Assembly: GCA_905234795.1 (NCBI GenBank) | Contig: CAJOIQ010000004.1 | Span: 1,582 to 65,581, forward strand | DNA length: 64,000 bases | Origin: an uncultured Bacteroidales bacterium | GTDB lineage: Bacteria; Bacteroidota; Bacteroidia; Bacteroidales; UBA932 | Reading direction: 5' to 3' | In this document: positions 1 through 64,000 of the stretch, one piece after another | Layout: every line of letters begins with the position of its first letter | How positions within the stretch are numbered: the stretch's first letter is position 1 | Position numbers and translations under genes: made by a program | The notes under the pieces: generated by a model | Databases searched by the model: none | Told to the model about the DNA's origin: nothing | Seen by the model: only the letters and a program-made list of their open reading frames with translations

Positions 1-1088
1 CCCACGTCAAAGAAACGGCCCGGGAAGGCGGCGGCGAACTGCGTCATGCCGCAGCCCGATGCCATGGCGGGCGTGATACCCACCACCTTGGGGTCCTGCC
101 CGGCCAGTTCCGTGAGAACCTGCCCGAAGACATCCTGGTAACGGTCGGCCGGATACATCACCTTTACCCGCTCTCCGGTTTCCGGATTGAAGCGGCCGGG
201 GGCGTGCCACACGGTGGGATTGGCCTCGGCGGGGGCATAGCCGCAGCCTTTGCGGGTATGGATGTGCAGGATGCGCGGCCCGCGCAGGTTTTTCAGACGC
301 TGGAGGGTTGCCGTGAGCTGCTCGATGTCGTTGCCGTCGATGGGGCCGAAATAGCGGAATCCCAGCGCCTCAAAGATGGCGCCACCGCTGGAGCGCACCA
401 GGTTGGACTTGGTATCAATGACCTTCCGCTGCACCCAGTCGCGGGTCTTTCCTTCTCCCATGGAGTTCCACACCTTGTTCTTCAGGCGATTGTAGAAGGG
501 GTGCGTGGTCACCTTGAGGAGATAGTCGTGCAGTCCGCCGCGATTGGGATCTATAGAAATGTTGTTGTCGTTGAGGACGATGAGGATATCGGCCTTGGAG
601 GAGCCCGCGTTGTTCAGGCCTTCCCAGGCCAGGCCGCCGGTGAGGGCGCCGTCCCCGATGACGGCGATGGCCTTGTCATGGCTTCCCTGCAGGCGCGCAG
701 CCTCGGCAAAACCCAGGGCGGCCGATATGGAGGTGGAGGAATGCCCCGCGCCGAAGGCGTCGTAAGGACTCTCGGCCCTCTTGGGGAACCCGCTGATACC
801 TCCAGCCTTGCGGTTGTCCTTGAAGGCTTCCCGCCGGCCCGTAAGAATCTTATGGGCATAGGCCTGATGGCCCACGTCGAACACCAGTTTGTCCTGAGGA
901 GTGTTGAATACGAAATGAAGCGCTACAATCAGATCCACCGCCCCCAGGCTGGAGCCCAGGTGACCGGGATTCACCGCGCAGCACTCCACCATATACTGCC
1001 TGATTTCGGCGCACAGCTGCCTGAGCTGCTGCGTGGTCAGGCCCTTCAGGTCCTCGGGGCCGTTGATGGTGTTCAGCAATTCGTACAT
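1..1088 (-). CDS. dxs: 1-deoxy-D-xylulose-5-phosphate synthase (N-terminal part; runs off the window edge)
   Basis: Not in the ORF track. Manual translation from ATG at 1088 gives MYELLNTINGPEDLK...GHLGSSLGAV...FDVGHQAYAHKILTGR...GHSSTSISAALG...GDGALTGGLAWEGLNN...FEALGFRYFGPIDG, the canonical DXS motifs. Confidence 0.95.
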   Translation of the reverse strand, partial: MYELLNTINGPEDLKGLTTQQLRQLCAEIRQYMVECCAVNPGHLGSSLGAVDLIVALHFVFNTPQDKLVFDVGHQAYAHKILTGRREAFKDNRKAGGISGFPKRAESPYDAFGAGHSSTSISAALGFAEAARLQGSHDKAIAVIGDGALTGGLAWEGLNNAGSSKADILIVLNDNNISIDPNRGGLHDYLLKVTTHPFYNRLKNKVWNSMGEGKTRDWVQRKVIDTKSNLVRSSGGAIFEALGFRYFGPIDGNDIEQLTATLQRLKNLRGPRILHIHTRKGCGYAPAEANPTVWHAPGRFNPETGERVKVMYPADRYQDVFGQVLTELAGQDPKVVGITPAMASGCGMTQFAAAFPGRFFDV

Positions 1089-1130
1089 AAGTGTACAAAG
1101 GTAAGCATTTTTTTCTTTCCTTCTCCCGGC

Positions 1131-1176
1131 CATCCTCAACTAGGGCGCTTTTGCCCGTTTTTGCCCCTGTTCAGGA
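1131..1176 (-). repeat. REP-like ~46-nt unit, family TCCTSAAC...GTTRAGGA, copy 1
   Basis: Reverse complement tcctgaacaggggcaaaaacgggcaaaagcgccctagttgaggatg aligns with the copies at 5136-5180 and 5188-5233. Confidence 0.75.
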
Positions 1177-1190
1177 GCGGGGGCAAGAGT

Positions 1191-2015
1191 TTAAAGGCGG
1201 CGAAGGCCGACAGATCGGCGCATGAGGGCGTCCCACCAGCGGGTGGGAAGAAGGGCATGGAGCCAAAGCAGGAAGTAGGAGCCGCTGCCGGGATGATAGC
1301 GGTGGCGGGGATGGCGGGCGCCGACAGCCTTGCCGATGGCGTGGGAAACGCAGGAGGGTTGCGCCAGGTAATGGCCGGAATAGGCCAGGTGCATCAGACG
1401 GGCTTCTTTCTGGGCCGGTGCTGCATAGGGCGTTCCCTTGCACGAGGCTTCCAGGTGATCGGCGGCAATGTGTCCCCATTCGGTATCCACGCCGCCGGGT
1501 TCGATGAGCACCACGTCTATGCCGAAAGGCTTCAGCTCGATGCGCATGGCATCGCTGAGCGCTTCCACGGAGTATTTGGACACATGGTACCAGCCGCCGA
1601 AGGGCAATACCACACGGCCAACGACCGAGCCCACGTTCACAATACGGCCGAAGCCGTGCTCCCGCATGGACGGCAGCACCAGCTGGGTAAGGCGGGCCAG
1701 GCCGAAGACATTTACTTCCAGTTGCCGCCGGGCCTCGTCCAACGGCACATTCTCGATGGCTCCGAAATAACCATAGCCAGCATTGTTCACAAGGACGTCC
1801 AGGCGGCCTTCGGCAGCAAGGATACCATCCACGCACGCCGTCATGGATTCGTCGGAAGTAACGTCCAATGAAACGGGGATGACGCCAAAAGCGCGCAGCG
1901 GTTCCATGCGTTCCACACGCCGCGCTGCGCCATAAACCTTATGTCCCTTCTTCGCCAGAAGGGTGGCGGTTTCGTAGCCGATGCCGCTGCTGGCACCTGT
2001 GACAAGGATAATCAT
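1191..2015 (-). CDS. SDR family NAD(P)-dependent oxidoreductase
   Basis: TGASSGIG Rossmann motif, NNAG motif and YxxSK catalytic motif (YHVSKY). Confidence 0.93.
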   Translation of the reverse strand: MIILVTGASSGIGYETATLLAKKGHKVYGAARRVERMEPLRAFGVIPVSLDVTSDESMTACVDGILAAEGRLDVLVNNAGYGYFGAIENVPLDEARRQLEVNVFGLARLTQLVLPSMREHGFGRIVNVGSVVGRVVLPFGGWYHVSKYSVEALSDAMRIELKPFGIDVVLIEPGGVDTEWGHIAADHLEASCKGTPYAAPAQKEARLMHLAYSGHYLAQPSCVSHAIGKAVGARHPRHRYHPGSGSYFLLWLHALLPTRWWDALMRRSVGLRRL

Positions 2016-3439
2016 CGGTTGGGCTGGTCAAGTTTGAGTTCGGGATGGCGGGCCGATGTTTGGCGGAACAGGAATGCTACCGCCACGGCGGCGATACAAA
2101 GTCCCACAAACATCAGTTCTACGGAAACGGGGCCATGGCTACTCTTGCCCAGGATTACGCCAGCCACCCATTTGAAGGACAGCAGGCCCAGGTTCTGCAC
2201 CCAGTAGATAAGGGCAAAGGTGGTTCCCAGCACTTTGTCGGGAACAATCTTGGGAACCGACGGCCACAAGGCAGCCGGAACCAGCGAATAGCCGAAGCCC
2301 AGGAACACCATGGCCAGGTAACCCCAGAAAGGCACGCCCGCAGGAGCGAATGCCAGCAGCAGATGGGCAATCAGAGCCAGTACGGCGCCAATCACCATCC
2401 AGCGTGTGCCCTTGCCGGCTTTGTCCACCAGCATGCCGAACAGCGGGGCAAAAATCACCGTGGAAAACGGCAGCATGGAAACCATCCAACCAGCCGTTTC
2501 GGCCGGGATATCAAAACGGGGTATCAAAATGGCCCCCGCAAATTTCTTAAAAGCGATGATGCTGCTGTAAAACAGCACGCACAACAATCCCAGCAGCCAG
2601 AAATTCTTATTTCCCAGCACTCCCAGCACATCCTTGAAACGGAAGGTCTCCGTTTCCTCCGGCTCAGAGGCTTCGGGCCGGTACGCTCCTTCGGAGCTAT
2701 CCCTCCCAGACAAGTCTGGGCCCCTCCCGTTCACGGAGCCACGGGCGGCTACGCCGTCCGAAGCCTCTGAGCCGGAGGAACGGTCAGCACGGTCGGCGCG
2801 GGCATCCAGGGCCACGAAGAGGGCCCAGAGGATGAGCCCCAGGGCCATGAGGCTCATGCCCACCATGGCGGGACGGGCGGTTTCGGCCAGGGAATATACG
2901 TGACCGGGGATCTGCTGCACCAGCTTGGGAGAGAGTACCAGGGCGAAGGCCGTGCCCAGACGGGCGATGGCCAGCTGGAGGCCCATGGCCAGGGCCATCG
3001 GCCCGCCGCGGAACCATTTGGCGATGCTGCGGGTAACGGCTGTTCCGGCAATCTCACTGCCCAGGCCGAAGAGCATCACGCCCACATAGGCCAGGGTGAG
3101 GGACGCCGACGAGCCGCTCAGCAGGGCCCACAGGACCATTCCGGCACCGGCGGCCATCATGGTCACGAAGAGGGTTCCGCTCACACGAACGCCCCACTTA
3201 TCCAGCAGGATGCCGCCTATCACCAGTCCACCGAAGACGCACAGCACGCTATAGCCGCTGGCATACAGGCCGTAGCCCGCCGAATCCCAGCCCAGCGCCG
3301 TGAGGGAAGGATCCTCAAACAGGTACGAGATGCTGGAGAACATGTCGTCGAAGTAGTACGATGCGAACATCGGCACTACCAAACAGGCCAGCGCTATCCA
3401 AGCCGCTGACCTGTAGAATTTCTGAGCCGGAGCCGTCAT
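2012..3439 (-). CDS. MFS transporter carrying an in-frame repeat insertion in the central loop
   Basis: About 12 hydrophobic segments; paralogous to the adjacent MFS (shared GLQ/GSEMALARLG and SLVPAALWPSVPK motifs). Confidence 0.88.
   Translation of the reverse strand: MTAPAQKFYRSAAWIALACLVVPMFASYYFDDMFSSISYLFEDPSLTALGWDSAGYGLYASGYSVLCVFGGLVIGGILLDKWGVRVSGTLFVTMMAAGAGMVLWALLSGSSASLTLAYVGVMLFGLGSEIAGTAVTRSIAKWFRGGPMALAMGLQLAIARLGTAFALVLSPKLVQQIPGHVYSLAETARPAMVGMSLMALGLILWALFVALDARADRADRSSGSEASDGVAARGSVNGRGPDLSGRDSSEGAYRPEASEPEETETFRFKDVLGVLGNKNFWLLGLLCVLFYSSIIAFKKFAGAILIPRFDIPAETAGWMVSMLPFSTVIFAPLFGMLVDKAGKGTRWMVIGAVLALIAHLLLAFAPAGVPFWGYLAMVFLGFGYSLVPAALWPSVPKIVPDKVLGTTFALIYWVQNLGLLSFKWVAGVILGKSSHGPVSVELMFVGLCIAAVAVAFLFRQTSARHPELKLDQPNR
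2654..2780. mobile_element. MITE-like palindromic element inside the MFS coding sequence (core 2665-2769, 105 bp)
   Basis: Perfect 23-bp inverted repeat ttcctccggctcagaggcttcgg / ccgaagcctctgagccggaggaa; the core matches the reverse complement of 56333-56463. Confidence 0.8.
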
Positions 3440-5062
3440 TTAGTCCTGGATGTTAGGCAGTTCCAGACCCAGGTTTTTCTTGCGGTCCACCACCTTGAGC
3501 ACCAGGCCCAGGACGAGGGCGGCTACACCCAGGCAGGCCAGCATGACCAGCGGAGCGGTGTAGTTGAACTGGGTGGGATCCGTCACGCCGGGGTTGGTCT
3601 TGTCCAGTACCTTGCCGATGAGCAGGGGGAACAGCCACAGGCCGATGTTCTGAATCCAGAAGATGAGGGCGTAGGCGCTGCCGATCACTTTGGCATCGAC
3701 CAGCTTGGGAACGGACGGCCACAGGGCGGCGGGAACCAGGGAGAAGCTGGCGCCCAGCACCAGGATGGTGGTATAGGCCACGATGACGCCGCCAATGTTA
3801 TTACCCTTGAAGGCGGGCAGCACGAAGGCGAAGGTGAGGTGGCAGGCAATGAGCAGGATGGCGCCCAGCACCAGCATGGAGGCACCTTTACCCTTGCGGT
3901 CCAGATAGTTGCCCAGAATGGGGGTGATGAGCACGGCCAGCAGCGGGAACACGGCAAAGATGGATTCGGCGCTCTGACGCATGTAACCCATGAAGCAATA
4001 GCCGATGAGGGCTGCGATGGAAATGCCCAGGAACAGGTACTGGCGGCTCTTTACCTTCTGGAAGTTGCTGGCAAAGCCGGCGGCGGCCACCACCAGCATG
4101 ATGACATACTGGACGATGGTGACGCTGGAGCTGGCCCAATAGGAATCGGCAGCAGGCTCCGTGAGGGTAAGGTTGCACTGCAGCATGTTCACCGCATACT
4201 TCTGGAACGGGAAGATGGCGCTGTAATAAAGCACGCACAGCAGAGCCACAATCCAGAAACCGCCGTCGGAGAGGATTTTGCCGATGTCGGACACCTTAAA
4301 CGGATCGTCCTTTTCTTCGGCCTCACCGGTCTGGCTGTCCAGTTTCTTATCCATGAAGAAGTACACGATGGTCATCATGAGGGCGATGCACAGGAGCACC
4401 ACGCCGAAGGCCACGCTGCGGGACACGTCCACGCTGCCGCCCAACTTGGCGAAGAAGGGGCTGAAGATCATGCAGGTGGCAACGCCCAGGCGGGCCAGGG
4501 CCATCTCGGAACCCATGGCCAGCGCCATCTCGCGGCCCTTGAACCACTTCACGATTCCGCGGCTCACCGTAATGCCGGCCATCTCACAGCCGCAGCCGAA
4601 GATCATGAAACCGCAGGCGGCGAATTTGGCCGATGCGGGCATACCCCGGTAGAACGGGGAAACGCCCAACTCGTCAAAGAGCGGAATATAATTAAGGTTG
4701 TTGTTGAACCAGGCTTCCAGGCCGCTGCCCATGAAGGATTCGCTCACGGCGAACCACTTGATAAGGGCGCCAGCCAGCATGACACCGGCCGACAGGACTG
4801 CGGTGAACCGGACCCCCATCTTGTCCAGGATGATACCGGCGAAGATGAGGAAGAACACAAACACGTTGAGGAACACCTCGGAGCCCTGCATGGTACCGAA
4901 GGCGGTGGAATCCCAGCCGCGGGTCTCCTGCATCAGGTCCTTGATGGGAGACAGGATGTCCATGAAAATGTAGGAACAGAACATGGCCAGGGCCAGCAGC
5001 AACAGGGCTGTCCAGCGCATTGCGGCCGAATCGCGGAGGGTTTTCTTTACAGAATCTGCCAT
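3440..5062 (-). CDS. MFS transporter
   Basis: Multi-TM protein with the MFS motif A-like GIILDKMGVR; its TAA abuts the ATG of the downstream paralog. Confidence 0.9.
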   Translation of the reverse strand: MADSVKKTLRDSAAMRWTALLLLALAMFCSYIFMDILSPIKDLMQETRGWDSTAFGTMQGSEVFLNVFVFFLIFAGIILDKMGVRFTAVLSAGVMLAGALIKWFAVSESFMGSGLEAWFNNNLNYIPLFDELGVSPFYRGMPASAKFAACGFMIFGCGCEMAGITVSRGIVKWFKGREMALAMGSEMALARLGVATCMIFSPFFAKLGGSVDVSRSVAFGVVLLCIALMMTIVYFFMDKKLDSQTGEAEEKDDPFKVSDIGKILSDGGFWIVALLCVLYYSAIFPFQKYAVNMLQCNLTLTEPAADSYWASSSVTIVQYVIMLVVAAAGFASNFQKVKSRQYLFLGISIAALIGYCFMGYMRQSAESIFAVFPLLAVLITPILGNYLDRKGKGASMLVLGAILLIACHLTFAFVLPAFKGNNIGGVIVAYTTILVLGASFSLVPAALWPSVPKLVDAKVIGSAYALIFWIQNIGLWLFPLLIGKVLDKTNPGVTDPTQFNYTAPLVMLACLGVAALVLGLVLKVVDRKKNLGLELPNIQD

Positions 5063-5135
5063 AGTATATAATGTCTTAGTTTCCTTTGGGACCGCTAAAT
5101 TACTTAAATAATTTTAAATCCCCAACGGGGCCTGT

Positions 5136-5233
5136 TCCTCAACAGGGGCAAAAAATGGCAAAAGCGCCCCTGATGAGTACAGCCGTGTCCTGAACAGGGG
5201 CGAAAAGCGGCAAAAACGCACAAGTTAAGGACG
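5136..5233 (+). repeat. REP-like units, family TCCTSAAC...GTTRAGGA, tandem copies 2 and 3 (5136-5180, 5188-5233)
   Basis: tcctcaacaggggcaaaaaatggcaaaagcgcccctgatgagtac and tcctgaacaggggcgaaaagcggcaaaaacgcacaagttaaggacg; both inverted relative to 1131-1176. Confidence 0.75.
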
Positions 5234-5316
5234 GAGAGAGAGGAAAAGTAGAGGAAAAAGAGGGGAACGCGGCTAGTTTTTTGCAAAAAAGATTTGGTGG
5301 ATTCAAAAATCCATTT

Positions 5317-5324
5317 TATCTTTG
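5317..5324 (+). promoter_or_regulatory. Bacteroidota -7 promoter element (TATCTTTG) for the ABC exporter operon
   Basis: Matches TAnnTTTG, 32 nt upstream of ATG 5357. Confidence 0.6.
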
Positions 5325-5356
5325 CAGTGTAATAGGATACTAATACAGCGGACAAT

Positions 5357-6073
5357 ATGGCGCTTATCGAACTGAAAGACATCAATAAAACATACGACAA
5401 CGGGCAGCCGCTGCACGTGCTCAAGGGCATTGACCTGAGCATCGAGCAGGGAGAGTTCGTGTCCATCATGGGAGCCTCCGGTTCCGGAAAATCCACCCTG
5501 CTCAACATCCTGGGCATCCTGGACAACTACGACACCGGCACGTACACCCTGAATGGCACGCTCATCAAGGACCTGAGCGAGAAACAGGCGGCCGATTACC
5601 GCAACCGTATGATCGGCTTCATTTTCCAGAGTTTCAACCTCATCGGCTTCAAGACGGCCGTAGAGAACGTGGAACTGCCTTTATATTATCAAGGTGTCCC
5701 CCGCCGCGAGCGCCACGCCAAGGCCATGGAATATCTGGAAAAACTGGGACTCACCCAGTGGGCCTCCCACTTCCCCAACGAGATGTCCGGCGGCCAGAAG
5801 CAACGCGTAGCCATCGCCCGCGCCCTCATCACCCATCCGCAGATCATCCTGGCCGATGAACCCACCGGCGCCCTGGACTCCAAGACCAGTGTGGAAGTGA
5901 TGCAGCTCCTCAAAAAGCTGAACCAGGAAGAGGGCATCACCATCATCGTGGTCACCCACGAGAGCGGCGTGGCCAACGAGACCAACAAGATTATCCACAT
6001 CAAGGACGGCGTCATCGGACAAATCGAAGAAAACGCCCACCATGACGCCTGGGGCGGGCCCCTGATGAAGTAA
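5357..6073 (+). CDS. ABC transporter ATP-binding protein (MacB/LolD type)
   Basis: Walker A GASGSGKS, signature MSGGQKQR, Walker B ILADEPTG. Confidence 0.95.
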   Translation: MALIELKDINKTYDNGQPLHVLKGIDLSIEQGEFVSIMGASGSGKSTLLNILGILDNYDTGTYTLNGTLIKDLSEKQAADYRNRMIGFIFQSFNLIGFKTAVENVELPLYYQGVPRRERHAKAMEYLEKLGLTQWASHFPNEMSGGQKQRVAIARALITHPQIILADEPTGALDSKTSVEVMQLLKKLNQEEGITIIVVTHESGVANETNKIIHIKDGVIGQIEENAHHDAWGGPLMK

Positions 6074-7338
6074 TGAGAATAGAAATCATCCACGAAATAG
6101 CCAGTTCCCTGCGCAACAACAAACTGCGCACGGCCCTTACCGGCTTTGCAGTGAGCTGGGGCATTTTCCTGCTCATTGCGCTGCTGGGAGCCGGCAACGG
6201 TCTGATGAACTCTTTCTCCGGCAACATCCAGGAGTTCGTTTCCCAGACCATCGAGGTGGAAGGCTGGCGCACGGCCAAGCCCTACAAGGGCTATAAGGAA
6301 AACCGCCGCATCCAACTGGACCAGAAGGATGTGGAATACACGGAAGGAGACGAGTGGCAGGGCGTCATTGAGAATGTGACCACCACCACTACCTCCACAT
6401 CGGCCCAGCTGGCCTTGAACGGACGCACCGTGAACGGCTGGATCTCGGGCGTGATGCCGGAGTACAAGGACCAGAACAAAATCAAGATGGCCTATGGCCG
6501 TTTCCTCAACCGCAACGACCTCAATGACAGAAAGAAGGTGATTGTCATTTCCCTGGCCCAGGCCAAAGAGCTGATGCCCGACAAAACAGAAAGCATCATC
6601 GGGCAATGGATCAGTGCCGGAAAAATAGCCTTCCAGGTAGTGGGTGTGTACCATACCGACGAAGGGAATTTCCGCCGTGCCGTCAACATCCCCTACACCA
6701 CTTATAAAGGTATCTACGACAGCTCCGACAAGATTTCCAGCATCACCTTCAACGTCAACGGACTCAAGACCCTGGAGGACAACAAAGCCTTCGAAGACGA
6801 ATACATCGGCGCCCTCAAGCGCTTGCACGACATTGCCCCGGACGACAGCAGGGGAATCTGGTACAGCAACGGCTATACGGACAACCTGCAGATGAACAAG
6901 GCGTCCTCTATCCTGAACATCGCCCTGTGGATCCTGGGCCTCCTTACCTTGGTGAGCGGCATTGTGGGCGTGTCCAACATCATGCTCATCACCGTGAAGG
7001 AACGTACGCATGAGTTCGGCATCCGCAAGGCCATCGGCGCCCGTCCCGGCGCCATCCTCAAGCTCATCATTTCCGAGAGCATCTGCATCACCGCCGTCTT
7101 CGGCTATGTGGGCATGCTTCTGGGTATGATTGCCTGCCAGATCATGGACAAGACCGTGGCGCAAAATGGCGTGGACATCGGTATGGACGAGATCCATATG
7201 CTGGTGAATCCCACCGTAGGACTGGACGTAGCCCTGGAAGCCACCCTCCTGCTCATTATCGCCGGTACCCTGGCCGGGGCTGTCCCCGCCTGGAAAGCCG
7301 CCAAAGTGAAACCCATTGAAGCCCTGAGAGCCGAATGA
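6073..7338 (+). CDS. ABC transporter permease (MacB/FtsX family)
   Basis: N-terminal TM, periplasmic core, C-terminal GVSNIMLITVKERTHEFGIRKAIGA FtsX motif. Confidence 0.92.
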   Translation: MRIEIIHEIASSLRNNKLRTALTGFAVSWGIFLLIALLGAGNGLMNSFSGNIQEFVSQTIEVEGWRTAKPYKGYKENRRIQLDQKDVEYTEGDEWQGVIENVTTTTTSTSAQLALNGRTVNGWISGVMPEYKDQNKIKMAYGRFLNRNDLNDRKKVIVISLAQAKELMPDKTESIIGQWISAGKIAFQVVGVYHTDEGNFRRAVNIPYTTYKGIYDSSDKISSITFNVNGLKTLEDNKAFEDEYIGALKRLHDIAPDDSRGIWYSNGYTDNLQMNKASSILNIALWILGLLTLVSGIVGVSNIMLITVKERTHEFGIRKAIGARPGAILKLIISESICITAVFGYVGMLLGMIACQIMDKTVAQNGVDIGMDEIHMLVNPTVGLDVALEATLLLIIAGTLAGAVPAWKAAKVKPIEALRAE

Positions 7339-8591
7339 AAAAGTGGTTTGATACCGATACTTTCCGGGAAATCCTGGACAGCATCCTGCGGAACAGAAGC
7401 CGCAGCTTCCTCACGGGCTTCGGCGTGTTCTGGGGCGTCTTCATGCTCATGCTCCTCACCGGCGGCAGCCAGGGTCTGAAAGACCTCCTGAACCGGGAAT
7501 TGGACGGCTTTGCACAGAACACCTGCATCGCCTTCTCCAGCAATACTTCCAAACCGTTTAAAGGTTTCAAGAAGGGCCGATACTGGGATATGACCTATTC
7601 CGACGTGGACCGGCTCAAGAACCTGATGCCGGAACTGGAAACCGTCACACCCACCGTGAGCCTCTGGGGCAAGAGCGTCACCCGTGACGACTATTCCTAC
7701 GCCGACGCCGTGGTCAAAGGAAACAGCCCCGATTACGCCAATATCGAAACGCCCAAAATGAAATATGGCCGCTGGCTCAACGACAGCGACAACGCACAGG
7801 AACGGAAGGTGTGCGTAATTGGCAAACGCGTGTACACCAATCTGTTCCCCGAAGGTGGAGACCCCTGCGGCAAGCGCATCCGCATAGACGGCAGCTACTA
7901 CACCGTAGTGGGCGTGAACTGGAACGCCAGCAACAGCATCAGCATCAATGGCAGCGCGTCTGACACCGTTACCATTCCCATCAACCAGGCCAGGAAAGCC
8001 TATAACCTGGGCAACACCATCCAGATGCTGTGCTTCACCGCCAAACCGGGGTATACCATGAGCGACCTCACGCCCCGCGTGCGGGAAATCCTGGCCCGGG
8101 AGCACCTCTTCGATCCCACAGATGAACAGGCCCTGTTCCTGCTGAACACCCAACTCATCTTCGGCATTATAGACAACCTGTTCCGGGGCATCAACTTCCT
8201 GGTGTGGCTCATCGGCCTGGGAACCCTGCTGGCCGGCGTGATAGGCGTGTCCAACATCATGATGGTGAGCGTGAAGGAACGCACCACGGAGATCGGCATC
8301 CGCCGGGCCATCGGCGCCACTCCCAGCCAAATTCTGAGCCAGATCATTTCCGAGAGCATCGTGCTCACGCTGGTGGCGGGTATGCTGGGCATCGTGTTCA
8401 GCGTGCTCATCCTCTCCGGCGTAGAAATGCTCATGACGGAGGACGGCATCCTCAAAGCCGCCTTCCAGGTTCCCTTCGGCACGGCTGTGCTGGCAGCATC
8501 CCTGCTCACCGTGCTGGGAGTAGTGGCCGGCCTGATGCCCGCCTCCCGCGCCATGCAGATCAAGCCCGTAGATGCCATGAGAGACGAATAA
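7335..8591 (+). CDS. ABC transporter permease (MacB/FtsX family)
   Basis: GVSNIMMVSVKERTTEIGIRRAIGA motif; paralog of the preceding gene. Confidence 0.92.
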   Translation: MKKWFDTDTFREILDSILRNRSRSFLTGFGVFWGVFMLMLLTGGSQGLKDLLNRELDGFAQNTCIAFSSNTSKPFKGFKKGRYWDMTYSDVDRLKNLMPELETVTPTVSLWGKSVTRDDYSYADAVVKGNSPDYANIETPKMKYGRWLNDSDNAQERKVCVIGKRVYTNLFPEGGDPCGKRIRIDGSYYTVVGVNWNASNSISINGSASDTVTIPINQARKAYNLGNTIQMLCFTAKPGYTMSDLTPRVREILAREHLFDPTDEQALFLLNTQLIFGIIDNLFRGINFLVWLIGLGTLLAGVIGVSNIMMVSVKERTTEIGIRRAIGATPSQILSQIISESIVLTLVAGMLGIVFSVLILSGVEMLMTEDGILKAAFQVPFGTAVLAASLLTVLGVVAGLMPASRAMQIKPVDAMRDE

Positions 8592-8606
8592 TAAACAGTT
8601 ATAGAT

Positions 8607-9698
8607 ATGAAAAAGTTTGGTAAAATTATGTTGGTAGTGCTGGTGGCGGCCATTTTCATCGGCACCTTCGCCTACCTGTTCCAGCGGTCCAAGCCCAAGG
8701 AAACCCAGTACCAGGAAGTCGTGCCGGAGATGGGCAGCATCTCCAAGAGCACCGTGGTCACCGGCAAGATCCAGCCGCGCGACGAGGTGAACGTGAAGCC
8801 GCAAATCAACGGTATCGTGGCCGAGCTGTACAAAAAAGCCGGCGAGACCGTGCAGCAGAACGAGGTCATCGCCAAGCTCAAGGTGATTCCCGATATGAGC
8901 CAGCTGTCGTCGGCCCAGAGCCGCGTGCGCCTGGCCGATGTGAACCTGAAGCAGGCCCAGACCAACTACAACCGGGAGAAAGAGCTCTTCGACAAAAATC
9001 TGGTGAGCGCCGAGGAATTCGAAAAGGTGAGCCAGGCGCTGCAGCAGGCTCAGGAAGAGCGTTCCATCGCCCAGGAAACCCTGGAAATCGTGCGTGACGG
9101 CGTATCCTCCTCCAACAAGAGCGGAAGTACCACGCTGGTGCGTTCCACCATCTCCGGCCTCATCCTGGACATTCCGGTGAAGGTGGGTAACTCCGTCACC
9201 ATGTCCAACACCTTCAACGACGGCACCACCATCGCCACCGTAGCCAATATGGACGACCTTATCTTCGACGGCAACATCGACGAGACCGAGGTGGGCCACC
9301 TGCACGTGGGCCTGCCCGTACGCATCAGCGTGGGCGCCCTGCAGGACGTGCACCTGGACGCCGCCCTGGAGTACATCTCCCCCAAGGCTACCGAATCCAA
9401 CGGCACCAACCTCTTTGAAATCAAGGCTTCCGTCAAAGTGCCCGCCGGCATCACCATCCGCAGCGGCTACAGCGCCAATGCCGAGATTGTGCTGGACCAG
9501 GCCGACAACGTCCTCACCCTGGCCGAGAGTGCCATCCAGTGGGAAGGCGACAGCACCTTCGTATACATCAAAGCCGCCGACGGCTGGGACAAACGCCCCG
9601 TGGAGACCGGCCTGTCCGACGGCGTTAACATCGAAATCAGGAACGGCCTCACCCCGGGTGAAACCGTCCGCGGCACCGAAATCATTAAATCCAAGTAA
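8607..9698 (+). CDS. efflux periplasmic adaptor subunit (MacA/HlyD family)
   Basis: N-terminal anchor, lipoyl-hairpin-lipoyl pattern (TGKIQP...STISG), operon context. Confidence 0.92.
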   Translation: MKKFGKIMLVVLVAAIFIGTFAYLFQRSKPKETQYQEVVPEMGSISKSTVVTGKIQPRDEVNVKPQINGIVAELYKKAGETVQQNEVIAKLKVIPDMSQLSSAQSRVRLADVNLKQAQTNYNREKELFDKNLVSAEEFEKVSQALQQAQEERSIAQETLEIVRDGVSSSNKSGSTTLVRSTISGLILDIPVKVGNSVTMSNTFNDGTTIATVANMDDLIFDGNIDETEVGHLHVGLPVRISVGALQDVHLDAALEYISPKATESNGTNLFEIKASVKVPAGITIRSGYSANAEIVLDQADNVLTLAESAIQWEGDSTFVYIKAADGWDKRPVETGLSDGVNIEIRNGLTPGETVRGTEIIKSK

Positions 9699-9701
9699 GC
9701 G

Positions 9702-11015
9702 ATGAAAGCACTGCTCATTGCCCTGGCCTTTATGGCCCAGCCCACCGATTCCCTTCCGGACCTCTCTCATCCCTGGTCCCTGCAGGAGTGCACCCAGTGG
9801 GCCCTGGAGCACAACCTCACGGTAGCTGCCCAGGAAGTGACCGTACAAGGCAGGGAAATTGACAAGAATACGGCCGACATGGCCTGGCTGCCCTCGGTGA
9901 ATGGTTCCGTGAGCGAGAACTGGAGCTTCGGCCGCGGTATCGGCGGAAACAATACCTATGAGAGCGGTAACTCGGCCAGCACCGGCTTCAACCTGGGTGC
10001 CAGCATGAACCTCTTCGACGGCCTGGCCACGCCCCGGCGCATGCAACTGGCCAAACTGAACCTGGAAGCGGCCACCGAAGACCTGGAGAAAGCCCGTAAC
10101 GACATCCGCGTACAGGTAGCTCAGGCCTATGTCCAGATCCTTTACAATTATGAAATAGCCGATGTGGCCCGGGAACAGCTGGCCATCGACTCCCTGCAAG
10201 TGGAGCGGCTGGAAGGCCTCTTCGGCACCGGCAAGGCCAGCGCCGCCGAGGTATCCCAGCAGAAAGCCTCCCTGGCTCAGAGTCAGGTAACCCTGATCCA
10301 GGCCCGGAACAACGTGCGCACGTCCCTGCTCACCCTGGCCCAGCTGCTGGAGCTCCCTTCCTGGGAACAGTTCTCTGTCTTACGACCCAAGGTGGAGATG
10401 GAAGAGCTGTACATCGGCCATCCCGACGACATCTATGCCGAAGCCCTGGGCGTCCGTCCGGAAATCCGTGCGGAACAGCTGCGGCTGGAAGGCAGTGCCA
10501 AACAGCTCCAGATCACCAAGGCGGCTTACTACCCTTCCCTGTCCCTGAGCGCCGGCATGGGCACCAATTACTACTCCTCCTTTGCCACGCAGAGCTTCTG
10601 GAACCAGCTGAGCAACAACTTCAGCCAGTATGTGGGCCTGTCCCTGAACATCCCCATCTTCAACAAGTTCAGCACCCGCAACCAGGTGCGCACCGCCAAG
10701 CTGCAGCAGACCAGCCAGCAGCTGCAGCTGCGCCGCACCCAGCAAACGTTGTATAAAGAGATTCAGCAGGCCTGGAACAGTGCCGTGGCGGCCCGCGCCA
10801 AGTGGGAAGCCTCCAACACCGCCGCCAGCGCCGCCCAGGACGCCTTTGTCCTCACGCAGGCCAAATACGAGAACGGGAAAGCCACCTTTACGGAATTCAA
10901 CGAGAGCCGCAACCGCCTGGTCAAAGCCCAGTCCGACGCCGTACAGGCCACCTATGAATACCTGTACCAGACCCGCCTGGTAGAATTCTACCGCGGCGGC
11001 GCGCTGGTGCTGTAA
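9702..11015 (+). CDS. TolC family outer membrane efflux protein
   Basis: WSLQECTQWALEHN start, two OEP repeats, PSLSLSAG and LNIPIFN motifs. Confidence 0.92.
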   Translation: MKALLIALAFMAQPTDSLPDLSHPWSLQECTQWALEHNLTVAAQEVTVQGREIDKNTADMAWLPSVNGSVSENWSFGRGIGGNNTYESGNSASTGFNLGASMNLFDGLATPRRMQLAKLNLEAATEDLEKARNDIRVQVAQAYVQILYNYEIADVAREQLAIDSLQVERLEGLFGTGKASAAEVSQQKASLAQSQVTLIQARNNVRTSLLTLAQLLELPSWEQFSVLRPKVEMEELYIGHPDDIYAEALGVRPEIRAEQLRLEGSAKQLQITKAAYYPSLSLSAGMGTNYYSSFATQSFWNQLSNNFSQYVGLSLNIPIFNKFSTRNQVRTAKLQQTSQQLQLRRTQQTLYKEIQQAWNSAVAARAKWEASNTAASAAQDAFVLTQAKYENGKATFTEFNESRNRLVKAQSDAVQATYEYLYQTRLVEFYRGGALVL

Positions 11016-11016
11016 C

Positions 11017-12297
11017 TTAATTGCCTTTCCAGATATAGACTTTGTCGTTCCGGCGGGGGTGGATGCTCTCGCCGGATTCCGTCTTGTCTTGGGGCATGGA
11101 TTCCGGCGGAATGGCCACCGAGCAGCGGATGCCCTGGGGGGCCACGTCGGCAGGTTCGTAATCCACGCGCAGGTCGTCGGCCGTCACTTCCAGCATGCCG
11201 GTCTTGTGGCCGATGAAAAGCAGCCTGTCTCCCTTATGAAGGTCCGTGGCATCCACCTGGATTTCCACCACGTTCAGTTTGGCGAACCAGTTGGTCACCG
11301 GCCCTACATATACTTTGGTGCGGGTGGCGCTACTGCCGTATTTCGCGCTCCATTCGCCCATTTTCTCTCCCAGATAGTATCCGTTCCAGAAGCCGCGGTT
11401 AAACACGGTGGACAGCGCAGACTTATAGCTGGCGCCTAGTGACGGGGTGAAAGTGCCGTCGGCCACGGCATCGGCCGCCTTCCGGTAGCATTCGGCGGTC
11501 ACTTTTACATAGTCGGCGCTGCGGGCACGGCCTTCAATCTTGAACACTTTGACGCCGGCTTCCACAAACTTGTCCAGGAACTCGATGGTGCACAGGTCCT
11601 TGGGGGACATCAGGTATTTGTTGTCCACATGGATGGCGTCGCCGGTCTCGTAGTCCGTGAGCAGGTAGCCGCGGCGGCAGGCCTGCAGGCAGTTGCCCCG
11701 GTTGGCGCTTTCGCCATAGGCCGACAAGGACAGGTAGCATTTGCCGGAAACAGCCATGCAGAAGGCCCCGTGGGCGAACATCTCTATGCGCACCAGGTTC
11801 CCGGACGGACCTTTGACCTGCTCCCGGATGATGCCTTCATGAATGGCCTTCACCTGTTCCAGCGTGAGTTCCCGGGCCAGGACCACTACATCGGCCCACT
11901 GGGCGTAGAACTTGAGGGCCTCCAGGTTGGAAATGCTCAGCTGGGTGGAAATATGGACCTCCAGGCCAATCTGGCGGCAGTACAGGATGCAGGCCATGTC
12001 GGAGGCGATGATGGCGTCCACCCCGGCGGCCTTGGCGGCGTCCAGCGTCTCGCGGGCCTCCTGGAGTTCCTCCCCATAAAGCGTGATGTTCAGGGTCATA
12101 TAGGCCTTTACGCCGTACGCGCGGCAGATGCGCAGGATTTCCGGAAGGTCCTCCCGCGTGAAATTGTTGGCCGAATGGGAACGCATGTTCAAATGGCCGA
12201 TGCCGAAGTACACGGAGTCCGCCCCGCCCTGTATGGCGGCCAGCAGGCAGCCGAAGTTTCCCGCCGGCGCCATGATTTCCAGTTCTTTCCGGTTCAT
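11017..12297 (-). CDS. U32 family peptidase-like protein (probably an RNA hydroxylation-type family member)
   Basis: ELEIMAPAGN, GADSVYFG, HGAFCMAVSGKC, CLQACRR and KIEGRAR motifs. Start moved to ATG 12297 because the longer track ORF overlaps the promoter. Confidence 0.88.
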   Translation of the reverse strand: MNRKELEIMAPAGNFGCLLAAIQGGADSVYFGIGHLNMRSHSANNFTREDLPEILRICRAYGVKAYMTLNITLYGEELQEARETLDAAKAAGVDAIIASDMACILYCRQIGLEVHISTQLSISNLEALKFYAQWADVVVLARELTLEQVKAIHEGIIREQVKGPSGNLVRIEMFAHGAFCMAVSGKCYLSLSAYGESANRGNCLQACRRGYLLTDYETGDAIHVDNKYLMSPKDLCTIEFLDKFVEAGVKVFKIEGRARSADYVKVTAECYRKAADAVADGTFTPSLGASYKSALSTVFNRGFWNGYYLGEKMGEWSAKYGSSATRTKVYVGPVTNWFAKLNVVEIQVDATDLHKGDRLLFIGHKTGMLEVTADDLRVDYEPADVAPQGIRCSVAIPPESMPQDKTESGESIHPRRNDKVYIWKGN

Positions 12298-12301
12298 GGC
12301 G

Positions 12302-12329
12302 CAAAGGTAGCACATTTTTTGTACCTTTG
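12302..12329. promoter_or_regulatory. Divergent pair of -7 elements (TACCTTTG on - at 12302-12309 and on + at 12322-12329)
   Basis: Two TAnnTTTG matches back to back between the divergent U32 and S41 genes. Confidence 0.65.
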
Positions 12330-12337
12330 TCCCAGTT

Positions 12338-13963
12338 ATGAAACGAATCTTTGTTGTGCTGGCCGCCCTGGCGGTCACTTTGAGCGCCGCGGCGCAGTCC
12401 AAGAACTTCTCCCTGGGCAAGTGGGTGGAGGTACAGAATGCCATTTTGAAAGAATTGAACCGTTCCTATGTGGATTCCCTGGAAGTGGGCCGCATCGAAC
12501 GGGAGGGCATCGACGCCATGCTGGAAGCCCTGGATCCCTATACTGTATATGTGCCGGAGGAAGAGCAGGAGAACTTCCAGATGATGATGTCCAATACCTA
12601 CGGAGGCATCGGCGCCATCATTTACAAGCCCGACGTGAACGGCAACGTCATCATCAACGAACCTTACGCCAATTCCCCTGCCGCCAAGGCGGGGCTGCGC
12701 TGCGGGGACGAGATTGAGACCATCGACGGCGTCACCACCCACGGCCTCACCAGCCAGGAAAGCAGCGACCGCATGCGGGGAAAGCCCGGAACCACCGTGG
12801 TGTTCCGTGTGAAGAAACTGCGTGCCGGGGAAAAATGGAAGGCCGGTGAAACCATAGAGGTGTCCGTGGTGCGGGAACGCATCGTGCTGCCTTCCATTTC
12901 CTATGTGGGTATGCTTAACAGCAAGGACGGCTATATCCTGCTGGACAAGTTTACCGACGGCGTGGGCCAGGGCATCCGGGACGCTTACTATCGGCTCAAA
13001 AACCAGGGCATGCAACGCCTGGTGCTGGATTTGCGCGGCAACGGCGGCGGCGTAATGCAGGAGGCCGTAAACATTGTCTCGCTCTTTGTTCCCAAGGGCT
13101 CGGTAGTGGTGACGGCCAAAGGCCGCGGCAACGGTGCCGATGCCACCTATAAGACCACCACAGATCCCATCGACACCCAAATCCCCATCCTGGTGCTGGT
13201 GGACGGCGGCAGCGCATCGGCCAGCGAGATTGTCTCCGGCGCCCTGCAGGACTACGACCGTGCCACCATCGCGGGCACCCGTACCTACGGCAAGGGCCTG
13301 GTGCAGAGCATCCGCCCGTTGCCCTACAACGGCCAGCTCAAGGTGACCACCGCCAAATATTACACACCTTCGGGCCGATGCGTCCAGGCCATCGACTACT
13401 CCAACCGCAAGGAGGACGGCAGCGTGGGGCAGATTCCGGATTCCCTCACCCACAGCTTCACTACGGCACACGGCCGCACGGTGAAAGACGGTGGCGGCAT
13501 CACCCCGGACTTTGAGGTCAAGGCACACAAGTACTCCCGCCTCACCTATTCCCTGGTGTACAGCGGCGTGCTGGAGGAATATGCGCTCCATTATGTGAAG
13601 AATCACGCTTCCATCCCTCCCGTGGCCGATTTCCACTTTGCCGACTACGACGACTTCATCGCCTTCGCCGCCGACAAAAAGTTCGACTACCGTTCATCGG
13701 CCCGGGCCCTCTTCGATGAGATGAAGAAGAACCTGGAGGAAGACGGTCTCACGGAGGCCATGGGCAGCGAACTGGAAGCCCTGCAGAAGTCCCTGGAGAT
13801 GGATAAGGAGACCTTCCTGCGCCTGAAGAAGGATGAAATCATCCCCTTCATCGAGGAAGAGATTGTGGTGCGGTATTACTTCCAGGAAGCGGGCGTGGAG
13901 GTGCGTCTCCGCGTGGACGAACAGCTGCACAAGGCGCTGGAGGTGCCCGCTATCAGCTACTAA
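12338..13963 (+). CDS. S41 family C-terminal processing peptidase
   Basis: Signal peptide, LDPYT, PDZ domain, DLRGNGGG, SASASEIVSGALQD and GKGLVQ motifs. Confidence 0.94.
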   Translation: MKRIFVVLAALAVTLSAAAQSKNFSLGKWVEVQNAILKELNRSYVDSLEVGRIEREGIDAMLEALDPYTVYVPEEEQENFQMMMSNTYGGIGAIIYKPDVNGNVIINEPYANSPAAKAGLRCGDEIETIDGVTTHGLTSQESSDRMRGKPGTTVVFRVKKLRAGEKWKAGETIEVSVVRERIVLPSISYVGMLNSKDGYILLDKFTDGVGQGIRDAYYRLKNQGMQRLVLDLRGNGGGVMQEAVNIVSLFVPKGSVVVTAKGRGNGADATYKTTTDPIDTQIPILVLVDGGSASASEIVSGALQDYDRATIAGTRTYGKGLVQSIRPLPYNGQLKVTTAKYYTPSGRCVQAIDYSNRKEDGSVGQIPDSLTHSFTTAHGRTVKDGGGITPDFEVKAHKYSRLTYSLVYSGVLEEYALHYVKNHASIPPVADFHFADYDDFIAFAADKKFDYRSSARALFDEMKKNLEEDGLTEAMGSELEALQKSLEMDKETFLRLKKDEIIPFIEEEIVVRYYFQEAGVEVRLRVDEQLHKALEVPAISY

Positions 13964-13973
13964 GACCTATAAG

Positions 13974-13993
13974 CAGAAGAGATGTCTCTTCTG
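13974..13993. terminator. Hairpin after the S41 gene (possible terminator)
   Basis: cagaagaga-tg-tctcttctg perfect stem; no strong U-run. Confidence 0.4.
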
Positions 13994-14142
13994 TCACGGA
14001 ATGCAACCTACAACGCGAAAAACGTCAAAATCGCGTAACCGGTTGCCGGCGGGGGGTGGGACCTGCACCATTCAAAGGCGAGACCTGCGCCATTGACATA
14101 ATCGGCAAAAAGGATTATCTTTGTAAACTAATCTTCCACGCC

Positions 14143-15117
14143 ATGATTGAGGACAAAGTGATTGACCAGGCCATCAGGGACCTGTTTGACAATATCCAAT
14201 TCCAGAAATCCCCCGAGGGCCTGTACGACCCTCTCCGGTACATGATTGCCATCGGCGGCAAGCGGATACGGCCGCGGCTGTGCCTTACCACCTATGGCAT
14301 CTTTGCCGACGAGCTCAAGCCGGAGATCCTGGAACCGGCCGCCGCTCTGGAGGTCTTCCACACGTTTACCCTCATCCACGACGACATCATGGACCGCAGT
14401 CCCCTGCGCAGGGGTCACGACACCGTTTGGAAAAAATGGAACGAGGACACGGCCATCCTGAGCGGAGACGTCATGTTCATAGACTCCTACCGGCGTATTT
14501 CCCAGGCACCGGCCGCCTTGCTCCCGCAGGTACTCGACCTGTTCTCCAAAACGGCCAGCGAGGTTTGCGACGGCCAGCAGATGGACATGGACTTCGAAAA
14601 ACGCCAGAGCGTCTCCATGCAGGAATACATGCAGATGATCGGCCTCAAAACCGGCGTGCTCCTGGCCTGCGCCGCCCAGTTGGGCGCCCTCATTGGCGGA
14701 GCCGACCAGTGGAGCCAGGACTGCATGTACGAATACGGCTATTACCTGGGCCTGGCTTTCCAGGTGGCCGACGACTACCTGGACGCCTACGGTGACGAGA
14801 AAGTGTTCGGCAAACCCATCGGCGGAGACATCCTCAACGGCAAAAAGTCCTGGCTCACCGTAAAAGCCATGGAACTGGGTGCCGAAGGCCTGGAAGAGGC
14901 GCTGGCCACCCCCGCCAATACGCCGGAGGAAAAAGCCGCCAAGATTGCCCGTGTAAAGGCCATCTACGACACCCTGGGCATTCCCGAAGCCGCCCGTAAA
15001 GACATCAAGCACCTCACTACCCGCGCCATCTTCAAAGGCACCGACGCCCGCATGGGAGGGGATGGAATGCAGGTGCTGGAAAACTTCGCCCACAGCCTCA
15101 TCAGCCGCACGGTTTAG
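14143..15117 (+). CDS. polyprenyl synthetase (FPP/GGPP synthase, IspA-like)
   Basis: GGKRIRP, HDDIMDRS, GQQMD, KTG and FQVADDYLD motifs. Start set at ATG 14143. Confidence 0.92.
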   Translation: MIEDKVIDQAIRDLFDNIQFQKSPEGLYDPLRYMIAIGGKRIRPRLCLTTYGIFADELKPEILEPAAALEVFHTFTLIHDDIMDRSPLRRGHDTVWKKWNEDTAILSGDVMFIDSYRRISQAPAALLPQVLDLFSKTASEVCDGQQMDMDFEKRQSVSMQEYMQMIGLKTGVLLACAAQLGALIGGADQWSQDCMYEYGYYLGLAFQVADDYLDAYGDEKVFGKPIGGDILNGKKSWLTVKAMELGAEGLEEALATPANTPEEKAAKIARVKAIYDTLGIPEAARKDIKHLTTRAIFKGTDARMGGDGMQVLENFAHSLISRTV

Positions 15118-15185
15118 TTATTAAATTTTTTTATTAATAAAATTTTTCGTACCTTTGCGCCCGGTTAGTTAGTATTTGATTCGTT

Positions 15186-15812
15186 ATGAAGATCGTATTT
15201 GCAACGGGCAATCCCGGGAAAATCCGGGAAGCTGCTGAGATTTTGGGCGAGGGTTTTGAGCTCGTTACCCCCGCTGAGCTTGGGATCACAGAGGATCTCC
15301 CCGAAACCGGCAACACTCTCAGGGCCAACTCCATGCAGAAGGCCGACTATATCTATAAGAAGACGGGAATGAACTGCTTCGCCGACGATTCCGGCCTGGA
15401 AGTGGACATCCTGGGCGGCGCACCCGGCGTAGAGACCGCGCGTTATGCCGGTCCGCAGCGCAATGCCGACGCCAACATCGACAAACTCCTGAGCGAGATG
15501 GCACGCCGGGAAAAAGAGGCCGCCATGGCCCGCACCAACGGCCTTTCCACCGCCAAAGCGCAGCGCACGGCCCGCTTCCGCACTTCCGTCACCCTCATCC
15601 TTAACGGTGAGCACCACTTCTTCGACGGCGTGATGGAAGGGACCATCGGCACAAAACGCGCCGGAAAAGGCGGATTCGGCTACGACCCTATCTTCATTCC
15701 CCAGGGATACACCCAAACCAATGCCCAGCTGGGCGACAGCGTCAAAAACGCCATTTCCCACCGCGGGAAAGCCCTCAGGGCCATGGCGGAATTCCTGAAT
15801 GGACAACATTGA
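15186..15812 (+). CDS. rdgB: non-canonical purine NTP pyrophosphatase (RdgB/HAM1)
   Basis: ATGNPGK, ETGNT, ADDSGL, FGYDPIF and KNAISHRGKA motifs. Confidence 0.93.
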   Translation: MKIVFATGNPGKIREAAEILGEGFELVTPAELGITEDLPETGNTLRANSMQKADYIYKKTGMNCFADDSGLEVDILGGAPGVETARYAGPQRNADANIDKLLSEMARREKEAAMARTNGLSTAKAQRTARFRTSVTLILNGEHHFFDGVMEGTIGTKRAGKGGFGYDPIFIPQGYTQTNAQLGDSVKNAISHRGKALRAMAEFLNGQH

Positions 15813-16446
15813 ACTCATAGTGCTGGGAACCACCAAGGTGGGCGAAAACGCCCTGGTGGTACATACCTTGTCGCGTGAGTGGGGCCGGCGGGGCTTTCTG
15901 GTGCGCAGCGCACGGAAGACCGGCACGGCCCTCTTTCTTCCCCTGAACATCCTGGAGGCCGACGTGGTGGAAAACAGCAAGAGCGAGCTGTGGAGCCTGA
16001 AGGGCATCGTTCTCAAAGACGCCCTGCCGGGCATCCGGGAGAACCTCCAGAAAAACACCATGACGCTGTTCCTGGCCGAAGTCCTGTTCCGCACCATCCG
16101 GGAAGGCGTGAACGAAGACGGCCTGTACGACTGGTGCGTGAGCAGCATCCTCACACTCAATGCGCTGGAGGCCGACTACGCCAACTACCCGGTGCGGTTC
16201 CTGCTGGAATTGTCCGGCGCCCTGGGTTTCCGTCCCAGCTTTGACAACATCGCCCCCTTCGCCGGGGAGCATCTGGAGCCCATGAAGGCCATGGTGACCG
16301 GCAGTTTTGCCGACTGTATGCTGCTGCCCCTGAACGGCGCCACGCGCAACGCCCTGTGCGAAGAACTGCTCCAGTACCTGTCCTATCACACCGATTCCAG
16401 GATTCAGGTAAAATCATTGGCGGTTTTACGGGAATTGTACCGATAA
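15799..16446 (+). CDS. recO: DNA repair protein RecO
   Basis: N-terminal OB-type pattern (VLGTTKVGENALVVHTLSREWGR) and Bacteroidota-type C-terminus KSLAVLRELY. Confidence 0.8.
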   Translation: MDNIELIVLGTTKVGENALVVHTLSREWGRRGFLVRSARKTGTALFLPLNILEADVVENSKSELWSLKGIVLKDALPGIRENLQKNTMTLFLAEVLFRTIREGVNEDGLYDWCVSSILTLNALEADYANYPVRFLLELSGALGFRPSFDNIAPFAGEHLEPMKAMVTGSFADCMLLPLNGATRNALCEELLQYLSYHTDSRIQVKSLAVLRELYR

Positions 16447-16482
16447 TTTCGTACATTTGTGTGCTAAATCCACACAAACGTA

Positions 16483-17625
16483 ATGAAACTCACCAAACCC
16501 CGCCGTTCCACTATTGAGGCCCTTGTATTTCTGGCCCTTCTCATTGTTGTATTCACCCTGCTGGGCAGCAGGATGGGTGGCGGCAATATGATCAAGACCG
16601 TTATGAACACGGCTCACGACCTCCTGCTCAATACCGTGTTCTATCTGATGGGCATCACCGTGCTCACCGGTGCGCTGAGCAAGCTGATGTCCGAATTCGG
16701 CGTAGTTACCCTGCTGGAAAAAGTGCTCCGGCCCCTCATGAAGCCCCTGTACAACCTGCCCGGCGTGGCGGCCCTGGGTGGCGTGATGACCTTCCTCAGT
16801 GACAACCCCGCCATCATTTCCCTGTCTAAGGACAAGAAATTCAGTTCCTATTTCAAGAAATACCAGCTCATTTCCCTCACCAACTTCGGCACCGCCTTCG
16901 GCATGGGCTTCGTGGTCATCATCACCATGATCGGCTACGGCCAGGTGACCGGTGCCCTCGTCGGCCTGGCGGGCGCCATCTGCGGTTCCGTCATCAGCAC
17001 CCGCCTGATGCAGCGCAGCTGCCTCAAGGAGTATCCGGAGCTGGACCAGCCCGTGGCCGATACCATACAGGAGGAAATCCCGGAGGACAATGCCGTCAAG
17101 AAGAAGGACGGCATCTTCATGCGTTTCCTCAACGCCATCCTGGACGGCGGCAAGAACGGTGTGGAACTGGGTCTGCAGATTATTCCCGGCGTGCTCATCA
17201 TCACCACCGCCGTCATCATGATTACCTTCGGCACCGGTACCGCGGGCGTCTATAACGGATCTTCCTCCCAGGGCGTTCCCATCCTGCCCTGGCTGGCCGA
17301 GAAAATCCACTGGGTGTTCGAGTGGCTCTTCGGCTTCAACAGCATGGAACTCATCGCCTTCCCCATGACGGCCCTGGGTGCTGTGGGTGCCGCACTGGGC
17401 CTGCTGCCCACCTTCAACGCCGCCGGCATCCTGGACGGTAACGCCATAGCCGTTTTCACCGCCATCGGCATGTGCTGGAGCGGATACCTTTCCACCCACA
17501 CCGCCATGCTGGACAGCCTGGGATACCGCAAAGTCATTTCCAAGGCCCTGGGCGCCCACACCATCGCAGGCCTCTGCGCCGGCATCATCGCCCATTTCCT
17601 TTATTTACTGGTTTCGCTGATATAG
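16483..17625 (+). CDS. uncharacterised multi-pass membrane protein (resembles the CD0519/CD1768-type, nucleoside-recognition Gate-like family)
   Basis: About 9-10 TM segments; LYNLPGVAALG, FLSDNPAII, LTNFGTAFGMG and WSGYLSTHTAMLD motifs. Family recalled, not searched. Confidence 0.6.
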   Translation: MKLTKPRRSTIEALVFLALLIVVFTLLGSRMGGGNMIKTVMNTAHDLLLNTVFYLMGITVLTGALSKLMSEFGVVTLLEKVLRPLMKPLYNLPGVAALGGVMTFLSDNPAIISLSKDKKFSSYFKKYQLISLTNFGTAFGMGFVVIITMIGYGQVTGALVGLAGAICGSVISTRLMQRSCLKEYPELDQPVADTIQEEIPEDNAVKKKDGIFMRFLNAILDGGKNGVELGLQIIPGVLIITTAVIMITFGTGTAGVYNGSSSQGVPILPWLAEKIHWVFEWLFGFNSMELIAFPMTALGAVGAALGLLPTFNAAGILDGNAIAVFTAIGMCWSGYLSTHTAMLDSLGYRKVISKALGAHTIAGLCAGIIAHFLYLLVSLI

Positions 17626-17626
17626 G

Positions 17627-19756
17627 CTATTTGCCTTTCTTGCGGCGCGGCCTGCGTTCGTGCCGGGCCATGGCGCGTTCCATGTCGGCCTCGGGGCTGT
17701 CAAAGTCCTCGGAAGAAGAGGCCTCGGGCATGTCTTCCACCAGTTCGTAGTCCAGCAGTTTCTGCTCCAGGGAGGTGGCTTTCACGCGGATACGCAAGGG
17801 GTCTCCCAGGCGGATGGAACGGTGGGTACGGCGGCCCACGGCGCGGTAGTGTTCTTCGTCGTAGATGAAAAAGTCGCTGCGGATGGTGCGGTAAGGAATC
17901 ATGCCCTCGATCTTGGTGGGCTCAATCTCTACGTAAATGCCCCATTCCGTCACGCCGGACACATGACCGTCGAACTCCTGTCCCACTTTGTCCTGCATGA
18001 ATTCCACCAGCTTGTATTTGATGCTTTCCCGTTCGGCCTCGGCGGCCACAACTTCCCGTTCGGAGGCGTGTTTGCACTGCAGGGCATAGTAGTCGGCATT
18101 GGCGCTTTCCCCGCCCTTTAGGTAGCGGTACAGCAGGCGGTGCACCATCATGTCGGGATACCGGCGGATGGGGGAGGTGAAGTGCGTATAGAAATTGAAG
18201 GCCAGGCCGTAGTGGCCGATGTTGTCCACGGAATAACAGGCCTTGGCCATGGAGCGCAGCGCCAGGATTTGGATGGCGGCCAGCTCCGGTTTGTCTCCGG
18301 CCTGCTCCATGAGCGCGTTAAGGCTCCTGGCAATCTCCCGGCTCCCTTCCATGGATCCCATTTTATAGCCGAAGTGGCCGGCGAAGTCCCGCAGACCGCT
18401 CAGTTTTTCCATATTGGGCTCGTCGTGCACGCGGTACACAAAGGTCTTGGCCTTGGCCAGGGCCTTGCCGCCCATCTTGCCGCCGGTGGCCACGAACTCG
18501 GCCACATTGCGGTTGGCCAGCAGCATAAATTCCTCGATGAGCCAGTTGGCTTCCTTGGAGAACTTCTGATGCACGCCGACGGGCTTGCCGTTTTCGTCCA
18601 CGTCCACTTTCATTTCGGGACGGTCGAAGTTCACGGCGCCGGCCTTGAAACGCTTGGCGCGCAGTTTCAGGGCCAGGTCGTTGAGGGTGAGGATGGCTTC
18701 CTTTACATCGGCCGGCACAATCCCGCACTCGGTTCCGGCGCCGAATTCCTGTTCCATGGCTTTGTCGCCCGCCTCGATGATGGCCTGGGCGCCCTCGTAG
18801 TCAAAGCGGTAGTCGGAGATGATATGGGTGCGGCCGAACCAGGGGTTGATGACCTTGGCCTGGGGCGTAATCTCAAAGACGGCTGAGAAGGTGAGCTTTT
18901 CCTCGTGCGGGCGCAGGGAGCACAGTTTGTTGGACAGTTTCTCCGGCAGCATGGGCACCGTGCGGTCCACCAGGTATACGGAAGTGCCGCGAGCCTGGGC
19001 TTCCCGGTCCACGGCGGTGTCGGGACGCACGTACCAGGTGACATCGGCAATATGGACACCTACCTCGTAGTTGCCGTTTTCCAGTTTCTTGAAGCTGAGG
19101 GCGTCGTCATAGTCCTTGGCGTCGGTGGGGTCGATGGTGAAGGTGAGGGTGTTCCGGAAATCCCGCCGATGTGCCCGGTCTTCGTCGGTGATGGTGTCCG
19201 GAATGGCATCGGCCGCATTCTCCACGTTTTTCTCGAAGCGGTACGGAAGGCCGAATTCGGCCAGGATGGCGTGCATCTCGGTCTCGTTCTCTCCGGGCAT
19301 GCCCAGTACGTCCACCACATGGCCGTAGGGGCCTGCGGCTCCGCGCTCCCAGCCGTCCACCACGGCGGCCACTTTCATGCCGCGCTCTCCGCCTTCCGGT
19401 ACGGGAACGGCAATGTCATAGGGCATGGTCTTGGAGCTCATGAGCACCCAGGCCTGCTTGCCCACGATGTGCAGGATGCCCACGAAAGGTTTGTCGGAAC
19501 GCTGTACAATGGCAATGACTTCTCCGCTGCGGCGTTTGGCCTGTCCGTCCTTTTCCTGCGTGACGACCACCCGCACGATGTCCCCGTTCAGGGCGCCGCG
19601 CGTTTTGGAGGCCTTTACGTAAATATCGTCTTCCTGCCCCTCTACACGCACAAAAATAAAACCCTCGCGGGACATGAGGGCCTTCCCCTCGTACTCGGGG
19701 ATTACGCGTTTCTGCTTATGGTTTTTTCTGTTGGGACTGTTTTTTCGGCGGGACAT
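17627..19756 (-). CDS. rnr: ribonuclease R
   Basis: Cold-shock domain, TIDPTDAKDYDDALS, HFTSPIRRYPD and C-terminal S1 domain. Start set at ATG 19756 because the track GTG overlaps the -7 element TAACTTTG at 19780-19787. Confidence 0.95.
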   Translation of the reverse strand: MSRRKNSPNRKNHKQKRVIPEYEGKALMSREGFIFVRVEGQEDDIYVKASKTRGALNGDIVRVVVTQEKDGQAKRRSGEVIAIVQRSDKPFVGILHIVGKQAWVLMSSKTMPYDIAVPVPEGGERGMKVAAVVDGWERGAAGPYGHVVDVLGMPGENETEMHAILAEFGLPYRFEKNVENAADAIPDTITDEDRAHRRDFRNTLTFTIDPTDAKDYDDALSFKKLENGNYEVGVHIADVTWYVRPDTAVDREAQARGTSVYLVDRTVPMLPEKLSNKLCSLRPHEEKLTFSAVFEITPQAKVINPWFGRTHIISDYRFDYEGAQAIIEAGDKAMEQEFGAGTECGIVPADVKEAILTLNDLALKLRAKRFKAGAVNFDRPEMKVDVDENGKPVGVHQKFSKEANWLIEEFMLLANRNVAEFVATGGKMGGKALAKAKTFVYRVHDEPNMEKLSGLRDFAGHFGYKMGSMEGSREIARSLNALMEQAGDKPELAAIQILALRSMAKACYSVDNIGHYGLAFNFYTHFTSPIRRYPDMMVHRLLYRYLKGGESANADYYALQCKHASEREVVAAEAERESIKYKLVEFMQDKVGQEFDGHVSGVTEWGIYVEIEPTKIEGMIPYRTIRSDFFIYDEEHYRAVGRRTHRSIRLGDPLRIRVKATSLEQKLLDYELVEDMPEASSSEDFDSPEADMERAMARHERRPRRKKGK

Positions 19757-19821
19757 GCTATGCAATTTGATTTCAGGCACAAAGTTACAAAAAAAGCCGG
19801 AACAAAAGCGATTGCCTGGAC

Positions 19822-19978
19822 GCTCCCGTCACAAATGGTGCAGGCTCCCGTCACAAATGGTGCAGGCTTCGAAATAGCATCGAAGCCTGCACCAACAGAA
19901 TGCACATAAGGCCGATATGCGGCGCAGGCACCAGCCCTCTTTTGGAACCTGCGCCAATCAGAGGCAGAGCCTGCGCCA
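19822..19978. repeat. Cluster of CCTGCRCCA motifs: 22-bp tandem repeat, perfect 15-bp hairpin and a second 22-bp-spaced pair
   Basis: gctcccgtcacaaatggtgcag x2 (19822-19865); stem 19858-19872/19880-19894; cctgcgcca at 19948 and 19970. Confidence 0.8.
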
Positions 19979-20079
19979 CCCAAAGTGAACGGGCATGAAA
20001 AGTGCCCCAAGCGTGCCAGATAAGTTGCGGGCGGGAGTGATTATGTCATGAAAAATGATTATCTTTATGGGTTGAATAG

Positions 20080-24024
<3,945 letters not shown>

Positions 24025-24035
<11 letters not shown>

Positions 24036-24441
24036 TACGGTAACGCTCAAAGACATAGCCCGGGAAGCCGGGGTAAGCGTCGCACTGGTCTCCTTTGTGT
24101 TGAACAATCGCCTGGAGGCCGACGGAAAGCCCAAATACCGGGTGGGAGAAGCCACCCGGGAGCGCATCCTGGAAGTGGCCCGGCGCCTGGGTTACCTGCC
24201 CGTGGACAAGAACAAGCCCCTGGCACACACAGAAACGCGACTGGTGGCGGTGCTGCTCAGAGAACCGGACCCGGTGCTGGAGCAGGCCCGGGAAAAGGAA
24301 TTGTACCGGCAGGGATATACCGTACTCTTTGGCTACAGCTGGGGGGACCCCATCCGTTATACCCGCCTGTTGAGGCTGGCCCAGGAGCAGAAAGCCGAAG
24401 TGGTCGATTTAATAAATCCGGACAATCCAGAAAATTATTAG
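24025..24441 (+). CDS. short LacI-family HTH protein with no ATG/GTG/TTG before the HTH (probable ACG start, or pseudogene)
   Basis: The frame reads (ACG)RNNTVTLKDIAREAGVSVALVSFVLNNR...ATRERILEVARRLGY. An in-frame TGA at 24001-24003 closes the frame upstream. Confidence 0.7.
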
Positions 24442-24490
24442 TATATTTGTAAACTCATATATACGCGAGATAATTATAAAGACCGATCAT

Positions 24491-27142
24491 ATGAAGAAAA
24501 TCGTCATGACTTTCCTGTGCATCCTGCTCACCGCAGTGGCGTTTGCACAGTCTGCCTCCATGCTGTCCATGGCCCGCGAAGAACTTGAAAAACGAGGCCT
24601 GGAAGAAGGCGCCGTAAGAGCTCGTCTGCTGGAAAACGGCATTGATGTCGATGCCATTTCCCCTTCCGAGTACGCCTCCTACCAGGGCCGTGTCCTGGCT
24701 ATCCTGGACCAGATGCAGAAAGAAAAAGCCGGCGCCACCACCGGTGCTGCCGCCGATTCCGTCCGCATCGTCTATATGCCTCAGCCCACCACTACTCCCA
24801 GCGAGCAGGAAGCTGAAGCAGAGAACGAGGCCAAGAAGAAACAGGCAGCCGAAATCGATCCCAACGAGATTTACGGACACTCCCTGTTCGCCGGCAACGC
24901 CCTGGATATCTACCGCACCACGGACGGTGCCCAGGCTCCCGACACCTATGTGCTGGGAGAAGGCGATGAAGTTCATATTTCCATCTTCGGTTCCTCCCAG
25001 ACGGAAATCCACCAGCGCATTTCCCCGGACGGCTCCATCCAGCCCAACGGTTCCACCAAGATTTTCCTGAAAGGCCTAACCCTGGCCCAGGCCCGTCAGG
25101 TCATCAAGAGCAAACTGGCCCAGCACTATTCCTTCCGCCAGGACCAGATTGCCGTCACCATCACCACTGCCCGTACCGTCATGGTGAGCATCTACGGGGA
25201 AGTGGGCGTCCAGGGTGGCTTCACCCTCAGCGCCCTCAACACGGCCTTCAACGCCCTGGCTGCCGCCGGCGGTCCCTCCGAGATTGGTTCCGTGCGTAAC
25301 ATCCAGCGCTCCCGCGGCGGCAAGACCGCCCGTCTGGACCTGTACAAGTTCATGACCGGCGCTGCCAGCGGAGACCTGTTCGACCTCCAGAACAACGACG
25401 TCCTCTTCGTTCCCGTGGCCGACAAGGTCGTGACCATCGAAGGTGCCGTGAACCGTCCCATGCGTTATGAGATGGTGGAAGGTGAAGGTGTCGCAGACCT
25501 CATCAAGTATGCCGGCGGCCTCACCTACAACGCCTATTCCAACTATGTCAATATCGAGCGTTACAACAACGGCGAGAAAGAACTGCTGGACTTCGACCTG
25601 AACAAGATCCTCTCTGGTGCCCAGAAGGTTGCCCTGCAGGGCGGCGATATCGTCCGCATCAAGACGAGCGACCGCGAACTGGAGAACCACGTCCACATTG
25701 CCGGTGACGTTTACTATCCCGGCAGCTTCAACCTGGAGAAGAACCGCAGCCTCATTGCCCTGCTGGACAATGCCAAGCCGCGCCACACCGCCCGCACCGA
25801 CTACCTGCTGGTGCAGCGTACCGCCAAGGACGAAACCATGGAAGTTTACACCGTTCCGTTCCCCGGCCAGAAGGGCAACCCGGACTTCATCCTCCAGGCC
25901 CGCGACTCCGTGACCGTCCTTTCCCTGGACAGCTTCCGCGACATTGACACCCTGGTGGTGAGCGGTCAGGTGCGCAAGCCCTTCACCCGCCCGTTCCGCG
26001 CCAACGACCGTATTAGCGTAAGTCAGGCCATCGAACTGGCCGGCGGCCCGTATATGAACGTCTATCCCGTGGCCTACATCTTCCGCAAGGACCTCACCAA
26101 CGACGCCAAGATGGAGTACATCCCCGTCAACCTGGAAGACGCCGACAACGTGATGCTGCAGGCCGGCGACCAGCTGCGAGTGTATGACAACAGCTCCTAC
26201 ACCAATATGGGTGAGGTGCACATCAGCGGCGCCGTGAAGAATCCTTTCGGTACCACCTTCGATTCTTCCCTCAGCGTCCACGACCTCATCACCATGGCCG
26301 GCGGTTTTGAAGTGGGTGCAGCTCTCGACCGCGTGGAAGTGTTCCGCCTTAACCTGGACAATCCCAAGGAAGCCACCTTTGACCTCATCAACCTTCAGGT
26401 AGACGAGAACTACAACCCCACCCAGCCCTTCAGCCTGATGCCATATGACCACGTGGTCGTGCGTCAGATGCCCAACTTCGCCATGGGCCGCAGCGTTGAA
26501 ATCAACGGCCGTGTACGTTATCCCGGCACCTATGTGCTGGAAGACAGCCGCACCCAGTTGTCCGAAGTGATCAAGATGGCCGGCGGCATCATGGACGATG
26601 CCTCCCCTTACGCCACCCTCTTCCGTACCTATAACGGCCGCGGTTCTATCGGCGTCAACCTGACCGAGGCCAACAAGAGCACCCGCAAGACGAAGGACGA
26701 CCCTATCCTGATGGAAGGCGACGTCATCAACATCGTCCGTATGGAGAACACGGTTACCATCCGTGAAACCGGTACCCGTATGGCCCAGTACGTTCCCGAG
26801 GATTTCGCCTCTACCCAGAAGACCATCACCTACCGTGGCGGCAAGAATGCTGCCTGGTACATCCGGAATTACGCCGGCGGCTTCCAGAAATTTGCCGACA
26901 AAAATTCGGTCACCGTTACCCTGCCCAACAACCAGAGCAACAGCACCAAGCACTTCCTGTTCTTCCGCATCTATCCCAAGGTAGAGCCCGGTTCCACCAT
27001 CACCCTGGCCATGGATACCAAGCGTCAGGAGAAGGCCGCCGAGCCGAAGGAACCCGTCAAGTGGGAGCAGATTGCCGCCAGTTCCCTGAGCGCCCTCACC
27101 TCCGTGGTTTCCATGATCCTGCTCATCGAAAGACTTAACTAA
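24491..27142 (+). CDS. polysaccharide export protein with multiple SLBB domains (Wza/KpsD-like)
   Basis: YVLGEGDEVHISIFG poly_export motif followed by repeated SLBB units (V.I.G.V..PG.Y...LIxxAGG). Confidence 0.88.
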   Translation: MKKIVMTFLCILLTAVAFAQSASMLSMAREELEKRGLEEGAVRARLLENGIDVDAISPSEYASYQGRVLAILDQMQKEKAGATTGAAADSVRIVYMPQPTTTPSEQEAEAENEAKKKQAAEIDPNEIYGHSLFAGNALDIYRTTDGAQAPDTYVLGEGDEVHISIFGSSQTEIHQRISPDGSIQPNGSTKIFLKGLTLAQARQVIKSKLAQHYSFRQDQIAVTITTARTVMVSIYGEVGVQGGFTLSALNTAFNALAAAGGPSEIGSVRNIQRSRGGKTARLDLYKFMTGAASGDLFDLQNNDVLFVPVADKVVTIEGAVNRPMRYEMVEGEGVADLIKYAGGLTYNAYSNYVNIERYNNGEKELLDFDLNKILSGAQKVALQGGDIVRIKTSDRELENHVHIAGDVYYPGSFNLEKNRSLIALLDNAKPRHTARTDYLLVQRTAKDETMEVYTVPFPGQKGNPDFILQARDSVTVLSLDSFRDIDTLVVSGQVRKPFTRPFRANDRISVSQAIELAGGPYMNVYPVAYIFRKDLTNDAKMEYIPVNLEDADNVMLQAGDQLRVYDNSSYTNMGEVHISGAVKNPFGTTFDSSLSVHDLITMAGGFEVGAALDRVEVFRLNLDNPKEATFDLINLQVDENYNPTQPFSLMPYDHVVVRQMPNFAMGRSVEINGRVRYPGTYVLEDSRTQLSEVIKMAGGIMDDASPYATLFRTYNGRGSIGVNLTEANKSTRKTKDDPILMEGDVINIVRMENTVTIRETGTRMAQYVPEDFASTQKTITYRGGKNAAWYIRNYAGGFQKFADKNSVTVTLPNNQSNSTKHFLFFRIYPKVEPGSTITLAMDTKRQEKAAEPKEPVKWEQIAASSLSALTSVVSMILLIERLN

Positions 27143-27144
27143 TT

Positions 27145-28281
27145 ATGGAAGAGAACAAGACCTACGTCCAGCCTCCCGTGCAGGAAGAAGAGGAGGGCAT
27201 CGACATCATCGGCCTCATAAAACAACTGTGGGATGGCCGAAAAACCATCATCATCGTCACCGCCGTCTTCATTGCGCTGGGTTTGGTGGCCGCCCTTACC
27301 ATGAAGCGCACGTATACGGTTTCCAGCACCATGGTTCCGCAGATGGGATCGTCCCGCAGTTCCTCACTGGGAAGCCTGGCCGCCCTCGCCGGTCTTAACC
27401 TGGACATGGCCAATACCGGATCCGACCTCTCCCCGCTGGTTTATCCCCAGATTGTGAGCAGCGTCCCCTTCCGCAAGGAGCTCATGTATACGCCGCTGCA
27501 CTATGAAAAGGCCGACACCGCCGTTTGCATGTTCACCTACGCCAAAGAGTACACCAAACCCACAATAATGGGAACAGTGCTCAAGTATACCATCGGCCTG
27601 CCGTTTGTCATCATGGACGCCCTGCGCAAGGAGAAACCGGATCCGGTCATTGAAGGAGGGGAAGGCGAAAACACTACGCCCAGGCCGCTGCTGCTCACCA
27701 AGGACGAGGAAAAAATCATGAAGGCCATCGCCCAGAACGTAAACCTGGCGGTGGACAAGAAGGAAGGTTACCTTACCCTTACGGTAGTGGGGTCCGAACC
27801 CCTGCAAACCGCCGAACTGGCCCTTAAGGCACAACAGCTGCTGCAGGAGGAAATCACCCGTTTCCGCACAGAGAAAGCGCAGGACAACCTGCAATACATC
27901 CAGGCCCGCTACAATGAAATCAAAGCCGAGGCCGAATCCTACCAGACCGCCCTGGCCACCATCCGGGACCGTTCCCAGAACATGACCACCACCCGTTCCC
28001 AGATTGAACGGGAGCGTCTCCAAAACAAGTACAACGTTGCCAACGCCATTTACTCGGAAATGGCCAAACAACTGGAACAGGCCAAGATGCAGGTAAAGCG
28101 GGATACGCCCATGCTCACCATCATCCAGCCTGTAACCGTTCCCCGCAAGTCGTCCAACAGCCGGGCCAAGACGCTCATCGTCTGGACCTTCTTAGGAGGT
28201 ATTCTGGGCTGCGGCATTGTCCTGGGCAAGAGTTACCTGCCCAAGGTGAAGGAGATGTTTGCTAAAACCGATACAGATTAA
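27145..28281 (+). CDS. polysaccharide chain-length determinant (Wzz/Wzc-N family)
   Basis: EEEGIDIIGLIKQLW start, two TMs flanking a coiled-coil periplasmic region, Pro-rich QPVTVP motif. Confidence 0.88.
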   Translation: MEENKTYVQPPVQEEEEGIDIIGLIKQLWDGRKTIIIVTAVFIALGLVAALTMKRTYTVSSTMVPQMGSSRSSSLGSLAALAGLNLDMANTGSDLSPLVYPQIVSSVPFRKELMYTPLHYEKADTAVCMFTYAKEYTKPTIMGTVLKYTIGLPFVIMDALRKEKPDPVIEGGEGENTTPRPLLLTKDEEKIMKAIAQNVNLAVDKKEGYLTLTVVGSEPLQTAELALKAQQLLQEEITRFRTEKAQDNLQYIQARYNEIKAEAESYQTALATIRDRSQNMTTTRSQIERERLQNKYNVANAIYSEMAKQLEQAKMQVKRDTPMLTIIQPVTVPRKSSNSRAKTLIVWTFLGGILGCGIVLGKSYLPKVKEMFAKTDTD

Positions 28282-28687
28282 GACCGGTTTCTTCGTCGGC
28301 CCTGCGGCCGGGGTGTAAGGACGGACAAGCGTCCACCGTGAGTTCGCAGGCGCCATTGATTTTTGCATCCAGGAGATGACCGCCCACGCAGGTGTAGTCC
28401 CTCCTGGATGCTGTTATATGTACATGCAGGTAGGGGTTCCCGTCTTTTTGGGAGATGTTGCCGGTGAGATTGGTGATTTCCATCTGTTCGGCAAACGTCT
28501 TGTCCACATACTTCCTGGTGGCAGGGTCCAGAAAACGGAAGGTGGCCTCATTGATGGCGCCCAGGCCACCGATTACTCCGGAAAGGATGTGCTGCTCTGT
28601 GCAGAAACGGGTGAGGGCCTCCATCAGGCTCACATGGTTGTCCAGGCTCAGGATATAATGATCACCGGACTGAATGAACTGATACAT
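28262..28687 (-). CDS. PPC/DUF296 domain putative DNA-binding protein
   Basis: GLGAI, EITNLTGNI, HVHIT and GGHL motifs. Start set at ATG 28687. Confidence 0.85.
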   Translation of the reverse strand: MYQFIQSGDHYILSLDNHVSLMEALTRFCTEQHILSGVIGGLGAINEATFRFLDPATRKYVDKTFAEQMEITNLTGNISQKDGNPYLHVHITASRRDYTCVGGHLLDAKINGACELTVDACPSLHPGRRADEETGLNLYRF

Positions 28688-28688
28688 A

Positions 28689-29555
28689 TTACTCAAAAAG
28701 GCGGAATGTTTTCTCCAAGAACGTGAATTGGTCGTCGGCAATGATGCAATCCTCGGTTTTCCCGTCCACTGTCATGGTTACATGGGCGCCGCTTGGGGTA
28801 TAGGTTCCCTGGGATATCTGGCAAATTGTGCGGCTGGACAACAAGACTCGCGTGAAGCAGCTGTTGGTATCAAACAGGATGAGCCCCGGATAACCGCCGG
28901 TCTCGTAGGTCCAGATACTGCCGTTCAAAGCCGAACTGCCCGAATCTTCGTTTACCGGGAAATGCATGAACCAGGTATCCTCAACCAGCATCACCTCCGG
29001 AAACAGGATTCCGCTTTCCGTCCCCATGGAAACGTTGCTGCCGGTGTGAGAATAGGCAGTCTCCTCTACAAACCAGCCATAAGGAACGCCCTCCTGATGG
29101 GTCACATTATCAAAGCGCGCCTGCATTACCTTGCCATCGGCCTTGAAATAAAGCAGCCTGAACACATCCTGCTTAATGCTTACCCACACCGTATTGATAA
29201 GGTTGTCGTAATCCTTAGACCCGAAAGAGGAAAAATTCTTGTTGCTGCTGTTCTTCAGGTGCGAGAAAGTACGGGTAAAACGATGGGAACTGCCCTCGTC
29301 CGTCAGGACATCCACAGCATGGCCCTTAACCGAGAAAGTTCCGTTGAGAAACTGAACGGCGCCATTGCTGCTGCTACGCTGCAAAATGGTGGCTCTTCCA
29401 TTGGTGTCGAAATGTACAAACGCACGTTGATCGGCCTGTTCCAAAGACCAGTTGGTGTTGGGGATAGAAATATACAGGGGATCCAACAGCTTTCTACAGG
29501 AAAAGAGCACCAACAGCGATGCAAGAACAAGAATGGTACGAAAAATGCTTCTCAT
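28689..29555 (-). CDS. hypothetical lipoprotein with three internal repeats
   Basis: Lipobox LFSC; repeated xNTxW...F(D/K)xxG units. Confidence 0.7.
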   Translation of the reverse strand: MRSIFRTILVLASLLVLFSCRKLLDPLYISIPNTNWSLEQADQRAFVHFDTNGRATILQRSSSNGAVQFLNGTFSVKGHAVDVLTDEGSSHRFTRTFSHLKNSSNKNFSSFGSKDYDNLINTVWVSIKQDVFRLLYFKADGKVMQARFDNVTHQEGVPYGWFVEETAYSHTGSNVSMGTESGILFPEVMLVEDTWFMHFPVNEDSGSSALNGSIWTYETGGYPGLILFDTNSCFTRVLLSSRTICQISQGTYTPSGAHVTMTVDGKTEDCIIADDQFTFLEKTFRLFE

Positions 29556-29627
29556 GTGCGAAAAGATTATTTATCAACAAAAGTAAGTATTTTTTCGTAT
29601 TTTTGCACTCTGGAAAACGAAAATCAG

Positions 29628-30614
29628 ATGAAGAAAACCCTATTGGCCATCGTGGCTGCAGGCTTGGCCCTTTCCCTTCAGGCCCAGACCATCCGCACCA
29701 ACTACCGCGAGGAAGGCATCACCCATATTTCCACCGAATACGAAGAAGTTCAGCTGGACGGCGTCCCCACCCAGGTGAGAGTGGAGCTGGCCGGCTTTGC
29801 CGACGGTTCCACCCTGTATCTGCTGTATATGAACATGCTCCAGAAAACCAGCGTGGTGGTCCCCAAGGGCGTTAAAATGGCCGTCACCCTCAGTAACGGC
29901 AAACTCCTGCGACTGGAACAGATAGGGGCCGATTCCGCCACCAAACGCCGGCTGGACAACGGCCTTTTCCTGAACCGCTTCAAGTATGCCGTGGAATCGG
30001 CCGATATGGAAAAGATGGTGGGCGGCATCAAGAGCCTGGATATCATCACCGGCTGGAACCCCGACGACTATATGCAGGCCACCTTCGGCAACAATGAGCT
30101 GGGAGACCTTCTCAAGCGTCACTGTCAGGCCATCCTCAAGGCGGCCGATGTCACCATTGACCTCACCTCCAGCCTGTCCGGTTATACAGAGAACCTCAAC
30201 AGCGTCCTCACCACCAGCAATCCCATGGTGGCGCGCGGAGCCAGCTTCGACTACAACATCCTCATGTCCCACCTGTATTACAAGAACAACAATCAGGAGG
30301 ACCTGGACCTGGCTTTTGTCATCGGCACGGAGAATCAGTACCATGTTCCCTATGACGCCGCTGTCAAATTTACCTTGAACGACGACTCCGTCATCGGCCT
30401 GCTGCAAACCCGCGACGACGTGAACTTCGTGTACGTATACCCTACGCTGGAAGACCTCTCCCGCATGGTTTCCGTGGGCATCAAGAGTCTCTCCATCGAC
30501 TACGAAGACGGCATTCTCACCGACGACTTCCCGGCCCGCGAGGACGGCGCCCTCACCTTCTCCCAGGCCGTGAACCAGGAGCTCCAGCTGCTGCTGTCTT
30601 TGAGTAAGAGATAA
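29628..30614 (+). CDS. hypothetical secreted protein with an internal domain duplication
   Basis: Signal peptide MKKTLLAIVAAGLALSLQA, host-like codon usage, GIKSLDI/GIKSLSI repeat. Confidence 0.75.
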   Translation: MKKTLLAIVAAGLALSLQAQTIRTNYREEGITHISTEYEEVQLDGVPTQVRVELAGFADGSTLYLLYMNMLQKTSVVVPKGVKMAVTLSNGKLLRLEQIGADSATKRRLDNGLFLNRFKYAVESADMEKMVGGIKSLDIITGWNPDDYMQATFGNNELGDLLKRHCQAILKAADVTIDLTSSLSGYTENLNSVLTTSNPMVARGASFDYNILMSHLYYKNNNQEDLDLAFVIGTENQYHVPYDAAVKFTLNDDSVIGLLQTRDDVNFVYVYPTLEDLSRMVSVGIKSLSIDYEDGILTDDFPAREDGALTFSQAVNQELQLLLSLSKR

Positions 30615-30642
30615 GGAATTGTGCTATTTGCGGATTTTTCAC

Positions 30643-30650
30643 TATCTTTG
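30643..30650 (+). promoter_or_regulatory. -7 promoter element (TATCTTTG) of the tRNA
   Basis: TAnnTTTG ending 16 nt before the tRNA 5' end. Confidence 0.6.
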
Positions 30651-30666
30651 CACTCCCATTGAGGAT

Positions 30667-30740
30667 GGTTCCGTAGCTCAGCTGGATAGAGCAACAGCCT
30701 TCTAAGCTGTGGGTCTCGGGTTCGAATCCCGACGGAATCA
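30667..30740 (+). tRNA. tRNA-Arg (anticodon TCT); CCA not encoded
   Basis: Cloverleaf GGTTCCG/CGGAATC acceptor, GCTC/GAGC D-arm, ACAGC-CTTCTAA-GCTGT anticodon arm, TCGGG-TTCGAAT-CCCGA T-arm. Confidence 0.97.
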
Positions 30741-30743
30741 CGA

Positions 30744-30770
30744 AAAATGGAGACGTAAGGTCTCCATTTT
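30744..30770 (+). terminator. Hairpin terminator after the tRNA
   Basis: aaaatggagac-gtaag-gtctccatttt, 11-bp stem. Confidence 0.65.
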
Positions 30771-30806
30771 CGTTGATGGCCCGTGGCAGGGTCGGGGATT
30801 TGTCAA

Positions 30807-30827
30807 AATCCCGACGGAATCACGAAA
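30807..30827 (+). repeat. 21-bp direct repeat of the tRNA 3' end (att-like)
   Basis: aatcccgacggaatcacgaaa is identical at 30725-30745 and 30807-30827. Confidence 0.85.
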
Positions 30828-30849
30828 GAGACCACACGGTCTCTTTTTT
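30825..30849. terminator. Bidirectional terminator-like hairpin
   Basis: aaagagacc-acac-ggtctcttt followed by a T-run; the convergent ORF ends at 30848. Confidence 0.6.
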
Positions 30850-31156
30850 ATATCCACTCCACGTCAGAGAGATCCAGTTCCTGCTCGGGGCCGCCCCAGA
30901 GGGGGGAATAGATGAATGTATAGCCCCGGAGCTCGGAGGGAATGCGATCCAGGAAGCGGAAGTCGGGTTCTCCGTAGTCTCCGCTGCTGCCGTAGAGGGT
31001 CATCACCTTGCGCCGGTCATCTTTATCGTACCAACCGCCGCCGTGGGTTTTCACATATCCCCGGACCAGTTCCTTATGCTGGCCCACCATCCCATAGACA
31101 AAAGTGCCGATGAGCGGGGTGCGGGGGTCCGATATGAGCAGAAATTTGGGATTCAT
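30848..31156 (-). CDS. hypothetical protein (102 aa)
   Basis: Fills the gap, plausible composition, upstream -7-like element; no recognisable family. Confidence 0.6.
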   Translation of the reverse strand: MNPKFLLISDPRTPLIGTFVYGMVGQHKELVRGYVKTHGGGWYDKDDRRKVMTLYGSSGDYGEPDFRFLDRIPSELRGYTFIYSPLWGGPEQELDLSDVEWI

Positions 31157-31206
31157 GTGGCTCTTCGGCCAAAATTACGTAAATTTGAAGCAAAATACAA
31201 ACAGCT

Positions 31207-32370
31207 TTGAAAGTAGGTCTTTTCATCGATACGTGGTACCCCATGGTGGACGGGGTCATCAAGGTGGTGGACAATTATGCCCGCCGGCTGGTAAACTACT
31301 GTGAAGTAATTGTTTTCTGCCCGGCCACCCGCGGCAGCCACAAGGCCGAGGACGCTGCCCTGCCCTACAAGGTGGTGCGCTGCCGTTCCCTGCCGCTCAT
31401 CCACTACGACTACGACATCCCCACCCCGGCCCTGGACCCGCGTTTCGAAGCCAAGCTCATCAAAAGCGGGATAGACCTGGTCCATATCCATTCCCCCTTT
31501 GCGGTGGGACTGGCCGGCGTGCTCTTTGCCAAAATCCATAAACTGCCGGTGGTGGCCACGCTGCATTCCCAGTACAAGCAGGATTTCCAGAAACCCCTCA
31601 AATTCAAACCGGCCCTGGAGATAGCCATGGACAGTATCATGCGCGTCTTCAACGCCTGTGACGAGTGCTGGGCCGTGAATGGTGGAATCAAAGACCTGTA
31701 TGTGAATGAGTATGGTCTTACTGCCCCCTGCAAGGTGAGGCTCAACGCCACCGACCATCGGCCTGTGGCCAACCCGGAAGAAGCCGCCCAAAAGGTGAAC
31801 GAGGCCTACGGCATCCCCGCCGATGCAACGGTATTCCTCTTTGTGGGCCGCATCAATTTCATCAAGAACATCGACTTCACGGTCCGGGCCCTGGCCAAGG
31901 CCAAGTCCATGGGACTCAAGAACTTCCGCATGCTATTTGTGGGGCAGGGGCAGGACGAGGATAAACTGGCCGCCCTGGTGCGGGAGCAAGGTTTGGAGCA
32001 GGAAGTGGTGATGTGCGGCCTGGTCTCCGGCAGGGAAATGCTGGAGAATCTGTACTCCCGGGCCAAGCTCTTCCTTTTCCCCTCCCTCTACGACGCCAAC
32101 TCGCTGGTTCAGATAGAGGCCGCCTGCCAGGGCACGCCCACCGTCTTTCTGGAGGGCGCCAGGACATCGGCCACTGTCACCGCAGGCGTCAACGGCTATA
32201 TATCGGCCCCCGGAGAGGACAATTATGCCCGCATGATCCTGGATATCATGGCCGATGAACCCGGCTACCGACGCGTTTCGGCAGCGGCCAGGAAGGACCT
32301 GTACCTCAACTGGGACGACGTAGTGCGGGACGTCTTTACCGACTACGTCTCACGACTTTCCAGCCGATGA
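31207..32370 (+). CDS. glycosyltransferase family 4 (GT-B; glycolipid synthase-like)
   Basis: DTWYPMVDGV, HIHSPF, FVGRI and FPSLYDANSLVQIEA motifs; TTG start. Confidence 0.88.
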   Translation: MKVGLFIDTWYPMVDGVIKVVDNYARRLVNYCEVIVFCPATRGSHKAEDAALPYKVVRCRSLPLIHYDYDIPTPALDPRFEAKLIKSGIDLVHIHSPFAVGLAGVLFAKIHKLPVVATLHSQYKQDFQKPLKFKPALEIAMDSIMRVFNACDECWAVNGGIKDLYVNEYGLTAPCKVRLNATDHRPVANPEEAAQKVNEAYGIPADATVFLFVGRINFIKNIDFTVRALAKAKSMGLKNFRMLFVGQGQDEDKLAALVREQGLEQEVVMCGLVSGREMLENLYSRAKLFLFPSLYDANSLVQIEAACQGTPTVFLEGARTSATVTAGVNGYISAPGEDNYARMILDIMADEPGYRRVSAAARKDLYLNWDDVVRDVFTDYVSRLSSR

Positions 32371-33775
32371 CGCCCACCAGGATGGACATCAGCGGAGACA
32401 GGATGCAGAACAGACAGAAAGGAGCGTAAACCAGGGTGGGCACGCTCAGGATGGTGGCCTGGGTCATGCCGCAACTGGACCAGGGGAACAGGGGCGATGT
32501 GACCGTGGCCGAATCTTCCACGCTGCGGGAAAGCAGCCGGGCCTCGTAGCCATCCTTTTCATACGTGTTCCGATAAATATTGGAGGTGAGGATGATGGAC
32601 AGGTACTGGTCCGACACAATGCCGTTGAGGGCCGTACCGGTAACCACCGTGGAGCTCACCAGACCGGCGCGGGTGCGCGTGAAAGGCTGCAGGATGCGGG
32701 ACAGATCGGCTATCATGCCGGAGGCCTGCATGGCAGCGCCAAAGCACATGGCGCACAGAATCAGGTAAATGGTATTGAGCATGCCCAGCATGCCGCGGGT
32801 GGCCACCAGCTGGTTCACTTCCGGCACGCCCGTCTCCAGATTCACGGAATTATAGATGGTTTCCACAATGCCGGCAAAGAAAATCCGGGCCGATGACCCC
32901 TGCGCCACGCCCTGCCCGATGGAACGCACGATGTCCGGCTGGAAGATAAGGGCTGCCGCCGCTGCGGTGAGGACGGAGACGGCCAGCACGATGATGGCCG
33001 GCAACCGCTTCCAGATGAGCACCAGCGTAATGACCGGCACCAGCATCAGCCAGGGGGTGATGTGGAACTGCGTGGCCAGCGTGGTGGTGTACACCTCCAT
33101 CGGCACATCCGGCGCCGTTCCGTGCGTGAACCCCAGGACGGTAAACACCAGCAGGGTTATCAGGAACGACGGGATGGTGGTGAAATACATATAGTGGATG
33201 TGGTCGAAGAGCCCCACCTTGTTCACGGAAGATGCCAGTACGGTGGTATCCGACAACGGAGAGATTTTGTCTCCGAAATAAGCGCCGGAGATGATGGCGC
33301 CGGCCGTCATGGCGTCGGAAAAACCTTCGGCCCGGCCGATGCCCAGCAGCGCAACGCCCACCGTAGCGATGGTGGTCCAGGAGGATCCTGTCATCACACT
33401 CACCACCGCACACAGCACACAGGCGGTGAGCAAAAAGACCTTTGGACTGATGATTCCTATCCCATAATAAATAAAGGAAGGCACCACGCCGCTCATGGTC
33501 CAGGTGCCGGAAATGGCGCCGATGAGCAGCAGGATAAGGATGGCCGTAGCCACGTTGCCCACGTTTCCGGTGATCTCTTTCTCAAACTGGCTCCAGGGAA
33601 TCTTGTACAGCCACATGCCCAGCCATACGGCCAGGCCCGCCGCCACCAGCAGCGCCACCTGGGATGCGCCCAGAATGGAATCGGCCCCAAAGATGGAAAT
33701 GTCCAGGGCAAGCAGAAACACCAGCACCCCCAGGGGAATCAGGGCGATGAGTGTCCGTTTCAAGTTCGTTTTCAT
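32336..33775 (-). CDS. nhaC: Na+/H+ antiporter NhaC family
   Basis: GSSWTTIATVG, SGAYFGDKISPLSDTT, LSRSVEDSATVTSPL and PWSSCG motifs. Confidence 0.9.
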   Translation of the reverse strand: MKTNLKRTLIALIPLGVLVFLLALDISIFGADSILGASQVALLVAAGLAVWLGMWLYKIPWSQFEKEITGNVGNVATAILILLLIGAISGTWTMSGVVPSFIYYGIGIISPKVFLLTACVLCAVVSVMTGSSWTTIATVGVALLGIGRAEGFSDAMTAGAIISGAYFGDKISPLSDTTVLASSVNKVGLFDHIHYMYFTTIPSFLITLLVFTVLGFTHGTAPDVPMEVYTTTLATQFHITPWLMLVPVITLVLIWKRLPAIIVLAVSVLTAAAAALIFQPDIVRSIGQGVAQGSSARIFFAGIVETIYNSVNLETGVPEVNQLVATRGMLGMLNTIYLILCAMCFGAAMQASGMIADLSRILQPFTRTRAGLVSSTVVTGTALNGIVSDQYLSIILTSNIYRNTYEKDGYEARLLSRSVEDSATVTSPLFPWSSCGMTQATILSVPTLVYAPFCLFCILSPLMSILVGVIGWKVVRRSR

Positions 33776-33846
33776 GGCCGCAAAGGTACAACAATTCTTG
33801 TAAAATAACGGATTTTCGTTAACTTTGCTGTACTAACACTATCGCT

Positions 33847-35223
33847 ATGACCTTCACCATGATTATCGAGCTGCTCATCGTATTGGCAGCACTGTATGTG
33901 GGTTCCCGTTACGGTTCCCTGGCGTTGGGCGCCATCAGCGGCATCGGCCTGGCCATCCTGGTCTTCGGCTTCGGCCTCAAGCCCGGCACGCCCCCCACCG
34001 ACGTCATCTACATCATCATCGCAGCCGTCACCTGTGCCGGCACCCTGCAGGCCAGCGGCGGTATGGACTGGATGATCCAGATAGCCGAAAAGATGCTGCG
34101 CAAGCATCCGGAACACATCACCTTCCTGGGCCCGCTGGTGACCTTCTTCCTCACCGTGCTGGTGGGAACCGGTCACGTGGTATACACCATCATGCCCATC
34201 ATATGCGACATCGCCCTCAAAAAGAATATCCGGCCGGAGCGCCCCTGCGGCGTGGCTTCCGTGGCCTCCCAGGTGGGTATCACCTGCAGCCCCATCGCTG
34301 CGGCCGTAGTGGCCTTTGTGACCATCTCCAATGCCAATGGCTATATGGTTAGCATCCCCCAGGTGCTCATGGTGACCATTCCCGCCTGCGTCATCGGCCT
34401 GATGTGCGCCGCGGCCGCCTCCTACAAGAGAGGCAAAGATCTGGACAAGGATCCCGCCTTCCTGGCCCGCAAGGCCGATCCCGAGCTGTACCAGTATATG
34501 TACGGCAACACCGCCACCACGCTGGACCGGGTCATTACCAAAGAAGCCAAGGCCTCCGTATTCATCTTCCTGGGTTCCCTGCTGGTGATTGTGGCTTTCG
34601 CTTTCTGCCAGATGATTCATACGGCCGACGGCAGCACCCTGGCCAAGGCCATCAACCTGCCCAAGATGAACATCTGCATCCAGATCATCATGCTCATGGC
34701 AGCTGCCGCCAACATCATGTTCTGCAAGGCCCAGCCCAAGAAAGCCGTGGCCGGCGCCGTATGGCAGAGCGGCATGGTGGCCGTGGTGGCCATCTACGGC
34801 ATCGCCTGGCTGGCCGATACTTACTTCGGCAACTACATGGACCAGATGAAAGTGATGCTGTCCGATCTTGTCACCAACTATCCCTGGAGCATCGCTTTTG
34901 TGTTCTTCCTGGTTTCCGTACTCATCAATTCACAGGGCGCCGTGGTGGTAGCTATGCTGCCCCTGGCCTATGAACTGGGCATTGCGGGTCCCGTGCTCCT
35001 GGGTGTGCTTCCCAGCGTGTATGGCTACTTCTTCATCCCCAACTACCCGTCCGATATCGCCACGGTAAACTTCGACCGTTCCGGTACCACGGTCATCGGT
35101 AAGTACCTGCTGAACCACAGCTTCATGATGCCGGGTCTCATCAGCGTGATCGTCTCCACCATCATCGGCTACCTGGTCACCAACGTCTTCTTTGCCGGCT
35201 ACTTCGCCAGCTTTATCCAGTAG
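33847..35223 (+). CDS. anaerobic C4-dicarboxylate transporter (DcuA/DcuB family)
   Basis: GTGHVVY, RPERP, ITCSPIAAA, YFFIPNYPSDIA, FDRSGTT and LNHSFMMPG motifs. Confidence 0.93.
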   Translation: MTFTMIIELLIVLAALYVGSRYGSLALGAISGIGLAILVFGFGLKPGTPPTDVIYIIIAAVTCAGTLQASGGMDWMIQIAEKMLRKHPEHITFLGPLVTFFLTVLVGTGHVVYTIMPIICDIALKKNIRPERPCGVASVASQVGITCSPIAAAVVAFVTISNANGYMVSIPQVLMVTIPACVIGLMCAAAASYKRGKDLDKDPAFLARKADPELYQYMYGNTATTLDRVITKEAKASVFIFLGSLLVIVAFAFCQMIHTADGSTLAKAINLPKMNICIQIIMLMAAAANIMFCKAQPKKAVAGAVWQSGMVAVVAIYGIAWLADTYFGNYMDQMKVMLSDLVTNYPWSIAFVFFLVSVLINSQGAVVVAMLPLAYELGIAGPVLLGVLPSVYGYFFIPNYPSDIATVNFDRSGTTVIGKYLLNHSFMMPGLISVIVSTIIGYLVTNVFFAGYFASFIQ

Positions 35224-35265
35224 GGTGTGACACCCGTGAGTTGGATGTAATTGACACTGAATATA

Positions 35266-35311
35266 TTATAGAAATCCTCCTGGGCGGTTTTACCCAGGAG
35301 GATTTCTATAA
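35266..35311. terminator. Perfect 19-bp stem hairpin between convergent dcu and rnfA
   Basis: ttatagaaatcctcctggg-cggtttta-cccaggaggatttctataa. Confidence 0.7.
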
Positions 35312-35370
35312 AGTACTAACAGTGAGCAACTTGCGCAGCACTGGTAAAAACCCGCAAGCGCAAGAAAACG

Positions 35371-35970
35371 CTATTTCACCATTCCGCTGAAGCCCATGAA
35401 GGCCAGGGCCAGGATACCCACGCTGATGATGGCGATGGGCACGCCTTTGAAGGCCTTGGGGACATTGTTCAGGGCCAGGTGTTCACGGATACCGGCGAAG
35501 ATGACCATGGCCAGGCCGTAACCCAGGGAGGTGGCGAAAGCGTACACCAGGGCCTGACCCAGGTTGAGCATGCCGCCGGGCACAAAGGAGAACTCCTTGG
35601 TAACCACGTTGATGGCAACACCCAGCACGGCACAGTTGGTAGTGATGAGGGGCAGGAAGATACCCAGGGCCTGATACAGGGACGGGGAAACCTTCTTGAG
35701 CACAATCTCTACCATCTGCACCAGGGCGGCAATCACCAGGATGAAGGCGATGGTCTGCAGGAACGTGATGCCCAGGGGTACCAGCAGGTACTGGTTAATG
35801 AGGTAGGTGACCAGCGTGGCCAGGGTAATCACAAAGCAAACGGCCATGGACATGCCTGTGGCGGTGGACAGTTTGTTGGACACGCCCAGGAAGGGGCAGA
35901 TACCCAGGAACTGCGCCAGGACAATATTGTTGACGAATATGGCCGAAATAATAATCAGAAAGTACTCCAT
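35371..35970 (-). CDS. rnfA: Rnf electron transport complex subunit A
   Basis: [18 protein letters not shown] and [12 protein letters not shown] motifs. Confidence 0.93.
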
Positions 35971-35973
35971 AGC

Positions 35974-36561
35974 CTAGCTCTTTTTAACGAATTTGTTGAA
36001 CAGGACCATCAGGTAACCCAGGCACAGGAAAGCACCGGGAGCCATGACGAAGGCCAGCATGCCGTCGTTTCCGCCAATGAAGTTGAAGCCGAAGGCGCTG
36101 CCGGAACCAAGGACCTCACGCACCAGGCCCAGCACGGTGAGCGAGCAGGTGAAGCCCAGGCCCACGCCCAGACCATCCAGTGCGCTCTCCCCTACACCAT
36201 GCTTGTTGGCAAAGGCCTCGGCACGGCCCAGGACGATGCAGTTCACCACGATGAGCGGGATGAACAGGCCCAGGGTCTCGTACATGGCCGGGGTGAACGC
36301 CTGCATGAGCAGCTGTAGCAGTGTCACGAAGGTGGCGATGACCACAATATAGACCGGGATATGCACTTTGTCCGGCACCACAGGGGCGATGGCCGAAATG
36401 GCCATGTTGGACAGGACCAGCACAAAGAGGGTGGCAAGACCCATGGACAGGCCGTTGATGGCGCTGGTGGTAGTGGCCAGCGTGGGGCACATGCCCAGCA
36501 GAAGTACAAAGGTCGGGTTGTTCTTGACCAGACCGTCGGTGATCAGTTTGAACTTACTCAT
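35974..36561 (-). CDS. rnfE: Rnf electron transport complex subunit E
   Basis: NNPTFVLLLGMCPTLA and IPLIVVNCIVLGRAEAFA motifs. Start set at ATG 36561. Confidence 0.93.
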   Translation of the reverse strand: MSKFKLITDGLVKNNPTFVLLLGMCPTLATTTSAINGLSMGLATLFVLVLSNMAISAIAPVVPDKVHIPVYIVVIATFVTLLQLLMQAFTPAMYETLGLFIPLIVVNCIVLGRAEAFANKHGVGESALDGLGVGLGFTCSLTVLGLVREVLGSGSAFGFNFIGGNDGMLAFVMAPGAFLCLGYLMVLFNKFVKKS

Positions 36562-37111
36562 GGCAGCATCCTCCTTCATTAAGGGTTGCGAATGTCTTCA
36601 ACGCATTCTCCACGGCCAGGGTATAGGCACGGGAGGTGATGGTGGAAGCCGTGATGGCGTCTACGTCACCGCCGTCCTTCTTCACGGAAAGCTTCTTAAT
36701 GGAAGGGTTGAATCCCCGCCACTGGTCCATGAATTTGGAATCGGTGGTGCACTTGGCGCCCAGACCGGGAGTCTCGGCATGCGAGAGCACGGAAGTGTTG
36801 TACACCACACCGTCGGGAGTGACGCCCACGATGAGGGACAGGGGGCCGCCGAAGCCCACGGTGGTGGTTTCAATGGCATAGCCCACCAGGTTTTCTCCGT
36901 CGGTGGCCTTGTAGTACTTGCCCTCGGCATTATACTCCACATCGGTGAAATGCGGCAGTACCATGGCGATGGCAGCGTTGGTCTTTTCGGCCGCAGCGGC
37001 GGCGATGGGTTCCTTGGTGAGGACGTAGGCTCCGCCCAGCACAGCCGAGCACAGCAGGCAGGTGAGGCCCAGCACCAGAACCATATTGGTCAAATTGGAT
37101 TTTGCAGCCAT
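36554..37111 (-). CDS. rnfG: Rnf electron transport complex subunit G
   Basis: GFGG, HAETPGLG and FMN-binding DAITASTITS motifs. Confidence 0.93.
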   Translation of the reverse strand: MAAKSNLTNMVLVLGLTCLLCSAVLGGAYVLTKEPIAAAAAEKTNAAIAMVLPHFTDVEYNAEGKYYKATDGENLVGYAIETTTVGFGGPLSLIVGVTPDGVVYNTSVLSHAETPGLGAKCTTDSKFMDQWRGFNPSIKKLSVKKDGGDVDAITASTITSRAYTLAVENALKTFATLNEGGCCHE

Positions 37112-37114
37112 ACC

Positions 37115-38092
37115 TTATTTCCTCCCGAATTTTTTCTGTTTGAACCACATGTTAAGCAGCGGTACCACAGAGTTCATAATCAAAATGGCGAAGCTCACAC
37201 CTTCCGGGTAAGAGCCGAAGTAACGGATCATCATGGTGAGGAAGCCGATGCCAACGCCGAAGACTACTCCGCCCCACAGGGACATCGGGCTGGTCACATA
37301 GTCGGTAGCCATGAAGCAGGCACCCAGAATGAGACCGCCGGTGAGGAGGTTGAACAGAGGATCGGTGAAGCGGGATGGGTCGATTCCCCAGAAGATAAGG
37401 GACGTGAGGGCCACGGTGGCAAAGATGCTCAGAGTGATCCAAGGCTTGATGACCCGGCGGCAGCACAGATACACGAAGCCGGCCAGCAGCGCCAGGGCGC
37501 AAACCTCACCGGCACTGCCGCCCAGATTGGCGAACAGCAGGTCCTTATAATTAAAGGAAGCGGTGAGTTCCTGTACGGTGGAGCCCTGCATCAGGCCTTC
37601 CTGGATGGTGCCCAGGGGCGTGGGACCGGAAATGGCATCCACGCCGAAAAGGCCCTGAGGCTGGCTCCAGCTGGTCATGTAGGTAGGGAAGGAAACCAGC
37701 AGGAACACACGGCCCACCAGGGCGGGATTCCAGATGTTCTGGCCGATGCCTCCGAAGGTCATCTTGGCAACGCCGATGGCCACCACGGCGCCGATGAATA
37801 CCACCCACCAGGGCGTGGTGTACGGCAGGTTGAGGGCCAGCAGGATACCGGTGATGACGGCGGAAAGGTCTCCCACGGTAGAGGGCTTCTTTAACATATA
37901 TTTGGTGATGGCCCATTCCAGCAGCACGCAGGAGGCCACACTCACGCCCAGCACCAGCAGTTCCTGCCATCCGTAGAAAACAACGGAGCAGATGACGGCC
38001 GGCACCAGCGCAATGACCACATCCCGCATCAGGGACTTGGTGGAGTCCTTGGAATGGATGTGGGGATTAGGAGATACTATCATATTGCTCAT
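37115..38092 (-). CDS. rnfD: Rnf electron transport complex subunit D
   Basis: SPNPHI, KMTFGGIGQNIWNPAL, DAISGPTPL and FMATDYVTSP motifs. Confidence 0.94.
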   Translation of the reverse strand: MSNMIVSPNPHIHSKDSTKSLMRDVVIALVPAVICSVVFYGWQELLVLGVSVASCVLLEWAITKYMLKKPSTVGDLSAVITGILLALNLPYTTPWWVVFIGAVVAIGVAKMTFGGIGQNIWNPALVGRVFLLVSFPTYMTSWSQPQGLFGVDAISGPTPLGTIQEGLMQGSTVQELTASFNYKDLLFANLGGSAGEVCALALLAGFVYLCCRRVIKPWITLSIFATVALTSLIFWGIDPSRFTDPLFNLLTGGLILGACFMATDYVTSPMSLWGGVVFGVGIGFLTMMIRYFGSYPEGVSFAILIMNSVVPLLNMWFKQKKFGRK

Positions 38093-38098
38093 GGTCCT

Positions 38099-39472
38099 TT
38101 ACTTTTTAGCGGCTTCGGCAGCGGCCTTGGCGGCGGCTGCGCGTGCGCGGATGGCACCTAACACAGAGCCCTTGCCGATGCGGATGCTGTCCAGCAGCGG
38201 AATATGGGCGGGGCAGGAATACAGGCAGCAGCCGCACTCGATGCAGTCCTGGGCGGCATTGGCCTCCAGGGCTTCGACGTCCCCGGCGCGGGAGAGCCGC
38301 ACCAGCAGGAAGGGCTCCAGGCCCATGGGGCAGGCATCGGCACATTTGCCGCAGCGGATACAGTTGGTTTCGGGAGCACGGCGGGTCTGGGCCTCGGTGA
38401 GGAAGAGCAGGGCGCCCGTTCCCTTCACGGTGGCGGCATCCAGGTTGGCCACGGCGCGGCCCATCATGGGACCGCCGCTGATGATCTTGGCGGCATCGGC
38501 CGGCACACCTCCCAGATAATCCACAATATAACGCAGGGGCGTACCCACGCGCACCAGCAGGTTGGCCTGATGGGGGAAGCACTCACCCGTCACGGTGACG
38601 GAATTGTCCACAATGGGTTTGTTCTTCTGTACGGCGTCGTACACGGCCAGGGCGGTAGCCACGTTCTGCACCACGGCACCCACGCTGATGGGCAGGGCGC
38701 CGGAACCCACCTGACGGTGCATCACAGCGTCAATGAGCTGCTTTTCACCGCCCTGCGGATAACGCATCTTCATGGACATCACTTCGATGCCTTCATAGCC
38801 CAGTTTGGCAATCACGTCCTTGATGTGGGCGATGGCCTCGGGCTTGTTTTCCTCGATGGCGATGGTGCAGGGAACGTCACCCATCACTTTCTTGAGGATG
38901 GCGGCGCCCACCACCACCTGTTCTCCCTTCTCCAGCAGGGTGCGGAAGTCGGAGGTAAGGTAAGGCTCGCATTCGCAGCCGTTGATGATCACGCGCTCGC
39001 ACTTGGAGCCCGGAGGCGGGCTCAGCTTCACGTGCGTGGGGAAAGTGGCGCCCCCCAGGCCCACAACGCCACCCAGACGGATTTTCTCGATGGTGGCCTT
39101 GTTGTCTTCGGGCAGCGTAGTGATAAGGGTGTCGGAGGTATCAATCCCTTCCAGCCACTCGTCTCCTTCCACGGCAATCTCGATGTGCGTGGACATGCGG
39201 CCGGCCAGATCGGCCCGGGGGCCGATGGACTTGACCGTACCGGAAACGGAGGAATGGATGAAGGCGCTCACGAACCCGCCGGGCTCGGCAATCACCTGAC
39301 CCACCTTCACTTTGTCTCCCACGGCCACGCAGGGCACGGCGGGGGCGCCGATGTGCTGGGCCAGGGAAATGTAAACGACAGGGGCAATGGGCAGCGGCTG
39401 AATGGCGCACTCCCTGGAAATCTTGCTGTCGTGCGGATGAACACCGCCTATGGAAAATGTCGGCTTACTCAT
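38099..39472 (-). CDS. rnfC: Rnf electron transport complex subunit C
   Basis: GGVHP, QHIGAP, GLGGATFPT, NGCECEPYLTSD, YPQGGEKQL and two CxxCxxCxxxCP motifs. Confidence 0.95.
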   Translation of the reverse strand: MSKPTFSIGGVHPHDSKISRECAIQPLPIAPVVYISLAQHIGAPAVPCVAVGDKVKVGQVIAEPGGFVSAFIHSSVSGTVKSIGPRADLAGRMSTHIEIAVEGDEWLEGIDTSDTLITTLPEDNKATIEKIRLGGVVGLGGATFPTHVKLSPPPGSKCERVIINGCECEPYLTSDFRTLLEKGEQVVVGAAILKKVMGDVPCTIAIEENKPEAIAHIKDVIAKLGYEGIEVMSMKMRYPQGGEKQLIDAVMHRQVGSGALPISVGAVVQNVATALAVYDAVQKNKPIVDNSVTVTGECFPHQANLLVRVGTPLRYIVDYLGGVPADAAKIISGGPMMGRAVANLDAATVKGTGALLFLTEAQTRRAPETNCIRCGKCADACPMGLEPFLLVRLSRAGDVEALEANAAQDCIECGCCLYSCPAHIPLLDSIRIGKGSVLGAIRARAAAAKAAAEAAKK

Positions 39473-40460
39473 CTTTCTTGTCCTCCTTCACTTTAGCCGC
39501 AGCGTCGGCGACAGATGCTTCTGCCGGAGCATCGGCCTTTTTATTAGCGACGGCAGAAGCATCTGTTGCCAAAGCGGCCGCTTCTTTTGCTTTTTGCTGA
39601 CGGATTTTTATGCGCTCTTTAATAGCGTCTTTGTCCAGGGGTTTGGGGAAACCTATGCCATGGATGGCGCCGGTAGGACACATGGCCTCGCACTCTCGGC
39701 AAAGCTTGCACTTGGCGGGATCGATGTAGGCGATGTTGTTTTCAACGGTGATGGCATCGTGGGTGCAGGTCTTGGCGCAGATGCCGCAGCCGATGCAGGC
39801 ATTGGTGCAGGCTTTCTTGGCCACAGGACCCTTGTCCTTGTTCACGCAGGACACGAATTCACGCATGCCGCGGGGGCCTTTGGGACGCAGCTCGATGATG
39901 AGCTTGGGACAGGCTTTCACGCAGGAGCCGCAGGCGGTGCACTTATCCTGGTCCACCACCGGAAGGCCGGTAGCGGGATCCATGGAAAGAGCGCCGAACT
40001 GGCAGGCCGATACGCAGTCTCCGCAACCCAGGCAGCCGAAGGCACAGCCGGTGTCGCCGGTGTACAGGGTGGATTTCACCACACAGGAGGCAAAGCCGTC
40101 GTAATCGTTCACGCGGGGACGGGCCTCGCAGGTGCCGTTACAACGGACGACGGCCACCATGGGAGCCTTGGCTTTCACCTCGTACCCCAGGATGGCCGCC
40201 ACCTTGGCCATGGTGTCGTTGCCGCCCACCGGACAATAGTTCTTGTCCAGGTTGGGGGCCTTCACGGCAGCCTCGGCAAAGGCACGGCAGCCTGCGAATC
40301 CGCAGCCGCCGCAGTTGGCGCCGGGCATCACCTTCTCTACCTCGTCGATGCGCGGATCCTCCTCCACCTTGAACTTTTGCGCCACAAGGTAAAGGACAAG
40401 CGCCAGCACCAGGCCCAGGACGGTGATTACCGCAACAGTCCAGATAATAGTACTCGTCAT
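39465..40460 (-). CDS. rnfB: Rnf electron transport complex subunit B
   Basis: PGANCGGCGFAGC and several ferredoxin motifs; Ala/Lys-rich tail. Confidence 0.93.
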   Translation of the reverse strand: MTSTIIWTVAVITVLGLVLALVLYLVAQKFKVEEDPRIDEVEKVMPGANCGGCGFAGCRAFAEAAVKAPNLDKNYCPVGGNDTMAKVAAILGYEVKAKAPMVAVVRCNGTCEARPRVNDYDGFASCVVKSTLYTGDTGCAFGCLGCGDCVSACQFGALSMDPATGLPVVDQDKCTACGSCVKACPKLIIELRPKGPRGMREFVSCVNKDKGPVAKKACTNACIGCGICAKTCTHDAITVENNIAYIDPAKCKLCRECEAMCPTGAIHGIGFPKPLDKDAIKERIKIRQQKAKEAAALATDASAVANKKADAPAEASVADAAAKVKEDKKDE

Positions 40461-40463
40461 AGT

Positions 40464-40874
40464 TTATTTGATTGTAAATATATATTCCTTTTTCAGTTTG
40501 TCCCGCAGCAGGTACAGGCCCAGGTAGTACAGGCCGATGGCCCCGAGGCCCGCCAGGGCCGAGGGAACTTCGGCCACGCCCAGGGCGATGAGCCCCAGAA
40601 TCACGGCCAGCAGGATGAGCAGCGGAATGAAGTAGGCCAGCCACACGGCTTTCATGCCCATGGAGGCCTTGAGCAGCACCTCTACCTGGTCTCCCACGCC
40701 GTAGCCGGCATAAGGGTCCGTGGCCACCTCCACCGCTTTCTCGGCGATATCGGCCATACCGCACAACCCCGCCGCATGGCATTCGCTGCACGCACCATGT
40801 TGCAAAATGGCCACCGTAGTTGTCTGCGGGGTCATCTTGATTACTTTTCCTTTATGTGATACACTCTGGCTCAT
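40464..40874 (-). CDS. rseC: SoxR reducing system RseC family protein
   Basis: ACSECHAAGLC, GDQVEV and AYFIPL motifs; directly upstream of rnfB. Confidence 0.85.
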   Translation of the reverse strand: MSQSVSHKGKVIKMTPQTTTVAILQHGACSECHAAGLCGMADIAEKAVEVATDPYAGYGVGDQVEVLLKASMGMKAVWLAYFIPLLILLAVILGLIALGVAEVPSALAGLGAIGLYYLGLYLLRDKLKKEYIFTIK

Positions 40875-41671
40875 TACAGGCGGGCGTCTAAATTGTATTT
40901 GAGGTTTTCGGCGCCTTTGAACCAGGCCCAGACGTTACCCACCTTCAAGGGCACCATCACGGCCATGGGCAGATGGTTGTTGTCGTCGGAAAGCCATACC
41001 TGCAAGCGCTGGTCTCCCTCGAAGAGGACGCCGGCCACCACCGAGCAGGAGAGGTGCATGGCGCGGAACCGGCCCAACCTGCGGACTTTGATGATTTCCG
41101 TGCCCTGATAGGTGGCATCCACGTTGAACACCGCGTCATCGATGGCGAAGGGAACATTGCACACCTGGCCCTCCTGAGCACTCCCCCAGTCCAGATTCCT
41201 CAAGTAATAGATGAGGGTGACCATGTCCAGGGAAAGGCTGTTCAGCGGGATTTCCATGTACTCCGGCGCCGCGCCTCTGTAGGATACCTCGGCCCGGATA
41301 ATCCCGGCCTCCCAGTCATAGATGAAATGGTTGGTGGCGGTGTACCCGCTCTCGTAGGTGTCCCGGATGGCCTCCATCGGCCGCAATTCGTCCAGGCTGA
41401 AGCGGCTCTGGAAGTTTTCCCGGATTTTGTAAAAGACATCGAAGAAGGGAGCCGTCCTGGCGGCCAGGACAGCATGATAGCAATCCTCTTCCTCCTCCAG
41501 TGTGAGGGAAGCCTGAGCCACCTCGGTATTGATGGCTCCCCACTTGAACATGACCGTCATGGAAATCTTTTCTCCGTCCTGAAAAACATTATCTTCAAGC
41601 AGGGGAAGTCCCTGGGCGGAAAGTGCCAGGGAAAGCATCGCGGTGCAGGCAGTCAACAAAAACTTTCGCAT
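40874..41671 (-). CDS. DUF3108-type secreted beta-rich protein
   Basis: Signal peptide, GEKISM..FKWG and VWLSDDNNHLP motifs. Start set at ATG 41671. Confidence 0.7.
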   Translation of the reverse strand: MRKFLLTACTAMLSLALSAQGLPLLEDNVFQDGEKISMTVMFKWGAINTEVAQASLTLEEEEDCYHAVLAARTAPFFDVFYKIRENFQSRFSLDELRPMEAIRDTYESGYTATNHFIYDWEAGIIRAEVSYRGAAPEYMEIPLNSLSLDMVTLIYYLRNLDWGSAQEGQVCNVPFAIDDAVFNVDATYQGTEIIKVRRLGRFRAMHLSCSVVAGVLFEGDQRLQVWLSDDNNHLPMAVMVPLKVGNVWAWFKGAENLKYNLDARL

Positions 41672-41672
41672 A

Positions 41673-43154
41673 CTAGAAGTCGTTTTGGCTGTCGAAGTTG
41701 TAGTCTGTGCCGGCCGCGCCGGGTTCATTGGCAGCGCTGGCCACCGGTCCCTGGCGTGCATACACGTCCAGGCTCTGGTCCGGTTCCACAAACTTCACCT
41801 GGGAAGCCTTGTACTTCATCTCTATATCACAAACCTCGCCATTGCGGTGTTTTGCGATAACAATATATGCTTTTTCTTTATCTTCGGGGTTGTCACTCAT
41901 GCCCACAAAGTCCGGGCGATGGATGAAAATGACCATGTCGGCATCCTGCTCGATGGAGCCGGATTCACGGAGGTCGCTCAGCTGGGGCTTGCCGGTACCG
42001 CCCGTACGCTGGACCGCGTTACGGGACAGCTGGGAAAGGGCGATGATGGGAATGTTCAGCTCCTTGGCCGTAGCCTTGAGGGTACGGGAGATGGCGGCCA
42101 CTTCCTGTTCACGCAGGCCTCTTAATTCCACGGGGCCCTGCATCAGCTGAAGGTAGTCCACCACAATGAGGCGGACGCCTTTCTGCTTGACCAGACGCTT
42201 GGCCTTGGTACGGAATTCCATGATGGGAATACCCGGGGTGTCGTCTATGTACAGCGGAGCCTTGGCCAGACGCTTGAGGGTATCCTCCAGCTGGACCCAT
42301 TCGTACTGTTCCAGCTTGACGCCGCCCTTGATCTTTTCTCCGGAAAGGCCGCTCTCGGTGGTGATGAGACGCTTGCCCAGTTGGTCGGCGCTCATTTCCA
42401 GGGAGAATACCGCAACCGGCATATTGGCGTCGACGGCGGCGTTGCGCGCAATATTCAGCGCAAAAGCTGTCTTACCCACGGACGGACGGGCGGCCAGGAT
42501 AATAAGGTCGCTCTTTTGCCACCCCTGGGTGACACGGTCGATGGAAGGATAGCCGGAAGGTACGCCGGAAGGACCGGTGATGCCCTGCAGCTCCTGCAGA
42601 TTGTCCAGCACGGAATTGATGATGGAGCCGATGTCCTGCACATCCCGCTTCACATTGTTCTGAATGGCGGCAAACACCTTGGATTGCGCGTTGTCGATGA
42701 GGTCGTCCACGTTGGTGGACTCGTCGAAGGACTGTTTCAGAATCTCATAGGAGGCGGTGATGAGGTCCCGCTGGATGGTTTTCTGCTTGAGGATTTTGAT
42801 GTAGTACTCGATGTGGGCCGCAGCGCCGATGTTCTGGGACAGGTTAGCCAGCACCACGGGGCCGCCGATAATCTCCAGATTGCCCTTGGACCGGAGTTTC
42901 TCGCTCACCGTGACCAGGTCTATGGAAACGTGCTCGTTCACCAGCTCGCTCATGGCCTCGAAGATGAGGCGGTGGTGCTGGTCATAGAAGCAGTTGGCCG
43001 TGAGCTCCTCCATGGATTCGTCGATGGTGGCGGGCTCTACCAGCATGGCGCCCAGGATGGCCGCTTCCACGTCCAGCGCCTGAGGGGGTTTGTTCCCCAT
43101 CAGGGCTTCCAGGTTCTGCGGTTCCTGTGCTTTCTTTCCTCTGGGCTCCGGCAT
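41673..43154 (-). CDS. dnaB: replicative DNA helicase
   Basis: AARPSVGKT, FSLEMS, VDYLQLM, LSQLSR, SDLRESGSIEQDAD and IAKHRNG motifs. Confidence 0.97.
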   Translation of the reverse strand: MPEPRGKKAQEPQNLEALMGNKPPQALDVEAAILGAMLVEPATIDESMEELTANCFYDQHHRLIFEAMSELVNEHVSIDLVTVSEKLRSKGNLEIIGGPVVLANLSQNIGAAAHIEYYIKILKQKTIQRDLITASYEILKQSFDESTNVDDLIDNAQSKVFAAIQNNVKRDVQDIGSIINSVLDNLQELQGITGPSGVPSGYPSIDRVTQGWQKSDLIILAARPSVGKTAFALNIARNAAVDANMPVAVFSLEMSADQLGKRLITTESGLSGEKIKGGVKLEQYEWVQLEDTLKRLAKAPLYIDDTPGIPIMEFRTKAKRLVKQKGVRLIVVDYLQLMQGPVELRGLREQEVAAISRTLKATAKELNIPIIALSQLSRNAVQRTGGTGKPQLSDLRESGSIEQDADMVIFIHRPDFVGMSDNPEDKEKAYIVIAKHRNGEVCDIEMKYKASQVKFVEPDQSLDVYARQGPVASAANEPGAAGTDYNFDSQNDF

Positions 43155-43173
43155 AGAATACTACGGCAGACGG

Positions 43174-43998
43174 TTAATCTGCAAAGTCCGGGTTGATGAT
43201 GATGCGGCCGCAATGCTCGCAGATGATGAGCTTCTTGTTGGAAGCAATCTCCACGCGGCGCTGGGGAGTGATGGTGTTGAAGCAGCCTCCGCAGGAATCT
43301 CCGTTGTAGATGCCCACCACGGCCAGGTGGTTGTTCACGCTGGCGCGGATGCGCTCATAGGCGCTCATGGTACGGGCGTCGATCTTGGCGGCGCACTCCT
43401 CACGGCGTGCACGCAGCACGGCCTCTTCCTTGGCAGTCTCTTCCACGATGGTCTCCAGTTCCTGCTTCTTGGCGGCCAGGTCCTCCTGACGGATGTTCAG
43501 ACGGTCCTTGAGCTCGTCCAGTTCGGCCTTCTTGGCACCAATCTCATAGCGGGTGTCGTTGATGGTCTTCTCGCCGATCTGGCGCAGCAGCTCCTGGTTC
43601 TCGATTTCCTTGTTCAGGGAATCGTACTCACGGGAATTGGAGATGGTCTCCAGCTGGCGCTGGTATTTCTCGATGATGCTTTCGTGCTCGGCGATAGCCA
43701 GCTTGGCATCGGCAATATTGCGGTTGAGCTGGTCGATGACGGCGCTGATGGAAGCGCTACGTTCCTTGAGGCCGGCGATCTCTTCTTCCAGGGCGGCTAC
43801 CTCGGCGGGAAGCTCACCGCGCAGCTGGATGATCTTGTCAATTTCGGAATCCGCAGCCTGCAGCTGGTACAGGGTCTTGAGCTTTTCCTCTACCGGCATG
43901 TCGGAATCGGCGAAACTCTTCTGGAGGGAGACGAAAGTTTCACGGTTGTCGATAGGGGCCTGCACTTTGGCAGCGGTGGTTTTTTTGGTACTTGCCAT
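43174..43998 (-). CDS. coiled-coil protein with C4-type zinc ribbon (DUF164 type)
   Basis: Long coiled coil plus CGGC...CEHCGRI; follows the Nif3 gene as usual in Bacteroidota. Confidence 0.88.
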   Translation of the reverse strand: MASTKKTTAAKVQAPIDNRETFVSLQKSFADSDMPVEEKLKTLYQLQAADSEIDKIIQLRGELPAEVAALEEEIAGLKERSASISAVIDQLNRNIADAKLAIAEHESIIEKYQRQLETISNSREYDSLNKEIENQELLRQIGEKTINDTRYEIGAKKAELDELKDRLNIRQEDLAAKKQELETIVEETAKEEAVLRARREECAAKIDARTMSAYERIRASVNNHLAVVGIYNGDSCGGCFNTITPQRRVEIASNKKLIICEHCGRIIINPDFAD

Positions 43999-44017
43999 AT
44001 TATAAATCGATTTATCT

Positions 44018-44806
44018 TTACATCACAAAATAGTGGACCGGATTGCTCCTGTCCAGCGCGCTACTTTTGTAGCTTGCAAAGGTAGGGAATTTTTTCCGGA
44101 TTTCCTCAAGGAAAATGTCCACAATCTCCACTTCGCTCTCAAAATGGCCCACATCCATGACCATAAAGCCTTCCGGGGTAAAGAAGTTGTGGTAGGAAAT
44201 GTCGGCGGTGATGTATAACTGAGCGCCTTTGGCCTGTGCCTGAGGGATTTCTCCCTGACCGCTTCCCCCCAGCAGGGCCACCTTGGTGATGGTTTTTTCC
44301 AGCGGCTTGGAACTCTTGATTACCTTGAGGCCGAATTTCTCCTGCACATACCGCAGGGCCTCCGTTCCGGTCATGGGCCGGGGCAGTTCTCCCAGGCATC
44401 CCAGTCCGATGGTTCCGTCTTCCTCCGGTACCATGATGGTCACATTCTTCAGCTGCAGCCGGCGGGCCATGGCTCCGCTCACGCCGGCAATCACTTTATC
44501 GGCCGTAGTATGGGCGGCATACACCGCCACCCCCTTGCGGATGGCCTGCATGATGGCAGCCCCCACGGGGTCCTTGCTGTCGATACGGCGGATGCCCTTG
44601 AAGATGAGCGGATGGTGGGTGACCACCATGTCGCAGCCCTTCTCCACGGCTTCTTCAATGAGGGCCGGGGTGCAGTCGAATCCCACCAGCACGCCGTGGA
44701 CTTCGTCCTCCGGGCTGCCGATGATGAGGCCGCTGTTGTCCCAGCTCTCCTGGATGCGGAGCGGGGCGAAAGCCTCCAGCACCGCGGTAATGTCCCCGAC
44801 TTTCAT
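44018..44806 (-). CDS. Nif3-like dinuclear metal centre protein
   Basis: QESWDNSGL, THHPLIF, YAAHTTAD and DVGHFESE motifs. Confidence 0.92.
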   Translation of the reverse strand: MKVGDITAVLEAFAPLRIQESWDNSGLIIGSPEDEVHGVLVGFDCTPALIEEAVEKGCDMVVTHHPLIFKGIRRIDSKDPVGAAIMQAIRKGVAVYAAHTTADKVIAGVSGAMARRLQLKNVTIMVPEEDGTIGLGCLGELPRPMTGTEALRYVQEKFGLKVIKSSKPLEKTITKVALLGGSGQGEIPQAQAKGAQLYITADISYHNFFTPEGFMVMDVGHFESEVEIVDIFLEEIRKKFPTFASYKSSALDRSNPVHYFVM

Positions 44807-44807
44807 G

Positions 44808-45125
44808 TTAGAGTGCTTTTTTCACCTGCATAAGATCGGCCCGGATCTCCTTGAGCATGTCCAGCGCCTTCACGCGTTTCTCCACACTGCGCCGGTCCTC
44901 CGTCATGCGCTGCCGGGCCCCCTCCAGCGTGAGCCCCTGGTTCTTCACCAGGTACTGGATCTGCTTAAGGGTCTCAATGTCCTCGGGGTGGTACAGACGG
45001 TTCCCCTTGGCATTGCGCTGCGGTTTCACGAACTGCTCGAAGTAATTGCTCCAGTAACGTATGGCCGAGGTGTTCTCCCCCAGCTCCTGCGCTACTTCGC
45101 CCATTGTAAAAATCAGTTTAGCCAT
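44808..45125 (-). CDS. MerR family transcriptional regulator
   Basis: TMGEVAQELG...IRYW, RNAKGNRLY and GLTLEGA motifs. Confidence 0.9.
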   Translation of the reverse strand: MAKLIFTMGEVAQELGENTSAIRYWSNYFEQFVKPQRNAKGNRLYHPEDIETLKQIQYLVKNQGLTLEGARQRMTEDRRSVEKRVKALDMLKEIRADLMQVKKAL

Positions 45126-45190
45126 AGTGTCACAAATATAGGAAAAAAAATCGAATTTTGCGCACCTTGGCTAACGTGGTGGTTTACAAT

Positions 45191-45249
45191 AACTTATGTT
45201 TTTCTCTTGACTCTATTTGGGATCAAGAGAAAAAGATAAATGGTTGATT
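45191..45249. repeat. 59-nt element, copy 1 of a direct repeat flanking trmB
   Basis: aactta..tttttctcttga(N5)tttgg.atcaagagaaaaa...aaNNNNttgatt; colinear with 46251-46309. Confidence 0.75.
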
Positions 45250-45275
45250 TTTAATGAGTTAGAGCCGATGCGTGA

Positions 45276-46232
45276 TTAGCGCTTGGCGGGTTGGTGGGAA
45301 AAAGAGCGGCGGGGCCCTTCGGCCTCCAGCCATTTTTCATGGTCAAACGCCTCCCCCGGGAACCGGTACGGCCCCTCGTGGTCTATGCAGAACGCCATAT
45401 ACGTAATGGGCAATCCCATCTCCAGGAACATCTTCTCATAAAACGTCTGCACCGCGGTCACCTCATCGCCGTCGGAATGCACACACCCAAATCCGTGGCC
45501 ACCCTCGGCCAATTTGAGGGGGCGCTGCCCCCTATTATCCCCCGCGGCCTTTTCTCCCTCTATGACTTTGCTCGCGCAAAGTCCCGGGTACGGCCGGGCG
45601 CCTGCTGGCGCCTGATAGCCCACGCACCGCACTCCATCGGCATAGATATCTGTGCCGAAGGCCAAAACTTCCAAATCATTGACCTTCACGACGGCCCGGG
45701 TGTATTCGTAGAGATAGCGGGAGTCGGTTTTGAGGTGGATGATGCCGCCGGAACGGAGGAAGTGCCGGTAGCGCTCCAGGAAGAGGGGTGAGGAGAGGCG
45801 GGCATTCTCGCTGCCGCGGAGTTGGGGGTCGGAGAAAGTGAGCCAGATTTCGGCCACTTCGCCGGGGCCGAAGAAGGCGTCGATGAACTCGATGCGGGTG
45901 CGCAGGAAGGCCACGTTGGGCAGGGCGTTTTCGGTGGCATATTTGGCCCCTTTCCACAGGCGGGCGCCCTTGATGTCCACGCCGATGTAATTGATTTCCG
46001 GATGTCTGACCGCCAGGGCGATGGTGTAGTCCCCCTTGCCGCAACCCAGTTCCAGGACGATGGGATGGTCGTTGCCGAACATCTCCTGCCCCCATCGGCC
46101 CTTGATGGCGTGGTCGTTCAGGCGCAGTTCTTTGCTTCCGGGCTCCTTGTTCAGGATGGCCGACGCATCGGGCTGCAGCAGGCAGCGGAACGTCTCGTTC
46201 TCGGCGAATTTTTTCAGTTTTCCGTGGCCCAT
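45276..46232 (-). CDS. trmB: tRNA (guanine-N7)-methyltransferase with a repeat-derived insertion
   Basis: LELGCGKG, GVDIKGARL, FSDPQ, IHLKTDS and QTFYEKMF motifs. Confidence 0.92.
   Translation of the reverse strand: MGHGKLKKFAENETFRCLLQPDASAILNKEPGSKELRLNDHAIKGRWGQEMFGNDHPIVLELGCGKGDYTIALAVRHPEINYIGVDIKGARLWKGAKYATENALPNVAFLRTRIEFIDAFFGPGEVAEIWLTFSDPQLRGSENARLSSPLFLERYRHFLRSGGIIHLKTDSRYLYEYTRAVVKVNDLEVLAFGTDIYADGVRCVGYQAPAGARPYPGLCASKVIEGEKAAGDNRGQRPLKLAEGGHGFGCVHSDGDEVTAVQTFYEKMFLEMGLPITYMAFCIDHEGPYRFPGEAFDHEKWLEAEGPRRSFSHQPAKR
45515..45612 (-). repeat. REP-like element inside trmB; homolog at 58311-58372
   Basis: Exact 19-mer agggggcagcgccccctca plus aggccgc and gcgcccggcc, in the same order at both sites. 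Confidence 0.78.
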
Positions 46233-46250
46233 AACTAGCTATCTATCAGA

Positions 46251-46309
46251 AACTTAACTTTTTCTCTTGATCCCGTTTGGCATCAAGAGAAAAAACCAAC
46301 CTATTGATT
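46251..46309. repeat. 59-nt element, copy 2 of a direct repeat flanking trmB
   Basis: Same length and same invariant positions as 45191-45249, offset 1060 bp. Confidence 0.75.
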
Positions 46310-46735
46310 ATCAGCCGTTTGAACATTAAGCGGAGAGCGTCGCACCACCAGCCCCATGCCGCGAAGACCTTCCGGCGGGTTGGGAACGGTGACGGTGACC
46401 GTCCAGATTCCCGGCACGGCGGGCACCACATCGACCCGGTAGGGGGCGTACGATTCCTGGGAGAAGAAGGCCGATCCACGCTCCACGGGGAGGTAGACGA
46501 TTTCCGTGAAGGAGGAACCCTCGGGGGCCAGCCATTTCACGTTCAGGGGCAAGCGGGCGGGGAATTCCGTGGCGTCGATCCGGGTAAAAAGGTCGAAGCT
46601 GTATGCCGACGTGCTGTCCGTCATGTCCACCGTGAACTCGTACGGTCCCTCTCCCCGGATGAAAGATTCCGTGGAACGGGGCTGGCTGCAGGCAAAGGCC
46701 AGGAGCAGGGTGAATAATGGCAGGAGATTCTTCAC
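46301..46735 (-). CDS. GldH-like lipoprotein
   Basis: Lipobox AFAC; holB-ricT-gldH synteny typical of Bacteroidota; GTG start. Confidence 0.65.
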   Translation of the reverse strand: MKNLLPLFTLLLAFACSQPRSTESFIRGEGPYEFTVDMTDSTSAYSFDLFTRIDATEFPARLPLNVKWLAPEGSSFTEIVYLPVERGSAFFSQESYAPYRVDVVPAVPGIWTVTVTVPNPPEGLRGMGLVVRRSPLNVQTADNQ

Positions 46736-46751
46736 TTCGTTCAGAATGACA
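46723..46751 (-). repeat. GTCATT...AATCTCC type REP-like repeat overlapping the gldH start
   Basis: tgtcattctgaacgaagtgaagaatctcc; same termini as the nested unit at 56388-56416. Confidence 0.65.
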
Positions 46752-46752
46752 A

Positions 46753-47910
46753 CTAAGACTCTTTGGGAGCTCCTTTCTTGTTGCGGTTGCGGTTTTTGCG
46801 GCGGCGCTTCTTCTTTTCGGGGTCGAAGCGGTTGATGGCGTCGTCTCCCACGGCGGTGATGAATTCGGGGGCCGAAAGGTCCTCCTGACGCAGGGTGGCG
46901 GGCTTTTCTCCACGGCGGTTCATGGCCTGGATCTCACGCACTTCATCGGCCGACAGGGGGAAGACCTGGGCCAGGGAGCCTTTCTCGTAGGAGAAATACA
47001 GGGTCTCGGCCAGGATGTCCGTCTTCACCAGCCAGGCCTGGCCATCCTCCAGTTCCAGGGGTTCGTTCACCCGCGGGATGCGGGAATGGGCGTCAAGATA
47101 GGCCTCAACCTCGTAATTGAGGCAGCACTTGAGCTTGCCGCACTGGCCGGCCAGTTTCTGGGGATTCAGGGAAAGGTCCTGCGTACGGGCGGCCGATGTG
47201 GTGATGGACTTGAACTCCGTGATGTAGTTGGCGCAGCACAGTTCGCGCCCGCACACGCCCAGGCCGCCGATGAGGCCGGCTTCCTGGCGTGCGCCGATCT
47301 GCTTCATCTCCACGCGGATGTGGAATTCCTCGGCAAAGTCCTTGATGAGTTGGCGGAAGTCCACGCGGCCATCGGCAATATAGTAGAAGATGGCCTTGGT
47401 GCCGTCTCCCTGGAACTCCACGTCCCCAATCTTCATCTCCAGGCCCAGGTTATTGGCCAGCACACGGGCACGGATCATGGTTTCCTGCTCCCGGGCGATG
47501 GCTTCCTGCCAGCGCTGGATGTCGAAGGGACGGGCCTTGCGGTAAATTTTCTTGAGTTCCTGCTGCGAAGGATCCACCCCTTTGCATTTCATCTGCCGGC
47601 CTACCACGGGGCCTTCCAGCGTCACAATGCCCAGGTCGTGGCCCGTGGCGGCTTCCACCACCACCAGGTCACCGGTCTTGATGCTCTGGCCGCTGCCATT
47701 AATGTAAATGCCCTTTCGGGTATTTTTGAAACGGACCTCGTAATAGTCGTTGAACTGCTCCTGGGCAATGCCCTTGAGCGTATCGTATACCTCCAGCTTG
47801 CAACAGCCCTGCCGGTAGCGGATGTCCTGCTCACCGGTTTTTTCGTCCGTGGCGATGGAACAGCCGCGGAAGCAGTCGAACTGAATGGTCTCGTTAGAAT
47901 AATCGGTCAT
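46753..47910 (-). CDS. ricT: PSP1-domain protein (RicT/YaaT family)
   Basis: KIGDVEFQGDG, RVDFRQL, GVCGRELCC and GQCGKLKCCLNYE motifs. Confidence 0.9.
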   Translation of the reverse strand: MTDYSNETIQFDCFRGCSIATDEKTGEQDIRYRQGCCKLEVYDTLKGIAQEQFNDYYEVRFKNTRKGIYINGSGQSIKTGDLVVVEAATGHDLGIVTLEGPVVGRQMKCKGVDPSQQELKKIYRKARPFDIQRWQEAIAREQETMIRARVLANNLGLEMKIGDVEFQGDGTKAIFYYIADGRVDFRQLIKDFAEEFHIRVEMKQIGARQEAGLIGGLGVCGRELCCANYITEFKSITTSAARTQDLSLNPQKLAGQCGKLKCCLNYEVEAYLDAHSRIPRVNEPLELEDGQAWLVKTDILAETLYFSYEKGSLAQVFPLSADEVREIQAMNRRGEKPATLRQEDLSAPEFITAVGDDAINRFDPEKKKRRRKNRNRNKKGAPKES

Positions 47911-48890
47911 GGATTCTGTATGGTATATAATTGATTCACCAGGGTGGTGAAAAGGATTTTCTGGTTCACGTTGCGCTCAATCAGGAGCAGGGACCGGTCC
48001 AGGGCTTCCATGCCCAGCCGGGGAAAAGTGGGCCGAAGGCGTTGTGCCATGGGCCGATAGTATTCTTCTGTCCCGGCGGGAAGCTGGGCCAGCTGCTGCA
48101 TTTTCTGCAGCATGAAAATGCGCCTGAGATCCTCGGAGGCCAGTTTGCAGAAGGACTTCTGCTGCTCCCGCACTTTCAGGTCGGCCACGGCCTCTCCGGT
48201 CTCCAGCGCCTTGAGCAGGTCCCGGGCCACGATGGCGTCCAGGAGGTCGTGAAACAGGTCTGTCAGCATCACGGAGCCGGCGGCTTCCCGGGCGTGGACC
48301 TCGGCATCGGCCTCCGGACTCAGCGGCTGCACCCGCAACTGCAGGCAGCGGGACGATATGGTCACCAGCACTTTCTCCGGGGCCTGGGTTATGAGGAGAA
48401 ACAGCGTTTGCTGCGGCGGTTCCTCCACCATTTTGAGGAGGGCGTTTGCGGCCTGCGCGTTCATCTTTTCCGGCAGGTACATCACCACCGTGCGCCAGCC
48501 GCCCTCCACCGCAGTCAGCGACAGCCGCTCCAGGATGCTGCGGGCCTCGTTCACGGAAATGTTGCTTTGCTTGCCTTCTATGCCGATGGCCGCATACAGC
48601 TCATTCTCAAAAAAATAGGGATTGTCCTGCAGCAGTTCCCGGAAAGGGCCGATATACTGCAGGGAAACGGGTTTGTCGGCACCCGCCACGGGGAAAACGA
48701 AGTGGATGTCGGGGTGGATGAGTCTGGCTACGCGCGGATTCCCGCCGTAGAGTTCCTCCAGGAAATTGATGACCAGAGGAAATGCTCCCCCGCCGTCGTC
48801 CTGGTGAAACAGCATGGCATGGGGAATGTGGCCGCTTTCCACCATCTGGTGGAGCGCCTTCACAATTTCCTCATTGCCATAAACTCTCAT
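47907..48890 (-). CDS. holB: DNA polymerase III subunit delta'
   Basis: HPDIHF, AANALLKMVEEPP and TISSRC motifs. Confidence 0.88.
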   Translation of the reverse strand: MRVYGNEEIVKALHQMVESGHIPHAMLFHQDDGGGAFPLVINFLEELYGGNPRVARLIHPDIHFVFPVAGADKPVSLQYIGPFRELLQDNPYFFENELYAAIGIEGKQSNISVNEARSILERLSLTAVEGGWRTVVMYLPEKMNAQAANALLKMVEEPPQQTLFLLITQAPEKVLVTISSRCLQLRVQPLSPEADAEVHAREAAGSVMLTDLFHDLLDAIVARDLLKALETGEAVADLKVREQQKSFCKLASEDLRRIFMLQKMQQLAQLPAGTEEYYRPMAQRLRPTFPRLGMEALDRSLLLIERNVNQKILFTTLVNQLYTIQNP

Positions 48891-49871
48891 TTACTTATTT
48901 CTTTTGCCTACGTATCGGGCAAGTTTTGCAAGATAACACTTTTCTTTGGAATCCGGAAGGATATCCAGGCAGGAAATGGCCTTATCCACGTACGAGTCCA
49001 TCACCAGAGCCGCTTTTTGGATTCCGTCCTGCGCCTTCACAAACGCACGGATTTCGTCCACATACTCCGGATGGTCCGGAATGTCCCTAACCAGGGCGCG
49101 GATGCGGGCTCCTTCTTCGGGCCCCACAGCCTCCAGGGCGCACAGCAGCGGCTGGGTAATCTTCTGTTCCTTCAGGTCAATGCCCACCGGCTTACCAAGA
49201 TCGGCAACATCCTCATAATCAAAGATATCGTCCTTCATCTGGAAAGCCAGGCCCACCTGGTAGGCGAAGTCTCCCATGGCCCGTTCCACGGCCTCCGGGG
49301 CGCCCACCGAAATGGAGGCCGACAACGCCGCGCTCTCGAAGAGCGAAGCGGTTTTGCCGTAGATGATGCGCAGGTAGTCGGCCTGGGTGGTATCGGCCGT
49401 CGTGGCTTTCTGCATCTGGAGAAGTTCCCCTTCTGTGAGGTGGCCGATGGTCTGGGCGAACAGACGGAGCACGCGCTCGGTCTCCCGCCGGGCGCCCAGA
49501 ATGAGCTGCAGACACTTTTCCAGCCAGTAATCGCCGATGAGCACAGCCGTAGAACCGCCCATCAGAGATGCCACCGTGGGCATGCCCCGGCGCTCCGTAG
49601 CGCCGTCCACCACGTCGTCGTGCAGGAGCGTGGCATTGTGCAACAGTTCCGTGGCGGCGGCATGACGGTAGGCATCCTCCGGCGGACGCGTGGCCTCACC
49701 GGCGGCACCCGCCACCAGCAGGGACAGCATGGGGCGCATCATCTTGCCCGGATGTTCCCGCAGGGAACGGTTGGTGGCATCCAGAAGAGGGATGTCACTG
49801 AGGAGCGCCATGTTGATATAGGCGTTCACGCGTTCCATTCCCGGCTGGAGATAGGCGACGATCTCTTCCAT
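48891..49871 (-). CDS. polyprenyl synthetase (long-chain, IspB-like)
   Basis: GKMMRP, HDDVVD, GELLQ, KTA and FQMKDDIFDY motifs. Confidence 0.92.
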   Translation of the reverse strand: MEEIVAYLQPGMERVNAYINMALLSDIPLLDATNRSLREHPGKMMRPMLSLLVAGAAGEATRPPEDAYRHAAATELLHNATLLHDDVVDGATERRGMPTVASLMGGSTAVLIGDYWLEKCLQLILGARRETERVLRLFAQTIGHLTEGELLQMQKATTADTTQADYLRIIYGKTASLFESAALSASISVGAPEAVERAMGDFAYQVGLAFQMKDDIFDYEDVADLGKPVGIDLKEQKITQPLLCALEAVGPEEGARIRALVRDIPDHPEYVDEIRAFVKAQDGIQKAALVMDSYVDKAISCLDILPDSKEKCYLAKLARYVGKRNK

Positions 49872-50401
49872 TACTTGAAACAGGCTATCAGTTCTTGCAC
49901 GGTACGGGGGAAGTGCACCAGGTCCCGGTCCACGGCCTCCATGGCGCCGGTCTCCACAAAATGGTCCAGCAGCGCGATGTAAGGGTCCCAGTACCCGTCC
50001 AGGTTAAGGGCGAAGAGTTCTCCGTCCCACTTGTGCAGTTTTTTCAGGGTGTGGGTTTCAATGAACTCGTCCACCGTGCCGATTCCTCCCGGCAGGGCGA
50101 TGGCGGCGCAGGCGCCTTCCCGCATCTTTTCCTTGCGGTCGGCCATGGTGTGCGTCCAGATGACTTCTTTGATCCCCGGGTTTTCCAGCCCCCGCATAAA
50201 TTCCGGAAGCACAGCGACATGCCGTCCTCCCAGTTTTACGGATTCCGAGGTGATGGCACCCATGGTGCCCACCTTTCCTCCGCCGGAGACGATGGTATAA
50301 TTTAAAGCATGCAGCGCGCGAACTACTTCACGCGCTGCATCGTTGTATTTTTCATCAATTTTTACGCTTGCAGCGCAAAAAATGGCTACTTTTCTATCCA
50401 T
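49871..50401 (-). CDS. LOG family protein (TIGR00730-type)
   Basis: GGG..GTMG, RKEKM and PGGIGTVDE motifs. Confidence 0.9.
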   Translation of the reverse strand: MDRKVAIFCAASVKIDEKYNDAAREVVRALHALNYTIVSGGGKVGTMGAITSESVKLGGRHVAVLPEFMRGLENPGIKEVIWTHTMADRKEKMREGACAAIALPGGIGTVDEFIETHTLKKLHKWDGELFALNLDGYWDPYIALLDHFVETGAMEAVDRDLVHFPRTVQELIACFK

Positions 50402-50976
50402 TAAAAGAAGAAACCGGCAGTAATCTTGACACCCTGGTAGTTGCTCTTCTGCAGGATGGCGGCCTTCGTCTGGTCCACAGCCTCAGTGATGTTCGTTCCG
50501 GCCAGATGACCCAGGTTCTTGTACCATTCGATACGGAGCTGCAGGTGCTTGAGGACATCGGCGCCGATACCGATACCGAAGCCATATTCCAGCTTGTTGG
50601 CGATGTTCTTGATATCGTCGTTATTGCCATAAAGCTGATATCCCAAGAAGGGTTCCAGCACCACGAAAGGACGGGCCACCAGGAGGTCGAGACCCACCTG
50701 CGCACCCACGGAAGCCTCCAGATAACCGGTCTTATACTGGACATTGTCAATGGAAGTACCCTTCATGGCATAGGTAAGGGAAGGCTGAATGGCCAGGGAT
50801 CCGATGTTAATCTTATAGGCCACACCGGCATGCCACAGGCTGGCGGTCTTGAAGTCGGCGGCTGCATCCTTGATCTTGGTGGAAGAAGAGTTGTAACCGG
50901 CAACGATACCAAACTGAGCGTGGGCCAGCGTCACGGACATCAGGGCCACGGCGATAACGGTAAGGAGTTTTTTCAT
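50401..50976 (-). CDS. outer membrane beta-barrel (porin-family) protein
   Basis: Signal peptide, alternating beta strands, C-terminal Phe. Confidence 0.8.
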   Translation of the reverse strand: MKKLLTVIAVALMSVTLAHAQFGIVAGYNSSSTKIKDAAADFKTASLWHAGVAYKINIGSLAIQPSLTYAMKGTSIDNVQYKTGYLEASVGAQVGLDLLVARPFVVLEPFLGYQLYGNNDDIKNIANKLEYGFGIGIGADVLKHLQLRIEWYKNLGHLAGTNITEAVDQTKAAILQKSNYQGVKITAGFFF

Positions 50977-50988
50977 AACGGGTTTATT

Positions 50989-51303
50989 TTATAAGTTAGC
51001 GTTAATTCTTGCGACAAGGTCGGCCTTGGGCATGGCACCCACGGTCTTGTCCACCACCTGGCCGCCCTTGAAGAACAGCAGGGTGGGGATACTCATGATT
51101 CGGAACTGGGCGGCCACTTCGTCGGCATCGTCCACATTCACCTTCACCACCTCCATCTTACCCGCCATTTCCTCTTCTACCTCGTCCAGGATGGGAGAAA
51201 GCATGCGGCACGGACCGCACCACGTGGCCCAGAAATCCACAATAACCAGCTTCTCGCTCTGGAGAAGCTCGTTGAAATTGGTATTGGTTGCAACTTTTGC
51301 CAT
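50989..51303 (-). CDS. trxA: thioredoxin
   Basis: WCGPC active site. Confidence 0.96.
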   Translation of the reverse strand: MAKVATNTNFNELLQSEKLVIVDFWATWCGPCRMLSPILDEVEEEMAGKMEVVKVNVDDADEVAAQFRIMSIPTLLFFKGGQVVDKTVGAMPKADLVARINANL

Positions 51304-51413
51304 AGTCTAATACGTTCTATATCTTTGCAAATATAAGCATTTTTTCCAAAAGTGTACTATTCCCCGCCGCCTCCCTTGATATTGCCATAGGGAACCCTTT
51401 CACATATTGGGTG

Positions 51414-51554
51414 TATTATGACCGCGTTGACAACCAGAACGCATAGAACGGCGATTCCGTGTCAACGCGGCCGCGTTTTTCCCAAAAAAGGCCGATTCTG
51501 TTGCCGCGTTGACAAAAAATCGGCCTCTGGTGCATTCTGCGTGTCAACGCGGCT
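51414..51554. repeat. BIME-like doublet (unit A 51421-51471, 31-nt linker, unit B 51503-51553); left terminal repeat of the 6.4-kb segment
   Basis: Each unit is (G)CCGCGTTGACA-N27-TGTCAACGCGGC; near-identical inverted copy at 57660-57800. Confidence 0.9.
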
Positions 51555-51575
51555 GGGGAAGAACACGGGGGCCTG

Positions 51576-51606
51576 TTTGAATTCTCGGGGCTTTTGGGTA
51601 CCTTTG
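51576..51606 (+). promoter_or_regulatory. Full Bacteroidota sigma-A promoter for the EamA gene
   Basis: TTTG (51576-51579), 19-nt spacer, TACCTTTG (51599-51606). Confidence 0.7.
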
Positions 51607-51616
51607 CTCTTAAGTT

Positions 51617-53119
51617 ATGGACGAGAGACGCTTTCGATATCACCTTCTTGCACTGGCGGTTGTGGCAGTGTGGGGTGTGACCTTTGTCTCCACGAAGGTG
51701 CTCATTGGGGCAGGAATGCACCCGGTGGCCATATTTCTGGTCCGTTTTATCCTGGCCTACGCAGGAATCTGGCTGTATATTGGCCTCACAAGGCAGAAGG
51801 CTCAACTCTGGTACGGTTGGAAAGACGAACTCGTTTTCCTGATTCTGGGGGTGACCGGCGGGTCCTTCTATTTCCTCACGGAGAACACCGCCCTGGCCTA
51901 TACACAGGCGTGTAATGTGGCTTTCCTGGTTTGTTCTGCGCCGCTTTTTACGGCCATTTTCACCTTGATTTTCAAGCGGTTGTGGAAAGGACGTTTCGCC
52001 GATGGCCTGGAGAACATCCGCCTGGGATGGCCCCTCATAGGGGGGACGTTGCTGGCACTCGGAGGAATGGCCATCGTGGTTTTTGACGGAGCCAGGCTGC
52101 AGCTATCTGCTAAAGGGGACCTGCTTGCCATCGGCGCCGCCCTCTGCTGGGCTGCCTACAGTCTGTTTATGGCCCAGATGACCAAGGATTATGGAACTGT
52201 AACGGCAACCAGGAAAGTATTTTTCTACGGGCTCTTCACCATTTTGCCTTTCATCGGCGGCTACCGGGATTCCTTTACTCCCGCCATCCTGGGCCAGACG
52301 GCCGTGTGGACCAACCTCCTCTTCCTGGGACTCATCGCTTCCCTGGTGTGCTTCATCTTTTGGAACCTGGTAATGGAAAAGCTGGGGAACGTCACTTCCA
52401 CCAATTACGTGTACCTGAACCCGGTCTTCACCCTTCTTACGGCCACAGTGCTTCTGGGAGAGCGGATGACCCTGCTGGCAGGCATCGGCTGTGCGGCCAT
52501 CCTGGCTGGTGTCATCTGGGCCGGCGGCGCCCATGCTCCGGCCGACAAAGAAATGAAGCGCGCCCTCCACACGCCCCTTGTTGTCCTTTTCTGCCTTTTC
52601 CTATTGCCGGGTTGCTCCAGCCTGCGCGGAAAGGAAGCTCTACGGCAGGGAATCGAGTCTATCTCCTTGATGAAGCAGCTGGGTACCGTGGAATGCCGGG
52701 TGCGGAAGATCATCAAGGCCGATGACCAGGGCGAATGGTACAAGATTGGGGACCGCAAAATCCTTTTCACCTGCACGGCTTATCTCAAGGCCGGCATCGA
52801 CCTTTCTTCCTTCAGTGCCGATGACATCGTCACGGACCGCCTGGCCAGGAAAGTGACCGTCACCCTCCCTCACGCCACCCTTCTTTCGCTGGACATTCCC
52901 CCCTCCGAGATTCGGGAAGAGTACGATCAGGTGACCCTCTTCCGCTCATCATTTTCCATCCAGGAGCGAAACGACCTTCTCAAGCAGGGGGAACGGCAAA
53001 TCCGCAACAGCGTCCCTTCCCTGGGCATTCTCCAAAAAGCCGAGGAGAACGCCCGGAAGTTTTTTGAATCGGCCTTCGGAGCCATGGGTTTCACTACCGT
53101 GGAGGTGGAGTTTAGATAG
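51617..53119 (+). CDS. EamA/DMT transporter read in frame into a DUF4230-type lipoprotein
   Basis: First ~300 aa: two EamA repeats (WG.TF, GDLLA, YVYLNPVF). From internal ATG 52553: MKRALHT...LLPGC lipobox plus LKAGIDL and VTLPHATLL. Confidence 0.75.
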   Translation: MDERRFRYHLLALAVVAVWGVTFVSTKVLIGAGMHPVAIFLVRFILAYAGIWLYIGLTRQKAQLWYGWKDELVFLILGVTGGSFYFLTENTALAYTQACNVAFLVCSAPLFTAIFTLIFKRLWKGRFADGLENIRLGWPLIGGTLLALGGMAIVVFDGARLQLSAKGDLLAIGAALCWAAYSLFMAQMTKDYGTVTATRKVFFYGLFTILPFIGGYRDSFTPAILGQTAVWTNLLFLGLIASLVCFIFWNLVMEKLGNVTSTNYVYLNPVFTLLTATVLLGERMTLLAGIGCAAILAGVIWAGGAHAPADKEMKRALHTPLVVLFCLFLLPGCSSLRGKEALRQGIESISLMKQLGTVECRVRKIIKADDQGEWYKIGDRKILFTCTAYLKAGIDLSSFSADDIVTDRLARKVTVTLPHATLLSLDIPPSEIREEYDQVTLFRSSFSIQERNDLLKQGERQIRNSVPSLGILQKAEENARKFFESAFGAMGFTTVEVEFR

Positions 53120-53128
53120 GGAGGTGCC

Positions 53129-53764
53129 ATGAAAAAAACAATAATATTTTTTCTGTCCATCCTGATGCTGGCCGGCCTCTTCTTGATCCGTTCCCGGCAC
53201 AGGACGGAACGCGGCCTTTCCATTGACGACACGCCCGTCATCGCTACCCGGATACGGGCTCTGGGAGAACTGACCACCGCCTGTTTCTACGACGAAATCA
53301 TCATTTCCGACACCAAAGAAAACGCCCTGTCTTCTTCCCAGCTGGGTTCTCTGGCAAAGGAGAAGCTGGGGAAGGACCTGGACGACCATCTGGTCATCAT
53401 CGCCCGCGGAACCGTCCGTGCAGGAATCGACCTCCGGCGGATGGATGACCACAATATCCGCGTTGCGGGAGATACCGTCGTCGTCCGGCTGCCTTATCCG
53501 CAGTATCTGGACATCATCCTCAACCCCTCCGACTTCGAAGTGTTTGCCGAATCGGGCCGATGGACCCAGCGACAGTTCTCCAGGCTCCAGGAATCAGCCC
53601 GGCGCAGACTGCTCATGGAGGCCGATGACGCCGGCCTTCTGCAAAAAGCCTACGACGGCGCGATGGACGCCATCGTCGATCTTCTTACCGCCTGCGGCTA
53701 TACCTACATCCGCTTCGACCACCCCGGCTCCCAACTCCGGATGCCTTCGCCCCAGCCGCGTTGA
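53129..53764 (+). CDS. DUF4230-type protein
   Basis: N-terminal anchor, IRALGELTT, VRAGIDL and VVVRLPYPQ; paralog of the preceding C-terminal domain. Confidence 0.8.
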   Translation: MKKTIIFFLSILMLAGLFLIRSRHRTERGLSIDDTPVIATRIRALGELTTACFYDEIIISDTKENALSSSQLGSLAKEKLGKDLDDHLVIIARGTVRAGIDLRRMDDHNIRVAGDTVVVRLPYPQYLDIILNPSDFEVFAESGRWTQRQFSRLQESARRRLLMEADDAGLLQKAYDGAMDAIVDLLTACGYTYIRFDHPGSQLRMPSPQPR

Positions 53765-53805
53765 CACGCAGAATGCACCAGGGGCCGATTTTTTGTCGAC
53801 GCGGC
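53755..53805. repeat. Single unit B repeat between the DUF4230 gene and the transposase 3' end
   Basis: GCCGCGTTGACA-N27-TGTCGACGCGGC; contains the TGA of the DUF4230 gene and ends 1 nt before the transposase stop. Confidence 0.9.
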
Positions 53806-53806
53806 A

Positions 53807-54724
53807 TTACAGTATTACCAGGCAACGCCGAATCTGGGCATCGGGGAGGTGGAAATCGTATTGCAGCTGTTGGGCCAGGCGCTGTTTCTGGGTGTCAGTG
53901 AGTTGGTAGACGGACGTCGCTCCATATCTGGGGAGAAGGTCGTGGTCGATTAAGTGGCAGACATCCAGATCCTGCAAACGGGAGCGGCTAAACTGACGCC
54001 CATTCTCGTTCTTCAGCATCTGAGCGATTGACTTTTCATCGGCATTTTCTACCATCTCCAGTGTGATGGGGGCTCCCGTCCGGTCTTGTTCCTGATCGCG
54101 CGACCAACTCTCGTCTGTGAGTCGGTTCATCTGGTACAGGTAGTTGCGGGGTGAGGCATAGTATTGCTCGGCCCGGCGAATCTCCATAAAACTGCTGCGG
54201 AGGAAAACGCCCTCGGCATTCATCTGGTACTGGTCCGGGAACTCCGAATGTCGGGGTAGATAAGAGGCAATCTCCTGCCGGGACAATGACGCCGCTGTTT
54301 CTGACGACAGGCCGATATCCTCGGCAAAGAGGTCTCGCGCCGTGCAATACTTATAGCCCAGCGCCGTTGCCGCCGCACCGTGATGAAGCCCGTTCCGGAG
54401 AATGTAGTTCTGCAAAACCATCTGGTGATAGAAGCCCTCCACTTTCAACAGATAAGTGTATTTTTCTCCGAAACGGCCCTTCCGGTCATATTTGTGATTG
54501 AAGTATTTGGTGTAGGACATCCTGAGCGCTGCGGCAAACGCCAACGGCGTACTCGTAAACACATTCTGGTGTACGTGAGTGGACATTTCCGCATCCACGA
54601 GGATTTCCGTATCAGAAGCAAATGCCCGTAGCGCCATCAGATTCAACATCATGTTGTGGTCTTCCTCGTCCCGAAACATCACCTCCTGATGGGATGTGAA
54701 ACAGATATGATACGATTCCTTCAT
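53807..54724 (-). mobile_element. HUH/Y1 (IS200-like) transposase, REP-associated tyrosine transposase (RAYT) type, with C-terminal extension
   Basis: N-terminal YHI, F.D.ED, HUH motif MSTHVH, YFNHKYDRKGRF, and catalytic Tyr in YILRNGLHHG (cf. RAYT YIxxNP); adjacent palindromic repeats. Confidence 0.8.
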
Positions 54725-54892
54725 GGAACAAACATAAGGCAAAGTGGATACAAAACCAAGGACTGTTTTGCCATCGGCTAAAAGAATTTACGTTTTGACG
54801 GATTGAGGTGCATTTTTTTAAGTTTTAGCCGATTATTCGGCTGAAAAATATCTGTTTTGCAGGTTGCCAAGCTACGATTCTAGAATAATTCG

Positions 54893-54900
54893 TATATTTG
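54893..54900 (+). promoter_or_regulatory. -7 element (TATATTTG) upstream of the MTase leader
   Basis: TAnnTTTG match about 250 nt upstream of ATG 55153. Confidence 0.6.
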
Positions 54901-54903
54901 TAG

Positions 54904-55128
54904 TGTATCCCCGGTGGATACAAGACATATGTAATTTAGCATTTGCTATTTATTCGGTTGCCCGAAACCTGAGAAATTTCACCTGTCAACCCGGATGAGT
55001 CAGCGAATGTCTGCGCCTTGGCGTGGACTGGACTTATCTGTTGACTAGGCTTTCTCAGGGCCGCGGGCATGGATTAGAAAAGTCCATGCCTTTTTCGTGC
55101 CCTGGAGCGCCTGAGTCAAGGATAAGTC
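54904..55128 (+). ncRNA. candidate structured leader/attenuator RNA with a 17-codon uORF (54995-55048)
   Basis: Hairpin tgtatcc/ggataca, long stem 54968-54990 with 55040-55059, terminator, and downstream segment 55109-55128 complementary to 55031-55050. Confidence 0.55.
55066..55095 (+). terminator. intrinsic terminator inside the MTase leader
   Basis: ggcatgga-(9-nt loop)-tccatgcc-ttttt. Confidence 0.75.
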
Positions 55129-55152
55129 GCAAGTGCCGTAAGAGCGCAGCTT

Positions 55153-56331
55153 ATGGCCAACAATTCGAATCTTGGCGCCGCTAAGGCTGCCAAGAACGAC
55201 GAGTTCTACACCCAGTATGCCGATATCCAAAAAGAAGTCAATGCATACCTGGAGTACAACCCGGACACCTTCCGTGACAAGACGGTGCTTTTGCCGTGCG
55301 ACGACCCGGAATGGAGCAATTTCACCCGATTCTTTGCCCAGAACTTCGAACGCCTGGGTTTGAAACGGCTCATCAGCACTTCTTACGCCGTTGAGAGCAA
55401 GAAGTACAAGGACTACGAGCCCACCCTTTTTGAGACAGAGAGTCCCTTGTTCGACATGGACAAGACCCGCATCAAGGGCAAAATCTTCGAACTTACCCGG
55501 GACACCAACCAGAATGGCCGCATCGACATCGATGACCTCGAGTGGCATTACTTGGAGGGTGATGGTGACTTCCGCAGTCCGGAAGTGTGCGCCCTCCGCG
55601 ACCAGGCCGATATCATCGTTACCAATCCTCCGTTCTCGTTATTCAGAGAGTTCGTTGCGTGGATAATTAATTCAAATAAACAGTTTCTTATCATAGGGCA
55701 TCAAGGAAGTATTGGGTACAATGAAATCTTTCCCCTGATTCAGTTCAACAAGATGTGGTTGGGAATGGGATTCGCCGGTGGTGCCGGGCATTTTATAAGC
55801 CCTTATGAAGATCATGCTGTTGCTGGGAACCATAAAAAAGGAATGATACGAGTTTCGGGTGTAACATGGTTTACAAACATAGATCATGGTCGACGTCATC
55901 AGCCGATGATACTGATGAGCATGAAAGACAACATACGATATGGGAAGCACAAGGATCTTAAAGAAAGTGGATATCGAACATATGACAATTACGATGCTCT
56001 TGAGGTCCCGTATTCAGATGCCATTCCTTCCGACTACGAAGGGGTTATGGGTGTTCCAATCACTTATTTGGATAAGTACTGTCCGGATCAATTCGAAATC
56101 GTTGGTATTACAAAAACTAAGTTTAAATTGGCCTCCAAGATTTACCCGGAGCAGATTCAGATCAATAAAGACGGAACAAAACAAAGGGTAACAAAGCTAA
56201 ACGACGGTCCTGTACTAAAGATAAATAATCCTCCTGCTAACCAGGTGTACTATATGGTTGGGAACGAAATGTATATTCAATTATACACTCGAATTCTTAT
56301 TCGCAAAAAACATAATGACCAGGCTGAATAG
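55153..56331 (+). CDS. adenine-specific DNA methyltransferase, EcoRI family
   Basis: AKNDEFYTQY, LPCDDPEWSNF, GDGDFRS, motif IV TNPPFSLFREF, and YDNYDALEVP...MGVPITYLDKY. Confidence 0.88.
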   Translation: MANNSNLGAAKAAKNDEFYTQYADIQKEVNAYLEYNPDTFRDKTVLLPCDDPEWSNFTRFFAQNFERLGLKRLISTSYAVESKKYKDYEPTLFETESPLFDMDKTRIKGKIFELTRDTNQNGRIDIDDLEWHYLEGDGDFRSPEVCALRDQADIIVTNPPFSLFREFVAWIINSNKQFLIIGHQGSIGYNEIFPLIQFNKMWLGMGFAGGAGHFISPYEDHAVAGNHKKGMIRVSGVTWFTNIDHGRRHQPMILMSMKDNIRYGKHKDLKESGYRTYDNYDALEVPYSDAIPSDYEGVMGVPITYLDKYCPDQFEIVGITKTKFKLASKIYPEQIQINKDGTKQRVTKLNDGPVLKINNPPANQVYYMVGNEMYIQLYTRILIRKKHNDQAE

Positions 56332-56466
56332 ACAGAGGCTTCGGACGGCGTAGCCGCCCGTGGCTTCGTGAACGGGAGGGGCCCAGAGGAGATTGCCGGT
56401 CGAAGCCGGCAATGACGAATGGGAGGGATAGTCCCGCAGGGACGTACCGGCCCGAAGCCTCTGTCT
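56330..56466. mobile_element. MITE-like element (core 56333-56463) with a nested GTCATT...AATCTCC repeat
   Basis: 15-bp IR agacagaggcttcgg/ccgaagcctctgtct; inverted homolog of 2665-2769; nested unit at 56388-56416. Confidence 0.8.
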
Positions 56467-56488
56467 GTCAGCCCAAAAAGACAAAGAT

Positions 56489-57661
56489 ATGATAGCACGA
56501 CTTGTAACCGACTGGAGCATCGGCGACATTTGCAAAGGATTCCAGTACAACGAATACGAAGGCAAGGGGCTGTACGGCCTGTCCGGGCGGCTGACCATTC
56601 AGCCCGAATTCCAGCGCCATTACCTTTATGCCGAGAACGGCGGCAAGAAGGAGGTAGATGTCATCCAGTCCGTGCGGAACGGCTATCCGCTGGGCCTCAT
56701 CTATTTCTCCAAGGTAGGAGAAGACCGTTATGAGGTCCTCGACGGCCAGCAGCGCATCACCTCGCTGGGCCGTTTCATCACCGAGAAATTCGCCTGGATT
56801 GATGCCGATGGCAAGCCCTGGTACTTCACTGCCTTCAATAAAGACGAGCAGGAGAAGTTCCTGAACACCAAACTGCTCATCTATGTCTGTGAAGGCACGG
56901 AGAAGGAAATCAAGGACTGGTTCCGCACCATCAACATTGTCGGCATTCCGCTCAACAATCAGGAGACGCTGAATGCCGTATATTCCGGGCCGTTTGTAAC
57001 CAAGGCCAAAGAGGAGTTCTCCAACTCCAACAACACCAACATCAACAAGTGGAACTGCTTCATTCCCGGTACCGCTAAGCGGCAGGACTATCTGGCCGCC
57101 GCGCTGGACTGGGTAAGCAAGGGAAATGTGGAAGAGTATATGGCGGCCCATCGGTACGACGATGACATCACCGAACTCAAGGCCTATTTCACTTCCGTCA
57201 TCGACTGGATTACCTCCGTTTTTGACATCACGCCGGAGAAGGAAATGTGCGGGCTCAAGTGGGGTGAGCTCTACGAGCGCTTCCATAAATCGGCCTATGA
57301 TCCGGCCGCCGTGGCCGAAAAGGTCCGGGAACTGTACGAGAGCTTCTACGTGAAAGAGAAGAGGGGCATCTACGAATACATACTGGACGGCTGCCAGAAC
57401 ACGAAACTGCTCAACGTCCGCGTGTTTGATGAGCCCACCAAAAAGGCTGTTTATGCCCAGCAGACGGCCGCTGCCAGGGAGAAGGGCGAATCCAACTGCC
57501 CGCTATGCGCCATCGGCCACGATGCCAATCACACCAAAATCTGGGACTTGAAGGATATGGACGCCGACCACGTCACCGCGTGGAGCAGGGGCGGCGCGAC
57601 GGACATCGGCAATTGCCAGATGCTTTGCAAAACCCACAACCGCGCCAAAGGTAACCGTTAG
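56489..57661 (+). CDS. DUF262 (GmrS-like) plus HNH endonuclease domain protein
   Basis: QPEFQRHY and [11 protein letters not shown]262 motifs; C-terminal CPLC...[12 protein letters not shown]...[16 protein letters not shown]. Confidence 0.88.
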
Positions 57662-57800
57662 CCGCGTTGACACGCAGAATGCACCAGAGGCCGATTTTTT
57701 GTCAACGTGGCAATGAAATCGGCCCTTTTTGGGAAAAACGCAGCCGCGTTGACACGGAATCGCCGTTCTACGCGTTCTGGATGTCAACGCGGCCATAATA
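57660..57800. repeat. BIME-like doublet (unit B 57661-57711, 31-nt linker, unit A 57743-57793); right terminal repeat
   Basis: Inverted near-identical copy of 51414-51554, including terminal tattatg/cataata. Confidence 0.9.
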
Positions 57801-57820
57801 AAATGTTGCCTCCAGAGGGG

Positions 57821-57972
57821 AGAGAGACTCCCGCCGGGGGGCTTGTCCACCCCCGGACGAGGGCAGGGGGAGGGGCCCGCCGGAGACAAGTTCCCAAAGG
57901 GGACGAAGGAAACGGTGGGAGGGGCCGGAATGGAGCGAAGCGGAATGGAGTCCCCCCGGTGGGAGTCTCTCT
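57821..57972. repeat. 152-bp MITE-like element with 21-bp terminal inverted repeats
   Basis: agagagactcccgccgggggg (57821-57841) and ccccccggtgggagtctctct (57952-57972), one mismatch. Confidence 0.65.
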
Positions 57973-57992
57973 TCCCGCTGCCCTAGCAACCC

Positions 57993-58286
57993 TTACAGCG
58001 CATCCTCAACGGGGAGGACGTAGGCGCGGAGGCCGAGGTCCTTGTTGGCGGCGTCGGTGGCGCGGAGGGCGTCCATCACCTTGGGGACAAGGGCGTCTTC
58101 CAGGGCGGTGAAAAGGGCGTGGTTCTGGGTGGGCCAGGCGTGGTTGCCCAGGTGGGGCTCGCCGTCCACGGTGCCGCGGCCGCCCACCTGTTCCCACACG
58201 GTATACCCGCGCTGTCCAAAACCCGCCAGCAGCTCTACAATCTCCTGATTGTAAGCCTGGTTATATGCTACGAATATTGCTTTCAT
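57993..58286 (-). CDS. P-II-like small protein associated with the RND operon (PG0541-type)
   Basis: MKAIFVAYNQA...GYTVWEQVGGRG...EPHLG..AWP, a GlnB-like pattern; last gene of the efflux operon. Start set at ATG 58286. Confidence 0.7.
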   Translation of the reverse strand: MKAIFVAYNQAYNQEIVELLAGFGQRGYTVWEQVGGRGTVDGEPHLGNHAWPTQNHALFTALEDALVPKVMDALRATDAANKDLGLRAYVLPVEDAL

Positions 58287-58310
58287 CTTTTGTTTCTTTG
58301 TCTTTTCCAA

Positions 58311-58372
58311 GGCGCTCTGCAGAGCGCCCGGCCAGAGGCCGCAGGGGTTTTTAAGGGGGCAGCGCCCCCTCA
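58311..58372 (+). repeat. REP-like element, intergenic homolog of the trmB insertion
   Basis: Perfect palindrome ggcgctctgcagagcgcc, then cggcc..aggccgc..agggggcagcgccccctca. Confidence 0.75.
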
Positions 58373-58374
58373 GA

Positions 58375-61300
58375 CTATTTTTGCGCGCGAGCCTTGCGTT
58401 TCTGCCGGTGCTCCGTAAATCCGCAATAAAGAACCGGAATGAGCACCAGGGTAATCAAAGTGGAGATAGACAAACCCCAGGCAACGGTGATACCCAGGCC
58501 GCGCCACATCTCGGAGCCTTCGCCCTGACCCAGGGCCATGGGCAGCATGCCCAGCACGGTGGTGAGGGTGGTCATGAGGATAGGACGCAGACGGCTCTTG
58601 GCAGCCACCACGGAGGCGTCACGCACGCTGTAGCCGCGTTCCTGCAACAGGATGGTATAGTCGATGAGCACGATACCGTTTTTCACCACAATACCCAGCA
58701 GGATGATAATACCCACCATGCCCATCATGCCGATGGCCATGTTGTTCACCAGGTTGCCCAGGGCAATGCCCGTGAAGGCAAACGGGATGGAGAACATGAT
58801 GACGAACGGGCCCATCAAACTCTCGAACTGGGAGGCCATCACCATGTACACCAGGATCACGATGAGCGCCACCAGCAGCAGCAGGGAACCGAACATCTCC
58901 TGCTGTTCCTCGTAGTCACCGGCGATGGCGTAGGAAAGCTCGGCGGGGAGAGGTTCGGCCGCCATCATCTCTTCGATGACCTCAACGGCCTCCGACAAAG
59001 CGGTACCCCGTTTAACCATACCTGTGGCCGATATGTAACGCTCACGGTTCTTGCGCTGGATGGTGGGCGGAACCTTGGATTCCACAATGCGGCCCAGGTC
59101 TCGCACTTTGATGCCCTGCCCGGCGGCATTGTACACCACGATGTTCTCGATGTCGTCCATGCTCTGGCGGAACTCCGGGGCATAGCGCACGCGGATGTTG
59201 TACTCGTCACCGTCTTCCCGGAAGAAAGAGCCCACGGAACCGCTCATGGCGGCGGAAACGGCCGCGGCGGCGGTGGTGGAAGTGAGCCCGTTGAGGGCCA
59301 GTTTCTCACGGTCGAAGTCCACTTCATATTCGGGCGTATAGTCGTCTCGGCCCAGCATTACCTGGGTGAACTTGCCGCTCTCCAGCATCTGTTCCCGGTA
59401 CATCTTGGCGGCCCGCTCGGTTTCCTCGAAGTCGTAGCCATAGATTTCCAGGACCACGCGGGAAGCGCCGCCCATACCCATGCCGCCTTCCGTCACGTTG
59501 AACTTCTTCAGTTCCGGGAACATGCGGAGGTCGGCACGCACCACATCGGCAATCTCCGACGTTGTGCGGAAGGGAATGCCCTTTTCGGCCTGCAGCGCCT
59601 TACGCTCCGTGGCCGTGTGCACGTTGATATTGTAGGAGATGATGTAGGTGCCGTTGGAACGCATGTTGGCGAAGGTGTTGTTGGCATCGGCCTGGCCGAA
59701 GTTGTAGCTGAGCACCTTGATTTCGGGCACATCCTGCCGGATTTGGGCATAGATGGCCGCCGCCACTTCTCGCGTGACGTCCTGCGCCGTGCCGATGGGA
59801 AGTTCGGCCGATACCGTCACACGGCCCTGGTCCTGCGTGGGGAAGAACTCCGTCTTCATCTTGGGACCATAGATGCCCAGCACCGCCGCAAAGATGACCA
59901 GCGCAGCCAGCAGGATGAGCTTCTTGTGCCGCATGCACCAGGCAATCATGCGGCTGTATCCGGCCGACAGGCCGTCCAGGAATGCGTTCACGGGCTTGAA
60001 CAGAATCTCATGGAAGCGGGAAGAGGAACCACCGCGGCCCAGCAGCTGCGAGCACATCATGGGCACTAGCGTAAGGGCTGCCGTGGTGGACACAATCATG
60101 ATGATGGACACAATCCAGCCCAGCTGCTTGAACATGATACCGGTCATGCCGTTGATCATGGTGAGCGGCAGGAACACGCACAGCATGGTGAGCGTGGAGG
60201 CTATGACGGAGATACCTACCTCGGCCGTTCCGTGTACGGCGGCCTCCTTGGGCTTCTCTCCCCTTTCGATATGGGAGGTCACGTTCTCCAGCACCACGAT
60301 GGCGTCGTCCACCACCATACCCACGGCAATGGCCAGGGCGCTCATGGAGATGATGTTCAGGGTGTTACCCGTAAAGTACAGGTACATGAGGGAGGCCAGC
60401 AGGGCCATGGGGATGGACAGCACCACAATGAAGGTACCCTTCCATCGGCCCAGGAAAAGGAACACCACCAGCATCACCACCAGGAAGGTGATGAGGATGG
60501 TCTCCAGCAGGGAGCGGATGGTGTTGAGGATGTTGCGGGAAGAGTCCACCACCGTGGTGATCTTGATATCCGAGGGCAGGTTGTGTTCCAGCGTGGCCAG
60601 GGTTTTCTTCACCTGCTTGATGACGTTCACCGTATTGTAGCCGGACTGCTTCTGGATAATGATCTGGGCGCCGCGGGTACCGTTGGTGTAGGACTCCTGG
60701 GATTTTTCCTCCAGGCCGTCCTCCACGCGGGCCACATCCCGCAGATAGACGGCCGAACCGTTGCGGTTGCCCACAACGATGTCCAGCAGTTCCTGCGGAT
60801 CCTCGAATTCCTTCTTGATGCGCAGGGAATAGGTGCTGGAGCCGATGTCGATGCTGCCGGAAGGCACATTGCGGTTCTCGGCGGCAATAATGCTGGAAAG
60901 GGAGCTGATGCTGAGGCCGTAGGCTTCCAGCTTGGCGGGGTCGCAGTACACCTTGATTTCACGGTTGGGAGCGCCGGTCACCGACACCGTACCCACACCG
61001 GAAACGCGGGCCAGCGGCGTGGCCACGCGGTCGTCCAGGATTTTGTTCAGGGCCGATACGCTTTGGTCGGCGGTGCAGGCCAGGATCATGATGGGCATGT
61101 CGTCGGCGCTGAACTTGAAGATGGTGGGATTGGAGGCGCCGTCGGGCAGGGAGGACTTGATCATGTCCAGCTTGTCACGGACGTCGTTGGTTGCCACCTC
61201 GATGTCGATACCGTACTGGAATTCCAGCGTGAGCATGGACACGTTCTCACGGGAGGAGGAGCTCACGTTCTTGAGGTTGGCCACGGAGTTGAGGGAGTTC

Positions 61301-61503
61301 TCCAGCAGCTTGGTAAGGTTGGTCTCCACGTCTTCGGCCGATGCCCCGGGATAGGAGCTCATCACCATGATGGTGTTGGATTCCATGTCGGGGTAGTTGT
61401 CCACCGGCAGCTGCACCAGGGCGAAAACGCCCAGGATGGCAAACGCCAGGAACACCAGGGCCGTGGTGACGGGTTTTTTGACGGCTGTTCTGTAGATGCT
61501 CAT
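58375..61503 (-). CDS. RND efflux permease (AcrB/AcrD/AcrF family)
   Basis: AVKKPVT, GMVVDDAIVVLENV, GIVVKNGIVLIDY and RLRPILMTT motifs; 1042 aa. Confidence 0.95.
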   Translation of the reverse strand: MSIYRTAVKKPVTTALVFLAFAILGVFALVQLPVDNYPDMESNTIMVMSSYPGASAEDVETNLTKLLENSLNSVANLKNVSSSSRENVSMLTLEFQYGIDIEVATNDVRDKLDMIKSSLPDGASNPTIFKFSADDMPIMILACTADQSVSALNKILDDRVATPLARVSGVGTVSVTGAPNREIKVYCDPAKLEAYGLSISSLSSIIAAENRNVPSGSIDIGSSTYSLRIKKEFEDPQELLDIVVGNRNGSAVYLRDVARVEDGLEEKSQESYTNGTRGAQIIIQKQSGYNTVNVIKQVKKTLATLEHNLPSDIKITTVVDSSRNILNTIRSLLETILITFLVVMLVVFLFLGRWKGTFIVVLSIPMALLASLMYLYFTGNTLNIISMSALAIAVGMVVDDAIVVLENVTSHIERGEKPKEAAVHGTAEVGISVIASTLTMLCVFLPLTMINGMTGIMFKQLGWIVSIIMIVSTTAALTLVPMMCSQLLGRGGSSSRFHEILFKPVNAFLDGLSAGYSRMIAWCMRHKKLILLAALVIFAAVLGIYGPKMKTEFFPTQDQGRVTVSAELPIGTAQDVTREVAAAIYAQIRQDVPEIKVLSYNFGQADANNTFANMRSNGTYIISYNINVHTATERKALQAEKGIPFRTTSEIADVVRADLRMFPELKKFNVTEGGMGMGGASRVVLEIYGYDFEETERAAKMYREQMLESGKFTQVMLGRDDYTPEYEVDFDREKLALNGLTSTTAAAAVSAAMSGSVGSFFREDGDEYNIRVRYAPEFRQSMDDIENIVVYNAAGQGIKVRDLGRIVESKVPPTIQRKNRERYISATGMVKRGTALSEAVEVIEEMMAAEPLPAELSYAIAGDYEEQQEMFGSLLLLVALIVILVYMVMASQFESLMGPFVIMFSIPFAFTGIALGNLVNNMAIGMMGMVGIIILLGIVVKNGIVLIDYTILLQERGYSVRDASVVAAKSRLRPILMTTLTTVLGMLPMALGQGEGSEMWRGLGITVAWGLSISTLITLVLIPVLYCGFTEHRQKRKARAQK

Positions 61504-61512
61504 GGCCGCTGA

Positions 61513-62532
61513 TTACTTAAGTACGTTCACTTTTATGCCGTCCTTGAGAGTGGACTGGCCCTTGAGCACCACCTGGGCACCTTCGGCAAGGCCCCCGGTG
61601 ATTTCATATTCGCTGCCGATATGACGGCCCAGCGTCACGGGGACGAAGCTCACGGTTTCGTCGGTGTTGAGGACATAGACGAAGCGCTGGCCGGTGCCTT
61701 CCATGCGCACCACGGCCTGGTCCGGCAGCACCACATTGTGCTGGCTGCCGAAGTTCACCGTCACGCGGGCATACATGCCGGGACGGAGGACTTTGTCCGT
61801 GTTGGGCACGTTCACTTCCACTTTGAAAGTGTGGGTGGCTGCATCCACGGTGGGATACAGGCGCTCGATCTTACCGGCAAAGCTGCGGCCGGGGAGGGCA
61901 TCCACGGTGAGGGTCACTTTGTCCCCCTTCTTCACCTTGGTGTATTCGCTCTCGCTGATACCCACCAGCAGCTTCACGGGAACCACCTGTTGCACCACGA
62001 AGAGCGGGGCGCTCATGGAGAACATGTCTCCGCTGTCAAAGTTGCGGGCGGTGATAAAACCGCTGATAGGGCTGCGCAGGATGGTGTTTTCCTTGATATT
62101 CTCATAATTGGTCTTGCGCACCTTGTAACCCAGTTCGGCAGTCTCGAAGTCACTCTGGGACACGCCGCCTTCCTTGTACAGGCTCTTGAGGCGTTCGTAC
62201 TCCAGTTCGTCGTTCTGGATCTGGAGTTCCAGCTGGGCCAGCTGCATGCGGTCCATCTCGGCCAGTACCTGGCCTTTCTGCACATAGTCTCCCACCTCCA
62301 CGTTGATCTTGCGGATGCGGCTGCCCTGCTGGGGCATGATGTTGTTCACGGCATAGGCCTGGATGGTGGAGGCGTAGGTGCTTTCCTGGGGAACGTCGCG
62401 GGCTACAGCCTGGGTAACTTCCACATTGGGCGTTGTGGCTGCGGGTGCGGCAGGGCCGTTGTTGGAGTTGTTGCTGCCGCAGGATACGGCAGCGAGGGCC
62501 AGTGCGGCGATGAAGAAGGATTGGATTCTCAT
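61513..62532 (-). CDS. RND efflux periplasmic adaptor (lipoprotein)
   Basis: Lipobox AVSC; VEVGDYVQKGQVLA, RSPISG and LRPGMYA motifs. Confidence 0.93.
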   Translation of the reverse strand: MRIQSFFIAALALAAVSCGSNNSNNGPAAPAATTPNVEVTQAVARDVPQESTYASTIQAYAVNNIMPQQGSRIRKINVEVGDYVQKGQVLAEMDRMQLAQLELQIQNDELEYERLKSLYKEGGVSQSDFETAELGYKVRKTNYENIKENTILRSPISGFITARNFDSGDMFSMSAPLFVVQQVVPVKLLVGISESEYTKVKKGDKVTLTVDALPGRSFAGKIERLYPTVDAATHTFKVEVNVPNTDKVLRPGMYARVTVNFGSQHNVVLPDQAVVRMEGTGQRFVYVLNTDETVSFVPVTLGRHIGSEYEITGGLAEGAQVVLKGQSTLKDGIKVNVLK

Positions 62533-62539
62533 ATATCGT

Positions 62540-64000
62540 TTATTTTTCTTCGGTGAAATCGTAGCCCAGGGTCTGTTCCAGGCCGGCCTTGGCCACTACA
62601 AAATTGTATACGGCCTGCGCCACCTGCAAACGGGTTTGGGTAAGGGTGAGCTCCGTATTGTTGAGGTCTGTAAGCGTGCTCTTGCCCACCTGATAGCTCT
62701 TGGAGGCAATGTCATAGGCTTTCTCGGCGCTCTTGAGGGCTTCCTTGGCGGCGTCGTAGGTTTTCATGGACGTGTCCATGGTGGAAAGGCTCTGACGGAT
62801 GCCAATTCGCAGCTGGCGCTCGGCATTCTCCCGCTGGAGGGCCAGTTCATCGGCCTGCACACGGGTTTGCTTGATGGCATGGTAGCGCTGGCCGCCGGAG
62901 AAGATGGGGATGCTCAGGCTGAACACCAGGGTGCTGGAGGGCAGCCATTTCCACTGGCTCAGGTTGAACTTGTCGCTCTGTGTATAATAGTTGTAGGAGA
63001 TTTGCATGGACAGGGACGGGAGGTATGCATACTGCTGCATACGGATCTGTTTGGCCAGCATCTCGGCCTGGGAGGCCAGCTGGCGCAGCTGGGAGTTGCG
63101 GTCCAGGGAGGCTTCTTCCCCTTCGTTCAGGTCATAGAACATGTGCTGGGCATAGTCTTCCAGCGTGCCCTGCACATCCACGGCGCGGTCCAGGTCCACA
63201 CCCATCACGGCCTTCAGCTGCCACAGGGAAAGGTAAATGGCGTTCTCGGCATTATACAGGTTGGGGATGGCGGCGGCCAGGGAGCTCTGGGCCCGGGCCA
63301 TTTCCAGTTCCGAAGCTCTGGCGGCCTTGTAACGGGTTTCCGTGAGCTTGTAGTTCTGCACCGCATTCTCGTACACGGCGTTGTATACGTCGTAGGAGGC
63401 TTTGGCCATGAGCACGGCAAAATAGGCCTGCTTCACGCTGGCCACGGTACCCAGACGGGATTCGCGGGCCTGCTCCACAGCCAGTTCCACCTGGTCTCCG
63501 GTAATGCGCAGGCTCTGCCACAGCTGGAAGTTCACCACCGGCATGCTGGCGCTCAGGCCCAGGGTCACCTGATGGGTTCGGCCCATCTCAATGGCGCCGT
63601 CCCCGGAAGAGGAAGACCCGCCGCTGCCGGGAGTGGTGGGAGCCACATAAGGGACGAAGGGCGTTCCGGTCACCGTATACAGCTGCTGGATGTAGTACAT
63701 GATGGGCTCCAGCATGGAGGCGTACATGGCAGCCATACCTCCGCTGGAGGATGATCCGCTGCTGCTGTCGTCGGAGTCCGATCCGAAGTACACCTTCTGT
63801 TTCTTGATGGCGTAATTATAGGCCCCGGTGGCGTTGATCTGCGGGAAAAGCTGGCCGTAGGAGCCCTTCTGCGCATACTTCATGCGCTGGATTTCCATAT
63901 CGGCCACCTTCACGGACGTATTCTCCGAAAGGGCTATCTTGAGGGCGTCGTCCAGGCTGAGCACAATGGTGCTGTCCGTTGCCGGACGCTCCTCCCCCAT
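62540..64000 (-). CDS. TolC family outer membrane protein (5' end lies outside the window)
   Basis: LSLDDALKIAL, two OEP repeats, LPSLS and LSIPIFSG motifs. Confidence 0.9.
   Translation of the reverse strand: MGEERPATDSTIVLSLDDALKIALSENTSVKVADMEIQRMKYAQKGSYGQLFPQINATGAYNYAIKKQKVYFGSDSDDSSSGSSSSGGMAAMYASMLEPIMYYIQQLYTVTGTPFVPYVAPTTPGSGGSSSSGDGAIEMGRTHQVTLGLSASMPVVNFQLWQSLRITGDQVELAVEQARESRLGTVASVKQAYFAVLMAKASYDVYNAVYENAVQNYKLTETRYKAARASELEMARAQSSLAAAIPNLYNAENAIYLSLWQLKAVMGVDLDRAVDVQGTLEDYAQHMFYDLNEGEEASLDRNSQLRQLASQAEMLAKQIRMQQYAYLPSLSMQISYNYYTQSDKFNLSQWKWLPSSTLVFSLSIPIFSGGQRYHAIKQTRVQADELALQRENAERQLRIGIRQSLSTMDTSMKTYDAAKEALKSAEKAYDIASKSYQVGKSTLTDLNNTELTLTQTRLQVAQAVYNFVVAKAGLEQTLGYDFTEEK

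Follow-up and report, generated by a model that had tools for sequence, protein, structure and literature searches.

The DNA at positions 2654-2780 of the window likely (probability about 0.8) belongs, as one copy, to a hairpin-forming, non-autonomous repeat family of Candidatus Cryptobacteroides that works like the Rickettsia palindromic elements (RPEs) and intragenic REPs. The window is the whole stretch of 64,000 nt analysed here and corresponds to positions 1582-65581 of contig C4 of the genome under study (G000, a MAG of 2.29 Mb in 72 contigs). To the RPE and REP descriptions that we found, the family adds a structured, conserved apex combined with copy-specific arms, a compensated divergence of these arms, and a recent inversion that recodes a loop. 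The coordinates of all features are compiled in Table 1.

Table 1. Features of the window and in-gene copies of the repeat family in G000. Positions without a contig name are those of the window; a dot stands where no strand applies.
Feature	Position	Strand	Remarks
MFS transporter (host gene)	2012..3439	-	intact ORF, 475 aa; PF07690 MFS_1, E 3e-27; orthologs
Left arm, P1	2654..2676	.	coding strand gives PEASEPEE; pairing reaches 2650 with one bulge
105-nt unit CAGAGG...CCTCTG	2665..2769	+	common to other subfamily-A copies of G000
Asymmetric interior, invertible segment	2677..2757	+	81 nt = 27 codons; opposite orientation in L148/L149 and in the X1, X2, X3, X5 strain
Hairpin P2, GCTCC-TTC-GGAGC	2685..2697	+	covariation between copies (GCACC..GGTGC, GTCCC..GGGAC); missing from minimal copies
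Hairpin P3, CCCAGA-CAAG-TCTGGG	2705..2720	+	between two conserved CCCTCCC tracts; sequence and length differ in every copy
Hairpin P4, CCCGT-TCACGGAGCC-ACGGG	2726..2745	+	two inner pairs covary across subfamilies
Right arm, P1	2758..2780	.	coding strand gives SSGSEAS; pairing reaches 2783 with one bulge
Adjacent MFS paralog (context)	3440..5062	-	540 aa, insert-free; short acidic linker DSQTGEAEEKDDPF
Second subfamily-A copy, intergenic	56333..56463	-	longer than the MFS copy, on the opposite strand to it
Nested hairpin repeat ATTGCCGG-TCGAAG-CCGGCAAT	56392..56413	.	22 nt, inside P3 of the second copy, replacing the short loop
Subfamily-C copy	57821..57972	-	plan ...CCCTCCCA-hairpin-GGGCCCCTCCCCC..GGGGGTGG inside long arms
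UvrA copy	C8:78934-79076		in frame
TruB copy	C9:48725-48863		in frame
GT2 (family-2 glycosyltransferase) copy	C26:3721-3863		in frame
YgiQ-type radical SAM copy	C26:12134-12278		in frame, subfamily B

The palindromic insert of the MFS gene

A repeat search reported a single inverted pair between positions 2600 and 2850, both arms of which lie inside the MFS ORF; they are 23 nt long, 100% complementary, and separated by 81 nt. This palindrome had been described in a sequence-only reading that preceded the analysis, and the description held: the arms are perfect, and the 105-nt unit is shared. The 11 nt beyond this unit on each side are specific for the MFS copy and still complementary. The predicted fold energy is very low (about -83 kcal/mol per 127 nt). 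On the coding strand, the MFS gene reads ...DRSSGSEASDGVAARGSVNGRGPDLSGRDSSEGAYRPEASEPEETETFRF... at the element, in fuller order DARADRADR-SSGSEAS-DGVAARGSVNGRGPDLSGRDSSEGAYRP-PEASEPEE-TETFRFKD, and the insert contributes about 34-43 residues to a Ser/Gly/Glu/Arg-rich loop. It occupies amino acids ~219-262, past the sixth hydrophobic segment (193-211) and ahead of the seventh (271-289), and thus the central MFS loop; this placement rests on a Kyte-Doolittle hydropathy scan without structure prediction. The loop peptide and the merely short acidic linker of the adjacent paralog had also been claimed beforehand, and both held.

A six-frame search followed by alignment identified 18 MFS orthologs from the same genus that lack ~34 amino acids exactly between '..DAR.D..' and '..EED.FRF', which is the clean gap that the earlier reading had predicted for an ortholog alignment. 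The closest ortholog, that of G010, is 92% identical outside the loop and contains a different small hairpin repeat at the insert site (GTCATTCCGAGCGA..., read as SVIPSDPSVIPSEVEES). Two MAGs of one sister species, L148 (JAFSPR010000065) and L149 (JAEESO010000009), have the element at the identical site with the same arms, TTCCTCC(A/G)GGGCAGAGGCTTCGG; their 81-nt interior is reverse-complemented, and the loop reads DRYAPSELSLPDKSGPLPFTKPRAATP. A protein tree calculated without the loop gave the topology ((L148,L149),(G000,G010)) with a support of 0.97. Based on this gene tree, the insert is ancestral to the clade of these four genomes and was lost or replaced in G010. The simplest history comprises one insertion in the clade ancestor, at least one inversion, and the loss or replacement in G010. 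The unit entered the TM6-TM7 linker of the MFS gene before the species of G000 split from the sister species, as shown by the identical site, the shared arms, and the gene tree; by inference, its persistence would be due to an open frame and to a cytoplasmic loop that tolerates the insert.

The insert could also be explained by artefact or decay, i.e., by MAG misassembly, by an MFS pseudogene, or by an ancestral loop that was lost elsewhere. In favour of this explanation, the elements do break or fold back assemblies, as seen for L165 and for copies at contig ends. Against it, both junctions were confirmed independently, in runs X1-X5 as well as in two other MAGs, and the MFS ORF is full length and 87-92% identical to its orthologs outside the loop. 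The loop DNA is a genome-wide repeat and therefore not an ancestral loop. Artefact or decay can virtually be ruled out.

Translation of the MFS loop is an inference from the reading frame, which is intact in three assemblies and in both orientations; there are no translation or expression data. The word 'translated' in the earlier reading likewise rests on preserved frames only and was not backed by observation. In four metatranscriptome runs, only 40-60-nt fragments of conserved MFS segments were found, and these derived from relatives. RNA joints that skip 143/144 nt were considered as empty alleles of the MFS gene and were rejected because of their short sides and because they would break the frame.

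Anatomy, distribution, and gene hosts of the family

The exact family core was found in 117 genome records of Candidatus Cryptobacteroides, rumen and gut MAGs from ruminants, horse, chicken, and human. The motif CCCTCCCA-N5-35-GGGYCCCTCCC gave 741 matches in 93 of the 151 genus genomes, with up to 39 per genome; the reversed control gave 0 matches, which excludes a chance origin of the motif. A genome-wide tally of coding and intergenic copies had been proposed as a check by the earlier reading. Iterated nhmmer searches of G000 gave ~25 copies, of which 7 belong to subfamily A and about 16 to its sister subfamily B; five copies are in frame in genes. The signatures are CCCTC-TTAYGNNNCC-GAGGG for subfamily B and CCCCC...GGGGG for subfamily C. 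The total element length has a median of ~120 nt, with units ranging from 105 to 160 nt. Many copies were located at contig ends, and the elements break or fold back assemblies.

The plan common to the family was derived from an alignment of 150 distinct copies and consists of the P1 stem, an optional P2, ATCCCTCCCA, P3, GGGCCCCTCCC, P4 (CCCGT-TCACGNGGCC-ACGGG), CGGC(C/T)ACG, and the return strand of P1. The outer stem P1 has a median of 15 perfect or 22 near-perfect base pairs, depending on the arm measure, and its sequence is different in every copy: the inner ~12 nt of the arms are common within a subfamily, and each copy has an outer arm of its own. In P4, the two inner pairs are GT/AC, TC/GA, CC/GG, AT/AT, or GC/GC and were Watson-Crick in 159 of 159 copies; at positions 4-7 of P3, all four Watson-Crick pair types occurred among 143 copies. 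P2 of subfamily B starts with CGTC (CGTCGCTTCGCGAC), and subfamily A has GGTAC/CTAC; no statistics are available for this tag. At the only non-Watson-Crick position of P3, an A.C on the C-rich strand equals a G.T on the G-rich strand (89 versus 1), a count that comes essentially from one alignment position. It is conceivable that the G-rich strand is the folding strand, and the hint for this comes from that one P3 position.

No target-site duplications were detected in 103 copies, flanking direct repeats were at or below chance (k = 2: 3 observed versus 7.5 expected), and no flank or insertion motif was found across the 103 copies. The label 'MITE-like' given in the sequence-only reading is loose, as there are neither conserved terminal inverted repeats nor target-site duplications; for the same reason, the element is closer to REP/RPE-type hairpin repeats than to IS-derived MITEs. 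The claimed inverted intergenic copy at 56333-56463 held; it is longer and has a nested hairpin. This copy lies 2 nt past the stop of ORF 55153..56331 and 25 nt ahead of ORF 56489..57661, the two ORFs being co-directional. Its nested hairpin belongs to a separate repeat family that is also found alone in relatives. Subfamily C, represented in the window by a single entry in Table 1, is also present in TruB of G034.

In G000, five copies are in frame in Pfam-confirmed genes for MFS, UvrA, TruB, a YgiQ-type radical SAM protein, and a GT2 glycosyltransferase; further copies are located directly upstream of nadE and mutL. In relatives, in-frame copies in genes with G000 orthologs account for at least 17 of 143, among the hosts being a UvrD-like helicase, MurB, YgiQ, MtaB, EamA, and SpoU, and no clearly frame-breaking intragenic copy was found in the 143 copies examined. 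The insertions are at inter-domain linkers; in MtaB, for example, the insert separates UPF0004 from Radical_SAM, and in SpoU it separates the substrate-binding domain from the methylase domain. Reading in both orientations and in at least two forward frames yields the peptides PPVHEATGGH, PSRSRGHGRP, or VAARGxVNGRGP. Copy orientation relative to the host genes was 17 versus 5 in relatives, with MtaB copies of two genomes being oppositely oriented, and both orientations occur within G000. Insert-free orthologs exist for MFS, UvrA, and GT2. The intragenic share amounts to only about 12-20% of the copies, ~80% being intergenic. The in-frame insertion in the manner of RPEs, inferred by the earlier reading, is supported by the empty orthologs, the multi-copy family, and the in-frame copies in unrelated genes.

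An alternative explanation is that the element acts in the transcript as a structured RNA (for instance, as an sRNA, RNase III site, or self-excising RNA), with frame compatibility being incidental. The covariation in P2-P4, the presence of G.T-compatible pairs on the G-rich strand only, and the very low fold energy speak for it. Against it, a search with Rfam covariance models using six copies and both strands gave 0 matches at E ≤ 1. The copies are found in both orientations versus host genes, and therefore no strand is consistently transcribed. The arms have no G.U enrichment (see below), in-gene copies keep the frame, which would be needless if they were excised, and nearly all of the 89 wobble pairs are from one alignment position. 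We regard an RNA element as highly improbable.

Inversion, arm pairing, and turnover at insertion sites

Logan contigs from four runs of one study (X1, X2, X3, and X5) have flanks that differ from the window at 3 of 354 nt (~99% identity). In these contigs, position 2653 is linked to 2780, and 2654 to 2781, on opposite strands; at least 18 informative bases extend beyond the 23-nt arm. As the 31-mers of the assembler exceed the length of the arm, these joints are not graph artefacts. Run X4 has the window orientation with 0 mismatches over 395 nt. The 81-nt interior was inverted at least once recently, since its orientation differs between two strains whose flanks are 99% identical; inversion occurred between strains and between species, and mixing within a population is not covered by the contig data. 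Depending on the orientation, the loop reads DGVAARGSVNGRGPDLSGRDSSEGAYRP or (D/G)RYAPSELSLPDKSGPLPFT(K/E)PRAATP. Orientation-specific predicted loop peptides are GSVNGR, GPDLSGR, and DSSEGAYRPEASEPEETETFR versus YAPSELSLPDK and SGPLPFTEPR.

In the strain of X1, X2, X3, and X5, the YgiQ copy also gave opposite-strand joints that were not cleanly resolved, and the UvrA copy has 87 other letters in place of 144 nt. The intergenic copy at 56333-56463 was not seen to be inverted, its orientation being equal in both strains examined. As the most likely route of inversion we infer an exchange between the arms, by recombination or by template-switching during replication, and not the action of a dedicated invertase.

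The insert has the layout of an intragenic inverton, being a segment flanked by inverted repeats that lies wholly within one ORF and is open in both orientations. A rival explanation is a programmed intragenic inverton or other host-serving element, the arms and conserved centre of which would be kept because flips recode linkers, or because the strong hairpin tunes translation or mRNA decay at domain boundaries; a dedicated recombinase recognising the centre would drive the inversion. It is supported by the two orientations in one species at 99% flank identity, by the opposite-strand joints of the YgiQ copy, by a centre far more conserved than host synonymous sites, by insertion points that are inter-domain linkers, and by intragenic invertons documented in Bacteroides (PMC10028968). 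In addition, all five in-gene copies of G000 stay open when reversed (ungapped perfect arms). Against this rival, the hosts are unrelated housekeeping genes, and most copies are intergenic. Selection for staying open was not apparent, since 16 of 20 copies are open when flipped, which is not above chance (2/3 of reverse frames are open). Further, the inverted repeats, the usual binding place of invertases, are the variable part; most orthologs are insert-free, and G010 lost its insert; copies decay or get swapped at one site; and no single sample was shown to contain both orientations. A programmed inverton appears unlikely.

The elements of G000 and L149 are 94.5% identical over 127 nt, with the interior matching at 79 of 81 positions (~97%). 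The flanking coding DNA is 71-79% identical and the third codon positions are 52-54% identical; compared with the third-position rate, the binomial P for the conservation of the element is about 2e-10. From an element identity far above that of flanks and third positions we infer that the core is held constant, whether through selection acting on the folded strand, through repeated correction from other copies, or through both. In the mechanism proposed, the near-constancy of the centre across species would be due to correction at the DNA level, to selection on the single strand in its folded form, or to both. The conserved centre could also reflect a function at the level of the host instead of selfish maintenance.

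In the arms, 2229 of 2299 positions were paired; 15 of the 70 mismatches were G.T, and G.T (G.U) was not enriched among the mismatches of these 2299 positions. As mismatches are rare and G.T is not enriched, arm pairing is seemingly kept at the DNA level and not by RNA-type selection. The arms at the MFS site have diverged, yet are complementary (GGCT/AGCC versus GGGG/CCCC). Comparison of the UvrA site between G000 and G034 revealed different arms, each pair of which is complementary; the core has decayed, and the 21-bp arms are still perfect. At the TruB site, 5 of 20 positions are changed on both arms between G000 and G078. While diverging, the arms remain complementary through paired changes.

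The TruB site of five close species contains five inserts: a subfamily-B copy, an inverted subfamily-B copy, a subfamily-C copy, an unrelated hairpin cluster, and an arm pair with the core deleted. The YgiQ site has subfamily B in G000 and subfamily A in L027. In four relatives, the GT2 site is empty (IVKELQQSAPEKLHL), and the native sequence contains a short quasi-palindrome, GGAAACGTTCC, similar to the outer arm pair GGGGAAC/GTTCCCC of G000. The outer right arm of the UvrA copy (CCGTCCGGC) is similar to the native TCCGGT of the empty G078 allele. These GT2 and UvrA resemblances suggest that the outer arms may be partly host-derived, via insertion into small palindromes or outward template-switch extension, a hypothesis resting on two cases. 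The arms of L165 (92-124 nt, including the 3' end of a mutarotase gene) were considered as proof that arms are inverted host flank, and this was rejected: the 124-nt palindrome runs to the contig end and is, for that reason, a fold-back assembly artefact.

Mobilisation and relation to known systems

Genes of the Y1_Tnp type (PF01797), mostly RAYT-like ORFs of 290-380 aa, were found in 67 of the 151 genus genomes. Their co-occurrence with the element gave an odds ratio (OR) of 4.2 (p 9e-5), or 6.0 (p 1e-6) for genomes with ≥5 copies, uncorrected for phylogeny and MAG completeness. Four genomes (G009, G075, G123, and G173) have many copies and no Y1 match, and the sole G000 match at E ≤ 1e-5 (C16:30581-30919) is located on a different contig. 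Given the Y1 co-occurrence and the CGTC start of P2 in subfamily B, a single-strand HUH-type mechanism is a possible best guess, and no more. Spread would probably occur in trans via a single-stranded hairpin intermediate, possibly by RAYT-like Y1 (HUH) transposases; the support is weak, consisting of co-occurrence with no adjacency or activity shown. Canonical SbcD above the curated cut-off was found in 2 of 19 genus genomes sampled, G000 not being among them. From the role of SbcCD in E. coli, scarce SbcD could help explain the tolerance of long perfect palindromes.

A bolder reading, which we put forward as a possibility, is that of a new mobile hairpin turning protein linkers into invertible, recodable cassettes. 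Its core would be a conserved, structured single strand, folding on the G-rich strand, which a Y1/RAYT-type enzyme or template switching would propagate or exchange between sites. By landing in palindromes or building them from host flanks, each copy would obtain its own arms. Intrastrand correction would keep the arms perfect in a mostly SbcD-less lineage, and the arms would drive frequent inversion in housekeeping genes.

Palindromic repeats that colonise genes in frame are best known from Rickettsia, and to our knowledge the mechanism behind this has not been resolved. The RPEs (Ogata et al. 2000, as summarised in PMC3733652 and PMC10969869) resemble the hairpin repeat family described here in being a 100-150-nt hairpin-forming family with many in-frame copies in the loops and linkers of unrelated, apparently functional genes, TruB being a host in both. 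In contrast to the RPEs, the present family belongs to a different phylum and has a GC-rich core with no sequence relationship shown, so that it works like an RPE without being a member; it also has a conserved asymmetric apex, copy-specific arms, an interior that inverts between strains, and the low intragenic share given above. The palindromic intragenic REPs with GTAG/CGTC tags, CGTC being the tag of one REP superfamily, are linked to RAYT transposases (Di Nocera et al. 2013, PMC3733652). They share with our family hairpins without target-site duplications and the occasional location in DNA-repair and replication genes (here UvrA and UvrD); the CGTC at the start of subfamily-B P2 and the co-occurrence of Y1-transposase genes are possible further parallels. 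However, REPs are single hairpins of 20-40 nt with a conserved stem, whereas the elements described here have 105-160 nt, three inner hairpins, and a hypervariable outer stem, and no RAYT was shown to be flanked by, or to act on, the family.

Like the intragenic invertons (Chanin et al., PMC10028968), the MFS insert is a segment flanked by inverted repeats wholly in a gene of a gut Bacteroidales member, with stop-free recoding. Those invertons are single loci presumed to be flipped by an invertase within a population, whereas here a mobile family supplies the variable repeats and both states are found only between strains or species. The coding palindromes of Nematomorpha mitochondria (PMC6649704) are also long perfect inverted repeats in translated genes with both arms coding, but they are in conserved protein regions of an organelle genome, and the insert described here is in a dispensable linker with a conserved core of non-coding type between the arms. 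Bacterial MITEs (reviewed in PMC10969869) are similarly small, non-autonomous, multi-copy, and able to make in-frame fusions; unlike them, the present family has no conserved terminal inverted repeats, target-site duplications, or related IS that were found.

On the practical side, the elements disrupt MAG assemblies, and they give annotated proteins low-complexity loops that look spurious. The family represents an independent and abundant system of rumen and gut Bacteroidales, with hundreds of copies in 93 of 151 genus genomes. As filled, empty, flipped, swapped, and decayed states are available for the MFS, UvrA, TruB, and YgiQ sites, insertion, arm upkeep, inversion, and loss can be reconstructed by comparison. 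A mobile repeat can create intragenic inversions that recode a protein loop, translation of the loop being inferred, and joins two phenomena that had been described separately.

Replacement of copies and the TruB linker

In one TruB linker, between ELELLDF and SSRINVADTS, no two of five close species had the same palindromic insert; the inserts were a subfamily B copy, an inverted subfamily B copy, a subfamily C copy, another hairpin cluster, and element arms only. This linker is a hotspot for insertion or replacement. In TruB of genus genome G034, the subfamily C copy was in frame. The TruB of Rickettsia conorii likewise contains a Rickettsia palindromic element (RPE; PMC3733652). In the sister strain (sequencing runs X1, X2, and X5), the copy in UvrA was replaced by 87 other nucleotides, with unchanged flanks. 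Within the window, a copy of subfamily C, the third subfamily of the same superfamily, was located just beyond the restriction-modification/RAYT block.

Coordinates of repeat copies and related features
Feature	Sequence	Positions
Small hairpin repeat, nested copy	window	56392-56413
Subfamily C copy	window	57821-57972
TruB site	G000:C9 (source genome); loci L238-L241	48725-48863 of G000:C9
UvrA copy replaced in sister strain	L229 = G000:C8:78700-79300	234-377 of L229
Tandem repeat	L226 = G023:C2	1-787
Weak SbcD match	G000:C6	77362-77661

Multiple copies and assembly artefacts

The tandem repeat of genus genome G023 consisted of 2.6 units of 305 bp (95% alike), each with one copy of an element variant (CCACCCGTTCACGAGGCCACGGGCGGCCACGG core) and its own arms. 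A 542-aa ORF (locus L101, JAGCCX010000039) harbored two element cores in frame, 78 nt apart (c59 and c60), representing a double insertion, either tandem or nested. At many loci, contigs ended inside or shortly past elements (matches at positions 10-60). One contig end (L165) showed a fold-back of at least 124 nt that repeats a mutarotase gene's 3' end in inverted form; it was rejected as a genuine giant palindrome. Such breaks and fold-backs are artefacts that the arms cause during assembly, and they can mimic giant palindromes and also cut MAG contigs short.

A second, smaller hairpin repeat family

A separate family of much smaller hairpin repeats (GTCATTSCNGNC..GNCNGSAATC) was observed in frame in genes, with VIPSEVEES or VIPSGVEES as the translation inferred from the reading frame. 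It occurred twice in the TruB ORF of the source genome, in the MFS loops of G010 (L044) and of the sister-species MAG L148, nested within hairpin P3 of subfamily-A copies, and by itself both in many relatives and in a genome (G054) from a different family within the order.

Occurrence of SbcD

Canonical SbcD (TIGR00619 above cut-off) was identified in only two of the 19 genus genomes sampled, G011 and G015, with zero and two element copies, respectively. The source genome contained no above-cut-off TIGR00619 match, the only weak one scoring 31.7 bits versus the 77.65 cut-off. Given this rarity among the sampled genomes, loss of the hairpin nuclease may possibly be linked to the spread of the palindromes.

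Follow-up and report, generated by a model that had tools for sequence, protein, structure and literature searches.

Genes and repeats between trxA and the RND operon

The window, i.e. the whole stretch of 64,000 nt analysed here (GC content 57.8%), comes from the genome of an uncultured rumen member of the Bacteroidales, in which the RAYT gene appears to be present in a single copy. As shown in Table 1, a 6.4-kb block lies between trxA and the genes for a P-II-like protein and an RND transporter. The near-identical inverted arms described in the initial annotation are real: a repeat search of the window returned two arms of 141 nt, 94% complementary and 6105 nt apart, with 9 mismatches by hand count, the repeat spanning TATTATG to ...CGCGGCT. 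The third repeat location between the arms is equally genuine, and the gene content given at that time (EamA+DUF4230 fusion, DUF4230, EcoRI-type methylase, GmrSD_N+HNH, thioredoxin and RND pump) was borne out. Like the initial annotation, we found no target-site duplication at the 6.4-kb block on re-examination. The methyltransferase and RAYT genes are divergently transcribed.

Table 1. Features of the locus (positions in the window; a dot marks features without strand)
Feature	Position	Strand	Remarks
trxA	50989..51303	-	thioredoxin; conserved left flank
Left REP doublet, BIME-like	51414..51554	.	inverted copy of right doublet; type-2 unit 51421-51471, 31-nt spacer, type-1 unit 51503-51553; loops oppositely oriented
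Invertible 2.2-kb segment	51554..53755	.	between inverted type-1 units
EamA (DMT transporter)::DUF4230 fusion, 500 aa	51617..53119	+	GC same as genome
DUF4230 protein, 211 aa	53129..53764	+	TGA stop codon in REP stem
Single type-1 REP unit	53755..53805	.	fifth unit; abuts RAYT stop codon
RAYT-like Y1 HUH protein, 305 aa	53807..54724	-	starts at conserved MKESYH
Predicted type II restriction-modification (R-M) cassette	54880..57660	+	GC 50%; left limit approximate (54880-54935); ends on the right with the endonuclease stop codon, touching a REP unit
EcoRI-family N6-adenine methyltransferase	55153..56331	+	PF13651, 7.9e-124; PADLOC MTase_II, 2.5e-84
GmrSD_N (DUF262) + HNH endonuclease	56489..57661	+	PADLOC REase_II PDLC03418, 7.7e-79, full length
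Right REP doublet	57660..57800	.	type-1 unit 57661-57711, spacer, type-2 unit 57743-57793
P-II-like gene	57993..58310	-	part of conserved right flank
RND transporter	58375-61503	-	with P-II-like gene, conserved right flank 57993..61503

The hairpin units

Each arm is composed of two units of 51 nt, in which a 12-bp stem (GCCGCGTTGACA / TGTCAACGCGGC) encloses a 27-nt loop; within a doublet the units are separated by 31 nt, i.e. they lie 82 bp apart from start to start. The 141-nt ends are thus two oppositely oriented REP doublets and not transposon termini. The single fifth unit pairs with positions 51502-51558 (57 nt, 96% inverted match) and is doubled in run X1 as well as in contigs L009 and L011; the TGA stop codon of the DUF4230 gene falls within its stem.

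A search of the window with the 12-mer stem, allowing up to two mismatches, gave 19 matches (7.2 expected; none of 100 shuffled sequences reached 19), and those with no or one mismatch coincided exactly with the five units, two arms in each (ten in all). The remaining 57.6 kb, outside positions 51421-57793, contained no complete unit. Metagenome contigs suggest approximately 5-8 units in the window's species (5 in the 64 kb), with all known copies at the RAYT locus, and contigs from assemblies with k up to 141 differ in this number. In the sister genome RUG395 at least 45 units occupy 12 loci, only one of which contains the RAYT gene. The proposal that the repeats are cognate REP/BIME-like elements was upheld by this dispersal and by their presence on the flanks of RAYT homologues at more than 90 loci.

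The stem sequences vary from clade to clade, the 3' arms changing to match (GCGTTGAC, GCCTCGAC, GCGTTTGC, GCGAATCC and GTGTTGAC). Both sides of the stem change at 8 of the 12 pairs, with 112 such cells against 32.5 in shuffles, a signal that collapses in slid controls and that has to be read with a selection caveat on pairing, since the units were chosen with 11 of 12 positions required to be paired. The identity of the units is backed independently of this pairing criterion by homologous loops, RAYT-adjacent positions and the 82-bp spacing. Judged from the sequences, this covariation points to selection acting on the hairpin structure. Those hairpins that abut four stop codons probably act as terminators or RNA stabilisers.

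The RAYT protein

The 305-aa product did not match any Pfam or NCBIfam model, even at E<=10 (including PF01797 Y1_Tnp and the RAYT models), and a profile search of the PDB retrieved nothing. Pfam Y1_Tnp was matched by 40 of 74 family members (best E-value 2.3e-6). An AlphaFold model built from the 74 sequences (pLDDT 97.5) found as its best Foldseek match in the PDB 4er8_A, the E. coli RAYT on its REP hairpin, and matches 2-30 were all IS200/IS608/ISDra2 transposases. The protein has an N-terminal HUH/Tyr domain of approximately 130 aa (H50, H52, Y107) and, behind it, a C-terminal domain of approximately 170 aa that is helical and conserved; His50, His52 and Tyr107 are invariant across the 74 sequences, whose identity drops to 24%. 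By its modelled structure the protein is a RAYT-type Y1 HUH protein, and the earlier HUH/Y1 transposase call thus holds on the predicted structure and the relatives, the window protein itself having no sequence-model match. It belongs to a previously unannotated Bacteroidales clade, apparently a new RAYT/REP clade. By analogy with E. coli TnpA-REP, the protein would cleave and maintain its hairpins on single-stranded DNA.

Related loci and variable cargo

The usual state at more than 90 related loci is a RAYT gene tightly flanked by hairpins (L001-L006, L020, L033, L034, L038 and most of L045-L121). In all same-species contigs the block lies between trxA and the RND operon. In the comparison of trxA-to-RND synteny suggested in the initial annotation, the order in sister species is trxA, units, RAYT, units, P-II, RND, without cargo (L038, L045), or the same layout with R-M as the sole addition (L049, L051). 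The cargo at the trxA-RND site of L098 is also R-M only, and here, as in L034, R-M plus RAYT together have the opposite orientation. The position of RAYT is constant within clades (the trxA-RND, c12-c14 neighbourhoods) and differs between them, so the gene is not strictly immobile. At other loci the corresponding repeat-bounded positions hold unrelated, ordinary genes (GH92, peptidase M23, esterase/radical-SAM, an IS3 element), and a second REP cluster lies 2-6 kb from RAYT in approximately 15 of some 35 long loci, a density well above that of other regions. Endonuclease, methylase and RAYT genes with repeats on either side are met again as a block at no fewer than 12 loci in at least three different genomic neighbourhoods; this block may have moved as a unit in the past instead of having been rearranged.

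The methylase and endonuclease are predicted to constitute a type II R-M system. The pair stays together in all RAYT-linked loci and in the RAYT-less L128-L134, and it also occurs (endonuclease 86-88% identical) in contexts devoid of both RAYT and REP. The endonuclease is unusually conserved, with approximately 91% amino-acid identity despite saturated synonymous sites. In every RAYT-linked copy, in three RAYT sub-clades, the cassette lies within approximately 5 nt of a hairpin foot, and no hairpins were found beside the R-M copies outside the RAYT clade. Comparison of L087 with L090 revealed common flanks and a clean 2.6-kb R-M indel at the boundary between repeat and RAYT promoter; between L053 and L098, whose RAYTs are 99% identical, the adjacent R-M allele has been swapped.

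The EamA::DUF4230 fusion is specific to the window's species. Its relatives carry EamA elsewhere as a stand-alone 310-aa housekeeping gene (83-94% identity), and neither EamA nor DUF4230 was found at other RAYT loci. The fusion and the DUF4230 gene are a chromosomal pair of native GC content, probably relocated to the locus only in the window's species.

These data bear on the reading put forward in the initial annotation, in which the 6.4-kb segment, or cassettes nested in it, is a cargo element with the 141-nt arms as termini and RAYT as the mobiliser of the defence module. The 94%-identical arms bracket RAYT tightly, the stop codons of the outermost genes adjoin units, the endonuclease-methylase-RAYT block is met between REPs in several neighbourhoods, and the location of RAYT differs between clades, all as such an element would predict. 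Against it, the block is present in a single copy, always between trxA and RND in the window's species, sister species carry RAYT at the same site with no cargo, the contents vary from locus to locus and are ordinary genes, the R-M pair exists apart from repeats and RAYT, and there is no target duplication. Y1 transposases use subterminal, same-strand hairpins and not inverted termini, which also counts against it. Junctions of circles or empty sites, suggested earlier as a check, had no solid support (only 29-30-nt side matches). A cargo transposon with terminal inverted repeats was rejected on the single context, the cargo variation at the same site among relatives and the missing duplication, and we regard the whole reading as very unlikely.

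In the homologues, which the initial annotation proposed to examine for the same arms and variable cargo, the hairpins flank the loci and the cargo varies independently of the repeat ends. Two observations had been named as speaking against mobile cassettes. Hundreds of scattered copies of the unit are absent, there being only a handful in the window's species; gain and loss of the inner genes independently of the ends was indeed found, because there are cargo-free sites, RAYT-less R-M pairs, stand-alone EamA and unrelated genes at other loci. The claim that the defence module is mobile together with the block is unsupported, in view of the same cargo-free and R-M-only sites of the sister species and of the R-M pairs located elsewhere.

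Inversions

Contigs L007-L011 and run X13 carry the 2.2-kb segment, with its inverted type-1 units at the edges, in the same orientation as the window; in runs X2-X8 it is reversed. The inverted form was detected in eight public runs from two studies, in flipped-order contigs of 3.0-3.5 kb; X6, X7 and X8 contain both junctions, X2-X5 a single one. Between species, entire repeat-bounded blocks are inverted, including R-M plus RAYT: the whole block differs in this way between L073 and L087, and GH92 alone between L087 and L094. Of the earlier proposal that the repeats delimit mobile or invertible cassettes, inversion (of the 2.2-kb segment and of whole blocks) stands, and movement of the 6.4-kb block or of either nested cassette as a unit is unsupported.

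The within-species inversion comes from Logan contigs with k=31, in which a de Bruijn mis-join is possible where an inverted repeat is exact over >=31 nt. This worry is countered by the agreement of eight runs from two studies and by long-k assemblies that read through the repeat in the other orientation. An entirely static arrangement, with the arms as relics of local duplication and the within-species inversion as an assembly artefact, would be compatible with this k, with the 32 identical bases common to the window's two type-1 units and with the run X1 contigs that end at units. It is contradicted by the flipped contigs that cross the repeat in eight runs of two studies, three of them with the reciprocal junction, by between-species inversions in long, diverged JGI contigs, in which a mis-join is implausible, and by unit copy numbers that differ even at k up to 141. 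We consider it highly improbable.

No recombinase gene was present among the genes called within 20 kb of the locus, and the inverted repeats are REP units, so an inverton of a site-specific recombinase was ruled against. In this respect the segment is unlike Bacteroidales invertons and other repeat-mediated inversions, with which it has in common the inverted-repeat boundaries and the fact that natural populations contain either orientation. A putative promoter of the flipped operon, read by eye, appears to lie inside the segment, and no ON/OFF switch is apparent.

RAYT itself might catalyse the inversions and capture DNA beside its hairpins, the R-M cassette being inserted by hairpin-targeted strand transfer. 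In many species, inversions and changes in unit number accumulate at the REP clusters close to RAYT, and both the position of R-M next to the hairpin foot and the second REP clusters of the long loci agree with this. Nevertheless, we judge such catalysis unlikely: inversion of a duplex requires both strands and Y1 enzymes act on a single strand, repeats of 51-141 nt with 94-96% identity are already sufficient for RecA or template switching, and R-M copies outside the clade lack hairpins.

Comparison with known systems

The closest counterpart is the E. coli REPtron, i.e. TnpA-REP (RAYT, YafM) with REP/BIME sequences, reportedly described by Nunvar in 2010 and Ton-Hoang in 2012. Common to both are (i) a single-copy Y1 HUH gene amid clusters of its own palindromic hairpins, (ii) hairpins at other extragenic sites, seen here in sister genome RUG395, (iii) structure, 4er8 being the best match of the Bacteroidales RAYT, and (iv) covariation of repeats and protein between lineages. 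In contrast to the E. coli system, the Bacteroidales protein has 305 aa with the extra conserved C-terminal domain, motifs STHVH and YILRNG instead of YxxxNP, and no Pfam match; its units are 51 nt long with a conserved 27-nt loop and a strict 82-bp period (REPs of approximately 35 nt in E. coli), no GTAG tag is evident, and their copy number in the window's species is very low.

TnpA-Y1 subclasses 2.6 (Bertels group 5) and 2.4 are the Bacteroidetes-rich RAYT subclasses, 2.6 averaging 179 aa in length with motifs NH[LIV]H and YIH[QN]NP, and large C-terminal domains have been linked to subclasses that lack an association with REPs (Quentin et al. 2018, PMC6006769). The present family belongs to the same phylum but differs from subclass 2.6, as compared by description, in its 305 aa, THVH and YILRNG motifs and large C-terminal domain.

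The catalytic fold is that of IS200/IS605 elements (IS608, ISDra2), and recognition of single-stranded subterminal hairpins probably applies to this RAYT as well. Unlike these elements, the locus lacks multiple copies, tnpB and asymmetry between its left and right ends, and within a clade the gene keeps its position. An IS200/IS605 identity was rejected on the single gene copy and the lack of a TnpB-like ORF.

Mobile type II R-M cassettes are the subject of what is said to be Kobayashi's 'selfish R-M' concept. The cassette resembles them in its low GC content, clean-boundary presence/absence polymorphism, allele replacement and occurrence in unrelated genomes, and differs in landing repeatedly at one micro-site, between a REP hairpin and the RAYT promoter, and in its unusually conserved endonuclease.

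Interpretation

The locus is, in our opinion, probably a chromosomal REPtron between trxA and the RND operon, in which RAYT is accompanied by its cognate 51-nt hairpins and the repeat clusters are hotspots of insertion and inversion, rather than a cargo transposon. Palindromic repeats of one family on both sides of the gene, a REPtron trait, are found in the window and at dozens of homologue loci. The dispersal that defines REPs is seen only in relatives, the window's species having its few units at one locus.

Under the REPtron reading, a horizontally acquired low-GC R-M cassette would have landed precisely at the junction of a REP unit with the RAYT promoter, and EamA::DUF4230 plus DUF4230 would have moved in separately, in an event unrelated to the R-M acquisition. 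Recombination between clusters would flip the intervening DNA; any two clusters can serve as inverted repeats, because the palindromic stem is the same in every unit. The inversions would probably come about at the hairpins by homologous recombination or by template switching, and not via RAYT catalysis.

A further idea, which we consider improbable, is that RAYT and the hairpin clusters work together as an active recombination module, in which RAYT nicks at REP feet would promote inversion of whatever segment lies between two clusters and give foreign cassettes a preferred landing site. If true, it would explain why R-M is located within a few bases of hairpins in three RAYT sub-clades, why R-M alleles are exchanged next to a RAYT that stays the same, and why single RAYT-adjacent genes (EamA-DUF4230, GH92) flip between strains and species.

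A divergent RAYT-like protein

The initial annotation had placed an HUH/Y1 transposase within the segment. This call was borne out by structure prediction and by the Y1_Tnp matches of related proteins, although the 305-aa protein itself has no match in Pfam (E<=10), NCBIfam or PADLOC, nor among PDB sequences searched by phmmer or by profile. A word-indexed search retrieved 335 close relatives, none of them named, and an exhaustive search yielded 1,454 representative clusters (50% identity) at E<=0.001, all of which are "hypothetical". Residues R18, H50, H52, Y107, H114, H115, D252, C256 and R300 are invariant in a 74-member alignment (down to 24% identity), and 40 of the 74 members match Pfam Y1_Tnp (best E-value 2.3e-6).

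An AlphaFold model based on 24 close homologues was unusable (pLDDT 49); the model from the 74-sequence alignment, assembled from the representatives search, reached a pLDDT of 97.5 and a pTM of 0.93. Its top structural match in the PDB was 4er8_A, the E. coli RAYT bound to a REP hairpin, and matches 2-30 were all transposases of the IS200/IS608/ISDra2 type. The 4er8_A match spans the N-terminal ~130 residues, and the C-terminal ~170 residues make up a helical domain that is conserved but has no structural match. Taken together, the fold match, the invariant residues and the Y1_Tnp matches of relatives place the protein in a divergent clade of predicted RAYT-like Y1 HUH enzymes.

The REP units and their link with the RAYT

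The near-identical inverted arms of ~140 nt described earlier were confirmed: they are 141 nt long and 94% complementary, with 9 differing positions. Each arm consists of two 51-nt hairpin units (a doublet), in which a 12-bp stem, a perfect palindrome (GCCGCGTTGACA / TGTCAACGCGGC), encloses a 27-nt loop; the 31-nt spacer between the two units of a doublet results in an 82-bp period. The loop, which occurs in two subtypes, confers orientation on the unit. All five units of the window fall inside the 6.4 kb, and the remaining 57.6 kb contains none. The stem 12-mer is enriched in the window (19 matches versus 7.2 expected, a number reached in none of 100 shuffles), and the doublet, as single-stranded DNA, folds at -42 kcal/mol (z = -6.6). 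The units gave no match in Rfam.

Features of the locus (window positions)
Feature	Position	Description
Left arm	51414-51554	REP doublet: type-2 forward, then type-1 reverse
Loop/spacer pairing	51485-51520	left-arm site
EamA::DUF4230	51617-53119	in-frame fusion, 500 aa
DUF4230 gene	53129-53764	
Single unit	53755-53805	type-1 forward
RAYT	53807-54724 (-)	305 aa
Methylase	55153-56331	EcoRI family
Endonuclease	56489-57661	GmrSD_N+HNH
Right arm	57660-57800	REP doublet: type-1 forward, then type-2 reverse
Loop/spacer pairing	57690-57725	right-arm site
Inverted-repeat element	57813-57980	~168 nt, between right arm and P-II-like gene

RAYT homologues of 62-80% identity are flanked by like units with the 82-bp spacing kept; such units were found around homologues in other metagenome contigs (L001-L006), in GTDB genomes (L020, L033, L034, L038) and at most of the 80 JGI loci. 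Distant RAYT clades have other stems (GCCGCCTCGACA, GCCGCGTTTGCA, GCCGCGAATCCA, GCCGTGTTGACA, GCCATGTTGCA), with loops that are still recognisably related. Among 70 distinct units, 8 of the 12 stem pairs have changed on both sides (112 both-side-change cells versus 32.5 in shuffles, a signal that collapses with slid partners); these units were chosen for pairing, and independent support comes from position, spacing and loop homology. The sister genome RUG395 carries at least 45 units in arrays of 2-7; they occupy 12 loci spread over ten contigs, and a RAYT is present at just one of these loci, which is the classical REP/RAYT picture. In the species of the window the units are rare: a right-arm query (57655-57800) against three metagenome runs recovered essentially the copies of this locus, plus one or two others.

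Long arrays adjoin the RAYT in some relatives (L105, 83-2127; L020, 4422-6660; L078, 10919-11337). Counted upstream and downstream of the gene, respectively, the arrays comprise six and five units or three and seven; the remaining layout is a run of six. The period is ~82-93 bp throughout. In 67 units the 3' half of the type-1 loop (GGCCGATT) pairs, at a fixed offset, with the start of the 31-nt spacer (AATCGGCC); besides the window, this pairing occurs in L001, where it takes the form of a compensatory variant (GGCCGTTT/AAACGGCC), and in L003-L010. The main hairpin and this second stem overlap, as in a pseudoknot or an alternative fold.

The TGA of the DUF4230 gene sits within the unit stem GCCGCGTTGACA (53755-53764), a unit lies 1 nt away from the RAYT stop codon (53805-53809), and the TAG of the endonuclease gene overlaps the first base of a unit (57659-57661). 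Such abutting or overlapping of stop codons suggests that the units may act as terminators or at RNA ends. The element next to the right arm has 29-bp terminal inverted repeats (90% complementary) and a folding energy of -49 kcal/mol (z = -3.4). It has been lost through a 144-nt deletion (57828->57973) in L009 and in one contig of metagenome run X1, and the region has very high depth in the metagenome runs.

Neighbouring genes

Pfam and PADLOC mostly confirmed the earlier gene annotation, including the EamA+DUF4230 fusion and the DUF4230 gene. The locus is flanked by thioredoxin on one side and by the P-II-like gene and the RND pump on the other. Contig L007 has the same sequence as the window, and the gene order is preserved in four further contigs of the same species; one or two units lie beside the RAYT stop codon in the same-species contigs.

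At the trxA-RND site of sister species, L038 and L045 have units, RAYT and units with no other content, L049 and L051 have units, endonuclease, methylase, RAYT and units, and L098 and L034 have peptidase M23, endonuclease, methylase, RAYT and units, with the R-M and RAYT block inverted relative to the window. L053 contains an additional IS3 transposase; this IS3-type gene (rve domains) is located between a REP doublet and the R-M cassette, and the whole block is flanked by two P-II-like genes in inverted orientation (features at 1-2600 and 6754-7053 of L053).

The EamA/DUF4230 genes were found beside the RAYT in no other of the RAYT loci compared. The close homologues of EamA (83-94%) occur as separate genes of 310 aa, in neighbourhoods unrelated to this one, and the GC content of this pair (56.9%) is native. 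The fusion was seen only in this species and in one 89%-identical Logan protein (P0270). The strains of metagenome runs X2-X8 differ at 53107-53176, where the fusion meets the following gene: 98 nt have taken the place of 68 nt.

In many loci a second REP cluster lies 2-6 kb off the RAYT, and the genes in between are ordinary ones, e.g. a GH92 mannosidase or an esterase/radical-SAM pair. The "cargo" is therefore a shifting set of neighbours, with no constant payload.

Strain-level inversions

In runs X2-X5, from one study, contigs of 3.0-3.5 kb lead from the RAYT through a unit into the start of EamA, whereas in the window it is the end of DUF4230 that comes after the RAYT. Both inversion junctions, including DUF4230 end - left doublet - trxA, were seen in runs X6-X8 from another study. 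The inverted strains are 95-99% identical to the window, whose own orientation is represented by five ENA contigs (k up to 141) and run X13. Inversions also distinguish species: the entire repeat-bounded block (endonuclease, methylase, RAYT, GH92) lies inverted relative to the flanks in L073 compared with L087, GH92 by itself is inverted in L087 compared with L094, and the orientation of the RAYT towards trxA and RND flips among six species.

No recombinase gene was found among the genes within 20 kb of the locus. The palindromic stem is common to all units, which gives any pair of clusters inverted homology, and the inversions would arise by homologous recombination or template switching between REP clusters; the RAYT may be involved. 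A phase-variable promoter switch was considered and rejected, because the promoter-like TTTG...TAcctTTG (read by eye) lies inside the flipped segment and there is no invertase gene near.

The segment had been viewed as a 6.4-kb cargo-carrying REPtron-like element with a RAYT and an R-M-like module. This reading is supported in part: the RAYT, the REP ends and the inversion are borne out, and movement of a cargo element as a unit is not supported. Synteny at the trxA-RND site of sister species revealed inversions, and also RAYTs without cargo or with the R-M genes only. For a circle or inversion at the outer arms, or an empty trxA-P-II site, the reads offered only two weak joints (51304->58114 and 51072->58258) with sides of 29-30 nt, which were not counted.

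The restriction-modification cassette

The methylase belongs to the EcoRI family (PF13651, 7.9e-124; PADLOC MTase_II, 2.5e-84), and a PADLOC type II REase profile (7.7e-79) aligns with the GmrSD_N+HNH protein over its full length. The GC content of the cassette is 50%, versus 57.8% for the window. In all R-M copies the homologous stretch begins ~220-270 nt before the methylase start and closes at the endonuclease stop codon, itself in contact with a REP unit. L090 and L087 have flanks in common and differ by a clean 2.6-kb indel, bounded on one side by the end of a REP unit and on the other by a site ~90 nt upstream of the RAYT start.

Cassette-linked RAYTs are spread over at least three sub-clades, interspersed with RAYT-only loci. 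The RAYTs of L053 and L098 are 99% identical (97% at synonymous sites), whereas the adjacent methylases are 72% identical and the endonucleases just 49% at synonymous sites; this comparison shows a swap of the R-M allele beside an unchanged RAYT. Saturation at synonymous sites made congruence of the RAYT, methylase and endonuclease trees uninformative. The middle of the methylase gene (~55700-56290) is highly divergent.

Across loci L049-L098 the amino-acid identity of the endonuclease is ~91%, versus ~72% for the RAYT and ~75% for the methylase, and its synonymous sites are near saturation. The endonuclease is thus under purifying selection unusually strong for a restriction enzyme. This conservation, relative to that of the RAYT, raised the idea that it might be a functional partner of the RAYT. 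We decided against it as the main reading, since the pair is also found in other organisms (86-88% endonuclease identity) with neither RAYT nor hairpins; one of these copies adjoins a dockerin protein. The R-M genes are an independent and widely distributed cassette, which has come to rest at the boundary between hairpin and RAYT promoter. We found no paper tying RAYTs to R-M systems.

Comparison with known RAYTs and significance

Knowledge of RAYTs and REPs comes almost entirely from Gammaproteobacteria, and their cellular role is still debated. The present locus resembles a REPtron in how it would work. Subclass 2.6 of Quentin et al. 2018 (PMC6006769) is rich in Bacteroidetes members; it has 179 aa, the motifs NH[LIV]H and YIH[QN]NP and "atypical secondary structures", and the authors associated large C-terminal domains with subclasses not linked to REPs. 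By this published description, the present clade differs from subclass 2.6 in length, motifs and domain content.

The finding defines a large unannotated RAYT clade in uncultured rumen Bacteroidales, along with the hairpin that is cognate to it, arrays of a strict 82-bp period and stems that clearly covary. It also carries a warning for annotation, as pairs of inverted REP clusters should not be taken as transposon ends. The loci provide natural cases in which REP clusters are the breakpoints of strain-level inversions and the insertion point of an R-M cassette, and the effect of RAYTs and REPs on genome structure becomes testable in this group.

What the first reader, a model, noticed from the sequence alone, without database searches (positions are those of the whole stretch)
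54893..55152. Phage-immunity-style RNA leader (A-B-terminator-C) in front of a DNA methyltransferase
Seen: after a -7 element there is a ~250-nt leader. Segment B (55031-55059, gacttatctgttgactaggctttctcagg) is complementary to upstream A (cctgagaaa 54968-54976 and cctgtcaac 54982-54990). It is also complementary to downstream C (gcctgagtcaaggataagtc 55109-55128, about 18 pairs). An intrinsic terminator (55066-55095) lies between B and C. A 17-codon uORF (MSQRMSAPWRGLDLSVD, 54995-55048) ends inside B, and C is 24 nt before the MTase ATG. Established: P4 CI RNA (seqB pairing with seqA and seqC) and P1 C4 RNA use this layout for attenuation in trans. Inference: a terminated small RNA throttles the operon in established hosts but is absent on entry into a naive cell, giving RNA-based timing of an R-M-like system instead of a C protein.
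Basis: partly seen in the sequence, partly recalled or inferred. Interest (0 to 1): 0.78.

Follow-up and report, generated by a model that had tools for sequence, protein, structure and literature searches.

The report
RNA switch leader before restriction-modification genes
The ~250-nt transcribed leader in front of this DNA methyltransferase/nuclease operon is a real, conserved RNA that can fold into a terminator, an antiterminator or a structure next to the start codon. The same leader sits in front of many unrelated restriction-modification systems in gut and rumen Bacteroidales, so it looks like an undescribed RNA control element for these defence genes.

Summary
A, B, the terminator and C lie where stated. 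In 94 aligned homologous leaders (134 loci retrieved) the A:B and B:C pairings are kept by many compensatory changes.

- A extends (A0, 54959-54963) into the 5' arm of the terminator. All 8 pairs of this helix covary, so A:B is a classical antiterminator.
- A conserved 5' helix, P1, competes with that antiterminator.
- The leader is not specific to this methyltransferase. It also precedes MmeI-like, DpnII, NlaIII/IceA-like, type I, type III and PLD-SNF2 systems.

The 17-codon uORF is not conserved: the ATG is present in 29 of 94 leaders. No Rfam family matches, including C4. No phage or plasmid record matches.

Folding at successive transcript lengths gives the order P1, then antiterminator, then a near tie with the terminator at the U-tract. 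After read-through, B:C forms a long hairpin ending 4 nt before the ATG.

Best reading: a cis-acting multi-state transcription attenuator with a translational lock. Its input signal is unknown.

The P4/P1-style trans "immunity RNA" idea is not excluded, but the pairings do not require it. The "methylase first" timing logic does not fit single-protein or nuclease-first operons.

This is a new RNA family of a known mechanistic kind.

The parts
54893..54900 (+). Bacteroidetes-type -7 promoter element TATATTTG (TAnnTTTG). The transcription start is inferred near 54906.
   Evidence: Sequence. TAnnTTTG occurs upstream of 73 of 115 homologous leaders, at two preferred distances. It is conserved in L001, L002 and L019.
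54905..54921 (+). 5'-terminal hairpin GTATCC-CCGGT-GGATAC. This region varies between leaders.
   Evidence: Folds. L001 keeps the stem with a different loop.
54939..54957 (+). P1 5' strand (GCATTTGC..TTTATTCGG), one of the most conserved blocks. It pairs with 54991-55010 (P1), or alternatively with 55121-55136 (P1').
   Evidence: P1a is 99.7% paired with GC/AU/GU exchanges and P1b is 89% paired. P1' appears in the constrained Fold II.
54959..54963 (+). A0 (TGCCC), complementary to the lower 5' arm of the terminator. This is the antiterminator contact.
   Evidence: Helix columns 33-40 with 161-168: 8 of 8 pairs changed on both sides, 97.8% paired.
54968..54976 (+). A1 (CCTGAGAAA), flanked by GAAA and TTTC.
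   Evidence: A1:B2 has 7 of 9 or 7 of 8 pairs changed on both sides. There are 12 discrete words in 94 leaders.
54985..54990 (+). A2 (GTCAAC), which pairs with B1.
   Evidence: 6 of 7 pairs changed on both sides, 78.6% paired on a gappy alignment.
54991..55010 (+). A3 / P1 3' strand (CCGGATGAGTC AGCGAATGT). It pairs either with the P1 5' strand or, through A3, with B3.
55011..55026 (+). P2 hairpin (CTGCGC..GCGTGG). Its 5' strand can instead pair with the pre-ATG box.
   Evidence: P2 is 99.1% paired, UA 69/CG 23 at one pair. Alternative pairing.
55031..55061 (+). B domain. B3 is GACTTATC(TG), B1 is GTTGAC, and B2 is TTTCTCAGG plus GGC. It is complementary to the A domain and to the C domain.
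55065..55095 (+). Intrinsic terminator T. The stem is 55065-55073 / 55083-55091 and the U-tract is 55091-55095.
   Evidence: 6-7 of 9 stem pairs covary. RNA contigs end at 55094-55106.
55099..55104 (+). C0 (GCCCTG), which pairs with the 3' part of B2 after read-through.
   Evidence: 4 of 6 pairs changed on both sides.
55109..55136 (+). C1, C3 and their extension (GCCTGAGTCAAG GATAAGTC GCAAGTGC). This pairs with B1/B3 in the long hairpin, or with the P1 5' strand (P1').
55144..55149 (+). Pre-ATG box GCGCAG. It pairs with the P2 5' strand in the long hairpin, and that helix ends 4 nt before the ATG.
   Evidence: 88-93% paired, UA 64/CG 17 at one pair. Fold.
55153..56331 (+). PF13651 (EcoRI-methylase family) adenine DNA methyltransferase, 392 aa.
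   Evidence: Pfam E = 7.9e-124.
56489..57661 (+). GmrSD_N (DUF262) plus HNH nuclease, 390 aa. It is the constant partner of the methyltransferase.
   Evidence: Pfam. It lies directly downstream of the methyltransferase homologue in essentially all 80 loci.

Best explanation
The leader is a cis-acting, multi-state RNA attenuator that keeps expression of restriction-modification operons low.

1. Transcription starts about 6 nt after the -7 box.
2. P1 forms first. It pairs 54939-54957 with 54991-55010 and encloses A0-A2 in its loop.
3. When B is transcribed, it displaces P1. B pairs with A3, A2 and A1, and A0 then captures the lower 5' arm of the terminator. This long helix, with P2 at its tip, is the antiterminator.
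4. At the U-tract, terminator and antiterminator are about equally stable. A fraction of polymerases terminate and give an RNA of about 190 nt. The rest read through.
5. In read-through transcripts the C domain, a diverged direct repeat of the A domain, takes B back. P1 re-forms. The resulting long hairpin (B:C with the terminator at its tip, P2 5' strand paired to the pre-ATG box) ends 4 nt before the ATG. This should block initiation in an organism that relies on an unstructured start region.

**Shown here:** the helices, their mutual exclusivity, their covariation, the predicted order of folding, transcription of the leader, and the association with restriction-modification genes.

**Inferred:** real termination efficiency, the translational block, and what biases the choice. 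My guess is kinetics, or a host factor that recognises the invariant scaffold (the P1 5' strand and the two GCAUGG-containing hairpins). The locus-specific parts are only base-paired to each other.
For: - **Antiterminator.** The structure A0:T5' + A1:B2 + A2:B1 + A3:B3 + P2 has 93.1% of cells paired. 23 of 35 pairs changed on both sides. The covariation score is 0.466 against 0.194 in shuffles and 0.08-0.12 when partners are slid. All 8 A0:T5' pairs covary.
- **Terminator, P1 and P2** are supported.
- **Long hairpin and pre-ATG pairing** reach 90.5% paired, with 19 of 34 pairs changed on both sides.
- **Folding order, predicted for all 94 leaders.**
  - P1 is present in 94/94 after P2.
  - A1:B2 is present in 84/94 after B2.
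  - A0:T5' is present in 92/94 before the 3' arm of the terminator exists.
  - At the U-tract, the terminator is predicted in 58/94 and the antiterminator in 38/94.
  - At full length, the terminator is in 91/94, B2:C0 in 71/94 and A1:B2 in 1/94.
- **Energies.** dG(antiterminator - terminator) is +1.2 +/- 4.9 kcal/mol at the U-tract. The full-length P1 + long-hairpin fold is 7.9 kcal/mol more stable on average.
- **Transcripts.** Metatranscriptome contigs cover 54933-55101 and several end at 55094-55106. Others read through.
- **Promoter.** The -7 element is conserved.
- **Gene association.** In 120 loci retrieved by leader DNA alone, 79 have the PF13651 methyltransferase downstream. Most of the others have different restriction-modification genes. 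Upstream genes are not conserved.
Against: - No effector was identified.
- The folding order and the near tie between terminator and antiterminator are thermodynamic predictions, not measurements.
- The claim that P1 and the antiterminator exclude each other rests partly on topology. They share only a few nucleotides.
- The RNA evidence comes from assembled contigs without strand information, and DNA carry-over is possible.
- If the long hairpin is as dominant as predicted (26.7 kcal/mol in the window), it is unclear how the operon is translated at all.
- The segments with three partners (A0/A1/A2, B, C0) evolve faster than the scaffold and re-use a small set of words. A purely cis, neutrally drifting helix does not predict this.
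- The C region of the alignment is gappy.
Confidence: 0.75

Rival explanations
1. Trans-acting specificity RNA, in the style of P4 CI, P1 C4 or pT181. The terminated leader RNA, or a processed part holding B, pairs with the A domain of nascent transcripts of the same specificity type. This prevents the antiterminator and raises termination. The result would be copy-sensitive negative feedback and a burst of expression in a naive cell. The different A0/A1/A2 words would define orthogonal classes.
For: - The same-strand A-B-C layout is present.
- A terminated RNA seems to exist.
- Variable segments diverge much faster than the scaffold. At 94-97% scaffold identity they are on average 76% identical, and 46% of pairs fall below 70%.
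- There are 12 discrete A1 words, combined with A0 words in 35 ways. They are uncoupled from the downstream gene.
- 5 words are shared with a second, deeply diverged leader family.
- The one genome with two leaders, RUG12352, has different words (L055 and L059).
Against: - Every segment has a cis partner in every predicted state. In the terminated RNA, B is paired to A (85/94), so no free antisense segment is evident without processing.
- A0:T5' only makes sense in cis.
- There is no Rfam C4 match, no phage or plasmid context, and no evidence of a processed short species.
- The methyltransferases attached to near-identical scaffolds are only 38-70% identical. Scaffold identity therefore reflects strong constraint rather than recent divergence, which weakens the argument for fast evolution.
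Confidence: 0.17
2. The same attenuator architecture, but driven by a dedicated effector. This could be a small-molecule aptamer (for example a methyl-donor-related ligand) or a specific RNA-binding protein that stabilises P1 or the terminator hairpin.
For: - The P1 5' strand is near-invariant.
- The upper stem and loop of the terminator (CATGGATGAGAATATCGTCCATG) is unusually conserved, and it resembles the P2 3' strand and linker GCATGGGCGTGAC.
- The terminator/antiterminator energies are poised, as expected for a regulated switch.
Against: - There is no conserved multi-helix junction with conserved unpaired nucleotides of the kind seen in aptamers. P1's loop holds the variable A segments.
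- Much of the conservation can be explained by segments having two to four alternative partners.
- There is no Rfam match.
- No regulator gene is linked to the leader.
Confidence: 0.3
3. Leader-peptide (uORF) attenuation. A ribosome translating the 17-codon uORF would remodel B.
For: The ORF at 54995-55048 exists in the window and ends inside B.
Against: - The start codon is present in 29 of 94 leaders (AAG in 48, ATA in 15).
- Peptides differ in length and sequence.
- L001 has a frame-shifting indel.
Confidence: 0.03
4. DNA-level element. B and C would be inverted repeats of an invertible terminator, or the region would be a transposon or REP hairpin tied to the upstream HUH-like gene.
For: - B and C flank the terminator as inverted repeats.
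- A 311-aa ORF with HUH-like motifs lies upstream, and small repeats abound nearby.
Against: - G-U pairs are common while A-C is rare. One example is GC 56/GU 20/AU 15/other 3. Selection therefore acts on the + strand RNA.
- All 134 copies have the same orientation of hairpin and T-run.
- The upstream ORF accompanies the leader in only 4 loci.
Confidence: 0.02

Closest known systems
Terminator/antiterminator/anti-antiterminator attenuators (trp-type leaders, PyrR and T-box leaders, riboswitch expression platforms)
   Same: - An intrinsic terminator lies in the 5' leader.
- An upstream segment pairs with the terminator's 5' arm.
- An earlier helix competes with that antiterminator.
- The decision is taken co-transcriptionally.
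   Different: - No ribosome, tRNA, protein or ligand input has been identified.
- The antiterminator is an unusually long composite helix of about 30 bp.
- A fourth segment, C, re-captures B after read-through and abuts the start codon.
- The leader is attached to restriction-modification operons of many types.
P4 CI RNA and P1/P7 C4 RNA immunity systems (own knowledge; Rfam holds a C4 family)
   Same: - A same-strand segment B has complementary partners both upstream and downstream.
- The pairing is two-part.
- Specificity words differ between relatives, with compensatory changes.
- Termination is the output in P4.
   Different: - There is no sequence or structure match.
- There is no phage or satellite context.
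- A continues into the terminator stem.
- No processed B-only RNA was seen.
- Trans action is untested.
Countertranscript-driven attenuation of pT181/pIP501 replication genes (own knowledge)
   Same: A 'preemptor' segment pairs with the terminator's 5' arm. Blocking that segment causes termination.
   Different: In those plasmids the inhibitor is a true antisense transcript from the opposite strand. Here the only complementary sequence is on the same strand of the same leader.
hok mRNA folding pathway with coupled covariations (Gultyaev, Franch and Gerdes 1997; own knowledge)
   Same: - One segment has two alternative partners that covary three ways.
- Metastable co-transcriptional structures form first.
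- The final fold silences translation of a toxic gene.
   Different: - The RNA family is unrelated.
- This leader includes a transcription terminator.
- No antisense partner is known.
C-protein (controller) regulation of restriction-modification systems (own knowledge)
   Same: A dedicated regulatory module travels with restriction-modification operons and limits their expression.
   Different: - This module is RNA, not a helix-turn-helix protein.
- It is found in front of single-protein and nuclease-first systems, so it cannot simply delay the nuclease relative to the methylase.

Membership tests
P4 CI / P1 C4 immunity RNA | Same-strand segment B complementary to an upstream A and a downstream C | tested here: met
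P4 CI / P1 C4 immunity RNA | Match to the curated covariance model (Rfam C4 family) | tested here: not met
   Only tRNA was found at gathering threshold. In the 601-nt region scan at E <= 10, only two chance miRNA hits appeared.
P4 CI / P1 C4 immunity RNA | Encoded in a phage or satellite immunity region | tested here: not met
   - No match in 50,697 phage records.
- The single IMG/VR pattern hit is a chance match that the profile did not detect.
- The neighbours are restriction-modification genes.
P4 CI / P1 C4 immunity RNA | A stable processed small RNA carrying B alone that acts in trans | not testable with these tools
   - Only assembled contigs were available.
- They indicate an RNA spanning both A and B, aligned from about 54933-54941 to about 55095-55101.
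- In that RNA, B is predicted to pair with A.
Intrinsic-terminator attenuator | Hairpin plus U-tract inside the 5' leader, conserved and covarying | tested here: met
Intrinsic-terminator attenuator | Mutually exclusive antiterminator that uses the terminator's 5' arm | tested here: met
   A0:T5' has 8 of 8 covarying pairs. Columns 164-168 are shared with the terminator stem.
Intrinsic-terminator attenuator | Short terminated transcript and read-through transcript both present | tested here: inconclusive
   Contig ends at 55094-55106 and spanning contigs were both seen. These are contigs, not read ends, and they carry no strand information.
Intrinsic-terminator attenuator | An identified effector that shifts the equilibrium | not tested
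   None was found. The uORF was rejected.
Riboswitch | Conserved ligand-binding aptamer | tested here: inconclusive
   There is no Rfam match and no conserved junction is evident. Ligand binding cannot be tested here.
Restriction-modification system (PF13651 methyltransferase plus DUF262-HNH nuclease) | DNA methyltransferase adjacent to a nuclease, and the pair conserved as a unit | tested here: met
   Pfam. The nuclease is directly downstream in essentially all 80 homologous loci, across several phyla. Enzyme activities were not tested.

The most novel reading that the evidence does not exclude
The leaders would form a set of orthogonal, RNA-encoded specificity classes for restriction-modification systems. 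The terminated leader RNA, or a processed part of it, would act in trans on cognate A0/A1/A2 words. Systems of the same class would then cross-repress or exclude each other, and a newly arrived system would fire a burst of expression. This would be an RNA counterpart of C-protein incompatibility groups, built from exchangeable pairing words.
Probability: 0.15. Interest if true: 0.9.

Novelty: new variant of a known kind. Interest (0 to 1): 0.72.

Why it matters
- Control of restriction-modification genes is known to use C proteins, promoter methylation and a few antisense RNAs. I found no description of a transcription-attenuating leader shared by type I, II, IIG/IIL, III and PLD-SNF2 systems, either in Rfam 15 or in the papers searched.
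- Such a leader would mean that gut and rumen Bacteroidales use one portable RNA module to express otherwise unrelated, potentially toxic defence genes.
- The RNA is a clean natural example of a four-segment strand-exchange switch with very strong covariation. That makes it a good model for co-transcriptional folding.
- Its small set of interchangeable pairing words makes the question of cross-talk between co-resident systems directly testable.

Tried and rejected
- **Rfam.** The whole-window scan at gathering threshold and the 601-nt scan at E <= 10 gave nothing relevant.
- **uORF.** Not conserved.
- **Conserved upstream gene or insertion hot-spot.** The largest shared upstream gene cluster covers 8 loci.
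- **Link to the upstream 311-aa HUH-like ORF.** It is absent from the 80 loci found by protein homology and present in only 3 other leader loci. It has no Pfam, NCBIfam or PDB match.
- **Phage or plasmid origin.**
  - The one viral pattern hit lies in a high-GC contig with no such leader.
  - There is no blastn match in phage or plasmid records.
- **DNA inversion.** Rejected on G-U/A-C asymmetry and constant orientation.
- **Recognition-site idea.** I asked whether A1 words are the enzymes' recognition sequences. The same word precedes unrelated enzyme families, so this is rejected.
- **RNA contigs on a common leader type (L048).**
  - Unitigs break at the variable words, and depth sums over many variants.
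  - Nothing can be said there about termination.
- **Empty-site search.** No joint skipping the island between the 53-nt repeats was seen.
- **PDB sequence search of the nuclease.** Uninformative.
- **Covariance model.** I did not build one, because nhmmer profiles already recovered all pattern hits.

Full report
**1. The observation**

- The -7 box TATATTTG lies at 54893-54900.
- A1 is at 54968-54976 and A2 at 54982-54990.
- B is at 55031-55059.
- A hairpin at 55065-55091 is followed by TTTTT at 55091-55095. The terminator scan also finds it.
- C is at 55109-55128.
- The ATG of a 392-aa ORF is at 55153.

The region folds far better than shuffled sequence: -107.7 against -77.0 +/- 4.8 kcal/mol, z = -6.4. 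The ORF is a PF13651 (EcoRI-methylase family) DNA methyltransferase. The next ORF is a GmrSD_N (DUF262) plus HNH nuclease.

**2. Relatives**

- A protein-guided scan of species-representative genomes gave 80 loci with a methyltransferase homologue.
- The DUF262-HNH gene lies directly downstream in essentially all of them, in several phyla. The two genes form a unit.
- The leader is alignable in 13 of these loci.
- I then scanned metagenome contigs with a pattern made only of leader blocks.
- All 120 match the nhmmer profile of the leader.
- The single hit in viral contigs is a chance match in an unrelated high-GC contig.
- Plasmid and phage records hold nothing similar.
- Rfam 15 has no matching family.
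- Five full-text searches found no description of such a leader. A check of the 224-motif survey (PMC5737381) found none either.

**3. What lies downstream**

The metagenome loci were selected by leader DNA alone, so their gene content is an unbiased sample.
- 79 of 120 carry the PF13651 methyltransferase, 37-100% identical to the window's.
- 41 do not. About 35 of these have enough sequence to read.

Pfam assigns these to other restriction-modification or related systems:
- MmeI-family single-chain enzymes;
- a type III Mod gene with a downstream ORF that I did not scan;
- type I HsdR, placed first in its operon;
- HSDR_N/N6_Mtase/Eco57I-type enzymes;
- a DpnII cassette (D12 methylase, DpnII, N6_N4 methylase);
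- an IceA/NlaIII-like nuclease with N4/N6 and C5 methylases;
- PLD-SNF2 proteins;
- ResIII helicases.

A few loci have unrelated genes downstream: an acyltransferase, a lipoprotein-like ORF without a Pfam match, an unscanned ORF that looks like a BIG2-type surface protein, and a HAD-DUF488 protein. Several further loci were assigned to these categories only by ORF architecture.

Upstream genes are not conserved. The largest shared cluster covers 8 loci. The leader therefore travels with restriction-modification operons of many kinds.

**4. Structure**

I aligned 94 distinct full-length leaders (A2). Pair counts support the following helices.

| Helix | Support |
|---|---|
| P1a | 99.7% paired, GC/AU/GU exchanges |
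| P1b | 89% paired |
| P2 | 99% paired |
| Terminator stem | 6-7 of 9 pairs changed on both sides |
| A1:B2 | 7 of 9 (7 of 8) pairs changed on both sides |
| A2:B1 | 6 of 7 |
| B2:C0 | 4 of 6 |
| A0:T5' | 8 of 8, 97.8% paired |

- The A0:T5' helix is new. The segment just 5' of A1 (A0, 54959-54963 in the window) pairs with the lower 5' arm of the terminator. That arm also pairs with the terminator's 3' arm.
- The complete antiterminator has 93.1% of cells paired. Its covariation score is 0.466, against 0.194 in shuffles and about 0.1 when partners are slid.
- After read-through, B pairs with C and the P2 5' strand pairs with a box just before the ATG. This structure is 90.5% paired, with 19 of 34 pairs changed on both sides.
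- The P1 5' strand also has a second partner in the C extension.
- Cognate A:B and B:C duplexes are 7-8 kcal/mol stronger than non-cognate ones.
- G-U pairs greatly outnumber A-C mismatches, so selection acts on the + strand RNA rather than on DNA repeats.

The four blocks fixed by my search pattern say nothing about conservation. All covarying segments lie outside them.

**5. Folding order**

Minimum-energy folds of the window's transcript at increasing lengths switch as follows.
- P1 plus P2 at 106-123 nt.
- A3:B3 at 135 nt.
- The full A:B helix at 157 nt.
- A:B plus A0:T5' at 177 nt.
- A:B plus terminator at 190 nt.
- P1 plus the long B:C hairpin at 223-262 nt.

The same order is predicted for the family.
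- P1 is present in 94/94 after P2.
- A1:B2 is present in 84/94 after B2.
- A0:T5' is present in 92/94 before the terminator's 3' arm exists.
- At the U-tract, the terminator is predicted in 58/94 and the antiterminator in 38/94.
- At full length, the terminator is in 91/94, B2:C0 in 71/94 and A1:B2 in 1/94.

Constrained folding gives dG(antiterminator - terminator) = +1.2 +/- 4.9 kcal/mol at the U-tract. At full length the P1 + long-hairpin fold is favoured by 7.9 kcal/mol on average, and by 26.7 in the window. These are predictions. They describe a switch poised at the termination decision that then relaxes into a form whose last helix ends 4 nt before the start codon.

**6. Transcripts**

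- TAnnTTTG lies upstream of 73 of 115 leaders, at two preferred distances.
- In bovine-gut metatranscriptomes, contigs cover the leader from about 54933.
- Several contigs from three runs end at 55094-55106, at the U-tract. Others span into the ORF.
- This fits a terminated RNA plus read-through mRNA. However, contigs carry no strand information, are not read ends and may include DNA.
- Contigs laid on a commoner leader type were uninterpretable.

**7. The uORF**

Its ATG is present in 29 of 94 leaders (AAG in 48, ATA in 15). Frames and peptides are not conserved. I reject it.

**8. Cis or trans?**

Everything above is explained by one molecule exchanging partners. In the predicted terminated RNA, B is paired with A, so no free antisense segment is apparent.

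- The variable words diverge much faster than the scaffold.
- They form a small vocabulary: 12 A1 words in 35 A0/A1 combinations. The words are uncoupled from the downstream gene.
- 5 words recur in a second, longer leader family found upstream of the same methyltransferase in 21 other loci. That family has an analogous nested helix and terminator.

The methyltransferases attached to near-identical scaffolds are themselves only 38-70% identical. Scaffold identity therefore reflects constraint, since many segments have two to four partners, and not recent divergence. This weakens the inference of diversifying selection.

I put trans action at about 0.15-0.2. A general methylase-first timing role is contradicted by the single-protein and nuclease-first operons that carry the leader.

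**9. Verdict**

- This is a genuine, previously uncatalogued family of structured leader RNAs.
- In mechanism it is a terminator/antiterminator attenuator with an added post-read-through lock.
- It is specific to restriction-modification and related operons in Bacteroidales-like gut and rumen bacteria.
- Its input signal is unknown.

Noticed in passing
window 53754-53806 and 57660-57712 (also 57741-57756 and the inverted copy 57743-57793): A 53-nt direct repeat (94% identical) brackets a 3.9-kb unit. The unit holds the HUH-like ORF, the leader, the methyltransferase and the nuclease. The repeat is itself a hairpin (GCCGCGTTGACA..TGTCGACGCGGC). It could be a long target duplication or a dispersed palindromic repeat. 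No empty site was found.
   Followed up: partly
window 56332-56488: The spacer between methyltransferase and nuclease is 157 nt, against about 8-30 nt in most homologous loci. It carries a perfect 15-nt inverted repeat (56330-56344 / 56452-56466). Its depth in metagenome contigs is 5-7 times that of its flanks. It looks like an inserted multi-copy small repeat element.
   Followed up: partly
window 57813-57980: A GC-rich inverted repeat (29-nt arms, 90% complementary) also has strongly elevated depth in metagenome contigs. This is another dispersed repeat.
   Followed up: no
window 53807-54742 (- strand): A 311-aa ORF carries an HVH motif and a YILRNGLHHG motif reminiscent of HUH/Y1 (IS200- or REP-associated) transposases. 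It has no Pfam, NCBIfam or PDB hit. It lies upstream of the leader only in L093, L157 and L181.
   Followed up: partly
L003, L008, L014, L015, L018, L021 and 15 further loci, about 300 nt upstream of the methyltransferase: A second, longer leader family exists.
- It has a related 5' block (AAGCATTCGCTATTATTTCGCG).
- It has the same kind of nested A0/A1/A2:B helix around a larger apical domain, and a hairpin with a U-run.
- It has a GATTGATAGT..ACTATCAATC hairpin just before the ATG.
- 5 of its 11 A1 words are identical to words of the first family.
   Followed up: partly
window 55153-56331 versus 56489-57661, compared with L001, L002 and others: The nuclease is 88-94% identical between loci whose methyltransferases are only 64-69% identical. 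In many loci the methyltransferase match stops near residue 320. This suggests exchange of the C-terminal (target-recognition?) part.
   Followed up: no
window 51617-53119 and 53129-53764: Two adjacent genes both carry DUF4230. The first is fused to an EamA transporter domain.
   Followed up: no
L114 (metagenome locus): This leader's A1 word (TCTAGCACA) does not match its B2 word (TTCCTAGGG). It may be a recombinant between specificity types or a decaying copy. Its downstream methyltransferase and nuclease matches are also fragmentary.
   Followed up: no

Follow-up and report, generated by a model that had tools for sequence, protein, structure and literature searches.

A family-wide synonymous GC step and exchangeable C-terminal modules in an EcoRI-family methylase gene paired with a DUF262-HNH nuclease

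A methylase gene within the 64-kb window (the whole stretch of DNA that was analysed) changes abruptly in GC content shortly past its motif IV, and the same change occurs in relatives from other genomes. The window probably holds a single, fixed representative of a mobile methylase-nuclease cassette that is widespread and has exchangeable modules, its GC step being derived from the pool in which those modules circulate. Such a cassette would join a leader to genes for an EcoRI-family adenine methylase and for a DUF262-HNH nuclease in a restriction-modification-like arrangement, in which methylase residues 1-167 together with the nuclease would form a conserved, co-inherited frame and residues 168-392 an exchangeable insert.

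A synonymous GC step close to motif IV

The methylase gene (55153-56331, forward strand) encodes a predicted N6-adenine DNA methyltransferase of the EcoRI family with 392 aa, which matches the Pfam profile PF13651 (EcoRI_methylase) from end to end (profile positions 1-345 aligned with residues 6-386; E = 8e-124), scoring 413.9 bits where the gathering cut-off is 26.4, and which also matches the PADLOC profile MTase_II (2.5e-84). Motif IV, read from the sequence as TNPPF (aa 157-161; 55621-55635, forward strand), belongs to the (D/N)PP(F/Y/W) class and is invariant among 59 aligned homologs. A final invariant stretch, the box NPPFSLFREF, precedes the exchangeable part, residue conservation in the close clade staying at about 100% as far as Phe167 and collapsing from residue 168. 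The conserved frame of the methylase (aa 1-167; 55153-55653, forward strand) has 90-99% amino-acid identity across 65 proteins and a host-like GC3 of 0.73-0.74.

The original prediction, made from hand counts, placed a GC break at TNPPF itself and took it for the mark of a recent replacement of the C-terminal half. All five of its counts are exact, with 37 GC in the 60 nucleotides of 55561-55620, 22 in 55621-55680, 23 in 55681-55740, 23 in 56161-56220 and 36 in 56581-56640, which lies in the nuclease gene. The break is sharp and adjoins the motif as described; the switch itself begins some 7-20 codons past NPPF, outside the motif. The maximum-likelihood changepoint of the methylase gene falls at 55610-55663, with a GC of 0.54 on the left and 0.40 on the right, and a fit restricted to third positions puts the best changepoint at codon 170 (LLR 22.7). 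GC3 drops across the changepoint from 0.74 to 0.41 and is back at 0.76 in the downstream nuclease, whose return to host-like composition had been correctly noted. At 4-fold degenerate sites GC is 0.70 in the N half (43/61), 0.30 in the C half (25/82) and 0.83 in the nuclease (135/163), the contrast between the two methylase halves having a Fisher p of 3.6e-6. This contrast is purely synonymous. Amino-acid composition was rejected as the cause of the step because GC1 and GC2 are equal on its two sides across the family and the 4-fold sites differ. A 700-bp tract that starts at 55619 has a GC of 0.397, the minimum of the entire 64 kb (mean 0.577, sd 0.035).

The step is shared by the family. GC3 of the N half exceeded that of the C half in 51 of 51 loci with adequate flanks (p = 5e-10), GC1 and GC2 again being alike in the two halves, and 4-fold sites were richer in GC in the N half in 55 of 57 cassettes. 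Taken singly, 35 of 57 loci showed a significant step, and the median changepoint was codon 180. Mean GC3 over the 57 cassettes was 0.52-0.65 for aa 1-165, 0.32-0.47 for aa 166-392 and 0.51-0.63 for the nuclease. Plasmids of Dietzia and Rhodococcus (0.81/0.81/0.77 and 0.87/0.91/0.89) and a Flavobacterium phage copy (0.17/0.18/0.16) have no step, so the step is neither intrinsic to the gene nor needed for its function. Since it is present in all 51 loci, the step is a standing property of the family and does not mark a replacement event in the window's genome.

Two variable modules within the C half

Past Phe167 the C half is made up of two variable modules with a semi-conserved block between them. 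Module 1 (55654-55872, forward strand; GC3 0.40) comprises a flank, B1 (aa 168-202), and a first variable region, VR1 (aa 203-240). VR1 is unalignable between the related cassettes L005 and L012 and between L085 and L086, which are otherwise 97-100% identical, and B1 identity follows VR1 cluster membership. The block B2 (aa 241-313, WFTNIDHGRRHQP ... MGVPITYLDKYCPDQ; 55873-56091, forward strand; GC3 0.42) has a block conservation of 0.68-0.89 and a GC3 of 0.34-0.46 across the family, and is 89-100% identical between L005 and L012. Module 2 is the second variable region, VR2 (aa 314-392; 56092-56328, forward strand), flanked by the boxes FEIVGIT (56092-56112) and RILIRK (56290-56307); the window ceases to be homologous to L001 and L002 at 56094-56099. 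The AF2 model of the methylase has a pLDDT of 83 and shows module 1 as a low-confidence loop or hairpin. The methylase had no match in a PDB sequence search and its model none below E 0.1 in a Foldseek search of the PDB, so no solved homolog places VR1 and VR2 on DNA.

Phylogenetic incongruence between the N and C parts, a check named beforehand in the original prediction, was found. Mantel r was 0.75 between the N half and the nuclease and 0.16 between the N and C halves, and neighbour-joining trees shared 21 of 54 splits for the former pair and 3 of 54 for the latter. These comparisons support co-inheritance of the N half and the nuclease, the intervening C half having a history of its own. 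No single C allele is common to close homologs: 65 proteins whose N halves are 90% identical or more fall into at least 8 VR1 and at least 20 VR2 clusters in 31 combinations, VR1 and VR2 assorting independently. The proposed exchange of the part after motif IV therefore stands as regards its separate history, and fails as regards its unit, which is two sub-modules and not the whole half.

The nuclease gene stayed in place through such swaps, as had been proposed. L005 and L012, which have a syntenic flank in common, differ by replacement of both variable regions, and in 30-codon blocks their nuclease DNA is 93-100% identical, most blocks reaching 97-100%. A hypervariable block is absent from the nuclease of 57 cassettes. 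The dS between L085 and L086 is lowest in VR2 (0.23; N half 0.79, nuclease 1.58), indicating that VR2 moved more recently than the frame. With a nuclease that does not change when modules are swapped, the tail of the methylase is the plausible carrier of specificity, which would be either shared with the nuclease or irrelevant to it, as the original prediction held. Coverage in four gut or rumen metagenomes showed N-half-like and nuclease-like depth far above that of the window's C half (about 280, 150 and 5, respectively, in run X7), and in run X1 a Logan unitig breaks off at 55590-55619. The protein search with the N half gave only proteins of at most 272 aa and is informative for only about 100 residues past motif IV.

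The nuclease, and silent cassettes in relatives

The partner gene (56489-57661, forward strand; GC3 0.76, host-like) encodes a protein of 390 aa with an N-terminal DUF262 domain (GmrSD_N, PF03235; 1.2e-17 at residues 36-165) and, at its C terminus (residues 355-390), an HNH domain (PF01844; 3.2e-7) together with a weak HNH_5 match. The Pfam search gave no match to DUF1524 (GmrSD_C) in this protein, which aligns over its full length with the PADLOC profile REase_II (7.7e-79) and had only chance matches in a PDB sequence search. Such a nuclease gene lies immediately 3' of the methylase gene in 79 of 80 genome loci. Cultured carriers include Alloprevotella sp. oral taxon 473 F0040, Bacteroides neonati MS4, Phocaeicola massiliensis and the hosts of E. 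faecium and Moraxella plasmids.

Several relatives carry further copies of module 2. Silent VR2 cassettes, direct or inverted and bounded by the same boxes as VR2, are present in L063, L027, L053 and L101, and a PF00589 tyrosine recombinase gene lies directly 3' of the nuclease in L063, L027 and L101. The cassette of L053 is inverted and its contig stops short of the possible recombinase position; L058 has the recombinase, and no extra cassette was detected there. Inversion of VR2 seems to be within the reach of some relatives. L063, L027 and L101 have the silent cassettes and the recombinase that define an inverton or shufflon; the window's copy does not, no recombinase homolog and no further, silent copies of the C half or of its variable regions having been found within the 64 kb.

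Origin of the GC step

Modules would be exchanged by recombination within short boxes, namely NPPFSLFREF, WFTNIDHGRRHQP, MGVPITFLDKYCPEQFEI(L/V)G and either ARILIRK or the nuclease start, and in some Bacteroidales a neighbouring tyrosine recombinase and silent VR2 cassettes would be placed for exchange inside one cell. As the exchangeable part would move among genomes, at times untranslated, its synonymous sites would take on the AT-rich composition of the pool and be only partly ameliorated. The frame would follow the composition of its host, and a GC-rich host would then show a sharp step just past motif IV. The actinobacterial plasmid and phage copies, in which the step is missing, are those whose whole pool is uniform in composition. 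With moderate confidence we ascribe the step to a circulating pool of modules and its composition, circulation itself being the presumed cause of the low GC3. Set against this pool reading are the AT-rich third positions of the conserved block B2, the failure to identify an AT-rich reservoir of modules, and the window itself, which is without silent cassettes, recombinase or observed polymorphism.

A rather unlikely account of the step, albeit one that deserves weight, is a mutation-selection balance in situ, in which diversifying selection and rare homologous recombination would render codon selection or GC-biased gene conversion ineffective, so that synonymous sites of the C half drift to an AT-biased mutational equilibrium. 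The GC3 of the C half follows host GC (r 0.60) and lies below that of the N half in every host class, the low-GC class included; the gap is widest in many mid- and high-GC hosts, the contrast outlasts synonymous saturation, and the silent cassette region of L063 is lower still, with a GC of 0.35. All of this would be expected of drift. Even in the hosts of lowest GC, GC3 of the C half does not exceed that of the N half; simple pool mixing would give the reverse there, so that an extra directional AT pressure is likely. However, copies from high-GC Actinobacteria, Kiritimatiellae and Verrucomicrobia have little or no gap between the halves, and B2, which is conserved under purifying selection, is as AT-rich as the variable regions. 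Drift is compatible with module exchange, and the two can act together.

It is improbable that the 3' two-thirds of the methylase gene are selected, for functional reasons, to have rare or AT-rich codons or to be AT-rich as DNA. Example roles would be the throttling of a translationally coupled nuclease or the hosting of internal regulatory signals. The methylase and nuclease genes of most relatives overlap by 4 nt (ATGA), which makes their coupling plausible, and the position of the step is conserved. Yet the actinobacterial plasmid and phage copies retain the gene pair and the overlap with no step, the window keeps its low GC3 with the coupling already broken by a 137-nt insertion, and a 700-bp tract far exceeds what a promoter or attenuator needs.

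The event first envisaged, in which one recent recombination at motif IV brought in a foreign low-GC C half and left the step as an unameliorated scar, is very improbable and already largely refuted. It would explain a sharp step that adjoins an invariant box, and also the blastn homology of the window to L095, its nearest N-half relative, which stops exactly at 55635, the C allele of L095 differing from that of the window directly past TNPPF. Against it, the step is found in all 51 related cassettes from other genomes. The window and L085, its nearest relative with the same allele, have diverged alike in the N half, the C half and the nuclease, with dS from 2.2 to saturated, and both keep the GC contrast despite that divergence. 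Moreover, the 7 contigs that carry the window's nuclease all have the identical methylase, and no allele polymorphism was seen among contigs carrying that exact nuclease; these observations give no support to a recent replacement in the window's genome.

Mis-joining of two organisms at the conserved motif during metagenome assembly, for which an N half common to many community members would provide a setting, has a negligible probability and was rejected, since 7 contigs, which come from several independent metagenome assemblies, carry the identical 392-aa protein among the same neighbouring genes, one unbranched, error-free Logan contig of 771 nt covers 55590-56360, and isolate genomes and complete plasmids show the same pattern.

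Relation to known restriction-modification systems

VR1 and VR2 are probable DNA-recognition elements and we infer that they set sequence specificity, which the nuclease would then adopt or ignore. A bolder reading, possible though tentative, is that of compact programmable restriction, in which a ParB-like DUF262-HNH nuclease with no specificity of its own is directed or licensed by an EcoRI-family methylase whose recognition surface is bipartite (VR1 + VR2); equally tentatively, VR1 and VR2 would reassort combinatorially and community-wide, with switching by a tyrosine recombinase in some Bacteroidales. If that were true, two genes in 2.5 kb that are currently annotated as ordinary Type II would embody Type I-like logic, and the GC3 step of the family would be what a standing market of modules leaves behind as its population-genetic signature.

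In classical Type II systems of the EcoRI type, a separate methylase and endonuclease each recognise the site independently. The cassette resembles these in its two adjacent genes and in its matches to Pfam and PADLOC profiles of Type II methylases and endonucleases, but differs in that its nuclease DNA remains 93-100% identical while both presumed recognition modules are replaced. That invariance, together with the apparent ability of some relatives to invert VR2, fits poorly with an endonuclease that has a sequence specificity of its own.

Type III mod/res systems of Haemophilus and Neisseria (PMC1557822) likewise have a hypervariable, recombining target-recognition domain (TRD) inside a conserved methylase, alleles that are exchanged horizontally and a conserved nuclease partner that is unaffected, and a recombining recognition region within the methylase is also seen in the TRD movement of Helicobacter (PMC3575425). 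Unlike Type III systems, the cassette has no Res helicase-nuclease, its partner being a DUF262 (ParB-like) and HNH protein; its methylase is of the EcoRI family (PF13651) and not of the Type III beta class, it has two variable regions instead of one, and no switch made of simple-sequence repeats came to notice in passing. Two independently assorting modules and a single nuclease for all specificities are features of Type I systems, whose HsdS carries two TRDs (PMC7672463, PMC4948785, PMC7394358), and hsdS invertons and shufflons share with some relatives of the cassette the silent copies between short repeats and the adjacent tyrosine recombinase. In contrast to Type I, the modules of the cassette lie within the catalytic methylase and not in a separate S subunit, HsdM and HsdR are absent, the whole is only about 2.5 kb long, and the window's copy has neither silent cassettes nor recombinase. 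Neither protein matches HsdM, HsdS, HsdR, Mod or Res subunits, the Pfam matches being PF13651, PF03235 and PF01844 only. As in GmrSD, BrxU and SspE (PMC12707154), the nuclease has an N-terminal DUF262 domain with DGQQR fused to a nuclease of the His-Me-finger type. Its C terminus is, however, a classical HNH domain (PF01844) and not DUF1524, and it nearly always follows a methylase directly, unlike those nucleases, which stand alone or beside unrelated defence systems; a methylase partner in 79 of 80 loci sets it apart from Type IV systems, which have no cognate methylase.

Hypervariable regions within a conserved gene and a decoupled phylogeny are the hallmarks of TRD shuffling, and both are seen here. 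A literature search found good analogues of Types I, III and IIG and no paper on a pair of EcoRI-family methylase and DUF262-HNH nuclease; the modularity of the cassette appears to be a new form of TRD shuffling. Should VR1 and VR2 set specificity, a very common cassette of gut, rumen, plasmids and phages has been mis-filed as Type II of fixed specificity and would instead be a source of combinatorial, sometimes phase-variable diversity in methylomes and restriction. The nuclease would then have to take its specificity from the methylase by a mechanism undescribed for DUF262-HNH proteins. Chimeras for tests of the recognition rules are easy to design, as each module is bounded by short conserved boxes. 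For compositional scans it matters that an intragenic GC step can be stable and family-wide, and is not proof of recent transfer.

Surroundings of the cassette in the window

The conserved leader of the mobile two-gene cassette occupies 54883-55152 (forward strand), its left edge, defined by the start of DNA homology, lying at about 54883-54938. It is shared with cassettes in unrelated genomic contexts (L001, L002, L085, L086 and L095), with which there is no flank synteny past that edge. An upstream ORF of 311 aa looks transposase-like (putative); it had no Pfam match even at E 10 and no PDB match. An NCBIfam search of three proteins gave no family names, and an Rfam search of 54600-58400 found nothing.

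The 137-nt insertion that separates the stop codon of the methylase from the start of the nuclease gene (56330-56466) is a GC-rich, structured repeat element with a perfect 15-nt terminal inverted repeat and a predicted RNA fold of -77.7 kcal/mol (z -5.3). L085 and L086 are without it, and a second copy lies at 2665-2769 of the window. In four metagenomes its depth was 175-3464 against about 5-500 in the flanks, with many loose ends.

The methylase gene contains an internal GC step

The 392-aa product of the ORF at 55153–56331 matches the Pfam family PF13651 (EcoRI_methylase) end to end, and the next gene (56489–57661) encodes a GmrSD_N/DUF262 plus HNH protein. The five hand counts of GC behind the original prediction of a mosaic methylase were all exact on recount. 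A two-segment likelihood scan located the GC change at 55610–55663, with GC of 0.54 to the left and 0.40 to the right and GC at third codon positions (GC3) of 0.74 and 0.41, respectively. This range includes motif IV, TNPPF (55621–55635), where the switch had been proposed to fall exactly; third positions alone gave a best break at codon 170 (LLR 22.7), so the general location stands and the exactness does not. In the nuclease gene GC3 is 0.76, in agreement with the return to host-like values described previously. GC at 4-fold degenerate sites is 0.70 in the N half, 0.30 in the C half (residues 168–392) and 0.83 in the nuclease (Fisher p = 3.6e-6), and the contrast within the methylase is purely synonymous. 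The most AT-rich 700 bp of the 64 kb starts at 55619 and lies ~5 sd under the mean.

In an AF2 model of the methylase (pLDDT 83), strand 154–157 leads into motif IV and the next core strand spans residues 177–183; with these strands flanking the motif, the GC step cuts the Rossmann fold rather than following a domain border. Elsewhere in the window, a long ORF at 28728–30614 (+) shows a larger GC3 step than the methylase, from 0.45 to 0.79 at codon 299 (LLR 39), which may simply reflect an over-extended ORF call.

The step recurs across the family

Two relatives, P0121 at locus L085 and P0144 at locus L086, occupy unrelated genomic contexts and have the same methylase–nuclease pair with the same GC step (N half/C half/nuclease GC3 of 0.71/0.29/0.62 and 0.66/0.32/0.63, respectively). 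A family scan with one genome per species yielded 80 loci; these span many phyla and come mostly from MAGs of rumen and gut, and in 79 of them a DUF262-HNH homolog was directly 3′ of the methylase. Aligned by codon, 57 cassettes have a mean GC3 of 0.52–0.65 over residues 1–165 and 0.32–0.47 over residues 166–392, conserved blocks included, with a return to 0.51–0.63 in the nuclease. GC3 of the N half exceeds that of the C half in all 51 loci whose flanks were usable (mean difference 0.18, p = 5e-10); GC1 and GC2 are equal between the halves, and 4-fold sites give the same order in 55 of the 57 cassettes. The step is individually significant in 35 loci, at a median of codon 180 (IQR 171–200). 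GC3 of the N half and of the nuclease are correlated (r = 0.90) and both are near that of host ORFs; C-half GC3 follows host GC with an offset (r = 0.60). Plasmid copies from Dietzia (0.81/0.81/0.77) and Rhodococcus (0.87/0.91/0.89) and a Flavobacterium phage copy (0.17/0.18/0.16) have no step, and an E. faecium plasmid copy has a small gap only. The step is not private to the window's genome, yet it is not universal.

The C half has a history separate from the frame

When the N half (residues 1–156) was used as query, the best matches were 93–98% identical, and past motif IV, where covered, 47–64%. Among full-length proteins with N halves 93–96% identical, C halves range from 62% to 87% identity. 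Pairwise distances across the 57 cassettes gave a Mantel r of 0.75 for N half and nuclease, with 0.71–0.73 for controls consisting of the two halves of a single gene, and 0.25 for C half and nuclease. The N and C halves themselves gave an r of 0.16 and share 3/54 neighbour-joining splits, the incongruence that had been predicted; N half and nuclease share 21/54. The N half and nuclease, here termed the frame, are therefore co-inherited, and the intervening C half is not.

Exchange in recent pairs is confined to two variable regions

In the clade with N-half identity of at least 90%, conservation stays at ~100% as far as F167 and is lost abruptly from residue 168. The C half beyond this point consists of B1 (aa 168–202), VR1 (aa 203–240), B2 (aa 241–313) and VR2 (aa 314–392); the AF2 model places VR1 in a loop or hairpin of low confidence and VR2 in a beta-rich C-terminal domain. 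Loci L005 and L012 have a common syntenic upstream flank (93.6% identity) and are 89–100% identical per block through codon 168 (mostly 94–100%), 89–100% across codons 241–312 and 93–100% in the nuclease (mostly 97–100%), and cannot be aligned at ~codons 205–240 (VR1) or from ~codon 313 to the end (VR2). VR2 is the sole difference between L075 and L078. L085 and L086 differ in VR1 and have a common VR2 (94–97%), for which dS is 0.23, compared with 0.79 for the N half and 1.58 for the nuclease; this VR2 therefore moved more recently than the frame. Since replacement in recent pairs is limited to VR1 and/or VR2, exchange of the C half as one unit, as originally proposed, is not borne out. In 65 full-length proteins that match the window's N half at 90% identity or more, the variable regions fall into at least 8 clusters for VR1 and at least 20 for VR2, which occur in 31 combinations; the window combines VR1 cluster 1 with VR2 cluster 7.

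The blastn homology of the window to L095, its closest N-half relative, ends exactly at 55635, and that to L001 and L002 ends at 56094–56099, the FEI box that opens VR2. The L095 cassette (1356–3202; N half 98% identical) is degraded: from residue 168 on it has a different C allele, and a deletion further on has taken out the bulk of the C half along with nuclease codons 1–10. L023 carries two complete methylase genes of the family in tandem, 5′ of one nuclease (4857–7113).

Profile–profile comparison matched methylase aa 45–161 (55285–55635) to aa 230–362 (55840–56238) with an hhalign probability of 95.8% (E = 7e-9), aligning LKINNPPA in the window's VR2 with IIVTNPPF. The match points to an internal repeat in which the C-terminal part is a degenerate version of the N-terminal one; VR1 and VR2 may then occupy equivalent positions of two repeats.

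Silent VR2 cassettes and a recombinase are present in relatives

Four loci contain active and silent VR2 copies between methylase and nuclease. Alloprevotella sp. oral taxon 473 F0040 (L063, 6946–9759) has three, an active copy and two silent ones, of which one is direct and one inverted; in Bacteroides neonati MS4 (L027, 6952–9692) one active copy is accompanied by two inverted ones; a Muribaculaceae MAG (L053, 6946–7332) and a Phocaeicola massiliensis replicon (L101, 3961–7172) each have one active and one inverted. The carriers are human gut, oral or animal-gut Bacteroidales and include cultured isolates. Every VR2 cassette starts with (F/V)EILG and, apart from the truncated silent one of L101, closes with a RILI(K/R)-type box; VR2 of the window is delimited by the same two boxes. 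In L053 a perfect 20-nt inverted repeat lies on the FEILGIT codons. A PF00589 tyrosine recombinase is directly 3′ of the nuclease in L063, with homologs (57–65% identical) at the same position in L027, L058 and L101; the L053 contig ends before this position. The silent alleles are of the same types as active alleles elsewhere, the window's type included. Judged from gene content, a dedicated exchange mechanism is present in some relatives, and the arrangement suggests a shufflon-like subfamily with phase-variable methylase specificity. Neither additional VR copies nor a tyrosine recombinase of this kind are present in the window.

No sign of a recent arrival of the window's C half

No evidence supports the recent replacement originally proposed for the window's genome. 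In comparison with L085, whose VR1 and VR2 are of the window's types, the C half is as diverged as the frame. Between the two, dS is 2.6 for the N half, 2.2 for B1 plus VR1 and 2.8 for the nuclease, and is saturated in B2 and VR2; the GC3 contrast has been kept in both lineages. Either the VR combination is older than the split from L085 or both lineages drew old alleles from a pool. The exact methylase was found on 7/7 contigs with the window's exact nuclease. In four gut and rumen metagenomes, N-half-like and nuclease-like sequence (at least 90% similar) is far deeper than the window's C half, with depths of about 280, 5 and 150 for N half, C half and nuclease in run X7, and the assembly graph of run X1 breaks at 55590–55619. 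Across the community both frames and tails are numerous, and the window's tail is one rare allele.

A circulating module pool may underlie the low GC3

Residues 168–392 would be drawn from a circulating AT-rich module pool and partly ameliorated in each host, with the frame staying in a host long enough to match its composition. We regard this explanation as a whole as moderately probable, and prefer it because the C-half history is decoupled, VR2 is younger than the frame in L085/L086, the step is missing where composition is uniform throughout, and the silent cassette region of L063 is even lower in GC (0.35). Simple mixing with the pool leaves unaccounted for that C-half GC3 is at or below N-half GC3 even in the lowest-GC hosts and that B2 is AT-rich. 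Alongside the pool there is probably a directional component, with AT-biased drift where weak forces that raise GC are ineffective. Selection for AT-rich codons as such is disfavoured, given the step-free actinobacterial and phage copies and the window's translational coupling, already broken by insertion. An assembly artefact was rejected: independent assemblies yielded 7 contigs with the identical methylase protein in an unchanged gene context, and 55590–56360 is covered by a single error-free Logan contig.

Implications for nuclease specificity

PADLOC profiles identify a Type II methylase and a Type II endonuclease, the latter matched full length (7.7e-79). Plasmids from many phyla and one phage carry the same gene pair, and DNA homology to the cassette in unrelated contexts extends from ~54883–54938 to 57661. 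The nuclease has no hypervariable block across the 57 cassettes and, as originally anticipated, is unchanged by exchange, being essentially identical in L005 and L012 with both VRs replaced. VR2 appears, from the silent copies, to be switchable inside a cell in some species; were the endonuclease to have its own fixed sequence specificity, such changes would be lethal. From the invariant nuclease and apparently switchable VR2 we infer that the nuclease either takes its specificity from the methylase, in the manner of Type I and Type III systems, or acts irrespective of sequence. Among known systems the nearest are Type III mod/res, in which mod has a hypervariable target-recognition domain (TRD) and res is conserved (PMC1557822), the TRD movement of Helicobacter (PMC3575425), and the hsdS invertons of Type I systems, which have a tyrosine recombinase (PMC7672463, PMC4948785). 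The cassette differs from these in its protein families (EcoRI-family methylase, DUF262-HNH nuclease), in having two variable regions within the catalytic polypeptide and in its compact two-gene format. A literature search of incomplete coverage returned no paper on such module exchange in an EcoRI-family methylase/DUF262-HNH pair.

Repeat elements lie within and around the cassette

An inserted element of 137 nt (56330–56466), GC-rich and strongly structured, separates the methylase stop codon from the start of the nuclease. It has a 15-nt perfect terminal inverted repeat, a fold z of -5.3 and no Rfam match, and a second, inverted copy lies at 2665–2769 (55-nt arm 98% identical). Its depth in four metagenomes is 10–100x the depth on either side and its neighbouring sequences are many and varied, which marks it as a MITE- or REP-like element present in very many copies, or as a small RNA not yet catalogued. 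Palindromic 51-nt units (GCCGCGTTGACA...TGTCAACGCGGC) form doublets at 51414–51554 and 57660–57800 and a single copy at 53750–53806; the doublets constitute a 141-nt inverted repeat (94%) around 6.1 kb with the cassette inside. One unit adjoins the nuclease stop and another the stop of a 311-aa ORF upstream of the cassette (53807–54742, -), an arrangement that looks REP/BIME-like. Searches of this ORF against Pfam, NCBIfam, PADLOC and PDB gave no match, permissive thresholds included; by eye it contains motifs that are HUH-like (HVHQ) and YxxxN-like and recall REP-associated Y1 transposases. In L095 a homolog (73% nt identity) is at the same position; other cassettes lack it. L081 and L082, population variants otherwise 99% identical, differ by intergenic indels of ~140–150 nt flanking the cassette (~57835–57972 and ~53765–53806), consistent with active small repeat elements.
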